From Octopus vulgaris (taxonomy: Eukaryota), in contig OX597833.1 in the NCBI GenBank assembly GCA_951406725.2, forward strand, positions 9,424,001-9,488,000: 64,000 nucleotides of DNA. Reading direction: 5' to 3'. Each line of letters begins with the position of its first letter. Within the stretch, counting starts at the first letter, position 1. Both the position numbers and the translations under genes were made by a program. Below the pieces are notes generated by a model. That model made no database searches and was not told the origin of the DNA. It saw only the letters and a program-made list of their open reading frames with translations. Below, one piece after another: positions 1-64,000 of this stretch.

Positions 1-52
1 AACTTAGTGGCTCGTCAAAAGATCGATTGAATAAGTACTATAGTTCTTGTAT

Positions 53-335
53 GTTTTATACATAAAGAGGGGAACATTGACAAGACTCCTTACATGCTTT
101 GCAACTACATGATTATTTAATAATTAGCGATTCCGCTGACGAGCTAAAGATTCCAAATTAGTTTATTTGGCAATTAATAGTGAAACTCGAGTTCCGGATT
201 AACTACTTCATTTTTTTTTCGTTCTAGTATTATAATGGCGTATCTCACGAATTCTCTTTTCGTGGTTTGAGTTTTAACTGGGCTTTTTGGCATGTAAAGA
301 GTCCTGTCAATGGTATCCTCTTTGTGTATAAAGAC
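53..335. mobile_element. Short fold-back element (Penelope pLTR-like) with an internal hammerhead motif
   Basis: 53-97 (gttttatacataaagagg...ccttacatgc) is an imperfect reverse complement of 290-335; hammerhead-like motif lies between them; followed by a (TA)n tract. Confidence 0.6.
131..198 (+). ncRNA. Minimal type I hammerhead ribozyme motif, slightly degenerate
   Basis: tccg-CTGACGA(136-142)-gcta...tagt-GAAA(182-185)-ctcgag-TT-c-cgga; palindromic stem III (aactcgagtt); one extra base before the 3' strand of stem I. Confidence 0.6.
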
Positions 336-371
336 TTTTTATACACTCTATTTTTAAAAATATGTCTTATG

Positions 372-420
<49 letters not shown>

Positions 421-421
<1 letters not shown>

Positions 422-845
422 CCTTAAATCCTTAAAAATGTTTTAGCCCGAAGGCCGCGGCCATGCTGGGGCACCACCGCTGAATGAGCTACACTAATTT
501 GTGAATCCACCTCTGATACGTGGCACTTGATCAACAAGGGAGTTCGATGCTGCTGCCCGTATCTGTGTCTCCTGTCGTGAGGTAGGTTCATCTGGGACTC
601 CCGACAAAAAGAGATCCAGTTTAGTTTTAAAGAAACCCACATCCACACCATGTAAGTCTCTCAGGCATTTAGGGAGGGTGTTAAAGGGCTGTGGTCCTCT
701 GAAACCCAAGCTGTTGCAGTATCTGGACCTGTATTTTGATGGTGATGTTGGAATCCTTGGCACCATGCAGTGGCGCCCCGTTCTGCGGTTGGGGTAACTT
801 TGAATGCCAAAGTTTGGGACAAGACCCTCCAGGATTTTCCAGTTG
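421..845 (-). mobile_element. 3' fragment of a CR1-group LINE (same family as 52196-54455)
   Basis: ORF 494-766 (YCNSLGFRGPQPFNTLPKCLRDLH...FKTKLDLFLSGVPDEP) matches the C-terminus of ORF 53529-54371; shares the 3' tail ggtggtgccccagcatggccgc. Confidence 0.85.
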
Positions 846-927
<82 letters not shown>

Positions 928-1061
928 TTTATAGAAAAATTAAAGACGAAGACAGGTGTAGGAGCAACAATCAGTATATTTAATTAACACTCGGGAAAAA
1001 TGGAAAAGTCTTTTACGTTTCGGTTTTTACCTGTCATTGTTTATTCACAATGCATTTTTTC

Positions 1062-1121
<60 letters not shown>

Positions 1122-1159
1122 TGTATGTATGTATGTATGTATGTATGTATGTATGTATA

Positions 1160-2520
1160 TACATCCTACATAATAACCACTTCATGTTTGACAATACATT
1201 TTACCGTAAAAAATCCGGAATTGCTATGGGTACAAGGGCAGCACCAGTCATTGCGAACCTAACAATGGGCTACCTGGAAATAATTGTATACCAGGAATCT
1301 TTATCGACCTTTGGAAACCCCCTCTCTCAATACATAAAAGAGAATTGGAAACGATTCCTGGACGATTGTTTTATATTCTGGAATGAAAACACAGATAAAC
1401 TCCTAAAATTCAAAAACCTATTGAACAGCATCAACCCAAATATACAGTTCACAATGGAATACAACCAAAAGGAGCTTCCATTCTTAGATATACTAATTAA
1501 AAAAATTAACCTTAAAATAGAAATAGACATTCTTTACAAAGCCAGAGACGCTAAACAATACCTACTTTTTGATTCATGAGAAAAGTTCAACACAACACAC
1601 CTTCCCCGAAAATACTGCCTTACATATCCACATACAACCCCAAAAACAAAGAAGCCTTCATCATCATCACCCAGAATTTACCAATACTTCATAAGGACCC
1701 CAAATTAAAGGAAATTCTAAACATACATAAAATCATTAAAAGCTACAAACAACCTAAATCACTTAAAAAGATTCTCACAAAGGCAAAATTGTTTTCTGAA
1801 ATTACGGATGCAAAAGTAAAAAAATGTGGTAGACCAAACTGTGCAACATGCCCAAACCTTCTAGAAGGATCAGAATTCCTCTTCAAAGAGGGACAAAAAT
1901 TCAAGATCAAATCTAATTTTACTTGTGCTTCTGAAAACATAATTTATGTCATAAGATGCTCGGGCTGCCACCAAAACTACGTGGGGTCCACGGGACTATC
2001 ACTCAGACGTAGATGCACACTGCATCGACAACAGATTGCATTCCCAGAATACAGAATGATACCCCTTAGTGTGCATATTGAGAAATGCGCAAAGCAACTA
2101 CTACCACAATTTTTAATCTTTCCATTTTATCAATGTGCTATTGGAACACCAACACAAATTAGACTAAACAAGGAAACATTCTTCATTGAAAAATATAAGC
2201 CCAAACTTAACCACTCTAACATTCTTATACAGAGAAACTCACCCCATTAAATAAAAGGGAAAATAAATATAAAGCGATTATCTCCCTTACGCCGGAAGAA
2301 ATCACTTATTACCTCCCCTTACCTGGAACTCTTCTTTACACTTCATAACGAAGACATAACACGATGTTTTGAGAAATTTGAAAAGTTAACACGAAACCGG
2401 TAATTTCTTCAAAAACTATGTCACTGTATGAAAAAATTTTATAACATTCTTCTAACATAATGACTCAAATATATTTTTTAACCTTTTAAAACAAGCCTTC
2501 TGTAGTTTTTTCACTTTTGA
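1160..2520 (+). mobile_element. Penelope-like element remnant (RT plus GIY-YIG endonuclease), 5'-truncated and internally deleted
   Basis: RT motifs GIAMGTRAAPVIANL, WKRFLDDCF, IQFTME...LPFLD; linker CGRPNCATC; GIY-YIG motifs IIYVIRCSGC...YVGST; degenerate hammerhead 3' half gaaaccggta at about 2393-2402; flanked by microsatellites. Confidence 0.9.
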
Positions 2521-2529
2521 CTATTTTCT

Positions 2530-2582
<53 letters not shown>

Positions 2583-2729
2583 AATACATACATGCATGCC
2601 TACATACCCCTTGAAACAACATATTAAATTGCTATCGCTGTAATTATTATTGTACATGTTTAACAAAAGTTATACACATCCGTATGTGAGTGAATATTTA
2701 ATATAGATTTTAGGAGGAAAGAAACCTGA

Positions 2730-3232
2730 CTATTTACTACACACAACGCACGTTAACTCCCTATAGTTCTCGTATGGAGGACTTGGCAACGAACCAACAA
2801 TAGCTTGTACGTGGTACAATAGAGCACCATCCTGATTTTGGTAGCCAGAATTATCAGCTTCAGCTTCTTTGTCGACACATATAAATTCAGTTCTACCTGC
2901 GTGCCTATAATGTTCTGTCATCAAATAACCTGAATACTCTATTTTCCAATTACCCAGACATTCTTTTCGACCAGGAATCATTATTACTGAAGCAGGTTCT
3001 TTTGTTTCACAGACCGCACAAGGGACGTCTTGATTTTGCAAAGTGTATGGTTTAGGTGCAAACATTCCAAATTTCGGACTTTTCTTAATGTCTGATACCT
3101 CATACTCAACACCGTATATAGTGGCAGCGTGTTCAAAAGTTTTTGTGAAATTACCCCATTGAGGTTTCATTGTAAGGCATAGATAGTTACTTCCGCCTCC
3201 ACTGTGTGAGTAAAACGATCCGGCAGCAACAC
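2730..3232 (-). CDS. Terminal exon of a gene encoding a short-chain collagen C4-like domain protein
   Basis: Open frame GVAAGSFYSHSGGGSNYLCL...IYGVEYE...DVPCAVC...MIPGRKEC...EYSGYLM...FICVD...ELTCVVCSK*, typical of this invertebrate family; acceptor gttgacag|GT with AG at 3233-3234, phase 1. Confidence 0.92.
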
Positions 3233-3629
3233 CTGTCAACAAATATGAGAAAATGTCAGTGTTTATTTTTGAAATAACTAATGAATCAAATTACATCTAC
3301 CATCGACATCACACCAAAAATGAGTGCAATGGTGAATAATTGTTCCATATAGCGATCACTCTAATTCACATTCATTAATTATCGTTGATAAACAAATATG
3401 AGATTTTAGTGAATTAAGAGTTGATTAGTTATACGTTCACACATTTCTTCTCAGAAGACGAATCAAAATTTGTTAAAAAAAAAGTATCTCGAGTAAAATC
3501 CATGTCTCGAGTTTTATTTCTGAGAAACTATTTGTGACGTTTAGTAATCTAGAAGTGGGTTGTGTTATAGTGTGGAACTTCTCGAGACATAAATAACCAA
3601 TGTTGGGGTGAAGCATTATATATGCTTAC

Positions 3630-3707
3630 CTGAATAGACTTGGTGAGATCTTTTAGAAGTGCAATTTCGTTTTCCCCAATGCGTATATACGGCACCAGAC
3701 CGAAAAT
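3630..3707 (-). CDS. Penultimate exon (78 nt) of the C4-like gene
   Basis: ccttacag|AT TTT CGG...TAT TCA G|gtaagc; encodes FRSGAVYTHWGKRNCTSKRSHQVYSG, the family motif GxVYxxWGxxxC...VYSG; phase 1-1 joins in frame to 3232. Confidence 0.9.
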
Positions 3708-3799
3708 CTGTAAGGTAAATATTTTTCATAATTACAATTAATGCTACACACACACACACACACGCACGGACACACGCACGCAAGCACACACACAATGTG

Positions 3800-4010
3800 A
3801 AGGCGCCTCGCTCAATGGCTAGAGCATAGGGCTCACGATCATGAGGTAGTGAGTTCGATTCCCGGATCGGGCTATGTGTTGTTTTCTCGAGCAAGATACT
3901 TCATTTTCACGTTGCTCCAATTCATTCAGCTGTAGAAAGTGCCCTCGGAGGGGAAGTTTCTAGGTGCAAATCCCATGATCATTCATTACCGAAGTGGGTT
4001 TTTACCCTCA
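3800..4010 (+). mobile_element. tRNA-derived SINE, degenerate
   Basis: A-box-like tcgctcaatgg, B-box gagttcgattcc, followed by a core-like gttgttttctcgagcaagatacttca segment. Confidence 0.7.
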
Positions 4011-4357
4011 ATATATAAATATATAGAGCGTTTGAAGTGATGTACAGATATTGTATACTGAGAAAAAGCAGGCAGTCAGAATTTTGGATAATCCTTTAAT
4101 ATCGCTTTCGTTCGTACTTCGAACTCATCAAGGCAAAATCAAAATGGTAAAGAACATTTCGTTGTGCATTTCTATGGATCGGAGGTGTTTCTGCTTTGTT
4201 TAGAAGAGAAGAATATTGTTTTTGTATTTTGGAAAAAGGATGTGAAAGAGAAAGAAAAGCAAAGAGGGGTGGATAGATAGAGAGGGAGGTTTCAGGACAA
4301 TCAAGAAGAAAGAAAAAATGATAATAAAGGATGGAGAACGGATATATATAATACTTA

Positions 4358-4450
<93 letters not shown>

Positions 4451-4619
4451 GTGTGTTTCTTTTTCAATTTGATGTAGTCAATTCCTTGAAATTTCATTAC
4501 AAAGCATTTTTTTCTTTCTCCTCTTTTTTCATTGTATACCTATCAATATATTTGGGAATTAAAAAGACAATGAGGCTGATCATCTCAAAACTAAGGACAT
4601 AAAAGGAGAAAAATAATGA

Positions 4620-5020
4620 ACATAGGATTCCATGTATTAATACGCACAATCCTTGGCTAGCCAACATCTTTCATATCATAAAATCAAACCTACCTATACT
4701 TCTACAAAGCTCCAAAATGAAAAATCTGATTGATAAAAAACCCTACCTCACACGAGCAAAATTCACATCAGAGAATGAATCAGAATTTTCCATGAAAAGA
4801 TGTGGAGATAGCAGATGTGGAACATGCAGCAGCAACTTAAATACTTAGAAAGTATTCACGACACCTTTGTAGAATTCCTCGCGTGGAACAAGAAAAGTAG
4901 AGAGACTGTTGGTGTACAGGTTTGGGATCTGGAGAACCGATTGTCTACATTCAAAAATCAAATACGAACTATTCATTGGGTCAAATTCCATTCCTATGTC
5001 AACTGAAAAAGTTATTAACT
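4620..5020 (+). mobile_element. Degenerate Penelope-like fragment (linker region)
   Basis: Reads LTRAKFTSENESEFSMKRCGDSRCGTC near 4747-4830, resembling LTKAKLFS...KKCGRPNCATC of the element at 1160-2520. Confidence 0.55.
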
Positions 5021-5029
5021 ACAGTTGTT

Positions 5030-5038
5030 CTTTGGTAG

Positions 5039-5121
<83 letters not shown>

Positions 5122-5707
5122 ACACACACATACACACACATACACACACATACACACACACATACACACACATATCTGTATGAGTGGACAAACAAAAGAC
5201 AAAAAACACCCTCTCTCTCTCACACACGCACACATACATTCAGAAGCATTAAATGATAGGCGAAACACAAATAAGGACACATGTTGGTTTTAAATTTTGA
5301 AACAAGGCCAGTAATTTCGGTGGAGCGAGTGAATCGATTCCAGTCCTCAACTGGTAATTATGTTATCGACTCCGACAGGATGAAAGACAAAGGCAACCTC
5401 AATGGAGTTGTAGGATAGATATTAAAACATGAAACATACCGAAAGGTGGTTTACTTGTCGGATTTTCTCTCTGAAATTAGAAAAAAACATATTTAATGTT
5501 AGTTATGTAATATATATTTGTTGTCCTTTAGCTCCATGTTAATTATGATTAAGAGAATTATGATCAAAAAGTTCAAGATATAATTTTGAATGGACGTTTG
5601 ATTACATTATCATTATCATTATCATTTAATGCTTCTGAATGTATGTGTGCGTGTGTGAGAGAGAGGGTGTTTTTTTCTTTCGTTTGTCCACTCATACAGA
5701 TATGTGT

Positions 5708-5778
<71 letters not shown>

Positions 5779-5787
5779 CTACCAAAG
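5030..5787. repeat. Inverted repeat pair (5030-5258 and 5620-5787) containing (CA)n/(TG)n, with a spacer of about 360 bp
   Basis: Unique parts (ctttggtagaaataac; catatctgtatgagtggacaaac; cattcagaagcattaaatgata) recur as near-exact reverse complements. Confidence 0.9.
5455..5470 (-). CDS. 16-nt micro-exon of the C4-like gene (RENPT)
   Basis: tttttctaatttcag|AGA GAA AAT CCG ACA A|gtaaac; phase 0 to 1, which is what is needed to link exon 7457-7498 to exon 3630-3707. Confidence 0.65.
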
Positions 5788-5829
5788 GCTCAATAAGACA
5801 ATAGAGTAATATTCGAAATTTGGTTACTG

Positions 5830-6280
5830 TTTTAGTGCTAAAAAGAGGAAATAACAAAGAGAAAGTGTAGGAAGCATGGACGACTATTACATGAAATAAA
5901 GCAACACGGAAAAAAAAAGAACAATTTTCTCTATACACAAGGAGGCGACAGAATACAAAACAGAAACAAATTACACTGAAACACTGATCTCAGATGACAA
6001 CACAACAGGTGTGATCAAAGAGAGAAAAACAACATGAAAACAGAACTACAAAACGAACTACAGGCAAAGCTTGACAGAGAAGTGAGCTTAAGTATAAGTC
6101 AACAATAGCTCAAAACTTCTGGACTAAAAGCAGAAAAAGAAGGATTAATCCTCGCTGCACAAGACCAACGCCTGACCACAAACCACTATAAAAGCAAAGT
6201 AACGAAATGGAAAATGTGCAACAAATAAAATAAAGAGTTGATCTCATCATTTCTGGTTGTCCTGTCCTCGCCAAATCTGA
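5830..6280 (+). mobile_element. Degenerate R4/Dong-type LINE fragment
   Basis: ggactaaaagcagaaaaagaaggattaatcctcgctgcacaagaccaa (GLKAEKEGLILAAQDQ) and catttctggttgtcctgtcctcgcc resemble the copies at 31-33 kb. Confidence 0.7.
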
Positions 6281-6336
6281 ATATATATATACATATATAC
6301 ATATATACATTCATACATATACATATACATATACAT

Positions 6337-6420
<84 letters not shown>

Positions 6421-6530
6421 ATCACCGTGACCGACCAGACTATCAGATGTTGCTACATATCGCTGGTCACAATGCGCTTCGCATTGTTTTAGCCTTCAAA
6501 TGACGCCACCCTGCTGGCTAAGCGAGCAGG

Positions 6531-6534
<4 letters not shown>
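6421..6534 (-). mobile_element. Isolated SINE 3' tail (second copy at 8079-8197)
   Basis: caccgtgaccgaccagactatcagatgttgctac...ggctaagcgagcaggcc matches 42091-42210; each copy sits in a (TA)/(TG) microsatellite. Confidence 0.8.
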
Positions 6535-6578
<44 letters not shown>

Positions 6579-6794
6579 AGGTATGGGGTTTAGTTCACAG
6601 GTGATCTAAACACTTAGGTACCGCTAGGTAAGTGCTGTAACAGATTACTAGGGCTATAAGATTATAACCGAGATGGAAATTGTGGAGCCATTGCAGATTT
6701 CCGATGCAGCAGATATAGAATTGTTAAAGAGGACAACAAACATTAAGACAAGGCAAACATCTCAAGTCGTATAGAATATTTTTGGAAAAAATTC

Positions 6795-6850
6795 AGCTTT
6801 ACACCTGTTTCTATGATATCCCCGAGCAAGGGATATTCCGACATCAGAGA
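6795..6850 (-). ncRNA. Degenerate hammerhead motif in a probable Penelope-like 3' remnant
   Basis: Minus strand: tct-CTGATGT-cgga-atatccc ttgctc ggggatat-cata-GAAA-caggtg-TA-aag; core position 9 and stem I are imperfect. Confidence 0.4.
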
Positions 6851-7456
6851 CAAATAGGGAAAGTGAAAATGGTATATATTAATGAGATGACGACATAGAG
6901 GAAGGGAGTAAAAAAATAAGGAGATGGAAAGAAAGAAGAAAAAAGCATAAAAGTTCATAGTTCAACTTTCCGAAGTTATAGAAACAAGAGCATGAATCCT
7001 TAGGTGCAATCCTGCGCAGATCCATGTGGGTTTTAAATCCTGACATAGTAGACATCCCGAGAAAAAAAAAAAAGCAAACATATCAACGTTCGATAACAGA
7101 ATGGTAGCGGAGGTGGCTATTTAGTGGTAAAAGGAAAGAAAAGAAAATGAATAGAAAGAGAGAGATAGAGTGAGGGAGGATTTTAAGGATTGGTTATAGG
7201 ATAAAGTAAGGTGCATAGGTGTGTAGTGTTTAAGAATTGCGTACGGGTAAGCTGAGAAGATATGAGAGAGGATGTGGAGGTAGAGGAAGAGGTAAAAACA
7301 GAGCAAAATCAAAGCAATTTAGAGAGAGTAATAGATGCCTGTGGTAGTCTAAAAGTCTAAAGTTGTTGGGGAGGAAATTTAGTAGTAATTGCTTGTGTCT
7401 AGTAAATATTTATCTCAACAGATTGTATTGATAGAGCACCAGGCTACATTACTTAC

Positions 7457-7498
7457 TTCATTTAGTTTTATTAATTTTGATTGAGATTTCAATTTAGG
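7457..7498 (-). CDS. 42-nt exon of the C4-like gene (PKLKSQSKLIKLNE)
   Basis: catctccag|CCT AAA...AAT GAA|gtaagt; consensus donor, open frame, phase 0-0. Confidence 0.55.
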
Positions 7499-7826
7499 CT
7501 GGAGATGATTTAACTCTGCCTCATCGATGATGTGTAAGATAAATACCAGTAATACACTGGTGAAATTTCTTCACACATATATATATATAAAACATTCACT
7601 TTGTGCGTATGTAAGAAATCAATAAGTGCATCAACAATCTATCGTGATCGTCTCAGATATATCATAGTGATTTCTGCTCCCACAATATCAAATCAAACAT
7701 ATTTGTTGAGTATTTTTAATGTTCAGTACACATCTTAATAAATAATTCTGTTGACAGATCACATAATCCCTATCCCATCTTAGATAATAATTCCACATAG
7801 AATATGTATAAATCAAATAATCTTAC

Positions 7827-7846
7827 CGGCTGAATGGATCTTTTCT
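7827..7846 (-). CDS. 20-nt micro-exon of the C4-like gene (EKRSIQP)
   Basis: aagttag|AG AAA AGA TCC ATT CAG CCG|gtaaga; phase 1 to 0; contributes a dibasic KR site. Confidence 0.6.
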
Positions 7847-8195
7847 CTAACTTTAATATACGTGAAGTTTGATGGAAGAAAGTTAGACCCATCATAACAA
7901 ACATAATTCCGACCAAAATCAGATGAATGTTGAGTTTTTTGAGGAACATTCTGTTGGCGATTGTGATATCTTCTTCAACAGAGAAACTTTGCAGTTGATG
8001 ATGTATGACAGTTGGTGGGAAATCAAATATGAAGTCTCTGCTCTTGGGTCGATATATGTGTGTGTATATATATATATATCACGTGATCACGTGACCGACC
8101 AGACCATCAGAAGTTGCTACACATCGCTGGTCACAATGCGTTCGCATTGTTTTAGCCTTCGAATGACGCCAACCTGCTGACTAAGCGAGTAGGCC

Positions 8196-8250
<55 letters not shown>

Positions 8251-8571
8251 CATACATACATACATACATACATACCTCTCCCATATATATAAATATATAT
8301 AAGCAAACTGTTATGTAACGCATACACACATCCTTGACAAATGGTGCATTACATCCTTTTTTGTTAGTTCGCATTGCATAAAAGAAGACGTGGCGGACGA
8401 GGAAGAAGTTGGAGAGGAGGAGGAAGAGGAGAAGTTTGTGGAGGTGGGAGTGATGGGAGGGAGAAGAACAATAGAATGGAGCATGTATAACGTCTATAAG
8501 TTTGGTATTTTGATTGTGACAGCGAAGAAATGAAAGTGGTGGAGGAGATGACTAGGGTAAGAATAAATAAG

Positions 8572-8635
<64 letters not shown>

Positions 8636-8879
8636 ATACTTCGTGGTTTAGTTGAAAGAATGATATTCACACTACAAAACATGTTACACCCAGATTTCTC
8701 AAAGACCAATTAAAATTATTGTCAATTGTATATTATATCTTCACACACACACACACACACACTCACACACACACGTGTCAGTGTATGTGTTTGTGCGTGC
8801 GTGTGTATGAGCGTGTGTGTGTGTGTGTGTGTTTGTATATATGCGTGTATGTATGATTCTATAGAATATGTCTTTAGTC

Positions 8880-10500
8880 AACTGCATGTAAGAGTAGCAA
8901 GATTCTACTTACCTAGAAAAGAAGGTGGTAGAAGGTTAATATCAGTGGAGTTAGCGAGAGTAGATATAATCTCTTCTGTAGGTAATAGTGAAGAAAGTTT
9001 ATTAAGAGCTGTTAGAGTAATAATAGGACATAGGGAGACCAAAAATCCAAATGAAGTTAAAAGCGAGAAAAAAGTGAACAAAAAACAACACAAATACCTG
9101 ACTGGCAAGAGAAGGCTTTGCATGGTAGATTCCCAAAGATAGTTATAGCAAATAGTGATTGTGAGACATGGTTATAGTTGCAGAGGTGAAAGCTAATAAG
9201 AGCAACAGAAAGTTTGTTAGTAGCAGCAAAAGACCAAACATTGAAGACTAATTGGATAAAAGTCAAAAATAGACAAAAGCCAAGTAGATTTCCAATGCAG
9301 GTTATGTAGATCAAAGGAGAAAAGTGTTACCTATATAAAAAATGAACGTAGTATGCTGTCATAGAAAGAAAAGACGTGACAATCTAGAGAGAATAATCAG
9401 CTGGGAGTTATATAGAAGGCTGGCATTGACCATACTGATAAATGGTATGAGCATGAGCCTAGTGGAGTATTAGAAAGCAAGAAATATAAGATGTTGTGGG
9501 ACTTTAAACATTCATACGGACAGAGTAATAGAAGCTAGAAAGCCTGATTTAGTATTAGTACTAGTAGTAGACAAATATAATAGAAAGTGCCAGGTAATTG
9601 ACTTTGCAGTCCCAAATGAGAAGAAAGTCAATATGAGAGGTATAGAGAAGGTAGAAAATACCAGAACCTAGCCATTGAGTTAGAGAGGTTATGGAAAGTG
9701 CTGGCAAAATGTTATTTGTTATAGGTTTTAGAAACTATCCCTAAAAAGTTGAACAGAATGATAGAGGAAATAGGCATAAGACCTAGTTTAGTACAGCTAG
9801 AAAAAATAGTGTTATCAGGGACTGCTAGGAAACATAGCAAGGTTCTTGACATCTAAGCTTCTTTGTTGTGGCAAGAATGAAATTCAAAGAAAGTATGTTA
9901 GACAGGTTGAAGAGAAACCTTTGCAATCAGTTTTGGAAAGCCAGTGAGGAGGTATGTGTAACAAAATCCTGGGCTTGGTAAAAAAAAAAGTACAATTAGG
10001 AAAAGAAACTGAGAGTCTAATCATAGCAACTCACGATCAAGCGATAAGAACAAACAATTTGAGAGAATATGTGTATGGGGAGAAGGTGTCAGTAAAATGT
10101 AGGGCCTGTGGAATTTGGAATTTGACAGTGGTACACATTGTTACAGAATATTCCAAATGGAGGCATAACCAAATTGTGAAAATTTTACACTAGAAGCTTT
10201 GTCAGAAATGGTGATTTGAAGCTGGAGGTACATGGCATGAGCTCCATGGGTCGAAGGTGTGCTGGAGTCGGAGAAATGCAAACTTCTCTGGGCCTTTCCT
10301 ATTCAAACGGACAAGAAGCTAGAAAATGATAGACCAGACATAATAATAATAATAGACAAGAAAAGAGAAGTTGCTTACTACTTGATACATCGTGTCTGTT
10401 TGACTCCAGGGTTGTAAATAAAGAGGATGAAAAGAAAAATATAATCCCTTAAAATTTGAAATTGCGAAGATTTGGAATATAAAAACTGCAAAGTCTCCAG
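8880..10500 (+). mobile_element. Two degenerate R4/Dong-type LINE 3' fragments
   Basis: RFYLPRKEGGRRLISVE; ETESLIIATHDQAIRTN...CRACG; LWDF...DRVIEARKPD endonuclease motifs; many stops and frameshifts. Confidence 0.8.
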
Positions 10501-11050
10501 TCACGGTGCACGCGCCCTAGCTCTGACAACGCAACCTTCGTGCTTGGCAAAGAAGAACTAATTAAGGGCCATTCTTGCTGTCAACACGTCGGTTGTTATG
10601 CCTTTCCTAAGCGCCTCTTCTAACTTCCTAACAATGTCTCCCTCTATCCAAGATTTCTCTAATGCTATTTCCTTACTAAAACATACCGTCTCTACTCTAG
10701 TAGCCCTTTTCAGGGGCTATCCAACAACAGCTGTTGACGATTGCGCCCCTCCCCAACTCTTGAGGGATTAACTTGCTAACCTGGTCTCTGAAAGCTTGGC
10801 GCGCCGGGAAGGACGCGTTCAGGTTCCAGTATCCGGGACCCTGTCTATATCGATCGTACAGATCACAAATTTATGGTCCGTGTAGACGACGACTTTGAAA
10901 TGTGGACAACTTATACTACCTCTATCTAGAGGCTTATAAAATTATCTAGATACGATCTAGAAGATCCGATGCGATTCGTCCATGTTCACATTGGAGCATT
11001 CTGGAAATCCAGTGGGGTACCTGTCAGCCAACTGGAATTTTCTTCTCTAG
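10500..11050 (-). mobile_element. Degenerate L1/Tx1-type LINE fragment (APE endonuclease C-terminus)
   Basis: Minus strand reads FQLADRY...TWTNRIGSSRSYLD...SCPHFKVVVYTDHKFV...WNLNASF, as in L1/Tx1 endonucleases. Confidence 0.6.
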
Positions 11051-11707
11051 CCAAGTCCAGACAGATTTCATTAAATACAACTTGAAAAGGAATATGAGAG
11101 TAGAGAAAGAGCGACTGATTTCTGTTTTGTTTAACCTACGGTGCGTGAGAGTAGAAAGCGTGACAAAACTGAATAGACCTATCCTGATTATGTTTTACTA
11201 AATAGAAAGAAGCAACTGCGACAGTGTACTTTTAATGGTTTTGTTGAATATACTTTGTTTAATACATTTAATAAAGTCCTAGAAAAAAACTTGGGTGCGT
11301 TCTCAGTGCAAAGATTGATACCTGATTGATTACATAATCACTAGAAACTCTCTGTCTAGCTGATACAACCTCGATCTTTTGCTGGATCAAGAGTGGGAAG
11401 GATATTAGTTACCCAGTCATACTTGCGAGTATAACCTTGAAACTAGTACCAGGTTTACGAGTAATGACTATGCACAAGTCACCAGAAAATGGGGTGAAAA
11501 GCATATTTATTCGATGCAACTTGTTGGCCGTCGTCGACTCTCTGCAGTAAAATATCTTTCGGAATTTCTTATCCTCACTTCCAGGTTGAAGAAACGTAAG
11601 CTCTCAGATATGCTCTTAGATGCAACACTGACCAATATAAATGTCATAAAAAATGTTGAAATATTTTGAAGGTTTCTTAAAGAAGCAACACATTCTACTT
11701 CCATGGT

Positions 11708-11763
<56 letters not shown>

Positions 11764-12121
11764 ATGCGTGCGTGCGTGCGTGCTGTTTGTGCGTTTCTGT
11801 GTGTTTCTATGTGTGTATCGGGATTGGTTCAACAAGAATCTGTTTTGAGAGAGTTCCCCACTGGGCCTAGAGCAACACTGTCTCTATTAACAGCGAATAA
11901 AAACTCTAGCATTACTCACATCAAGAAAACCTTACACTACGTAGTAAACATGAGCGGCATACAGTTAGAATCCTCTTAGTCGCACCAAATGCTGAGCTCC
12001 AGAATCAGCGAGGGTTTTTCCTGAAGACATATCTTCAGCAGAGACAAAATCGTGTTCGAACCTACAGCTTCTGCTGAAACTCGACAAGTTTAATTTGTCA
12101 AAAATCCGTGCAGCACGGATT

Positions 12122-12172
12122 TTTGTCAGTGAACAGGTCGCGGTCTTAAAGCGACGAAAATATTTTGACAAA
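12122..12172 (+). ncRNA. Minimal hammerhead ribozyme motif with swapped G3:C8 core
   Basis: tttgtca-GTGAACA-g-gtcgc-ggtcttaaa-gcgac-GAAA-atat-TT-tgacaaa: 7-bp stem I, 5-bp stem II, palindromic stem III. Confidence 0.7.
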
Positions 12173-12398
12173 TTAAACTTAATTGTTGAAGTGAATCGAA
12201 CGGCTTTTGTGTGTTTCTTGAATGGCTTACAAACACCTTCCATACTGCAACTGTTTTCGTTTCAGCACACGATCTCAGATCAAATCACTTGCTATGCAAG
12301 TACATCTCAGTAAAGAAATAGTTTACACAAAATTGCCATGTATTACCGAGATGAACTTACCAAGGATATATATATAAACAAACTTTAAATTTTCTTAC

Positions 12399-12408
12399 CA
12401 AAGTCTAC
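12399..12408 (-). CDS. 10-nt micro-exon of the C4-like gene (VDF)
   Basis: tttttatttatgcag|GTA GAC TTT G|gtaaga; strong acceptor and donor; phase 0 to 1 completes the Glu codon with exon 7827-7846. Confidence 0.65.
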
Positions 12409-12888
12409 CTGCATAAATAAAAACCAGTAAATTTTAATCTATTTCTCAAGAATACTTTTTCATATATTTTTCTAATTTTAAAACAACATTCGATATATTA
12501 TAAAAACTTTATCTTCTCCATCTCCGACAAGCGGAAGAATTGTCTATCAATGTGTATCAACAATAGATTCCCTTATAACGATATTACTTTTGTGAAACGA
12601 TCGTAAGATGCATTAATTAACAAATTTTTTAAACTGTCATGTTTCATATATTTATAAATATCTTTAATACAATACTATTTTAGACACATATCTTCGTGAG
12701 GAATTTTTTTGATATTAAATTTCATGCTATCATTTCAAAATACAGTATATATAATCGCTTGTATTAATGTCTAAATACTTTATAGTATTAATATTTTTGA
12801 CATTTTATACAAAGAGAACTCATAAATTCAGTGTATAATATTCTAGCAGAATATATCTAACTAATGATATATATCTATATATATAATA

Positions 12889-13066
12889 GTGTGTAAGAAT
12901 TTATACACAGAGAAGACCACCATGTAGACTTCTTACATGCTAGAGAGGGCAGTCAAGCCCCAAACCACGAAAAAAGCATTCTTACTTTTAGCACAAAAGA
13001 ATGCTTCTTTTCGTGGTTTGGTTTTGACTGTCCATCTAGCATGTGTATAAATTCTTACCATTATAT
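12889..13066. repeat. Fold-back element related to 53-335
   Basis: acatgctaga...caaaccacgaaaaaagcattctt mirrored by aagaatgcttcttttcgtggtttg...tctagcatgt; the same motifs occur at 255-297. Confidence 0.7.
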
Positions 13067-13127
13067 TATAAAAATATTTATCTTCTGACTTTTATTATGC
13101 ATGCTAACCACTTGTATAAATTATAGT

Positions 13128-13510
13128 GGAGGCGCAATGGCCCAGTGGTTAGGGCAGCGGACTCGCGGTCATAGGATCGCAGTTTCGATTCCCAGACCGG
13201 GCGTTGTGAGTGTTTATTGAGCGAAAACACCTAAAGCTCCACGAGGGTCCGGCAGGGATGGTGGTGATCCTTACTGTACTCTTTCACCACAACTTTCTCT
13301 CACTCTTACTTCCTGTTTCTGTTGTACCTGTATTTCAAAGGGCCGGCCTTGTCACTCTCTGTGTCACGCTGAATATCCCCGAGAACTACGTTAAGGGTAC
13401 ACGTGTCTGTGGAGTGCTCAGCCACTTACACGTTAATTTCACGAGCAGGCTGTTCCGTTGATCGGATCAACCGGAACCCTCGTCGACGTAACCGACGGAG
13501 TGCTTCCTCT
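13128..13510 (+). mobile_element. Full-length tRNA-derived SINE
   Basis: A box tggcccagtgg, B box gtttcgattcc, body, tail ending gacggagtgc plus A-rich run; head and body shared with the SINE at 42091-42400. Confidence 0.85.
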
Positions 13511-13546
13511 CTAAAAAAAAGTATAAATTATTAATTTAATAATTGT

Positions 13547-13609
<63 letters not shown>

Positions 13610-13611
<2 letters not shown>

Positions 13612-15979
13612 AGCAGAATTGCTCGGCGATGCTCGGGGTTGAATTGCTTGAAAGTACTGTTAATGATTGCACTGAATTATGATGATTATTCAGGCAAATA
13701 TTGATATAAGTTTACGGTGGGAGATAAGGACTTAACGATCAAACGTGTGCCATTGCATTGTTTTGGGGGAACCAAATTTCTAATGAGCATTATAGGGGCA
13801 CCAACTTTAAGTTTAAGAATGTGTGGTGGTAGTCCGGGGGGCTCAAAGGAATTGAGTATCTCTATTGGATAGTTGATGACGACCTCTGGGTCAGGAGTTG
13901 TATCGATAGACTTATATACATAGACATCCCCAGGAATGAGTTTTAGCATTTCATCATTAATATGGTGAACAGTTTTATTCCTCGGGGCCAGAATAGCCCT
14001 TTGGCCAATACAATCCATATTCTGATAATTAGCTTGTAGATTTGGGAACACTGCATCTCTGAGATCAGAAGGCGTTTTAACAATGGTACAAATGGAATCG
14101 ATGGCAATATTACCATTTTCATCCCCTGGTATTTTGCCTTCGCCAAGTGTAAGGAGGGTGTGAGAAAATGCTGCTGATGTGATATTACGTCGCATATGAG
14201 CACATATATTGATGTGAAGTTTGAGAGTCTTCACCAGTGGCCACAATGTGGATGACTTAAGACACGCACTTACTGCATCAGTTCTAGTCCCTTTGGGAAT
14301 AACGGGAAGTGTTTGTCGGAAGTCCCCTGAAAGAAGAAGTGTTATGCCTCCCATGGGAGCTGAAGAGTGTTTGATGTCTCTGAGAGATCTATCTAGTGCC
14401 TCAAGAGCACGTCTGCGGGCCATCGTGCATTCATCCCAAACGATAAGCTTGCATCGTTTGAAGACTTCTGCCTGATCGGAGCTGTTACTGATGCTGCAAG
14501 TTGTGTCTCAGTCTTCGCTAAGTCAAGCGGGAGCTTGAAAGTGGAGTGAGCTGTCCTGCCGCCTGGCAACAAAGTAGCCGCAATTCCAGATGATGCCACA
14601 GCTAGGGCAATGCCTTGTGTTCGCCTAATCTCAGCCAATATTAATTTGTTGAGAAAAGTTTTCCCAGTGCCCCCAGGAGCGTCCAGGAAAAATATTCCCA
14701 CAGCTTTGGCCCGGACTGAATTAACAACGGAGTTGTAAGCGAACTTCTGTTCTGGAAGGAGCTTTGGCTCATTTTCGGCTATGTACTTGGCAAGCTCGTC
14801 AACATTAAAACATGTCTCACGCAGCAAATGTGAAGACAGAGTGTTTGTGCCTTCCCGGTTTGTTGAAGGTAGGCCATAGACCGGCAAGGCACTAACGCCC
14901 ATATCAAGTACAGTATCTTCGAACGTAGTTTGTTACCACACAGCCACACCTGCCCCTATGTATGTGTGTGTGTGTGTACGTGTGTGTGTATGGGTAGATA
15001 TATTATGCATGTATATATGTGTATATATATATGTGTACATATTACATGTACATCTATATATATATACATCTACACATAAAATACAAAATAGAAAGTTATA
15101 TCTTGATATCGCGAGTGATAACAATACTCAAAATATATAACAGACTGGAATTGTAGGCCCGTCTCTTGCAATTTCGATCAATTGGATCTTGTATAGAAGT
15201 GTACGGCTGCAGCGAAATTCATTTTTGGACTTTCTTCTATCGAAGGCATTTTAACAAAAATGCTTCCGTAAAGACGGTGAAAATATTGTCAATTTCCCCA
15301 AACAGGGACACAATTCAATTTTAAAACAATGACCAAAGCCCCTTCTCCGAAAGGGGGAGGGTTACGATTTACAATTATTTAACAAATGCAACACAACAAC
15401 GTTTCCCTGACGAGGAACCAACAAACGTGATTACAATAGTCAAACAGTAATAATAATAACAACAAACCTTTTTAATGTATCCCCATTTATGTGAAACCAC
15501 TTATTCAAGTTCAAGTCATTGATGCAATTTTATACGAATTGCTAATACACACACATAATAAGGGTGAAAAATTGAATACTAATTTGATTAATATGAATTG
15601 AAAACCAGTGGTGTAGCATACAAGACCACAGAGGATCTTCTTCTAGCAAAAAGGATGACCAGTATTAATTGCTCATCCCTTTTATATAAATACTTTCACT
15701 TTAATTGTTGCACACTTGCAAAGAGAAAGGAGGAGAAAGTGTAGTGGTAATGGTAGGAGTGAAGCACTTGAAATGAATGAGGGAAATGGTAAAATATTTA
15801 CTTTTCTCGAATTTTTGCTTAATTGGGGGTGAAATTGAAAAAACTTTACATGCCACGACCCGATGGAATCTACTTGTAAAAATGATAGGTAAATTCCAAT
15901 TGAAAAAATTCTATATTGTAGAATTGTATAAAAAACGAACGATTTGGGAGGCAGAGAAAATCTGCCTTTTATCATAAGA
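13610..15979 (-). mobile_element. Non-autonomous Helitron (family A) carrying a PIF1 helicase fragment
   Basis: 5' TCTTATGATAAAAGGCAG at 15979; 3' hairpin ccccgagcatcgccgagc followed by CTGG|T at 13610; no Rep domain seen. Confidence 0.85.
13686..14902 (-). pseudogene. Helitron PIF1-family helicase fragment, frameshifted
   Basis: FFLDAPGGTGKTF (Walker A), VASSGIAATLLPGGRTAHSTFKLP, GDFRQTLPV, AILAPRN, LKVGAPIMLIRN...CNGTRL; frameshift near 14500. Confidence 0.92.
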
Positions 15980-16375
15980 CTAGCAGTATCGCCCGGCGTT
16001 GCTCGGGTTTGTAAGGGAAATAACTATATAAGCATTTTTAGAGAGTTATAGCCAAAAAATAGCAACAAAATGCATTAAAAATTGAAAAAAGATTAAGGTA
16101 ATTTTCTTTTAAATCGTTGACACATCGTAGATATTTTTAGAAAGTTACTTCCCTTATATAATAACGAAAAATATGCATTAAAATGGAAAAATATGATGGT
16201 AATTTTTTTTAAATCGTAGACTCATCGTAGACGCGCGCTAATACCCAGAAGGGCTCGATATGAATCACGACTATAAGATACCCGCTTTTGGTTAAACTGC
16301 ACCGCAAAATGTGGGAGTAGTTACGAATCTAAATCGTAGGAGACAGACACACAACTTCACTTTTATATATAAAGA
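15980..16375 (-). mobile_element. Non-autonomous Helitron (family B), copy 1
   Basis: Minus strand A|TCTTTATATATAAAAG ... acccgagcaacgccggg hairpin, then CTAG|T. Confidence 0.88.
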
Positions 16376-16487
16376 TATAAGCCACGTAGTTATATACACA
16401 TACTTTGTTATATACACATTCTTAAAAGAAAATGTTATTTTGAACACAACATTTACAAAGAATAAAATATTTTTTGGTTTTTCTTAA

Positions 16488-19400
16488 CCCTTTCGTTACT
16501 ATATTTCTGACCAAAATACACCCCTTATGTGTTTCAATGAATTTCTAACGTAATCATAAATTTAGTCTGGTTTCATTAAACAACTATAACTTTTTTATTT
16601 ATGAATATATTAATCTGATTTTTGGAAGATAATTTAGTGAAATGTTCTCAACCAATTCTATACCAATTCAATTAATTCTATAACCAATTCAATTAATCTT
16701 GAAATTCTAACCGAGGCTTCCGCGCTTCTGGACTGGCGATCCCTGATGACGTTGTCCTCAGTTGACGAACTATGGTCATTCCTCAAAGCATATGTAATCT
16801 GTTTGACTGACCAGGCAGTTCCCGTTGGGCTTCCTAAGAGGAAGAAACACAAGCCCTGGGTGACGAAGAAGGTTAAACGAGAACGTCGACTCAGAGATAT
16901 TGCTTGGGCTGAATTAAAAAATCTGGATTCGACTGCAGCTTTTAATGGTGTACAAAACTCAACGAGACCGAGCCGTGAAAATTGAAAAGAAAGAACGCTT
17001 CAGTTATGAATACAAAATCGCGGCAAATGCCAGTAGCAATTCAAAAACCTTCTTTGCCCATGTCCAGCGGAATTCCCGCTTGAACAACCAGATTGCAACG
17101 TTGGTAAACTCAACAGGCGTATCGATTGAGGACCCTTATCAACAGAGTCAATTATTTGCCGAGGCTTTTTCAACTATTTTCAAACAAGATGATGGTCGTG
17201 AACCCCCTCCATTTGATAGATCGGTACCTCCAATGCTTCGATTGATCATCACGCGGGACGAAGTCAAACGTGTTATTCAAGGCCTCGATGTCAACAAGGG
17301 TCACGGCCCTGACGGCATACACCCACGGGTTATCAAAGCGTTGGCTCCGGTCATCTGCGAGCCCTTAACACGACTATTCAATATGTCATTGGCGACGGGT
17401 GTTATACCTGCAGACTGGAGAACAGCGATAATCTGCCCAATTTTCAAGAAAGGGAGCTGCGAAGACCCGCTTAACTAACGACCGGTTTCCCTTACATCAA
17501 TAATCAGCAAGATGTTCGAAACCATCCTTAAGAAAAGTATGATGCTCCACCTCCTAAACACAGCCTCGATAACTGATTCCCAACACGGCTTCGTGCCGAA
17601 GAGATCATGCTTGACCAACTTACTAGTAATGGAAGAATTGGTGACGAGCATCCTCGATGATAGTGATGCTGTTGACATCGTTTTATTGGACTTTGCCAAA
17701 GCTTTTGACTCGGTAAACCACCGCCTACTACTTGTCAAGCTTCAAGCATATAGTTTCCACCCGGATATTGTACGATGGGTTGGTGCCTTCCTCTCAGATC
17801 GCTCCTTCCAAGTTCAAGTTAATAGTTCGCGGTCCGACGTCTCCAGTGCGAGCAGTGGCGTGCCTCAAGGTTCAGTGCTTGGGCCCTTGTTGTTCTTAGT
17901 CTTCATAAATGACTTGCCCGACGACCTCACGCAACACACCCTTCTATTTGCCGACGATATCAAACTGGTCGCTCCTCGCGGTAGTATAGAGGATCTTCGT
18001 CGATGCCTCCACCAAATTTGGAAGTGGTCTAACGATTGGGACCTGTGTCTGAACGTGTCAAAGTGCTGTCATCTGCCTGTCGGCTCTACTCCTGCAACTC
18101 AACTTGATTTCGAGCCGGGTCGTCTGCTGCTGGAGATGACCGATCAGGTAAAGGACCTGGGTATCTTGGTGGATTCCTCCTTTTCGCCTTCGGCCCAGTG
18201 CGTCCATGCTGCCAACAAAGCGCGCGGAATTCTGTTTTTGATTCGACGGTCATTCGGAATGCTCACAGCAGCCATATTCCTGCCACTCTATGTCACGCTG
18301 GTGAGACCCATATTGGAGTATGGGATTCAAGCCTCTTCTCCTTATCTCCTCAAAGACATACAGCATCTCGAAAGAGTCCAGAGGCTGGCTACCCGCATGG
18401 TTCATGGTCTCAAAAATTTGTCCTACGAAGAAAGGCTGAGGACGCTCGACCTTTATTCTCTTGAAAAACGCCGCCGCCGTGGTGATCTCATTCTCGCCCA
18501 CAACATCATAAGCGGGAAGTGTAACCTCTCGAAAGAGCTGTTCTTCACTCCTGCTCCGGAGCGTCGGCTGCGGGGTCATTCCGAAAAGCTCTACCTGCGA
18601 CGATTTCATCTCAATCGAAGGAGAGGAGCTTTCTCCGTCCGGGTTGCGGATCCGTGGAACAAGCTGCCAGACGAGATGGTGAAGATGCCGACGACCGCTT
18701 TGTTCAAAGCCTCCCTGGACCTCAAGTGGCCTGAACTCTTTACATGAACACCACCCTGTACTTAACTCCATGTCCCCCTACATGGCCTTGCTATTTGCTT
18801 TTGAGCCAAATTAACTAACTAACTAACTAACTAACTATACTATAATTTTTGTCACAAAGTGACTCTAATTGCAGGTAGATACAGGTAAATTCAACAATAT
18901 ATAAAATTATTAAAATTTTGTTCAAACATCGCTATAAAAAATGGGTTATTAGCTAATATTCAATTGGGTATACAACAAAATTTTACGCTAGAATTTGTTA
19001 TTCTGGGTAACTTTCTAATACCCATAATAATATTTATGGCAAAATAGGCCTTAATTTCATTTAAGGTTGTGGGAAATAACAAACTATCGTTTCTTTCGCT
19101 TTGTTTAGGTTGAACGTAACAGTTCGTTTCCGCCGTAATGATTTCAAATAGGCTCATTCGAAAAAGTAAAAAGAAATAGTCTAAGGCTTTACTCTTCTGG
19201 GAAAGTCTGTGGCTTGGTCCAGTTTCTTCAGAAAAATCACCGAAAGAAACAGTTTTTAAATTTTCACTCCATTCAGGTGCCAAATCATTTTCTTTATCGC
19301 TGTCGGAGATCTCAGATTCACTGTTTTCAATTTCGGAAAATGAAACATCAGATTCATTATCAAATACCACATGCTTTTTTTTTTCAGTCATAGAGTTAGA

Positions 19401-19731
19401 TTTATGAAGGTCTTCTGTAGAAAATCCTTCGAATTCTGACTCGCTGCTTGATATAATGAAATTCGTATCCATTTTTTGTCAGAATTACAAATTTTGAAAA
19501 CACAATAGTAACAAATTTCGGAAAAAAATCTCCCATAATTCACGGAATTAAAATTACACTTCGATTTTTGTACAAAACTGTAGTTGAACTGTTTACGAAG
19601 TATAATACGTGTTTTCACGATTGTTCTAAAGAGATTTACTCTGATATTCTCATTTAAATATGAATAGGTAAATTCGGGCGACTTTGTCACATTAACCAAA
19701 ATTTTTTTCGGGCGGTTTGGTAACGAAAGGG
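16488..19731 (-). mobile_element. Internally deleted piggyBac transposon
   Basis: TTAA at 16484-16487 and 19732-19735; TIRs CCCTTTCGTTAC / GTAACGAAAGGG; ORF 18960-19472 is a transposase N-terminus (acidic tract, ALDYFFLLF, ITAETNCY, EIKAYFAINIIMGI). Confidence 0.92.
16712..18836 (+). mobile_element. 5'-truncated CR1-group LINE nested in the piggyBac
   Basis: RT motifs GPDGIHP, QHGF, DFAKAFDSV, GVPQGSVLGPLLF, FADD; one frameshift (about 16950) and one in-frame stop (17476-17478); (TAAC)n 3' tail. Confidence 0.93.
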
Positions 19732-20109
19732 TTAAATGGATGCATACATTTATTAATAACTATATATAAGTGTCATCTGTTTATACATAAACACTGTTTC
19801 ATACTGCAATTATATATACATATATCTATATATAATATTATATAATAAAATATATACAAAGTAAAATAAAAACCAATTTAGCTTTTCTGTATTGTTATTC
19901 GACCGTCCGTGTGTCTTTGCAAATGTGTTGGAATGATAAGTGAGTTGTGTTTTGGCGCCTTTTTTACTAATAACAAACACACACGTGTTTGTATGTAGTT
20001 GTTTGAAACGTTTGTGTTTGCCACTCTCATATATGTATGTGTATGCGTGTGTGTGACGAATGACACACACACACTCACGCACGCACACATGTACATCAAT
20101 GAATTTATG

Positions 20110-20452
20110 AGCGTCATAGAGAGAAACAAATATTACATCGACATCGCATTCTATTGTCTACCTGTCAACACACACCCAGTGAATTAGTTTCACTTTATTC
20201 GTTGCACACTGTGTGTGTGCGTTTGCGTGTGCTGTAAACCAGACTAAGAAAAGCATTTGACATACACACCAGAATGTGAGTTTTCTGTAAATTTTGCTTA
20301 ATTGGAGTTTAAATTTTAAAAACTGGACCTGGCATGCCCCTATGCATTCTACTCTTAAAAATGCTAGGTAAATTGTAATTGAAGAAATCCTATATTGTAG
20401 ATTTCTATAAGTGACAAAAGGAGGCAGATAAAATCTGCCTTTTATAATAAGA
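20110..20452 (-). mobile_element. Helitron family A 5' portion (second near-identical copy at 22105-22442)
   Basis: Ends aaatctgccttttataataaga (minus-strand TC start) like 15958-15979; 20120-20452 and 22110-22442 align closely. Confidence 0.75.
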
Positions 20453-20847
20453 CTAGCAGTATCGCCCGGCGTTGCTCGGGTTTGTAAGGGAAATAATTAT
20501 ATAAGCATGTTTAGAGATGTAAAGTATAATAGCCATCTCAATATGGCTAACCACAAAGGGGGAGGGGTGTTACTGTAGCTTTTTACGTTCTGAGATTTAA
20601 TAATAAATTTTAGAGAGTTACTTCTCTTATATATGTCAACAATGGATTAAAAATGGGAAAAATTGATTGTAAATTTTTTTTTAAATCGTAGACTCATCGT
20701 AGACGCGCGCTAATACCCAGACGGTCTCGATATGAATCACGACTATAAGATACCCGGTTTTGGCTAAACTGCACCGCAAAATGTGGGAGTAGTTAGGAAT
20801 CTAAATCGTAGGAGACAGACACACAACCTCACTTTTATATATAAAGA
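20453..20847 (-). mobile_element. Non-autonomous Helitron (family B), copy 2
   Basis: Same termini and hairpin as 15980-16375, with internal indel differences. Confidence 0.88.
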
Positions 20848-20909
20848 TTTCCTCTATTTACATAATATTGAGGTCTCTTTCTTTCTTTTGTTATCTTACT
20901 GTTTTACCA

Positions 20910-20980
<71 letters not shown>

Positions 20981-20987
20981 TATATAT

Positions 20988-21310
20988 AGTTACAGAGATG
21001 TACTTGCATAGCAAGTGACTTGATCTGAGATCGTGTGCTGGAACGAAAACAGTTGCAGCGTTGAAGGTGTTTATAAGCCATTTAAGAAACACACAAAAAC
21101 CGTTAGATTCACTTCAACATTTAAATTTAATTTGTCAAAATATTTTCGTCGCTTTGAGACCGCGACCTGTTAGCACGATATTTTTGTCAGTGAACAGGTC
21201 GCGGTCTCAAAGCGAGAAAATATTTTGGCAAATTAAATTTAAATGTTGAAGTGAATCTAACGGTTTTTGTGTGTTTCTTAAATGGCTTACAAACACCTTC
21301 CACGCTGCAA
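20988..21310. mobile_element. Fold-back element centred on a G3:C8 hammerhead motif
   Basis: 21052-21171 is mirrored by 21193-21310; right arm has tttgtca-GTGAACA-ggtcgc...; the longer left arm is the reverse complement of 12133-12312; flanked by (TA)n. Confidence 0.85.
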
Positions 21311-21328
21311 TATATATATACACACACA

Positions 21329-21363
<35 letters not shown>

Positions 21364-21679
21364 GTGTATATGTGTATGCATGTATGTGTGTGTGTGTGCG
21401 TGTCTGTGCTTGTGATTGTCCTCCACCACTGCTTGACAACGAATGTTGGTTTGTTTACATCCCTGTCACCTAGTGGTTTGACAAAGGAAACAGATAGAAT
21501 AAGTACAATGCTTACAAAAATAAAACTGGAGTTGATTCATTAAACTACAATTCTTCAAGGCATTGCCCCAGCATGGCCACAGACCAATGGCTGGAAAAAG
21601 CAGAAGAATAAAAGAATACATTCTCTGCTTTGGTCTTATGTTCAAGGCATGAGAAAGCTTGAGTTTACATGAGAAGGCC

Positions 21680-21965
21680 TAACAGACCTGGTAGAAACAG
21701 CAGCCAAATCTCCCTCAAATCACACCTTACTGTCTTATGTATGTATATATATATGAGCCAATGAGGGGGACCTCTACATGGTAGCTAGACCTGGTAGAAA
21801 TAGCAGCCAAATTTCCCCCAAATCACACCTTACTGTCTTATCTATGTATATATGTATGTATGAGCCTATGAGGGAGACCCCTACATGGCAGCTAGACATG
21901 GTAGAAATAGCAGCTAAATCTCCCTCAAATCACACCTTACTGTCTTATGTATGTATATATATATA
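21680..21965. repeat. Three tandem units of about 105 bp
   Basis: agacctggtagaaa(c/t)agcagccaaatctccctcaaatcacaccttactgtcttat recurs at about 21685, 21787 and 21895. Confidence 0.85.
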
Positions 21966-22449
21966 TATACAAGCCACTACGGTTATTTAATGTAAAGTCT
22001 TCCTCAAATCACTCTCGCTATTTACTCTCTTCCAAGAACATTTTCACTCACTCTTATCTCTTAGCTTGCCATACATTTTACTCATGTATCTATCAGCGTG
22101 ATAGACAGAAACAAATATTACATCGCCATCGCCATCGCATTCTATTGTCTACCTGTCAACACACACACAGTGAATTACTTTCATTTTATTCGTTGCACAC
22201 TGTGTGAGTGCGTGTGCGTGTGGTGTAAACCACATTAAGAAAAGCATTTGACATACACACCAGAATGTGAGTTTTCTGTAAATTTTGCTTAATTGGAGTT
22301 TAAATTTTAAAAACTTGACCTGGCATGACCCGATGCATTCTACTCTTAAAAATGCTAGGTAAATTGTAATTGAAGAAATCCTATATTGTAGATTTCTATA
22401 ACTGACAAAGGGAAGCAGATAAAATCTGCTTTTATAATAAGAGATAATA

Positions 22450-22486
<37 letters not shown>

Positions 22487-22708
22487 CCAAAATGTATTGT
22501 ATTAGATATCCATCACTACTGATCTTACCAACCGGTTTTGCGTAAAGAATACAATGATTATATAACTTTACACTCATCAGAGAGTTAGAAGAGAATATGG
22601 CAACTGATCAGCCGTGATGGATATCTAATACTCTACATTTCAGACAATATACCCACTGATATACAAGTGCATCTTTCCCGTGACTTATGGTCTCTTAGAC
22701 AGCTCACG

Positions 22709-22766
<58 letters not shown>

Positions 22767-22769
22767 TTT

Positions 22770-23530
22770 CATTCTTTGGCATGAAAGTATAGAGAGACTT
22801 AAAGAATTTCAAGCACTTATAAATGGACTTGACGTAAACATTCAATTCACGATGGAATATACCCATCAACGACTTCCCTTCTTCGACACCCTCATCAAGA
22901 AATCCAACAACGTAATAGAAACAGATATATAAGCCCGCGGACTCCATGCAATATCTACCGTTCAACTCATGCCACCCCAGACACACCAGAATGAATATCC
23001 CCTTCAACCTAGCAATAAGGATATGTACTATAGTTTCTAATGCAAACACCAGAGACATACGACTACATGAACTAAAGGATAGACTCATCACCAGGAACTA
23101 ACAATCACTAATTGACATATGGTTTCAACGTGCCCTACAACTCAACATCCACGAACTCAGACATCCCAAATTAAAGAAGGATTTACAACCAAAAGCCCTA
23201 CCATACATCTCCCACACACAACCCTCTTAACAATGAAGCCTTCGCCACCATCCTTCAAAATATTCTCAGGACCACAGAATGAACTTAATCCTCCAAACAC
23301 AATATCATAAAAATCAAGAGAGAACTGAAATCTATGAAAAGTCTCCTAACACAAGCTCGAATACGCTCAACAAAATCACTGAAGACGCCAGTAAAAAAAA
23401 GGCGGAAGACCCAACTGTGGGATATGCGTCAATTTAATTGAGGGATCAGAATTCTCCTTCAAATAGGGACAACATTTCACAGTGAAAAGCAGCTTCACAT
23501 GTGTTTCGGAGAACCTGATATACGCACTAT
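22770..23530 (+). mobile_element. Degenerate Penelope-like fragment, related to 1160-2520
   Basis: NIQFTMEY...LPFFD; QYLPFNSCHPRHTRMNIPFNLAIRICTIVS; GRPNCGICVNLIEGSEF; ends where the Tc1 element begins. Confidence 0.85.
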
Positions 23531-23541
23531 GGGTGTGGGTA

Positions 23542-24706
23542 CATAGACATAACAGAAGTAAACAGACACTCCATAAAACATCGTTTTATGTCTATTCTAA
23601 CCTGTAAAGGTTTATATTTTTTATTAATTGACATTTTTATGTTTCAGGTTTTATTTGTGATTGTCTAGATATACAATGTACAAAAGAGGCCTTGAAACTG
23701 TCTGAATTTCGAAAAGGCTGTACTGTGGATCATTCTGAAGGTGAACATAGCGTAAAATTGCAGAAAACCTTGCGATCCCGCTTTCTACAATTAGTAGAGT
23801 GATAGTGCGATTCACCAGAGAGGGGAAGAAGTCCACATCACCTCGCCCAGCTCAACCAGGGCCCTCTGACAGGACCCTTCTCTTTGCTAAGAGAAATGTA
23901 GAGGATAATCCTTGTGGTAAGTCCTCTGGCATAACAGAACAAGTTGACGTCCGTCCCAGAACAGCTGTCAGCTATCTCCACAAACTTGGTTAGTATGACA
24001 GAGCAGCAAGAAGGAAGCCATTTCTTTGACCAGCCAACATCAAGCAGAAAAAAATGAGATGGTGGCGAGGCCACTAGCATTTTGGGACAAGCATATTCTC
24101 TGATGAGTCCAGACTTACTGTATTTCCTGACAGTAGTCGAGTGTGGGTCTGGAGACTCTGTGATTAAGAATTTGATGTGAAAAGATTGCAGTCAACAAAG
24201 AAACACGGGAGCTATTCTGTGATGGTCTGGGGAGCAATTTGGAGCTGGTGAAGTGTGACGGAAACATAAACTCAGATGTGTCCATATTGCAAAAAAGATT
24301 CTTTCCAATCTTTTCCAGAGGTAAAACGATTAAAGAAGTCTATTTATGGAAGATGGAGCTCCTTGTCACACGGCTAAAATGACCCAAGATTTGTTGGATG
24401 AAAATGATATTAAAAATCTTCCATGGCCTAGGTATGAACACTGCTGAACACCTCTGGGACATAATGCACATGCCACTTCATAAAAAGAACAAGAAAGCAT
24501 CTTCAAAGCCAGATTTTTTGAGATAATTGCATGAAACTTGGCCAGAAATTCCGCAAGAGAATATTCGTCATCTGATCAGTAACATGCCTAATGAAAAATG
24601 CAAAGGGCATGTCTACTAAATACCAAATTTTCACATGATAATTTGAATGTATAATTTCAGATTTAAATAAATTTTAATGATTATAAGGGTGTCTATTTAC
24701 TTCTGT

Positions 24707-24716
<10 letters not shown>
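23542..24716 (+). mobile_element. Degenerate Tc1/mariner transposon
   Basis: TA then TIR cataacagaagtaaacagacac, mirrored by gtgtctatttacttctgtcatg; transposase motifs FSDESR, KHGSYSVMVWGAI, MEDGAPCHTAK, LPWP. Confidence 0.88.
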
Positions 24717-24762
<46 letters not shown>

Positions 24763-25038
24763 CGTGCGTGTATATGCATGTATATGAATGCCTGTATGTA
24801 GCTTGTAATCTAGAAGAGAACATATGTCAAGCAATTGTTTTGGTTATTTCAAGCTGGTTGTATATGCATCTAACTGGCCTTGTCTCTCTGTGTGGCCATC
24901 GTTTTTATTGGCTACTTGCTAAATACCATTTTGTTAGTGTGATGTATTTTAGATTTTTGTCGTGTTATTGCTTTTTATTACATAATTCGGTTGTTTTGTC
25001 TCATCCGATTTTTTTATTACATCAAATTTCGCTAAAGT

Positions 25039-25089
<51 letters not shown>

Positions 25090-25835
25090 TTCATATTGAA
25101 GCCTGTACAGAGTCGGGTGCTTCTGTCTAATGTCGCAAAATCTGTTATTCTGTTGTGTTTTCAGTAATTGTATCCGGTTTCTTTAGGTTGTTATTTGACT
25201 TGCTCATTTAATTTATTGGCGATTTCTTTTTCTTTGTCTTTCTAACCTGTTATTCTGCTGGCATCTGTATTTCCATGTCTTCAATGCACTCTCATTTTCT
25301 GTTACGTCATTATTTTAGATTTGTAAATAAAATTATTAAAGTATGTACAATGCGATTTCACTTAGTTTTATTTTTTCCTTTTAAGGGGCCATATTTGTTT
25401 CGCAATTATATTGTAATTATTTGTTGTGAACAGAAGTCGAAGCCTGTAACACTTTATGCAAGGGCTGATAGTTCATATTTGGTTCCTTTAATACATATGT
25501 TCTGTACATATTTTGGAATGGGTACATATGATGTGTGCATTTTGTTTAGATCCTTTTCCTTGTTCTCCAACAAAGATTATATTATTTTTCACTCTTACAG
25601 CTCTATCGCTTTGTAGATTACTTCTGGGCTTCAGTCACTTTTCACTTAATCGACATTGTTTTGTTTATTACCGTTCCATTTATTTTCGGTTATTGATTAA
25701 AAATCTTAGGAGATTTGTTAATTTTTAGCTTCGTTGGTATGTTGTTTGTTTCTTGTGCAGCTCTTGTTTATTTGTAAGTTAAATAACTTATGGAATATAT
25801 GAAGTAGAATAATAAAAGAATGAGCGTATATGAAA

Positions 25836-25886
<51 letters not shown>

Positions 25887-26576
25887 TACACACAAACACA
25901 CACACACACACACACATACACACACACATACACACATACACACAAACACACTCACACACACACACATACACACAAACACACACACACATACACACAAACA
26001 CACACAAACACACACACACACACATGAGCAAATCTAAGGAGAAGCAAATTAGGCAAGTCGATTTTTAAAAAAATATTAAATATTTTTAATACAATAAATG
26101 TACATATGTAGGCATATAAGAGAGGAATTAAAGGGCTTGAGTAAGGGTTTTACGAGACCAACAGCTATTTCTGAGGACTTGGTGGTCTAAAATGATTATT
26201 GTAACTTGATTCCATCATCGGATACCACCAGCCTCCATCTTCAGGGAAGAATTTTACATGTTACTTGAAAATGTAAAATTCTTTCCTCAGATGACTTTGA
26301 AGACCAGCTGCTAACTGACAAAGTTTAAAACACAAGTAACATATATTATTTAAGTTTCTTCCACATCTTTGACCTTTGGGATTTGATTCTGAAGGAATAT
26401 TTTTGTGAACTAGCATATATCTTTTAAGCACTTCAAGAAAACAGCACTGGTTTGAACCGCTTGAATACTCCGGTTGGTGCTAAAAAAATAAGGGATGTTA
26501 TCTTAGTTCACTGGTAGTGAACAGCTGACACTGATGCACATCTCCAGCGTTAAAAGCTGTACAAAAGATAATGATA

Positions 26577-26650
<74 letters not shown>

Positions 26651-26654
<4 letters not shown>

Positions 26655-27437
26655 CATGTAATGAAAAGAAATAAAACATGTAATGAAAAGAAATAAAACA
26701 TGTAATGAAAAGAAATAAAACATGTAATGAAAAGAAATATTACAAAAACATGTAATGAAAAGAAATATTACAAGTAACTGCAGAATATGTGGAGATGGAC
26801 AAGAAACAATAAATCATATTATCTCAGTCCTGGCTAAGAAGGAATATATTCACAGACATGACAGAGTTGGAACCTACATACATTGGAAGCTATGCCAACA
26901 TTATGGAATAACAACAGAAAAAAGATGGTATAGGCACACACCAGAAAAGGTCACAGAAAACGAGAAAGCAACCATACTCTGGGATATGCCGATACACACA
27001 GATAGAGAAAGTAAGGCCAACAGACCAGATATAGTTGTCAGAGATCATGAAGAAAAAAAATGCTCTCTAATTGATGTATCAATACCGGCAGATGACAACG
27101 TGTCTCTAAAAGAAATGGAGAAACTCTCAAAATACAAAGACCTGGAAATAGAGGTAACTAGAATGTGGAACCTGAAAACAGAAACAATTCCTATCATAGT
27201 AGGCGCATTAGGCATGATAAAAAAATATTCAGACAAATACATAACAAAAACACCAGGACTTACAAACACATATAACATACAGAAAATTGCACTACTAGGC
27301 ACTGCACACATCCTACGCAGAACACTTTCCATACAATAACCATCAGAGCATCACAACAAATCACAGCACATACCCAAGGCACACAGAGCTGCGCTCGGTA
27401 GTGAAGTGAATGCACGCTATAAAAATAAAACTACTGA
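26651..27437 (+). mobile_element. 5'-truncated R4/Dong-type LINE inserted in (TAA)n
   Basis: CRICG...ETINHII zinc knuckle, RHD, LWD...NRPDIVV...IDVSIP...EKLSKY restriction-like endonuclease; (AAT)n on both sides. Confidence 0.9.
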
Positions 27438-27539
27438 ATAATAATAATAATAACAACAACAACAACGACGACAGCGACGATGACGATGACGATGACGATG
27501 ATGATGATGATGATGATGATGAGCAGCGAAAGTTAATAT

Positions 27540-28560
27540 CAAAAAAGGAATTTTCCAAGGGAGCTCATTGTCCCCTTTAATATTTGTTCTGTTTGATTCC
27601 CTTCAGTTTAGTTTTAAGGAAGGCAAAGGCAGGGAATGGAAAAATTAACCATTTGCTCTACGTAGATAATCTGAAAATTTTTAGTAAGATTGAAAAAGCG
27701 ATAGATTCCTTAATACAGACTGTAAGACTCTTCAGCAAAGATACAGACATGGAATTTGGTATAGATAAGTGTGCAATATTAGTCATGAGAATGGGACAGG
27801 TAGTCAACAGTGAATGCATCCAATTACCGGATGGCCAGACATTAAATCATTGAAATTAGGAGAGAGTTATAAGTATCTAGGAGTATTAGAATATGACAGG
27901 TACTAACTACATAAATGAAAACGAAAATTAAGAAGGATCAAGCATTAAGGACTAATTGTATAAAAACTAAGATATCCAAAAACCAAGTAGATTCCCAATG
28001 TAGATTTTACTAATCGAAAGAGGAAAGCGTTATTCAAATAGTAAGTGAATGTAGCTTGCTGGCACAGAAAGAATACAAGAAGAGACATGACAATCTAGGG
28101 AGGGCAATCCACTGGGAGCTATGTAGAAAGCTAGGATTTGAACATACTGATAAATTGTATGAGCATGAACCTAGTAAAGTACTATAAAGTAAGAAGTACA
28201 AGCTGTTGTGGGAGTTTCAACATTCAGACTGACAGAGTAATAGAAGCTAGAAATTTGATTTGGTAGTAGTAGATAAAGAGAATAGAAAGTACCACATAAT
28301 TAACTTTAGAGATCCAAATGTTGAAAAAATTAATATGAGAAGCATAGAAAAAATAGCAAAAGTACCAGGGCTATAGAAAGTTCGGGTAAAATGTATCTCA
28401 GTAGTTATAGGTGGATTGGGAACTATCCGTAAAGATCTGAACAGATGTATAGAGGAAATAGACATAACACCCAGCTCAGTACTGTTCCAGAAAACTGTTA
28501 TTAGGGACAGCTAGCATACTTAAGAGAGTTTTTGTTATCTAAAGTTACTTGCTGTAACCC
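27540..28560 (+). mobile_element. Degenerate R4/Dong-type LINE, different subfamily
   Basis: GIFQG.SLSPL, INHLLYVDNLKIF, MEFGIDKCA, YKYLGV, LAQKEYKKRHD with deletions. Confidence 0.8.
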
Positions 28561-28599
28561 TATAGGAGGGTTCTTGCCATGTTAGGATTCTTTTCCAAC

Positions 28600-29117
28600 T
28601 GTTTAATCTGTTGAGTGTATATGAGTAATAATAATAAAGATTTGTCTTGGTATAAAAGATGGGCCACAGCAAATAGTCTGCTCAATACCGCAGGTTTGCT
28701 TGGCAGTTGTTTGACCATAACCAGTTGAGCATGTCCCTTGGTCCCTGACGATATGTGAATCTCTGATCACGAGCAGAAGTAGTGGGGCAGCATCATAGCC
28801 ATGTATTGAAAGGAATTCTTTGAGGTTTGGATAATTCACCTTTGGAAACATGGGTGCTACGTTCAACATCCTTAAACAACCCTTATTTAGGGACCTTTTG
28901 AGCAGGAGGGGCTACTCGATCTGAAGAAAATTTTAATTGGGCCCCACCTGTAAGGTCATGCGCTTTTATCTTGATATAAGATGACGATGTCGCGCACATG
29001 TGGGTGTGATGCGTGTGCCTGGTGTACGCTTACCAGACAGGTAGTCATGATGGGTATACTGGGATTCGTATACTTTACCACAGTATCACATTTATGGCCT
29101 GCACTGCTCTCTTACTA
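28600..29117. repeat. Unclassified interspersed-repeat-like segment abutting (AAT)n
   Basis: GC-richer non-coding block between LINE fragments, ending directly at the microsatellite; no convincing ORF. Confidence 0.35.
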
Positions 29118-29165
<48 letters not shown>

Positions 29166-29170
<5 letters not shown>

Positions 29171-32100
29171 TTATAGACGAGTTAGATCAATACTAAAAAC
29201 AGAGCTCAATGCTAAAAACAAGATAATAGGTATTAACACTTTAGCTGTCCCAGTTATAAGTTACAGCTACAATATCCTTAACTGGACACTAAATGAACTG
29301 ACCAAAATAGATAGGAAAACAAGAAAAATAATGACAGGATCTAGGATGCATCACCCAAAATCTGACATAGAAAGACTATATATACAACGTGTAGAAGGTG
29401 GTAGAGGCCTTATACAACTGGAAAACTACTATAAAATAACCACCATAGGACTGCAAAAATATCTACTTCAGAAGGAAGGAAAACTGATACAAATAGCGGC
29501 AAAACACGAGCAAAACAAAAAACTGTTCTCAGTATTTAAGGAAGCTGACAAATACAAACAAGAAATCATACCACCTAATAAATATGAAGAAGAAGAAGAA
29601 GAAGAAGAAGAAGAAGAAGAAGAAGAAGAAGAAGAAGAAGAAGAAGAAGAAGAAGAAGAAGAAGATGAAGAAACAACAAAAGCTATAAAACAAATGAAAT
29701 CCAAACGCTTCTTTGAACAGAACAAAAAGTTCAACTCCAACCCCAAAAAGTTCTACCAAGAACTGGGCAAAAATAAAATAGAAGTCACTGCAGCACCAAC
29801 GGCAGAAGAATTGGAAGAATTCTGGAGAGAAATATGGTCGGCGAACGTACAGCCCAAAATAAGGTGTATCAAAATTACAAACTCGGCATCTGAACTACTT
29901 TGGACCCCCATAACAACTGAAGAGGTCACCCAGGCACTGCAAAAACTAAGCAACTGGAAGGCACCTGGGCATGACAAGATCCCCAACTTCTGGTTGAAAT
30001 ATCTAACAGAAATGCACAAAAAGCTGGCTGAAAACTTTAACAGCATACTAGCAGAGCCAGAGACAATGCCTGAATGGCTCACGAAGGGAAAACCATCTTA
30101 ATTCCCAAATCAAATGAAACAGCAAAACCAGAAAACTACAGACCAATAACCTGCCTCCCTACTATGTTCAAGGCATTTACTGCAGTGATATCGCCAAGGC
30201 TGAACAAGCACCTGGACGAAAACAAACTGTTCCCAGAAGAGCAGAAAGGATGCCGCAAAGGCTCATATGGCTGTAAAGATCAACTAATGATTAATAAAGC
30301 CGTAACTGAAGACAGCCACAGAAAGAAGAAAGGCCTCAGTATGGCCTGGATTGACTACAAAAAGGCGTTTGATTGCATCCCCCACACATGGATCCTCGAA
30401 ACACTAGCCATTAACAAAGTAGCACCAACAATCATAAAATTCATAGAGCACTCTATGAATAAATGGCAAACAGTCCTACACCTCCAAACAAAAGAGGGAC
30501 TCATGAAAACCAAAGACATCCCCATTAGAAGAGGAATATTCCAGGGAGACACACGCTCTCTCCACTCCTTTTCTGCTTGGCACTGTCACCTCTATCTGAT
30601 ATGCTAAATAGAACTGGATGCGGATATAAATGTTATAAATGCAAAACCATCAGCCACCTTTTATATATGGATGACCTAAAACTATACGCTGCAAATGACA
30701 AACAGCTGGAAACACTATTAAAGACAGTTCATGGATTTACCAAAGAAATAGATATGAAATTTGGATTAGAAAAATGCGCCAAAGTAACCATGAAAAGAGG
30801 AAAACTAGTTAAGAGTAACAACATCACACTAGATAAAACCAATGAAATAAAAGAATTAGACCAAAGCCAAACTTACAAATACTTAGGAATCCATGAACTA
30901 GATAAGACACAACACACACAAATGAAAGAGAAAATAAAAAAAGAATATTATAGACGAGTTAGATCAATACTAAAAACAGAGCTCAATGCTAAAAACAAGA
31001 TAATAGGTATCAACACTTTAGCTGTCCCAGTTATAAGTTACAGCTACAATATCCTTAACTGGACACAAAATGAACTGTCCAAAATAGATAGGAAAACAAG
31101 AAAAATAATGACAGGATCTAGGATGCATCACCCAAAATCTGACATAGAAAGACTATATATACAACGTATAGAAGGTGGTAGAGGCCTTATACAGCTGGAA
31201 AACTACTATAAAATAACCACCATAGGACTGCAAAAAAATATCTACTTCAGAAGGAAGGAAAACTGATCCAGATAGCAGCAAAACACGAGCAAAACAAAAA
31301 ACTGTTCTCAGTATTTAAGGAAGCTGACAAATACAAACAAGAAATCATACCACCTAATAAACATGAAGAAGAAGAAGAAGAAGATGAAGAAACAACAAAA
31401 GCTATAAAACAAATGAAATCCAAACTAAAAATAGAACAGCAACGAACCATGATAAAACGATGGCAAGAAAAGCCCCTTCATGGTAAATACTGCACTAAAC
31501 TAAACGCAAAAGAAATAGACAAAGAAAAATCCCAGCAATGGTTGAGAAGCTCAGGACTCAAAGCAGAAACAGAGAGATTTTTAATTGCAGCACAAGACCA
31601 AAGCCTCCCCACCAGAAATTACCAAAAACATGTAATGAAAAGAAATATTACAAGTAACTGCAGAATATGTGGAGATGGACAAGAAACAATAAATCATATT
31701 ATCTCTAGCTGCCCAGTCCTGGCTAAGAAGGAATATATTCACAGACATGACAAAGTTGGAACCTACATACATTGGAAGCTATGCCAACATTATGGAATAA
31801 CAACAGAAAAAAGATGGTATAGGCATACGCCAGAAAAGGTCACAGAAAATGAGAAAGCAACAATACTATGGGATATGCCAATACACACAGATAGAGAAAG
31901 TAAGGCCAATAGGCCAGATATAGCTGTCAGAGATCAAGAAAAAAATGCTTTCTACTTGCTTCATCAATACCAACAGATGACGTTTCTCTAAAAAAACAAA
32001 CAAAAAAAAAAACAAACAAATGGAGTAACTTTCAAAATACAAAGACCTGGAAATAGAGGTAACTCAAATGTGGAGTCTAAAAACAGAAACAATTCCAATC

Positions 32101-32340
32101 ATAGTGGGCGCATTAGGTATGATAAAAAATATTCAGACAAATATATAACAAAACACCAGAATTTACAAATATATATAACATACAGAAAATAGCACTACTA
32201 GGCACCGCACACATCCTACGTAAAACACTTTCAATACTGTAACTATAAAAGCATCACAACAAACTACAGCACATACCCAAGGCACAGAGAGCTGCGCTCG
32301 GTAGTGCAGTGAATGCACGTGATAAAAATAAGACTACTGA
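29166..32340 (+). mobile_element. Rearranged R4/Dong-type LINE (RT plus RLE) with frameshifts
   Basis: NWKAPGHDKI, YRPITCL, EQKGC, WIDYKKAFD, GIFQGD, HLLYMDDLKLY, CCHC knuckle and RLE; starts after (AAT)n; first about 540 bp duplicate 30944-31424. Confidence 0.92.
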
Positions 32341-32354
32341 ACAATAACAATAAT

Positions 32355-35090
32355 ATACTCTCTCCACTCCTTTTCTGCTTAGCATTGATACCTTTATCTG
32401 ACATACTAAATTGAACTGGATGTGGATACAACTGCTACGGCAAAACAATCAGCCACCTCTTATATATCGATAATATAAACTGTACGCTACAAATGATAAG
32501 TAGCTAGAATCGTCACAACAGATAGTATATGGATTTACCAAAGAAATTAACATGAAACTTGGCTTAGAAAAATGTGCCAAAGCAACCTTGAAAAAAGGAA
32601 AACTAGTTAAGAGTAGCAACATCATACTAAATAAAGCAAATGAAATAAAAGAATTAGACTAACGCCAAACATATAAATACTTACGAATCGATTAACTAGA
32701 TACGATACAACACACAAATGAAAGAAGATAAAAGAATACTATAGACGAGTTAAATTAATATTGAAAAACAGAGCTCAATGCGAAAACAAGACAATAAGAA
32801 TCAACACTCTCGCCATCGCAGTTATAAGTTACAGCTACAATATTCTTGACTGGACTCTAAATGAACTAATCAAAATAGACAGGAAAACAAGAAAAATAAT
32901 GACATGATTTAGGATGCAGCACCCTAAATCTGACATAGAAAGATTATATATACAACGTGTAGAAGGCGGTAGAGGCCTTATGCAACTAGAAAACTATTAC
33001 AAAATAGCCACCATAGGACTACAGAAATATCTACTTCAGATGCAAGGAAAACTAATACAAATAGTCACAAAACACGAACAAAAACTGTTTTCAGTTTTTA
33101 AGGTAGCTAGTAAATACAAAAAAGAAATCATAGAACCTGACAACTATAGAGACAAAGAAGAAACAAAAGCTGTTATGCAAATGAAATCCAAACTAAAACT
33201 GGAGTAGCAACTGATCATGATAAAACGATAGCAAGAAAAGTCCCTTCATGGCAAATACTGGGTTAAATTAAACAGAAAAGAAATAGACAAAGCAAAATCC
33301 CAACAATGGCTGAGAAGCTCAGGGCTCAAAGCAGAAACTGAAGGATTTTTAATTTCAGCACAATACCAAAGCCTCTCCACCAGAAATGACCAAAAACATA
33401 TAACGAAAAGTAATACAATACAAGTAACTGCAGTATATGTGGAGATGGAGAAGAAACAATAAATCATATTGTCTCTGGTTGCCCAGTCCTGGCTAAGAAA
33501 GAATATATTCATAGACACGACAGAGTTGGGACCTATGTACACTGGAAGCTATGTTAACACTATGAAATGACCACAGGAAAAAGATGGTATAGGCACATGC
33601 CAGAAAAGGTCACAGAATATGAGAAAGCAATCATATTATGGGATATGCCAATACACACAGATAGAGAAAGTAAGGGCAATAGGCCGGATATACTTGTCAA
33701 AGATCATCAAGAAAGTAAATGTTTTGCACTTGATGTATTAATAGCAAGAGATGACAGTGTTCCTATAAAAGAAATGGAGAAACTTTCAAAATACAAAAAC
33801 CTTGAAATAGAGGTAACTCGAATGTGGAGTCTAAAAGCAGAAAAATTCCTATAATAGTAGGGGCATTAGGCATGATAAACATATATCCAGACAAATGCAT
33901 AATAAAAACACCAGGACTTACAAGTATAAATAACATACAAAAAATAGCACTATAAGCAACGCACACATCCTATGTAAAACACTTTTAATACAGTAAAAAT
34001 AAGAGCATCTCAACAAACCACAGCACATATCCAAGATAAAAACTGGTGGGAGCACAAATCACCTGCAGTGCTTGAAAATGATCAAATCTCACTCCTCTGG
34101 AACTTCACCATTCAAACTGACAGAAAGACAGATGTGAAAAGGTCAGACACTACATTGAAAGACTTCAGACAAAAATCATGCCTCCTCATTGGTATGACTG
34201 TCCCAATCGACAAAAATGTATCTGTCAAGACCTATCAAAAATTGAGCAAGTATAAAGATCTTGAAATAGAAATTGGCAAAATGTGAAACCTCACAACTAA
34301 AACAATACCTGTTGTCACAGGTACCCTAGAAATGTTAAAAGGGGCTGATTCCTAACTAGCTCAGACACCAGGAAACCCCAAAATGGCAGAAATTCAAAAG
34401 ATAGTGCTCATGAGAACTGCTCATATCCTACGTAAAATACTGTCTATGTAATCTCAAATTTTAAAACAAACTTATAATTTTCTTACGTTTCCTTAAACAT
34501 TCTCTAGAACAAAACCAAATATATGAAATTTTGGGTATCAAATTGATTCTGGGAAATAAACTCAGTGGAAAATGTTAAGACAATGAACACATGGGTTGTT
34601 TCCCTAATGCGATATGGCGCAGGTGTTGTTAGATGGACAAAGAACGAGTTTGAGGAAATGGATAGGAAAATCAGAAAAGTGATGACAACAAAGAACTACA
34701 CCCAAAATATGATATTGACAGGCTGTATGAGCCTAAGAACAAGGGAGTAAGAGGCCTCATAGGATGCAAGATTTGTGTTGTCAACGAGAAGAACAGTCTG
34801 GGATGGTACATCAAACAGCAGAGTGAACCCTTGCTTGCCGCTGACAGAATTAATACCTACCGAAAATGTGATGCATTCCCAAATATTTAAGAAACAGGAT
34901 GAAGAAAGAATAAATAATTGGAAAATGAAATCACCATATGGGCAATACCTCAGAGATATCGAAGGAAAAGACAAAAACAATACTTGGAAATGGCTAAGAA
35001 AAAAACTGATATGCAGCGCCCAGGAACAACCTCTGAGAACTAATTACAAGTTCCAAATAGAGAAGAGTAGCGAACCGCCCCCTTGACAAA
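32355..35090 (+). mobile_element. Three further tandem degenerate R4/Dong-type fragments (32355-34030, 34040-34450, 34530-35090)
   Basis: Repeated RT C-terminal, HPKSDIERLY, LWD/LWNF...DR and KLSKYKDL motifs in the same orientation. Confidence 0.85.
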
Positions 35091-35185
35091 AATATCGAGT
35101 ATAAATGTAACGCAAAGACTAAACTACATGCATTTAACTATGTGGGTACTTCTTTCAATCTAAGATTATATAATTATTTTCTCAC

Positions 35186-35233
35186 CTTTTGAAGTAGAGG
35201 CAAAGCGGAAACAACGTCACTCTCTGCGAAAGC
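35186..35233 (-). CDS. 48-nt upstream exon of the C4-like gene (AFAESDVVSALPLLQK)
   Basis: ttttttaattaccag|GCT TTC...CAA AAG|gtgaga; strong sites, open, phase 0-0, in non-repetitive DNA; joins 12408 in frame. Confidence 0.6.
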
Positions 35234-37504
35234 CTGGTAATTAAAAAACAAAATGGTGATTTCCATCCTGTTTAGGTTTAAACAAATATTATTTAGGTTT
35301 ATTTAGGTCTCTAACAAGAAATACCGATGGCTGTAATATTCATTTTATATTATTTATAACTTGAAATTTAATTTATGACATTGGGATAGCTTTATAACTG
35401 CATCGGCCTCATAATCATAAAATCATAATTCTTTATAATTTGTTATAGTTCTATAAACTCTCTTCTCACTGATTAATGTATGACCTCTGTAATCCTTAAA
35501 CATATTTTTAATCATTCGGAAATGTTTTGATTATCTACTAGACCAGAATGAATTTTATTGAGTTGCTGTATTTTAAATAACATTGTGACAATTTTGACCG
35601 ATGTAAACGTTAGAACTAGAGTAGGCAAGGATAGTTCAAATATGATTCATTACAAACATAATGGTATTTAAAAAATCTTATTAGTGATTAAGATCAATAC
35701 TGTAGATTTATAGATATTGTAGGCCAATTCTGTAGGTCTATAGATAGGCATAGAGCCTCAAAGAAATACCTTGCAGATACTGCTTTTCTTTTCAAGTAGG
35801 ACCTGATCTTTCAGCCGATAGATTCTTTATAATAACTAACTAATACCTGTGTTATTTTACATACATATATCAATATATCCATAAATTTGTAAATTCATAT
35901 ATATGCTATAGGTACTCATCCTCTACATAGACCTAAATATCCAAGTACATACGCACACACAATACATCAAAACATAAATAATCTGCTTCACATTATTCTC
36001 CACGAGATAATAGGAGTTATACAAGACTAGAAAATATACAACATATAGAAAACATGTTGCATAGATTACAATACAAGACAAGGGAACTTTTAGGAGGAGT
36101 TTGGTGTTACTAGAAAAAGTAAACCCCACCAGTTAAAACCTACGATCTTTAAAAAGGACACGTAGTATAAACGTTGATGATTATGTGTGAATAAAGGACT
36201 TGGTGATCACAAGTGGAATGCTTTTATTTATAAGTTCATTGGGTGGGCATTGACCTGGACTACTCAACAACGTCTGTGATACGATACTGCTTCATTCCAT
36301 CCAAACACATACACACACACACACATTCACACATATTCATGCATACTTACACTCATACATAGTCATGTACGCAGAAGCACAAGAAACTCTTAAGCATATG
36401 CTGGTGGTGGTGTGTAGGGTTAATGGTTGCGGTTGAAAAATTTTGCTCATAGATCTGCTGGAGCAGAATTAATTTGGAGTTTAAACAACAGCAACTACAC
36501 AACATCATCATCATCATCATCAACAACAACAGTTACCATCACTTATTTTAAACTTTGGTTCAAAGCCAGAACAGTGATAACAATATTAACAACAATAAGA
36601 AGGGCAACAACAATAATATTGTACACGAGCCAAAAAAAAAAGAGCCATTAGTGTCGCCATCGATACATTATGGAAGTGAAAGTAAGTAGAAATGATCATA
36701 GTTGAAACTGCTATGATCACAGATCTGCATGATTATGACTAACTTGGGACTTTACATCTCTGCCCATTTATATTCACTACTCTAGCAAAGATTAGGTGCT
36801 AAAGTCCAATATATGGTATGACCGGAGAAAAATGAAACGAACATGCCTGGTAAGGTGTTGGTTACATACCTGCAGGATTAAGGATAACTACCTGCTAAAT
36901 CTCCTTAAAACTACATTGCAGTCTTAAGAAAGTATAGAGCAGATAAAGAAAGTCTGGATTACACTAATGCTGAAAATGAGACTGGCCGGCGCTGGATGGA
37001 ATAACTTTGATCAAAGATTCTCTGTACAGCGGCGGCGGCGACGACGACAACAACAACAACATAGAACGCTATATAATGCATAGAGGGACACTTGGATACA
37101 ATCACCACCACCAGCCTCACTCTTCCCATCATTGCAAAAGTAATTAACAAAAATTAACAAAATAGAGCAACCGAAACATCCCCATCACCTTGTTCATTCT
37201 GTAATTCCTATATTCTTTCATTCCAACGCTTCCCGCCAGTTCACTCTACCCCCTCTTCGTGGCTTCGTCTTCTCATTCGTCAATTCTCCCACTCCTATAA
37301 TCACTCATTCCTTCTCAGGTTAAAAGCTCTCCCTCCTCCTCCATATTTCTCCACCCCACCATCTACTCACTGTAGTCTTGCGTTTGTCAACTAGCACAAA
37401 GCTTTTATTCACCGTAATCTTCCAAATTTATACACTGACTGAATTACAAACTAGTGGACACACACATACATACGTACGTACATTCACACACGCATAAACA
37501 CGCA

Positions 37505-37558
<54 letters not shown>

Positions 37559-37965
37559 GCACAGACACACTCAGTCAGAGTCAAACATTCAGTCACACTC
37601 AGTCACACACATACACACACGCACATATATGCACATATATACAGTTATATTCTTAAAGATACAACTATAACAGCCACCCCAAGCAACAATGAACAACTGC
37701 AAAACTTATTTAATTTTCACGGCACTTGGAATTCTTGTCATCCAGACAGGTAAGTCACTGTAATGTTGATGTTGTGGTATTCGACTGTTACCGTCAAATA
37801 ATATATTATACATAGATAAATCCACACACACAATATTTAGCAGATGTAACAGAGTGAGTCAAGGTCCGAGAGTCACTGTTACTTCTACTAAATATTAATG
37901 AAAATATACAAATACTCGCATTTCGAGTTCTGTTTTCCCTGTTTGCATCAGCAAACCTATACATA

Positions 37966-38340
37966 CAGGTGCAGGAGTGGTTGTGTGGTAAGTAGCTTGT
38001 TTACCGGCCACATGGTTCCGGGTTCAGTTTCACTGCACGACACCTTGGGCAAGAGTCTTCTTCTATAGCCTCCGCCCGACCAAAACCTTGTGAATGGATC
38101 TGGTAGATGGAAACTGAAAGGAGCCCGTCGTATATGTATGTATGTGTATATTTGTGTGTCTGTTTTTGTCCCCCCAACATTGCTTGACAACCGATGTTGG
38201 TGTGTTTATGTCCCCGTAACTTAGTGGTTACGATAGAATAGTACTAGGCTTACAAAGAATAAGTCCTGGGGTCGATTTGCTCGACTAAAGGCAGTGGTCC
38301 AGCATGGCCGCAGTCAAATGACTGAAACAAGTAAAAGAGT
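37966..38340 (+). mobile_element. tRNA-derived SINE with internal microsatellite and CR1-type tail
   Basis: ggtgcaggagtggttgtgtggtaag head, gggttcagtt B-box-like, caccttgggcaag core, tail ccagcatggccgcagtcaaatgactgaaac; partial copies at 1-40, 21400-21620, 55860-56075 and 62750-62885. Confidence 0.8.
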
Positions 38341-38577
38341 AGATGAAACTATGGCGACTGAAGAAGGGGAATTTTCCTTGTGTTATTTGTCCTGTACTCT
38401 ATTATTTTGTTGTTTAAGAAAAATGTCCAGTTCCTGGGTTTTGTGTTTATGTTTTCGTTTCTCATTGTGTTCGACGTTCTTTTGGTGTCCTGTACCCATA
38501 TATGCATGTATATATACATGTAGAGGTAGGTACGTACATATATGTATGTATATATGCATATGTTTTATTTATTAATT

Positions 38578-38621
<44 letters not shown>

Positions 38622-38824
38622 GTATGCATGTACGTATGTATATCATGCACCACTCACACATACAACTTATTATTTTTAGTTTGGGGTTTTGTGCAAAAAT
38701 ACTCACTAAATACCTGTCTTAAAATTATGTAGAATGTATTATGACTGTGATGGTAACCTGTCATTTTCTCATTCCTAAAAGTTTCGTGCTCTTGAAATCA
38801 GTCATACCCATCAGTGATTCTGAA

Positions 38825-38908
<84 letters not shown>

Positions 38909-38914
38909 ATATCT

Positions 38915-38955
<41 letters not shown>

Positions 38956-39267
38956 CTTGAAGCAAATACAAAAATTAGATTCCTTTTAAAGTTACTAACT
39001 TCTTGAAAGTTTGTTTATATTTAACAATGTTAATACATACATACGTATATACATACATATATACATACGTATATACATACATACATACATACATACGCGC
39101 GTACACACACATATAAAATGTTTATATTCGGTTTTAATAAAATAGTATTTTGCACCTATTGCATACTTGCGTGCATTCAGATTGCGTGAGTATGTGTGCG
39201 TACAAATAAGTATATATGTGCAGAACAAGGAAAAACTAGTTCTCAAATACTTTACTATTAAAGTCGC

Positions 39268-39301
<34 letters not shown>

Positions 39302-39422
39302 CTTCTAATATAGGACAAAACTTTTTCAAAAATTTCATCAAGCATATTAAAATACATTTAAAGGTTGAAATTATACACAAGGGCAAAAGAAAAAAAAATT
39401 CTTTTGCTTTTATTCATAATTG

Positions 39423-39505
<83 letters not shown>

Positions 39506-39544
39506 ATAAAAGGCGTTAGAGTTCCATACAAATCAAAAGTTATG

Positions 39545-40070
39545 GTTAAAAAAATGTAAATAAAGTTGGAAAAACCACAGAAGTATTTTTCAGAGAATGT
39601 TTCATAAAATATTACCGATTTCGATGTATCCATCTTACCAAATATTTGAAATATTAGAAAGAAATTTGGTGGGAGTCAAAGAAAAGACACACTACACACA
39701 CACACCAAAATAAATGACAAATAATTCTACCATAATCCCCAGAATAACCATCCTTAAAAAAACATTTAGCCATTTTCTCTCGATAGAAAAAAAACAAAAA
39801 TGCTTTTGATTTCAAACACACACACACACACGCTGCTGGCTAAACCATAAGTAGCTTTCTATCCAATTCAAAAGACCTTATGAAACTTGAATCCCACCCG
39901 AAACCTTCACAGACAAAACATTGAAAACCCCCTAAAAGATGTATTTTTCTCTCTGACTCCCAGAAAATTTCTTTCTAATATTTCTAATATTTTATAAAAT
40001 GGATTCATCGAAACCGGTAATATTTTATTAAACATTCTCTAAAATATACATCTGTGACTTTTTCAACTTG
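39545..40070. mobile_element. Diverged fold-back Penelope pLTR-like element
   Basis: 39560-39690 is mirrored by 39940-40068; right arm contains catc-GAAA-ccgg-TA (hammerhead 3' half) as at 2393. Confidence 0.6.
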
Positions 40071-40134
40071 ATTTACTCTTTAAAACTATTTATCGACTGT
40101 AAAAAACAAATCCGAAAGAAGAAACACTCTAAGA

Positions 40135-42050
40135 CCGTGTTTTCCAAACTGTGTCGCGCTACATTAGTGTGTCGCCAGCAGGGAATAGATGTGTCGCAAA
40201 CGTATGGGGAACCAATATATAAAATACTCAATACCAATTTGTTTCAGCTTTTCAGCATCTGTTTGTTAACATAGCGAACATATCAATGCATTTACCTACC
40301 GGCTATCGTTTCTCAATGTTTGGAAGCTGCCCTCGCAAGAAAAAAAAAATCACAAGTAATCTTCATAATATAACGCTTATTTCCATTGTATTTTATTCAG
40401 TGTAAAAGAATTAACAAATTGCAAGCGCTATTCTCTTGTCCGAAGTAAATTGAAAATCGATTAAAAGTTTTCAAATCCGCACTTGTTTTAGTAAACGAAA
40501 CAAACTGGGACTCCTATCAAATTGCTTAAAGTTGTTGCTCCCCTAAACATGTAATACGCATTACTGAGGGTGAACTAATAATTATGAAATCACATTTAAT
40601 TCATGTTACACCTCTTGTTTATCAGTTTCGTGGGCTTAGCCTTAGGAACCGGGTGTTCTAATTAAGTGCAACGTGCCATTTCTAACTTTAGCGTACTGGT
40701 GATATTAATTAACTGTTTAGCTATCATAATTCTATAATAAATCAACTTAGTTTTATTCATAAATAGTAATCGAATTATACATAAAATGGTTAAGTTTTTA
40801 ATTAAGAAACGTTGCAGAAGATGATATTTCCAATTAACAAACTTTAACAGCTACGAAGGAAACCACTCAAACAACTGTCGAACGACCTGCATCAGTGAGT
40901 GAGAAGAACACTGGAAAAATTGCAAGCATCGGTTATACAATAAAGGTTAGATAAAACTGGGCTTCTCATTCTCTAGAAATGGAAACAACCCTGGTCCCCT
41001 GTGCTTAGTTAGTGGAGATATGATTGCAATGAAAGAATGGTACCAAACAAATTAAAGCGTCATTTCAGCACTAGCCACTGAAATTTGTCAAAATCAGTGG
41101 AATACTTCATTGAACTTTCAAAATCTCTAAAAAAAAAAAAGCAGGCTTCAACGTTCACAAAAAGAATGAAGACATCAGAAAATGTTCAACAGGCAAGTTA
41201 CTTGGTTGCTCAAATAATTGCCAAAAACAAGGAACAACACAGTATTGCTGAAAGTACTATAAAGGAATCTTGCTCTGCTATTGTTCGAACAATGTTTGGA
41301 CCTGAATTTGAGACAGAAGTTAATAAAATTCCTCTAGCAGATAACACAATTGGAAAACGAATTCAAGATATGTATGATGACATTAAGCTGCAAATGAAGG
41401 ATAGTTTTCAAGATAATAAGATGATGTTTGCATTGCAGTTAGACAAATCAATAGATGTTAGTGGGTTAGCACAATTGATAGTTTTTAAACGTTTCATTTA
41501 TAATGACAGAATTATTGAGCAATTCTTGTGTTGTTTACAACTTCCATTGAGAACTAGTGGTGAAGACAATTTTCAAGCTTTAAATTCTTTCAAGAAGGAA
41601 AATAATTTATTATGGTTAAACTGTGAAGGAATACGCACAGATGGCGCACCCTCACTGGTAGGTTCAGTAAAAGGTTTTACAACTTGAGAAAAAAAAAGAG
41701 AATACAAATATAATTATTCATTGCTTTTTTTTTTGCATCGCGAATCACTAATTGCGCAAACTGGTGGAGATGATTTCCGAAGAGTTATAAAAGAAGTGGT
41801 CCAAGTGAGCAATTATAACAAATATCTTAAATCAAAATCATTTGCTCATATTTGTGAAGAAATGGGAGAAAATTTCAGGAGACATCTACTATTCACAGAG
41901 GTTCGTTGGCTTTCAAATAGTCGTGTGCACTGTCGCGTATAGAAATTGAGAGACATAATGCTTAAACTTTTTGAAGAAATGTTTGCAATATTATGTTTTG
42001 TATTAAAAAATAATTTTCTGATGTTGGTCAATTTGTTTGATCAAAAGTTT
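40135..42050 (+). mobile_element. Degenerate Buster/Charlie-type hAT transposon, 3' end not seen
   Basis: Left end ccgtgttttccaaactgtgtcgcg after ctcTAaga (nnnTAnnn); BED-finger remnant MVPNKLKRHF; ASYLVAQIIAK...HSIAE; FALQLDKSID; TDGAPS; LHRESL; TEVRWLS. Confidence 0.88.
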
Positions 42051-42090
42051 CCTGCATGTTCTGCTTTTATATATATATATATATATATAT

Positions 42091-42398
42091 CACCGTGATC
42101 ACCGTGACCGACCAGGCTATCAGATGTTGCTACACATCGCTGGTCGCAATGCGCTTCGCCATGTTTTAGCCTTCAAATGACGCCACCCCGCTGGCTAAGC
42201 GAGTAGGCCAACAGGAGAAAGAGTGAGAGAAAGTTGCGGCGAAAGAGTACAGCAGGGATTGCTACCACCTCCTGCCGGAGCCTCGTGGAGCTTTAGATGC
42301 GTTCGATCAATAAACACTCACAACACCCGGTCTGGGAATCGAAACTGCAATCCTACAACCGCGAGTCCGCTGCCCAAACCATTGGGTCATTGCACCTC

Positions 42399-42400
<2 letters not shown>
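42091..42400 (-). mobile_element. tRNA-derived SINE
   Basis: Head and body match 13128-13305; different tail ending ggtcacggtgatcacggtg. Confidence 0.85.
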
Positions 42401-42464
<64 letters not shown>

Positions 42465-42562
42465 TATATATATATACACATATATATACTTATATATCTA
42501 TATATACACACATATATATACATATATATATACATATATATATATATACATATACATATATA

Positions 42563-45500
42563 ATAATGTTCGTCCTTCGGCTCGAAGATGACCAACTGAC
42601 ATCATCTGATGGAACTGCCGCCATGAGACCTGAGGTGGTTGGTGAGGCCAATCCGGGCAAGGAAGCCCCTCCCACAGGTGGGGCAGAAGTGGGTAGGGGC
42701 CGTGCTACTGGTGCAGGCGGCTCTGTCTTTACGCATCTGACGTTTCTGCTCCGCTGACCGAATCCGTCCCTCCTCGGCTGTCCCTGCTCCCACGGTGATT
42801 GCGCTGCGCCAGGATGAGCGGTTGGCAGCAAGTGTCTCCCAGGTCTCTGTTCCGATGGAGAAGTCTTTGAGAGAGACCTTGAGACTATCCTTGTAGCGCT
42901 TCTTCTGCCCTCCGACTTTGCGCCTGCCCTGGCCGAGTTCACCGTAGAAGAGCTGTTTTGGGATGCGAGTGTCGGACATGCGGGAGACGTGGCCCGCCCA
43001 TCTCAGCTGGGCCTTGCGCATGATTGTGATGGTGCTAGGGAGATCTGCCTGCTTCAGAACTTCCGTGTCTGGGACTTTGTCCTGCCAGCGGATGTGAAGG
43101 AGGTTCCGAAGACACCTGAGATGGAAGTGGTTTATCTGGCGCTCGTGCCTTCGGTAAGCAGTCCACGTCTCGCAGCCGTATAGTAGGGTGGTAAGCACGA
43201 CTGCCCGGTAGACTTTCAGCTTGGTGTTGAGGCTGATTCCTCTCCGCTCCCAGACTTTCTTTCGCAGTCTCCCAAACGCGCTGCTTGCCTTGGAGATTCT
43301 GTTGATGGTTTCAGCATCTATGTTGGCATTGCAGGAGAGAGTGCTGCCCAGGTAGGTGAAGTTTTCCACCACTCGTAGGATCCGTCCGTTCACCCTTATC
43401 TGAGGCTCATGGTATTGTTTGCCGGGGGGCTGGCTGAAACATCACTTCGGTTTTCTTGGCACTGATGGTGAGACCGAAGATGTCACAGGCTGATGAGAAC
43501 CTGTACATCTCGAGCTGCATCTCCTGCTCATCGATTGCATTAAGGGCGCAGTCGCCAGCAAAGAGAAAGTCTCTGACGACTGTCCCCTCTGTCATTCCGT
43601 CGTGGAACTGGCGGACAATTGCAATAAATTTGCTGGGGCAACCAAATTTTCCCATGACCTTCCATAGTCCCTCCCGACTGACTGTATCAAAGGCCTTGGT
43701 GAGGTCAACAAAGGTCATGCAGAGGTCAAGGTGCTGGCGGGCGGCGAATATCATGTCAGTGGTCCCTCGACCCGCGCGGAATCCACACTGGCTCTCAGGG
43801 AGAAGGCCTTGCTCCAAGTGTTCCAGAAGGCGGTCAAGCAGGACCCGGGCCAAGATCTTGCCTGCTATGGACAAGAGGGAGATACCTCGGTGGTTGTTGC
43901 AGGACTGCCGATCTCCTTTCCGCTTATAAATGTGGACGATTGTTGCGTCCCGGAAATCTTGAGGGAGTTGTTCCCTGTCCCACATCAACTGGAACAGGCT
44001 GGTGAGCTGACTGATCATGGTGGGGCCGCCCGACTTGAACACCTCTGCAGGGATGGCGTCAGAGCCTGGAGCTTTGCCGGTGGACATTTTTTTGATGGCT
44101 CTGCTCACTTTCTCGACTGCAGGGGGAACAGCCAACTCGTGGTATGTCGGCACCTGGGGGAGTCGTGCGATTGCTTCCTCGTTGATCTGGGCTGGTCGGT
44201 TGAGCACGATGTTGAAATGCTCCGCCCATTTCTCCAGGATCAGCCTCTTGTTAGTCAGGAGTGAGGTTCCATCCGAGCTGAGCAGGGGGGGTTGATCCAA
44301 AGGAGAACTGCGGTCCATAGACAGCTTTCAGCGCCTCGTAGAATTTCTTGGTGTCGTGTTTGTCTGCGTATCCCTGAATCTCATCCGCCTTGGCGCTTAA
44401 CCATGCGTCTTGCATGAGGCGGAGTTTAGCCTGGACTGTGCTGCGAATGTTGTTGAAAGCGGCCTTCTTTGCCGTGCAGGTGGTGTCATTTTGGTGAGCC
44501 CGCAGCAGACGGCGTTTCTCTTCCAGGAGCTTTTGGATTTCCTGGTCGTTTTCGTCGAACCGGTCCTGGTGGTTCCTCGTAACTTGGCCCAGAGTTTCAA
44601 GGGCGATGGAATGAACCGTGTCCCTGAATGATTCCCACTGCTCATCGATGCTGGACTGGTCACTCCGAATGTCCAACAGCTTGCTGTCCATACGTGACTG
44701 GAGATCTTGTGCAGTCAGCTGGTTCTTTAATTTCGTGATGTTAAGCTCCCTCGTCACTTTCTGACCCTGTGGTCTTCTCTTAGGTCGGATGTAGAAATCC
44801 ATCCTGGAGATGATGAGGCGATGGTCCGTCCAGCAGTCAGCTCCGCACATGGCTTTGACCAGTTTCACGTCCCGCCTGTCTTTCGCCCTGACGATGACGT
44901 AATCTATCAGATGCCAATGTTTGGAGCGTGGATGCATCCATGATGTCTTGTTGCGTGTTGGCAGACGGAACAAGGTGTTGGCGATGGTAAGATCATGGGA
45001 GGCACACGCACGCAGGAGGAGCTGTCCGTTGCTGTTGCACTTTCCGATTCCTTGCTTTCCCAGTACGCGATGCCAGGCTTGGTGGTCAGTCCCGACACGG
45101 GCGTTAAAATCCCCAAGGAGGATGAGCTTCCCAGGCTGGGCTGACGTGATGAGGGAGTCGAGTTCCTCATAGAACCTGTCCTTAACTTCTTCAGTGTTGG
45201 TCATGGTGGGGGCGTAAGCACTGATGATGGTCGCACTAGTCTTGTTTCCAAGTGGGAGCTGCATCTTCATCAGCCGATCGTTGATACCCTCGTGGGGGGG
45301 GGGAGCTTTCCAGTTTCCGCACGTGTACTGACAATGGCAAAACCAACACCAGCCTCACGACGCTCTTCGCTGCTGCGACCACTCCAAAAGAAAGTATAGC
45401 CGCCGCCTGTCTCTGTCAGCTGGCCTTTGTCCGCAAGGCGGGTCTCGCTCAGTGCTGCAATATCGACATTGTATCGGCTCAGTTCTCTGGCCACCAGGGC

Positions 45501-46303
45501 AGTTCGTCTCTCTGGTCTGTCCGCTTTGGTGTTGTCAAGCAGAGTTCTCACGTTCCAAGTTGCGAAAGTGAGCACCTTTGTTTGTTTTCTTCTTTCTTTG
45601 TTTCGACCGCTTGGAAAGGATCCCCGTCAGCCGCGGTTTGCTGACCAGGGTGAGGTGAGGCAGGCTATGTTTAGGGCAACCTTTTCTAGCCCCGTCCTCA
45701 TGCTGGGGAGGCGAGCAGAGCGATCCTGAAGAGGGCTGCTCGGTCACTCAGCAGGCTGCCGGACTCCACTGCTGCCTCAGTTCAGTGAGGGGCGACCACA
45801 TGTCCTGAGCCGCCTGTGTGTGGGTTCACGACTGCAGCTCCCAGTGTATCCTCACCTGCTACTTCGCCGTTTCCCCATCGCCACAGGACTTTGGGATGGT
45901 GTCATAACGTCATGATGTCGTGACATGCGCGTGAATTGGATTATAGTGAGGGTGACTTGCGCAGGATCAGCCTCACTCTCTCGTCCTGGTGCGCCGAATC
46001 CAGTGGCAAGACAAAGTCAAGACGACTGGGGGTAGACCAAGATGCAGGAGCTGCCGGAAGGTGGCACGCATGGCGCAATCCAACCGCCTTAGGGGCTCCA
46101 CTCCGGATTTTGGATGGCCATTGACTCATGAGAGAGTTCCTCTGCCCTTTGACAGGTTTTGTTTTTAGTCCTGCTGGATGTCCAAATCACCCTCCTCACC
46201 AAGAAATCTTGGTGGGGTTGCCAGTTTAGTCGCCAACGACCCGACCATGTAACAGGTTGTACTGGGTTACATGTTACCAGTAGCTCCAAGCGGAGACCTG
46301 ACT
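42563..46303 (-). mobile_element. Near full-length RTE-clade LINE with internal deletions
   Basis: APE (TWNVRTLLD, RPERRTALVAREL, ALSETR, SAYAPT, LGDFNARVG, DH), RT (GKAPG.D, RGISLLSIAGK, ESQCGFR, FVDLTKAFD), C-terminus LRWAGHV.RM and CPTC...H...H; long 5' UTR; 3' end gaaggacgaac; frameshifts near 45290, 44290 and 43420. Confidence 0.95.
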
Positions 46304-46304
46304 A

Positions 46305-46332
46305 AATATATGTATGTATATATATACATATA

Positions 46333-46365
<33 letters not shown>

Positions 46366-46437
46366 TTATACATACATATATACATACATGCATATATTTA
46401 TACATATATATATATACATATATATAGATACATATAC

Positions 46438-46469
<32 letters not shown>

Positions 46470-46567
46470 ATACATACATATACATATATACATATACATA
46501 TATACATATATATACATATATATACATATATATATACACATATACATGCACATATATATACATATAC

Positions 46568-46618
<51 letters not shown>
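46305..46618. repeat. Compound TA/TACA microsatellite (similar tracts at 50336-50890 and 51638-52195)
   Basis: Low-complexity tracts that generate most spurious ORFs. Confidence 0.95.
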
Positions 46619-46619
<1 letters not shown>

Positions 46620-47310
46620 TAGCATTAAAGACACGTCGTTGCCGGGTCATAGTGCTAGTGCATGTATATATGTGTATATATATGTGTACATATTACATGT
46701 ACATCTATATATATACATCTACACATAAAATGCAAAATACAAAGTTATATCTTGATTTCGCTAGTGATAGCAATACGCAAAATATATAACAGACTGGAAT
46801 TGTTAGCTCTTCTTTTTTCTCTACATTGTATACTTTATAGACAATAGTCTTTTCTTTAATTTCATGTTTTATTATCCATCTGGACTATTCCATTTCTGCA
46901 CGCTAATTTTATTTTTAATTTAATTCCCATTCATGTGAAACCACTTATTCAAGTTCAAATCATTGATGCAATTTTATACCAATTGCTATTTCTACTTATA
47001 TTATACTTTAGTTTGATTTTAATTATTACTTACTACATATAATTCAATTGTTATTATTATTTTTATTGTTAAAGTGAAAGCATCTGACATAAAAAAAAGA
47101 GAAATATTTTTGTTTCACTTTTAACACGTAATACTGAAATAGTGGAGAAGATATATTGCTATGAGCTCGCTCTAGGCAAGAAGTTGAACGTTTTTTGCTC
47201 ATGAAACTACATGGACCCTAAGTAAGGCATGTGTAAAATTTGAATGAAATTGGTTGTGTAGTTCTCAAGTTTTAGGAAATCGTAGTGGAGAAGATATGTT
47301 ATTGCTGTAT
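46619..47310 (-). mobile_element. Non-autonomous Helitron sharing internal sequence with family A
   Basis: CTAG plus hairpin at 46619-46650; 46660-46803 matches 15007-15153 and 46925-46990 matches 15481-15545. Confidence 0.7.
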
Positions 47311-47351
47311 ATATATATATATACATACATATATATATATACATGCATATA

Positions 47352-47496
47352 CTTTATTTAAAGCAGCAGAAAATTCAACAAAACCTGTTACTCTGAGTTT
47401 CCCGTTGCCGTTCATCTAGCAAAAACTGTCCGATGAACGGCAACGGGAAACTCAGAGTAACAGGTTTTGTTGAATTTTCTGCTGCTTTAAATAAAG
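47352..47496. repeat. Perfect 65-bp-arm hairpin built from a hammerhead-like unit
   Basis: 47352-47416 is the exact reverse complement of 47432-47496; 15-nt loop; right side reads ctgt-CCGATGA-acg gcaa cgg-GAAA-ctcagag-TA-acag. Confidence 0.9.
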
Positions 47497-47770
47497 CATA
47501 TTACTCTACCACTGGTATTTGAGTACTCTTTTCTCCACCTTGTTTCACATTTATGTGTTTACTCCGGTATACATACATATATATATATAGTAGATAAATG
47601 AATTATCTTATTACGGATTATTCAAATGATAACCGATACCTGGGTAGCAAAAATCACAACAGAAAAAGCACGGTGGAGGTTACGACCATGGGGTCTAAAA
47701 TCCGTGCCTTAGTGCGGAAATTTGAAGTTTTATATATTTAGTGTAGGAAGAAATGGAGCTGAACGAAGAC

Positions 47771-50090
47771 TTAACAAAATTCCTTTTTATTATTTTCTAC
47801 ATATGTTTCAAAGGCTGCAAAGTCCCTAATTCGGATTGAATAAGGAGTCCATTTTGCAGCCTTCTCTTCAGGAAAATCCAGGAACTTAATTCTCCAACAA
47901 AATGCACAGCAAGCTTTTCGACAAACGCTCACGAGGAGCCCATGGAATAAATGGCACAAACAGTCTGTCAAAATGCGTTGAAAGAAATGAAAGAAATGGC
48001 ACAAACAGTCTGAAAGAAATGTATGCCGTTTCCAGTGTGTGCATCTGAAAGAATTTTGCACAATCGAGTTAACAAGGTGCCCTCGGGCGAACAGAATATG
48101 AAAGAGTTCCGAGTTGCAAAGAGCACAGATTTTTTTGCCTTTATCAAACGGTATAGACACCGATAAAATTGACCATTCCAGTCTAAAATTTGAATTCGCG
48201 TTCTTCAAACGCCAGACTAATTTACTTAGTCCCGTAGCGTGTTTCTTTTCCTCATCACGAAACGTGGAAAAATGATTCGATATTCTAACAGCCAATTTCG
48301 ATGATGAAGCTCCGATATACATGTAGACATCTGAATCAGTATAAACTCTGCACTGGTAAATGGCGTTTCTAATCTTGGAGTTACTAGATAAGAACCTTAT
48401 TCTATTGGGATTGGTTTCCGATATTAATACAGCGCTCTTATTACTATGATGATTGTAAAAACTACCGCTGGATTCGATATTATTCACCCCATTATCATTA
48501 CTATTTAATACAATATCATCTGCATGCTCCCAGCTACTGTGAATGCTGTGATTGCTAATGTCCGTAATGCTACTGTTGTTAAAACCGCTGCTAATATTGT
48601 TGTTGGGACTCCCTACATTAATGACTAGATCAGTGCTCTTATCCTTATTACCATTACTTACGTTAATGACGAGATCATTGCTCTTATCCTTATTACTATT
48701 ACTAACACCAATGTTGGTATGGAGGTTGCTAATATCTGTGCCAGTACTATTATTATTATTATTATTATTATTATTACTGCGTGTTATGTTGGAATTAGAC
48801 GGAGCAGAGTCTCCGCTCATGGGTGAGAGGGTCTTATTTAGCAGCTTATTGTTATGGGAGGAAATTATCTGTGAAAGATTTTTAGTATTGGAGAAGGCTA
48901 TCCTAACTTTGTGTGAATTTACAGTGGAGAAATATCTTGAATTTCTGGGAAAATTTCTGGCAATTGCTTGGCGAAACTGCAACGGTAGGTTAGATCTTAT
49001 TTGTTTACCAAAGGGAATTACAAACCAAATATAGTTTTTCCTGTTCTTGTACTGGCTCGGGGAGTCATCTCTAACATTAAGGTGGGTATCTCTGGGTTGA
49101 ATAATGGGTTTTGGCTTACTATGGCCTCCCCTGGACCGCAAATTATTTATGTTATCTATATTTATGCTAGTTGTACTTGTATCGGCATTCCTCAGGCTAC
49201 CATCACTACTTATATTATTTATGTTATTGTAACTTGCCTTATCCTGATGATAGAATGCTGGTTTCGGAAGGGCCGGGTCTATATATGCTACCTTCTCCCT
49301 ATATCCGGCTTTTGACAGGGCGGCATTATAAAATTCCGCTTTCTGCCTAAAAATGTCAACGTTGGCAGACAAATTAGTTAATCTTTGAGAAATTTTTTTA
49401 ACCAAATTGTCTGTTATAGTTTTTGCGTGGTTAGAGAAAACACTGACATACTTTAAGTTAGTGGAAGGTTTGTGGTAGGGGCAGTAAGAATCGCTATGCA
49501 GGTCTAGTGTGACATATAAGAAATTTACCTTGGTAAGTTCGTTATCAAAGACTATGCTCATGCCCATTCTATTAAAGAACCTAGCTAATCTATTTTTAGT
49601 TTTCTGTATCATTCTATTCGGGTTGTTCTGTAAGTAAAACAGACAATCGTCACGATATAGGCCGCCTCCGATGTCCGGGAATTGGTCGGATAATTCATAA
49701 AGAATATAGATTCCGACCAAATCGGCAACCTGGGCGCTATCTGAACTACCCATAGGTACATCGAACTCGTTGGGAGTATCCTTACGAACCCATAACTTAT
49801 CTTCAAACTGTATAAAGGATTTTCTGGCGACTAGAATTATATCAATTTCTTCTCTTGTGAGGCCTGCCTTATTATGTGCATGCCACAGGGCCTTATTGAG
49901 TACACTAGGGTTAATCGAGGGGTAGAAATTAGCAATATCGAACTGAATGAACTTAGTTCTGTTTTTATTAGGGATAGAAGAGAATCACTTTACGACTTGC
50001 GAGGAGTTCGCCCAAAGGTTAAGCTTAAGCTTATTAACTAAACTAGGAATGTATTTGTCTAAAATGTACGTCGGCTTTCACCTAGCCTGG
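47771..50090 (-). pseudogene. PLE RT plus GIY-YIG polyprotein, one in-frame stop
   Basis: FIQFDIANFYPSI, FDVPMGSSDSAQVADLVG, GLYRDDC, YHKP, IWFVIPF, IYQC...YIG...RISNH, CALCNSE, CTH; TGA at 49985-49987. Confidence 0.9.
47792..47877 (-). ncRNA. Hammerhead ribozyme motif in the 3' pLTR
   Basis: Reverse complement of 50197-50282. Confidence 0.85.
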
Positions 50091-50196
50091 CGTCAACGCA
50101 TTTTGACAGACAGTTTGTGCCATTTATTCCATGGGCTCCTCGTGAGCGTTTGTCGAAAAGCTTGCTGTGCATTTTGTTGGAGAATTAAGTTCCTGG

Positions 50197-50282
50197 ATTT
50201 TCCTGAAGAGAAGGCTGCAAAATGGACTCCTTATTCAATCCGAATTAGGGACTTTGCAGCCTTTGAAACATATGTAGAAAAT
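50197..50282 (+). ncRNA. Hammerhead ribozyme motif in the inverted pLTR
   Basis: attttc-CTGAAGA-gaaggctgcaaa...tttgcagccttt-GAAA-catatg-TA-gaaaat: canonical core, 6-bp stem I, 12-bp stem II, palindromic stem III. Confidence 0.85.
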
Positions 50283-50333
50283 AATAAAAAGGAATTTTGT
50301 TAAGTCTTCGTTCAGCTCCATTTCTTCCTACAC

Positions 50334-50437
<104 letters not shown>

Positions 50438-50651
50438 CATACATATATGAGTGCGTGATTCTTTACATGCGTTCTTATATACATCTTTTAATATCTTAAT
50501 GTGTGGGCATCTGTGTATGTGTATGTAAGGATGGACGTACGTATGTATATATGGGTGTGTGTATATGCGTATGTATGTATGGGTATACATGTGCATATGT
50601 GTATGCATATGTGTATGTGTATGTGTATATGTGTATGTGCGTGTGTGTGTA

Positions 50652-50688
<37 letters not shown>

Positions 50689-51522
50689 GTATAATGCCCG
50701 TGTATATATGCGCATATTCTGTTGTATGTATGTATATATGCGCATGTGTGTGGGTGTATATGTGTTTCTGTATATGTTTACACGTGAGTACGCATGTATG
50801 CTTATATGCTTGGAGCTGTGTATGCGCGCGTATATGTGCGCGTGTATATGGGTGTATGTATCCATGCTGGTATGTATGTACAAGATGACCACTTAATTCA
50901 AGGAACTAGATTAACTGCTCAACAGCTCTGATTTACAATACACTAGGTCCCCAGACGCCCCTGTTGATTTATTGACACCCAAAACTTCTACAACCAAATT
51001 TTGTCATTTTCCTGACCACCATGTTTGGTCCTAACCACTATACATCCCTTATCCTTATATTTTTTTACATTTTTTATCATTTTTATTCCTATTTTTATTT
51101 TTATTTCTATTTTATTTCTATTTTAACTTTATACCTTTATATTCATTTATATTTTTTTTATATTCTTTATATCCCCTTTATATCTCCTTATATCTCTTTA
51201 TATCTTTATACTCTACATTTTTAGATTTTTCTATACTTACACTTTTTATATATTTTTTATCCTTCGTCCTGAATTCTCGCCCCTCCATCTTTACCCCTAT
51301 CTACTCTTATTACCGGGTCCCTTCACGTCTATATATGTATTTATTTATTAATTTATTTACATTACTTCAACATCCAAATTTCCCCATTCTACATTGAGAG
51401 AAGAAAGAGATGACGCTTCAATTCTATGCTGTTGCCGCATTATGTTGTACGCGAATGAGAGGATTTGCATCCCCAACCAAGAATTTTTGATGTAACACAT
51501 GTCCTTGCGGAAGTTGTTGTGC

Positions 51523-51600
51523 GCGGTTGAAGAAGGCCACAGACATACATTATGCATTGTTATAAATCTGTCTAATAAAGGCCCGAAACATATGTACCGC
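51523..51600 (+). ncRNA. Hammerhead motif (U3 variant) at the end of a probable PLE 3' fragment (about 50900-51637)
   Basis: gcgg-TTGAAGA-aggcc...ggccc-GAAA-catatg-TA-ccgc, preceded by a pyrimidine-rich tract and followed by (TA)n. Confidence 0.7.
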
Positions 51601-51691
51601 TGAATCCTTGGCATCATGTTTTTATTTTGATCAATTTACATACATATATATACATATATATGCATATATATACATATATATATATATACAC

Positions 51692-51722
<31 letters not shown>

Positions 51723-52195
51723 CATATACATACATATATATATATACATACATATACATATATACATACATATACATATATATATATATACATATACATA
51801 TATATATACATACATATATATATATACATACACATATATATATACATGCATATACATATAAATACATGTGTATAATACATGTATATATATATACATACAT
51901 ATATAAATACATACATATATATATACTTACATATATACATACGTATATATATATACATACATATATATACATGTATATACACACATATATATAAACACAC
52001 ATATGTATATACATACATATGTATATACATACATATATATACATACATATGTATATACATACACATATATATACAAATATATATACACATACATATATAT
52101 ATACATACATATACATACATATATACATACATATATGTATATATATATATACATATACATATATATGCATACATATATATATACATACATATATA

Positions 52196-54455
52196 GGTCG
52201 AATAACTTTCTGGATCTCTGCTTCATGAACAATATGGACATCATTCATGATGTGAAAGTGACACCGACATTAGTCTCGGATCACAACATAATAGAGCTGT
52301 TTATGTTTGTGCCTAAGGTAAACAGAGACATATAGCCTACAGGAAACACCCGAAATCTCTCCAATCTGAACTTTCACAAAGCAGATTGGAAATCGATCTA
52401 AAAAGAGATCCTCAGAGAGGACTGGCCGAAATGTCTCTCCACACTAGACATTGACATGAAACTAGAATGTTTCATGTCTTCTGTGCAAGCCGTATGCCAG
52501 AAATATGTCCCAGAGCACAAGGCCAAAACAAATAGGAGCAAGATTCCAAGAGACAGGAGGATCATCATGAGACGACGGACGAAGGTTGCAAATCGACTCA
52601 ACCAACATCCCAAAAGTAGCGAAACGTCCCGCCTAAAACAACACTGATGGAGATCGAAAAAAGGCTGCAACAATCCTATATGAGGGAGAAAGCAGACAAA
52701 GAAACCTGGGTTATAAAAAACATAAAATCAAACCCAAAGGCTTTCTTTCATTACGCGAAAGAAACAGTCTCAGTACACTACAAGATAGGGCCCCTCCTCC
52801 AAAAGGATGGCTCACTCACAGACAGTCCAACTGAGATCAGTGAGATACTGAATGATCAATTCAGAAGTGTCTTTACCACCCCGTTGTAACACAGACAAGT
52901 GAACGAACCAGTGGATTTTTTTGCCGTCTCACCTATAACCAGCGAAGCAGTTACGATAGAATACATTGACATTAGCGAAGAAGATATACTACTAGCCATA
53001 GATGAAGTGGACACAAACTCAACTGCTGGTCCTGATGGTTTCCCAGCAATTCTCCTCAAATCGTGTAGGCATGCCCTGGCAAAACCCCTCTAGATTCTCT
53101 TCCAGAGCTTTCTTGCAAATGGCAGACTGCAAAGCAAGCTGAAGGAGAGAATAATATGCCCAATACATAAAGGGGGAAGTAGAGCAGATGCCAAAAACTA
53201 TAGGCCTATCTCTCTGACTTCACACATCAGCAAAGTCATATCCCACAAATTGCGTGACCTCGGCATAGCTGGAAAACTTGGAGTGTGGTTACATGACTTC
53301 CTGAAAGATAGGAGTCAGGCAGTAGTGATTAATGGGGCCACCTCTATGAACACACAAATAGTGAGCGGTGTTCCACAGGGCACTGTCTTGGGACCACTGC
53401 TTTTTATAGTGGCCCTCTCAGATATGCCCTAAAATGCCCGTATAGCCACTCTGGCAAGCTATGCAGACGATACGAAAGTCTCACAGAAAATACAGAACTC
53501 CAGCGATGTTGCACACCTGCAGCAGGAGTTGGACTCAATTTACAGATGGGCTGAGGATAATAATATGCAGTTTAATGCTGAAAAATTCCAGGCCCTGCGC
53601 TACCAGCATCCAAAACTGAATATTAAACTTACAGGGTACACCGGTCCACAGGGAATTTCAATCCCAGAGCCTAAGTCTGTGAGGGACCTGGGTATCGACA
53701 TGAGTGATGATACCTCTTTCCAAGTGCACATTACCAGGATGGCGACAAAGTGCAGACGACTGACTGGGTGGATTCTAAGAACATTCAGTACCAGAGATAA
53801 GGAAACCATGATGGTCCTCTGGCGGACATTCGTCCTCAGCCGCCTGGATTACTGCTCACAGCTATGGTCACCCACCAGTGTGAAAGTAACAGCGGACCTT
53901 GAAGCAATCCAGAGAAGATTCACGAAGAAGATCGTCTCTTTGCAACAGCTCAGCTACTGGGAAAGGTTGAAACAGCTAAGACTCTATTCCTTGGAGAGAA
54001 GACGGGAGAGGTATGCAGTAATATATATCTGGAAGATCCTGGAAGGAATTGTGCCAAATTTTGGCATTGTAAGCTACACCAATGCTAGAACGGGGCGACA
54101 CTGCATAGTGCCAAATATCCCAGCAATGCCATCACGCTTCAGAACTAGCTACTGCAACAGCCTGGGTTTCAAGGGCCCACAGCTTTTTAATATTCTCCCA
54201 AAGAGTCTGAGGAACTTGCACAAAGTAGATGTAGCGGTTTTTAAATCAAAGCTGGACATCTTCCTGTCGAGAGTCCCAGATGAACCTACCCCACGGCAAG
54301 AGGTGCAAATGAGAGTAGCTATATCAAACTCCATTCTTCACCAAGTGCCACATATTAGAGGAGGCTCTTAGTAATAACAGTGTAGCAGAAAACGGCGGTG
54401 CATCAGCATGGCCGCAGTTCTGAGCTGAAACAAAGACAAAAAACAAAAACAAAAA
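52196..54455 (+). mobile_element. Degenerate CR1-group LINE, 5'-truncated with an RT deletion
   Basis: NNFLDL...SDHNII (end of APE), NPKAFF, AGPDGFPA, YRPISLTSH, GVPQGTVLGPLLF, YADD, LYSLERRRERY; QHGF/KAFD region missing near 53240; several stops. Confidence 0.92.
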
Positions 54456-54467
54456 GTACATATATAT

Positions 54468-54518
<51 letters not shown>

Positions 54519-54519
<1 letters not shown>

Positions 54520-55731
54520 TAAGGTATGTAGAAAAATACAACATTGACAAGAACGTATAACTCTTAGAAGACGATACAATAAACACGGACAGGACATTCG
54601 AAACCCTCAGTCTTCAGTCAAGAACCGGATCATCGTAGTAATTTCGGCTGATTAATCTTGAGATTACTAGATCACGGCCAGCCCTCAAAGAAAAACTAAG
54701 CAACGAGCATTAGAAAAACTAAGCTGGGAGCGTAGATTTCCTGGAAGAAGGATCGAATGCATACGGACACCAGGACAGCAAAAGGGACGAATATAAAAAA
54801 ACAAAAAAATAATGGAATACAGAAACATGAAATACAGAAGCATTAACGGTGAAAACAACAACAAGTGTCTTACGACTGATAACAAGCAAACAAATTTTTT
54901 CTCTGGCGCAAGGAAAGGAGCCTTATCGGCGATGCCTATAGCGGCGGACGAAAAACAACGATGTTAACACAACGCTGGTCAGAAGCTGAAAGGCAGATTT
55001 CGGCCAGCAGTCACGTGACAGAGGAGAGAGAAAAGAAAAGAAAGAGAAGCAGCGGAAGAGAGAGAGAGAGGAGAGAGAGAGAGGAGGGACAAACGCAACA
55101 AAGAGAGAGAAGAGAGAGAAAGAAGGAATCAGAGAGGAGAAGGGATGGGTGTCGAAGATTGACCTGTGAGTGCAGAGCGAGACAAAGAATTAGGAGGGTA
55201 GTGGAAGATTAGACCAAAGAATCAGAGGAAAGAGAAGAGAAAAAGAGGATGAGTAGAGAGAGAAGGGGACAGATCAAGTAAAAGAGAGAGAGAGAGAGAC
55301 AAACAAAGAATCGTACCAGTTATTAAGAATATGTGCTCACATTAATGTTAAGAGGGTACGTGGCGCCTGGAATATATGTTAAGGTATGTAGAAAAATACA
55401 ACATGGACAAGAACGTATAACTCTTAGAAGACGATACAATAAACACGGACAGGACATTCGAAACCCTCAGTCTTCAGTCAAGAACCGGATCATCGTAGTA
55501 ATTTCGGCTGATTAATCTTGAGATTACTAGATCACGGCCAGCCCTCCAAGAAAAACTAAGCAACGAGCATTAGAAAAACTAAGCTGGGAGCGTAGATTTC
55601 CTGGAAGAAGGATCGAATGCATACGGACACCAGGACAGCAAAAGGGACGAATATAAAAAAACAAAAAAATAATGGAATACAGAAACATGAAATACAGAAG
55701 CATTAACGGTGAAAACAACAACAAGTGTCTT
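54519..55731. repeat. 353-bp direct repeats (54519-54871 and 55379-55731) around a purine-rich spacer of about 507 bp
   Basis: Copies differ at only about two visible positions; no coding similarity recognised. Confidence 0.92.
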
Positions 55732-55799
55732 GTTATATTTCGGAATGGTCATTTTGCCAGTTTAGCCAATAAAAAATCTTGCACAACAAATATTTAAAC

Positions 55800-55860
<61 letters not shown>

Positions 55861-56149
55861 GTGTGTGTGCATGTTTGGCTCCTACACCACTCGACACCCA
55901 GTGTTGGCAACACCACACCGCTAAGTTACGTCTCCGAAACTTAGGGATTCGGCAAAAGTGTCCGATAGAATAAATATCAGGCTTTAAAAGAATAAACGTA
56001 TTGCGGTTGATTCGTTCGACTAAAATTCTTGGAGGCCGTACCTCAGCATGGCCACAGTGTATTGACTGTAACAAATGAAGGGGTAAAAGGTACTGTGTTG
56101 GGTGTGGTCACAGGATCACATAATTCACGTAAACATTGGTGAGAATTAC

Positions 56150-56187
56150 CTGGTCAAGGAAGGAAAAGTATTTTTCATGGTCAAACG
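56150..56187 (-). CDS. Candidate 38-nt upstream exon (FDHEKYFSFLDQ)
   Basis: aatttattacag|CG TTT GAC...GAC CAG|gtaatt; phase 1 to 0, compatible with exon 35186-35233. Confidence 0.4.
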
Positions 56188-56339
56188 CTGTAATAAATTA
56201 TTGGCGGGTTATCAGTTTCTAGAAGACAATGTTTCTCTCATGAATTTTAATAAAACTAAAAAGTGTCCGTTGCTTTAGTATTGCCTGCTAACAAAAATCA
56301 GATAACCACGCTCAGCATGAAAACTCAATTCTTAATTAC

Positions 56340-56391
56340 CTGTTTTTCTTCGAGTGCTGTTAACACTTGCCACCATGTTATTTTCTTTCTC
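56340..56391 (-). CDS. Candidate 52-nt upstream exon (EKENNMVASVNSTRRKT)
   Basis: ccattttattag|GAG AAA...AAA ACA G|gtaatt; phase 0 to 1, joins 56187 in frame across a 152-nt intron. Confidence 0.38.
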
Positions 56392-56989
56392 CTAATAAAA
56401 TGGTAAATCTGAATTTAGAATTTGCGACAATGTCTTTCGATACAAAACACAACCTGATTCGTGTGTTTGTGTTGTGTGTGTGTGTGTGTGTGTGCGCATG
56501 CGTGCGTATGAGTATAATGTTTATGCACGATATACGTTTGTTCAAAACCGAAAGCTTTTCTTCACGAGATCCGAATGCTTTTACAGGTGTGAGGGTGGGT
56601 GTGTAAGATGTGTTAATGTAGGGGAGGTGGGTTGGAGAGGGAAATTGTGCTAAATGAGTCAACTTTGACTTGAAAGTTCGTCTTTAAACATTTATTTCAT
56701 CTTTTAAGTATATGAACCCACATTTCTGACACACCACCAGCGCTGCCCCCACCACTGTACACCATTGTATTGCCACCTACATTGTCCACACTTGTAAACA
56801 ATTACACCCCCACCTTATAGCACACACTAAAACTATTCCTCCCACTACCACTATCCATTATCCATTATTAAACCGACGATTTTAATTTCTTTAATTGACA
56901 TATTACGCTTAAAATGTATGCTGCGTAAAATGCAATAATACATACGGCAACACTACCGCTACCATCAGCAGATATAGCATGAACAACGA

Positions 56990-57050
<61 letters not shown>

Positions 57051-59011
57051 ACTACTACTACTACTACTACTGCTGTTGCTAATAGTAGTTTGCCATCAAG
57101 ATCTATTCATACAGAGAACAATATAGGACAAAAAGACTTAAAAACCTGTGCAAATAGATGTTATGTGGTGGGAATGGAAACATTTTAAAAATCCATTAAG
57201 ACGCATTTATTATTTTTGAAATTAAACAAATACATACACACAGATTAAACACAACAACGAACAAATTATGACTATCCATCACCTCACAGGCAACAAACTA
57301 CCACTTCGGTAAGATCGGAACAGGCACGACTTTGATCGTCTTTCACTGTTCGTATTGGAACTTCTCACATCTAAACTTGCCTGTCAGTATCGCTTGTTTT
57401 ATAAGATGGTAAAAACAACCATAAATTCTAGTTATTCTAGTTTCAGACGTTGATAGAACATCAATGTATTTTCAGCGGTAATCTATCATTTAAGTGTCTA
57501 CTGAATTCTGATCCTATTTCCTTCTCCCTAATCAGCAAATGTACTCATTTTCATTTACTATAATTTTCTGTTGTCATAGTTGGTTTAAAGTTTCGTGTTA
57601 ATATCACGTGATCATCGCCACCTCTATTGCGCTCAGTACTGTGTTCCATCTGAAAGAGAAGATATTTTTGAACAACTAATAAACGAAGATTTACAAAGTC
57701 TAAAATATATGATGCTCAAAGACAACTTTATTTCCACCCTATCATTATAAAGATTGTTCCTGTTTTCAGAGTGCACATTCACGCAGACTCTGTTTCCAGG
57801 TGTTTCTATTTGGATAATTTCTCCAAAATTTTACGAGAGACATTATATTTGTTGAAACTGATATTTCGATTAGTCTGTTTGTACGGGTATATCCCGTATT
57901 ACAGTCACATTCTATGCGGTCTTTACGTATGGCTGACGTAAATTCCATTCTTGTTATACCCGTAAATATATTCTCTCGTGGCTCTACTTCCACTTATTCT
58001 GTAGTTATTGTATTTAGCTAGACAAGCAGCTAGCTCGACACTCATAACATTGTGTACAACGTGCACAGTTCTAACTACTCTCCATCTACTAATAACCGTT
58101 ATATCTGTGACTATAATTATAAATAATAACTACGATAGTTATCGGTACTAACTACTATAACTACCAATATTAATTAACGCTTGAAGGCTGTGGACTGGCA
58201 GAATCGCTTGCATACCGAGCAAAATGCTTAGCGCCATTTTGTCAGTTTTTACGTTCTGAGTTCAAATTACGCCGAGGTCGACTTTACATTTCATCATTTC
58301 GGGATTGATGAATTAAATACCATTTACGCACAGGAGTCGATTTACCTCCTTCCGCGAAACTGCAGGCCTTATGCCAACATCTGAAACCAATATTAACGAC
58401 CACTTGATTACTTGTAGTCAAATCTCCCTTCAAATATTACACTACTAAAATAGCTAACATCGAAAAGAAAACAATATTGAATAGAATATAGCAAAGCATA
58501 AACAAGATGGTCATGGATGGGATACCGGTTGAAGGAATTACAGAGTAAAAAAACGAGCTTCAGCTACTGTTCAAGACAAAAAATCTAGTTGTAATAATAA
58601 GAGTGATTTTAATTCTGATATTGTAAACAACACAAGACATAAAAAAATTCCTTTACGGAGTAAGGGAGGCAAGCGTTATTTAAGCTCATTTTTTCACTCT
58701 AGAGGTATTTCACCTTCTTATAAAGATAATACCACTTACAATTTGAATGTTACTAGGAAAACTATCTGGTTTGTAATTCCCTCTGGAAAACAAATTTAAT
58801 CGAATCTTACTTTGCAATTCCGTGAAGTGGTTGGTATGAACTTTCCAAAAAATTCTAGATGTTATTCGATTATTAACTCTCATATGGTTAGAGTTGCTTT
58901 TCCAACACAAAGAATCTTTCACCAATTATATCTTCTCATAATACCAATCTGCTAAATAAAAGTTCATTTTCTGGGAGTTCCAACATTAATATTGTTAATT
59001 CCAACCCGTCA

Positions 59012-59082
<71 letters not shown>

Positions 59083-59104
59083 TAACAACAACAACAACAA
59101 CAAC

Positions 59105-59166
<62 letters not shown>

Positions 59167-61800
59167 CACCGGGGGACGTTTAACATGTGAGAGCGATAAA
59201 ACAGTGCTCCGAAATCTATCCACAAACATCGGAAACAAAGACATCGCATGGAGCTAAAAAATAACTGACAAATGATTGGACTATATCCGAGTAAGTAATA
59301 CTCATTGAAATATTTATTGCTATTTTCCAAACGAAATGATGTATTTTAACTCAATATCGTCTCCAACCATGTAAACATGCTTGATACATTACGATCTATC
59401 AACAACAGATCATCTCCGGCCCCAAACACCATGTACAAAAACACTACGAATAAATTAAATAATACCGGTATTATTCAACCCAAGAATAACAATCGAGAAG
59501 TACGTACTTTAAATTTGTTACACAAAAAGTACGAAAAACTACACGTGCAAAACAATGTGACAACAGAAATGAACGGACCGGTACCCTACAAAAGTGACGA
59601 CCGTCAAAATAATGGGCCGGACGTTGTTCCTCATATTCCGCAAATAAAATCAAAAAGGCATACATGGACACGTAAGGAATACATTTCAATCCTACACGCT
59701 TACTTTACAACAGTGCTCTACCCAAAGAACGAAAACACAACAACATATACATATAAAATATGGAAGAAAAATAACATAAACAAAGACTTGGAAACAGCAT
59801 TGAACCCTAAGCTAACGTACGAAGATATATTCTCAACGCAAAAAAATATCAGAAATAGAAATAGAACATTTAATAGAAAAAATACATCAGGAAAATGTAG
59901 ATAGAAGCCACACAACAATGCCAAATAATATAAACACTGAGATAGTAAAACACGAAGACAAATATAACATTTCCAACAAAAACGATGTAAACAAAAAACA
60001 ACAAATCCAGACCGTAAGAAGGCATAATAATGCACGACAAGCAGCAAGCCAAAACACGACAGACAAACATACGAATGAGAAAAAAAGCGACACAAATCTA
60101 GAACCTGGAAATAACGAAGGGGAGCCTAATGATTATGATACTATAAAAAGTAGAATAATCAAAGAACTGAAAAACACAGATCTCAAAATGGACCACCGAC
60201 CATACCTCCCAAAAATCAAAATAGACAAAAAAACAACATCAATTATAAACAGCATAAACCTGGCCACTGAAACAAATTGCGATATCACTGAGCTAAATGA
60301 CTTAGTATATGCAGCAGCCACTGCAGCCACAAAAGAAGCTGGATACTCCCTCAAACCTATCCAGACAGGAGTACCACCACCCAAACAAACCCTGTGGATA
60401 AATAACATCCAAAACAAAATACAAAAAATGAGAAAAGATCTGTCGATTCTTAATGAAATCAGTAGACAATCAACGCTACTAAGCAACAAAAAGAAAGCAA
60501 AAATACTGTGCAAATACAACATCACAGAAAAAGATTTACCTGAGATAAAAGAAAAGCTAAAGCAAGATATCCTTGTCAAAGTAGAAAGGATCCGCCGGTA
60601 TGAGAAACGCCAACGTTTCTTTGAACAAAACGAACAGTTCAACTCCAAACACCAAAAGTTCTACCAAGAACTTGGCAAAAATAAAATAGACATCACTGCA
60701 GCACCAACGGCAGAAGAAATGGAAGAATTCTGTAAAGAAATATGGTCGGCGAAAGAACAACCAAAAAAGAGGAGTATCAAAACAACAAACTCAGCATCTG
60801 AACAACTTTGGACCCCCATAACAACTGAAGAGGTCACCCAGGCACTGCAAAGACTAAGTAACTGGAAGGCACCTGGGCATGACAAGATCCCCAACTTCTG
60901 GTTGAAATATCTGACAGGAATGCACAAAAAGCTGGTTGAAAACTATAACAACATACTGGCAGAGCCAGAGACAATGCCTGAATGGCTCACGAAGGGGAAA
61001 ACCATCTTAATTCCCAAATCCAATGAGACAGCAAAACCAGAAAAATACAGACCCATAACCTGTCTCCCTACAATGTACAAAGCATTCACTGCAGTAATAT
61101 CACAAAGATTAAACAAGCACCTGGACGAAAACAACCTGTTTCCAGAAGAGCAGAAAGGATGCCGCAAAGGCTCATATGGCTGTAAAGATCAACTAATGAT
61201 CAATAAAGCCATAACTGAAGACAGCCACAGAAAGAAGAAAGGCCTCAGTATGGCCTGGATCGACTACAGAAAGGCGTTTGATAGCATCCCCCACACATGG
61301 ATCCGCGAAACACAAGCCATTAACGAAGTAGCACAACAATTATAAAATACATAGGACACTCTATGAATAAATGGCAAACAGTGCTACAGCTCCAAACAAA
61401 AGAGGGACTCGTGAAAACCTAAGCCATCCCCATTAGAAGAGGAATTTTCCAGGGAGACACGCTCTCTCCACTCCTTTTCTGCTTGGTACTGTCACCTCTA
61501 TCTGATATGCTAAATAGAACTGGATGCGGATATAAATGTTACGGCAAAACCATCAGCCACCTTTTATATATGGATGACCTAAAACTATACGCTACAAATG
61601 ACAAACAGCTGGAAACACTACTAAAGACAGTTCGTGGATTTACCAAAAAAATAGATATGAAATTTGGATTAGAAAAATGCGCCAAAGTAACCCTGAAAAG
61701 AGGAAAACTAGTTAAGAGTAGCAACATCACACTAGATAAAGCCAATGAAATAAGGGAATTAGACCAAAGCCAAACTTACAAATACTTAGGAATCCGATGA
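59167..61800 (+). mobile_element. 5' part of an R4/Dong-type LINE including 5' UTR and N-terminus
   Basis: Begins right after (AAT)n; RHTWTRKEYISILHAYF N-terminal motif; RT region highly similar to 29705-30900; truncated at about 61800. Confidence 0.92.
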
Positions 61801-61804
61801 ACTA

Positions 61805-64000
61805 TGATTTTTCCAAGTAGATTCGATTGGGTCATGGCATATAAAGTTTTTTCAATTTGACCCCCAATTAAGAAAAAATTCGAGAAAACTCAATATTATA
61901 CGATTTGCCTCTCTCATTTCAAGTGGTTTACTCCTGCTATTACCACCACACTTTCTCCTACTTTCTCTCTGCAAGTGTGAAAGTATTATATAACAGGGAT
62001 GAGCCATTAATAGTGGTCATCCTTTTTGCTAGAGGAAGATCCGCTATGGTCTTATATGCTACACCACTGGTTTTCAATTCATATTAATCAAATTAATATT
62101 CAATTTTTCACCCTTATTATGTGTGTGTGTGTGTTTATTAGCAATTCGTATAAAATTGCATCAATGACTTGAACTTGAATAAGTGGTTTCACATAAATGG
62201 GGATAAATTTAAAAGGTTTGTTGTTATTATTATTACTGTTTGACTATTGTAATCACGTTTGTTGGTTCCTCGTCAGAGAAACGTTGTTGTGTTGCATTTG
62301 TTAAATAATTGTAAACCGTAACCCTTCCCCTTTCGGAGAAGGGGCTTTGGTTATTGTTTAAAAATTGAATTGTGTCCCTGTCTGGGGAAATTGACAATAT
62401 TTTCACCGTCTTTACGGAAGCATTTTTGTTAAAATGCCTTCGATAGAAGAAAGTCCAAAAATGAATTTCGCTGCAGCCGTACACTTCTATACAAGAGGGA
62501 GGACAAGATCCAATTGATCGAAATTGCAAGAGACGGGCTTACAATTCCAGTCTGTTATATATTTTGAGTATTGTTATCACTCGCGATATCAAGATATAAC
62601 TTTCTATTTTGTATTTTATGTGTAGATGTATATATATAGATGTATATATAGATGTACATGTAATATGTACACATATATATACACATATATACATGCATAA
62701 TATATCTACCCATACATACATACGCACACACACACACACACACATACATAGGGGCAGGTGTGGCTGTGTGGTAACAAACTACGTTCCAAACACATGGTCC
62801 CGGGTTCAGTCTCACTGTGTGGTGACTTGGCATGTGTCTTTTGCTGTAGCTTCAGACCAACAAAAGCCTTCTCAGTGGATTTTGTACATACATACATACA
62901 TACATATATATACATGCTTACGTACATATTCGGCATAAACACTCTACCACTACAACTAATAACTGTTGGGAACACTTTGAAACCTGCCTTAGATTCGAAC
63001 CGGAATCTCAAAAACATTGTCCCCTTCAGCGCCAAGCTCAACTGCTCTATCCTGACATGGAGGGTATCAGCAATGAAATCTATAACAAAACACTCATTGA
63101 CGTTGAAGACAGAATTGCTAAACTGGGTGGAAATTAATTGTCGACGTATGGTCTGCTACAAGCATTCAGGTCAGGGTCAAATAGCCTTCCCACTGCTGTC
63201 ATTCGTGAAACAACCTATGACACTCAAGTGCTTTCAAAGTACATTGTTGAAAATAAGCCTAAATTACTTCCGGACCAGCTGCATGCCTACAGAACTATTC
63301 TTAACAGTGTACGCCAACGCGAGGGACGAATCCTCTTCCTCGATGCTCCTGGAGGGACAGGAAAAACATTTATTACAAAGCTTCTCCTTGCAGAAGTCAG
63401 GTAGCATCAGGACATTGCAGTAGCTGTAGCCTCCTCTGGCATTGCAGCTACTTTGATACCTGGTGGCAGGACAGCACACTCAACTTTTAAACTCCCTCTC
63501 AATTTAGCAGCATCCGAAATGCCTTCATGCAACATCAACAAAAGCTCAGATCAGGGACAAGTACTTAAAATGTGTTATGTAATTGTCTGGGATGAGTGCA
63601 CTATGGCTCACAAGGGAGCTTTGGAAGCATTAGATAGAGCCCTGAAAGACATCCGAGACTGTCAAGCTCCAATGGGAGATGTAACGCTTCTGTTGTCAAG
63701 TGATTTCAGGCAAACTCTTCCTGTCATTCCGAAAGGCACTAGAGCTGACGAAGTTCAAGCATGCCTAAAGTCCTCTACCCTGTGGCATCATGTTACAATC
63801 TTTAGTCTCACCACTAACATGAGAGCTCAGTTACACGGCGACAAAATGTCCACAAAGTTTGCACAGGACATTTTGACACTTGGTGAAGGCAAGATGCCTC
63901 TCGATGCTGCAGGACAAATGGAAGTGTGGTCATTTTCCTTTGTTGTTAATTCTGTAGATGACCTCAAAAACAAAGTCTTTCCCAACTTCACACAAAACTA
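61805..64000 (+). mobile_element. Helitron family A copy (inverted relative to 13610-15979) with a PIF1 helicase fragment running off the window
   Basis: 61805-62786 is the reverse complement of about 14921-15895; 63138 onward has FLDAPGGTGKTF, VASSGIAATL, IVWDECTMAH, DFRQTLPVIP with a stop at 63402-63404. Confidence 0.88.

What the first reader, a model, noticed from the sequence alone, without database searches (positions are those of the whole stretch)
12122..12172. Natural hammerhead motif with a compensatory G3:C8 swap in the catalytic core
Seen: all hammerhead elements are in register (7-bp stem I tttgtca/tgacaaa, stem II gtcgc/gcgac, GAAA, palindromic aatatt stem III, UH site), but the core reads GUGAACA instead of CUGANGA. 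The same core is present in the second copy at 21190-21196, so it is a family trait rather than a one-off mutation. Known: positions 3 and 8 form a tertiary Watson-Crick pair in the full-length hammerhead, and swapping both can rescue activity lost by either single change. Inference: selection kept this ribozyme functional, and searches that require CUGANGA would miss this family. An extra G lies between A9 and stem II.
Basis: partly seen in the sequence, partly recalled or inferred. Interest (0 to 1): 0.85.

Follow-up and report, generated by a model that had tools for sequence, protein, structure and literature searches.

The report
Octopus retroelement hammerhead, swapped core pair
A 51-base stretch at the end of an octopus Penelope-type jumping gene has the layout of a self-cutting "hammerhead" RNA with two paired core letters swapped (G3-C8 instead of C3-G8); thousands of copies share the swap and two sister elements use other matching pairs at the same place, so it is likely a working natural variant that standard searches would skip, though cutting is untested.

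Summary
Observation confirmed. 12122-12172 is a minimal type I hammerhead with core GUGAACA (G3:C8). It is the family consensus: 5,711 of 6,354 genomic matches, and no C3:G8 copy among the 14 changed at both positions. The parent is an endonuclease-bearing Penelope-like element (RT, CxxC linker, GIY-YIG). The motif is non-coding, lies in the pseudo-LTR, and its predicted cut is 56 nt before the ATG.

Two sister families in the same genome (one clade, support 1.00) carry C3:G8 and U3:A8 at the same place, with compensatory stem changes; a metagenomic relative has C3:G8. So positions 3 and 8 covary between families, which supports selection on the fold in master elements.

Limits: cleavage is untested; the window copies are truncated, and copy 2 is damaged; the youngest sister family has C at position 9, so core constraint may be loose.

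Natural U3:A8 and engineered G3:C8 are published. I found no natural G3:C8 in the papers I could search; five key papers were not held. This scan noted single G3:C8 candidates earlier in phage and protist DNA (unchecked by me). Verdict: new variant of a known kind, moderate interest.

The parts
12122..12172 (+). Minimal type I hammerhead motif with G3:C8 core, extra G between 9 and 10.1, 6-nt palindrome in place of stem III, U17
12129..12135 (+). Core GUGAACA (G3=12129, C8=12134)
12165..12166 (+). Predicted cleavage bond (3' of U17), by analogy to hammerhead numbering; not shown
   Evidence: inference
12109..12313 (+). 3' end of the pseudo-LTR plus tail of the parent Penelope-like element (family A), 91-92% identical to the tandem copy L099
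   Evidence: (blastn)
12222..12313 (+). First ~30 codons of the element's ORF, cut off at the tail end
   Evidence: ATG 92 nt after N3 in L099, whose loop II is 1 nt shorter
12086..12111 (-). Short inverted remnant of the same pseudo-LTR in which the hammerhead is missing between two short TTTTG repeats; forms a hairpin centred on 12112 that competes with stem I
21172..21311 (+). Second copy, short arm: G3:C8 core at 21190-21196, C11.1 missing, one G.U wobble in stem I; damaged
20990..21171 (-). Second copy, inverted long arm with tail; hammerhead truncated inside the core

Best explanation
The motif is the minimal type I hammerhead of an octopus Penelope-like retrotransposon family whose consensus core pair is G3:C8, and it likely still cuts the element's RNA slowly, 56 nt before the start codon, with predicted help from a second copy or the element's own protein. 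Shown: anatomy, family consensus, position in both pseudo-LTRs of a tandem element, and three different Watson-Crick pairs at 3:8 in three sister families. Inferred: the 3:8 tertiary pair forms as G-C and keeps the 2'-OH of nucleotide 8 in place; stem III forms between two copies through the AAUAUU palindrome or is stabilised by the RT/endonuclease protein; purifying selection acts on the transcribed master elements; U17, shared with both sister families, probably made G3 tolerable by avoiding a G3-C17 mispair. The two window copies are truncated insertion products and probably do nothing.
For: Anatomy complete. 5,711 of 6,354 matches carry GTGAACA. Tandem pLTR-ORF-pLTR copy L099 has the motif at 5241 and 9502. 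ORF has RT motifs (DKSG, DVVS, YSRYVDD), CQSNCAVC linker and a Pfam GIY-YIG hit (E 1.8e-05). Families A, B, D form one clade (FastTree support 1.00; identities 54-61%) with G3:C8, C3:G8, U3:A8 at the same position before homologous ORF starts; metagenomic relative L163 (41% identity) has C3:G8 behind its ORF. Stem II pairs 3 and 4 and stem I pairs 2 and 3 change on both sides between these families. Among 132 family A copies, columns with a shared variant (8% or more): 0 of 42 core/stem columns, 4 of 8 loop II columns (Fisher p 0.0003), 19 of 193 other columns (p 0.029). Copies whose ORFs are only 79-83% identical in protein keep G3:C8. Of 15 further distinct descriptor hits in flanks and L163, 13 have a Watson-Crick 3:8 pair (8 U:A, 5 C:G). 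In an Anolis Penelope hammerhead, C3G and G8C each abolish cleavage, the double mutant partly restores it, and cleavage needs the element's protein (PMC11167929, passages).
Against: No cleavage data; all four runs laid were contigs, which cannot show RNA ends. The youngest sister family B has C at position 9 in 95 of the first 100 listed of 3,385 matches, so a core position can change in a successful lineage. Hammerhead mutants did not affect insertion in vitro, and no RNA-seq reads ended at the cut in Anolis (PMC11167929). The all-A/U stem III duplex is marginal (-0.2 kcal/mol) and the dimer fold is 2 kcal/mol less stable than two monomers; G3 can pair with U17 in the ground state. Within family A, copies changed at both positions show no excess of pairing (6 of 14 Watson-Crick, all A3:U8 double transitions). 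The 132 copies were not a random sample and the 8% cut-off is arbitrary. Only three octopus families and one outgroup could be tied to an ORF.
Confidence: 0.68

Rival explanations
1. The hammerhead fold, including the 3:8 pair, is conserved but no longer cuts at a useful rate; it serves as a structure for binding the element's protein, for translation or for RNA processing next to the likely intron end.
For: Family B thrives with C9. Penelope minimal hammerheads have low activity in vitro and the authors do not exclude other functions (PMC4209133). Insertion did not need cleavage in vitro (PMC11167929). The motif lies just after a branch-point/acceptor-like sequence.
Against: All other catalytic positions (U4, G5, A6, A9, G12, A13, A14, A15.1, U16.1, H17) are kept in family A across subfamilies; a binding-only role would not obviously need them.
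Confidence: 0.2
2. The motif is a decaying relic: two neutral changes happened to restore a pair and were carried to high copy number by the element's amplification.
For: High copy number reflects amplification of a few masters, not selection on copies; double-changed copies look neutral; given two changes from C3:G8, 3 of 9 outcomes pair.
Against: That the only two changes among 11 conserved core positions fall on 3 and 8 and pair is about 1/55 x 1/3 (my arithmetic). Core and stems stayed fixed while loop II and flanks changed between subfamilies. Sister D shows a second, different double change.
Confidence: 0.1
3. The motif is a chance look-alike inside a palindromic repeat and unrelated to hammerheads.
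For: No Rfam hammerhead match among 12 hits with E up to 10.
Against: Rfam also misses the canonical relative. Shuffled controls give no such hit. The motif sits where Penelope hammerheads sit and where sister families have C3:G8 and U3:A8 cores.
Confidence: 0.02

Closest known systems
Minimal type I hammerheads in pseudo-LTRs of Penelope-like elements (Cervera and De la Pena 2014, PMC4209133; main text parts 1-3 of 4 and supplement parts 1-2 of 3 read)
   Same: Location in pseudo-LTRs; no stable stem III but a short palindrome; extra nucleotide between 9 and 10.1; G10.1-C11.1; U17 common; pairs of motifs on opposite strands; natural U3-A8 covariation in Schistosoma.
   Different: G3:C8 core: 0 of the 56 representatives in their Fig. 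S3 has it (their descriptors fixed the core); 7-bp stem I is longer than their 4-5 bp; no cephalopod among the 56.
Natural U3:A8 hammerheads (Perreault et al. 2011, PMC3088659, section 8 read)
   Same: Natural compensatory change at the 3:8 tertiary pair.
   Different: U3:A8 keeps pyrimidine-purine order and needs two transitions; G3:C8 reverses the order and needs a transversion at both positions.
Engineered C3G/G8C double mutants (Anolis PAc hammerhead, PMC11167929, passages; Schistosoma hammerhead, Martick and Scott 2006, not held, seen only as cited)
   Same: Same pair; partial rescue of cleavage, in PAc within a Penelope element.
   Different: Laboratory constructs; here the pair is the natural consensus of a family with thousands of copies.
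Neptune/Nematis-type endonuclease-bearing Penelope-like elements (Craig et al. 2021, PMC8557442, passages)
   Same: RT followed by a CX2-5CxxC linker and C-terminal GIY-YIG; partial tandems, inverted 5'-truncated copies, a tail on one end, insertions next to (TA)n.
   Different: Tail about 55-60 nt instead of 30-40; clade (Neptune or Nematis) not resolved because no named reference sequences were available.

Membership tests
Hammerhead ribozyme (type I, minimal) | Stems I and II around the core in type I order | tested here: met
   7 + 5 Watson-Crick pairs; in the minimum-energy fold; two-sided changes between families
Hammerhead ribozyme (type I, minimal) | Literal CUGANGA consensus | tested here: not met
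   Core is GUGAACA
Hammerhead ribozyme (type I, minimal) | Watson-Crick complementarity between positions 3 and 8 (the structural requirement behind the consensus) | tested here: met
   G3:C8; sisters C3:G8 and U3:A8
Hammerhead ribozyme (type I, minimal) | U4 G5 A6, A9, G12 A13 A14, A15.1-U16.1, H17 | tested here: met
Hammerhead ribozyme (type I, minimal) | Stem III, or a palindrome able to form it in a dimer | tested here: inconclusive
   AAUAUU is palindromic but the duplex is -0.2 kcal/mol; dimer fold -25.4 against -27.4 for two monomers
Hammerhead ribozyme (type I, minimal) | Site-specific self-cleavage 3' of position 17 | not testable with these tools
   Needs an in vitro assay; the runs available were contigs
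Rfam hammerhead families | Covariance-model match | tested here: not met
   No hammerhead among 12 hits with E up to 10; the canonical relative L163 also gives none, so the test does not discriminate
Endonuclease-bearing Penelope-like element | Single ORF with RT and C-terminal GIY-YIG endonuclease | tested here: met
   1025-aa open frame in L095 with RT motifs and PF01541 above its cut-off; no Pfam RT hit for family A, weak RVT_1 for family D (E 0.008)
Endonuclease-bearing Penelope-like element | Pseudo-LTRs in partial tandem, inverted truncated copies, tail | tested here: met
   L099 tandem; inverted pairs L062-L064, L095, L100-L102; two preferred ends about 55-60 nt apart
Neptune versus Nematis clade | CX2-5CxxC linker between RT and endonuclease (both clades) | tested here: met
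   CQSNCAVC at residue 896 of the L095 frame
Neptune versus Nematis clade | Placement in an RT tree with named references | not tested
   The tree had no named clade references

The most novel reading that the evidence does not exclude
An active natural G3:C8 hammerhead is the consensus of a retroelement family with over 5,000 copies, and one small octopus clade has sampled three of the four Watson-Crick pairs at the catalytic 3:8 position. Reaching G:C needs two transversions through an unpaired state, which would mean Penelope hammerheads are under real but intermittent selection, buffered by protein-assisted folding and a permissive U17, and that CUGANGA/UUGANAA surveys undercount animal hammerheads by whole families.
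Probability: 0.55. Interest if true: 0.58.

Novelty: new variant of a known kind. Interest (0 to 1): 0.46.

Why it matters
It supplies a natural case of the purine-pyrimidine reversal of the hammerhead's 3:8 pair, so far seen (in the papers I could search) only as an engineered rescue mutant. It comes with a built-in comparison: three sister retroelements in one genome with G:C, C:G and U:A. Whether Penelope hammerheads need to cut at all is an open question; these three families, including one with C9, make it testable by side-by-side assays. It also shows that descriptor-based ribozyme counts miss families with thousands of copies. It does not change the known mechanism.

Tried and rejected
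Rfam on the whole window: the 150 listed of 245 hits were mostly microsatellite-driven microRNA matches, with no hammerhead among them; targeted scans gave none for the motif or for a canonical control.

Coding constraint on the core: rejected, the ORF starts 92-93 nt after N3. A simple non-autonomous palindromic element unrelated to Penelope: rejected once copies were found joined to the RT-endonuclease ORF.

Within-family covariation: none; 14 double-changed copies were A:U 6, A:G 3, A:A 2, U:G 2, U:U 1, C:G 0, U:A 0. C2:171242607 and 171246062 looked like a tandem element but are a local duplication with no ORF. P0001 was searched as a possible third family and proved to be family B.

Expression and RNA ends: no RNA holder listed on record; only contigs could be laid, so no start or end could be read. 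PDB sequence search with the ORF's C-terminal 711 aa: 0 hits. Flanks of the 119 non-octopus protein relatives listed could not be obtained, so only one outgroup hammerhead (L163, 1 of 3 metagenome loci) is known; L163 has no long open frame and is not in the tree. The first tree run did not finish; the tree used is FastTree on 42 rows and 589 columns, with 34 of the 120 listed relatives included.

Not held, so not read: Lunse et al. 2017, Hammann et al. 2012, Przybilski and Hammann 2007, Martick and Scott 2006, Scott et al. 2013. They, and figure-only or supplementary data, could contain a natural G3:C8 example.

Full report
Observation. Folded alone it gives stems I and II (-14.5 kcal/mol, z -2.47). 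A relaxed descriptor that leaves positions 3, 8 and 9 free hits only this site in the window and gives 15 hits in 6.04 Mb of shuffled sequence, none with G3:C8 and A9. The second copy has the same core at 21190-21196 but lacks C11.1.

Host and family. The genome is 2.8 Gb in 227 contigs; a protein that NCBI labels Octopus vulgaris matches one of its loci at 100%. With positions 3, 7 and 8 free, a 21-nt pattern matches 6,354 times; the exact G3:C8 form matches 5,711 times. Only 14 matches differ at both 3 and 8, none is C3:G8 or U3:A8, and the 6 that pair are A3:U8, the double transition expected from ordinary decay. G3:C8 is therefore the fixed family state, and genomic copies decay neutrally. 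Contigs of runs labelled as two further organisms also show the GTGAACA core in their loose-end consensus (runs X16 and X17).

Parent element. A pattern from the sequence upstream of the motif gave 422 matches. Inverted pairs among them enclose the end of an RT-endonuclease ORF. A protein search found a 1,025-residue open frame (L095) and a tandem copy (L099) with the motif at 5241 and 9502 on either side of the ORF (this copy's ORF has a stop and a frameshift). The protein has RT motifs, a CQSNCAVC linker and a GIY-YIG domain above the Pfam cut-off, the layout described for Neptune/Nematis Penelope-like elements (PMC8557442, passages). The start codon lies 92 nt after N3, so the core is non-coding. 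Most insertions are short: a long arm ending about 90 nt into the ORF and often an inverted short arm ending about 55-60 nt earlier. This matches the Penelope tail, explained by two reverse-transcription start sites inside the ORF (PMC11167929, passages). The window copies are such fragments. In copy 1 an upstream inverted remnant forms a hairpin that disrupts stem I in the 101-nt fold.

Covariation between families. Two sister families were found in the same genome. Family B (56% identity to A over the aligned part; 3,385 pattern matches) has CTGATGC, i.e. C3:G8 but C9, at the same place before a homologous start. Family D (54% to A, 61% to B; 525 matches) has TTGAAAA, i.e. U3:A8, behind its own RT-endonuclease ORF in the copies examined. 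A, B and D form one clade with support 1.00, (A,(B,D)), among 42 rows. A metagenomic relative with 41% identity has a canonical C3:G8 motif behind its ORF (L163). All four have the extra nucleotide and a 5-6 bp stem II, and stems I and II change on both sides between them. A, B and D share U17. Of 15 further distinct descriptor hits (flanking DNA and L163, one stray family A copy removed from 16 lines), 13 pair at 3:8 (8 U:A, 5 C:G); the 2 that do not are about what shuffles predict.

Conservation within family A. In 132 distinct copies, shared variants (8% or more) occur in 0 of 42 core and stem columns, 4 of 8 loop II columns and 19 of 193 other columns (Fisher p 0.0003 and 0.029). The sample was not random, included the 14 loci chosen for core changes, and the cut-off is arbitrary; G12 (7.6%, a CpG site) and one stem I position (6.8%, keeps a G.U pair) came close. 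Copies whose ORFs are 79-83% identical to the young family keep G3:C8.

How it likely works. Nucleotide 8 acts through its 2'-OH and is positioned by pairing with nucleotide 3 (established knowledge; PMC8495972, one passage, reports a 100,000-fold loss for G8C and partial rescue by C3G). In an Anolis Penelope hammerhead the same double mutant partly rescues cleavage, and cleavage needs the element's protein (PMC11167929). Here the stem III palindrome is marginal (-0.2 kcal/mol) and the dimer fold is slightly less stable than two monomers, so slow, dimer- or protein-assisted cleavage of tandem transcripts is the most likely mode. G3 can pair with position 17: -13.7 kcal/mol with U17, -15.9 with C17, against -12.4 for the open core. 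That fits a remark that G3-C8 works better without C17 (PMC3884650, passage, data not shown there) and suggests, as an inference, that the clade's U17 eased the swap.

Against. No cleavage was measured and no raw reads were available. Family B, the youngest (dozens of copies at 98-100% protein identity), has C9 in 95 of the first 100 listed matches; a change at 9 lowered activity at least 20-fold in one artificial construct yet occurs in a functional natural ribozyme (A to U; PMC10085705, passage). Hammerhead mutants did not impair insertion in vitro. Selection on the fold is better supported than selection on the cut.

What is known. Natural U3:A8 is reported by Perreault 2011 (section read) and in Schistosoma Penelope elements, together with the extra nucleotide and the palindrome (PMC4209133). 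None of the 56 representatives in that paper's Fig. S3 has G3:C8. Full-text searches for G3-C8, G3C8, C3G/G8C, GUGA, GUGANCA, 'positions 3 and 8', R3-Y8 and hammerhead + octopus + Penelope gave no natural G3:C8 report; PMC6765202, PMC13725137 (passages) and bioRxiv 2026.07.22.740005 (part 1 of 5) showed none in what I saw. Five relevant papers were not held, and figures are not searchable, so absence from print is not established. Earlier notes of this scan describe single G3:C8 candidates in phages, a protist element and another Penelope-type element; I did not test them, and no note matched this sequence.

Verdict. Real feature, new variant of a known kind. It works like a Penelope minimal hammerhead; it fails the literal CUGANGA consensus but meets the structural rule behind it. 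Interest 0.46.

Noticed in passing
L096:7891 (family B; G000 genome-wide): The youngest sister family, with many intact 1,310-residue frames, has C instead of A at hammerhead position 9 in 95 of the first 100 listed of 3,385 matches (3 have A9), and a non-palindromic stem III; a possible natural A9C variant or a sign that cleavage is dispensable.
   Followed up: partly
L228:3480 (family D): Older sister family with a U3:A8 minimal hammerhead (525 exact-pattern matches), AAUU palindrome and only a 3-bp stem I.
   Followed up: partly
L062:5434-5733: The family A pseudo-LTR has one GT(A/G)AG donor-like site and a branch-point/acceptor-like CTAAC...TTTCTCAG ending 14 nt before stem I: a possible 300-nt intron as in Drosophila Penelope; splicing not shown.
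   Followed up: partly
flanks of L010, L039, L041, L061, L101, L117, L145 and others: About ten further octopus minimal-hammerhead-like motifs, most with U3:A8, turned up in about 1 Mb of fetched DNA; U3:A8 seems common in this genome.
   Followed up: no
families A, B, D, between hammerhead and ATG: A GTGTGTT motif lies some 10-30 nt before the start codon in all three families although the rest of the spacer does not align.
   Followed up: no
window 55730-55805: Short inverted remnant of family B (tail region only).
   Followed up: no
window 962-2250 (+) and 47771-49984 (-): Fragments that look like other Penelope-type RT/GIY-YIG ORFs by eye; no Pfam hit at E 0.001 for the two frames scanned.
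   Followed up: partly
window 13686-14932 (-): PIF1-like helicase fragment (PF05970, E 6e-34), probably from a Helitron.
   Followed up: partly
window 2730-3290 (-): 186-codon exon-like open frame rich in Cys and Gly; no Pfam hit.
   Followed up: partly
window 16918-18747, 29010-31991, 42602-45354, 53433-54371, 59816-61800: Several LINE-type reverse-transcriptase fragments, judged from the translations.
   Followed up: no
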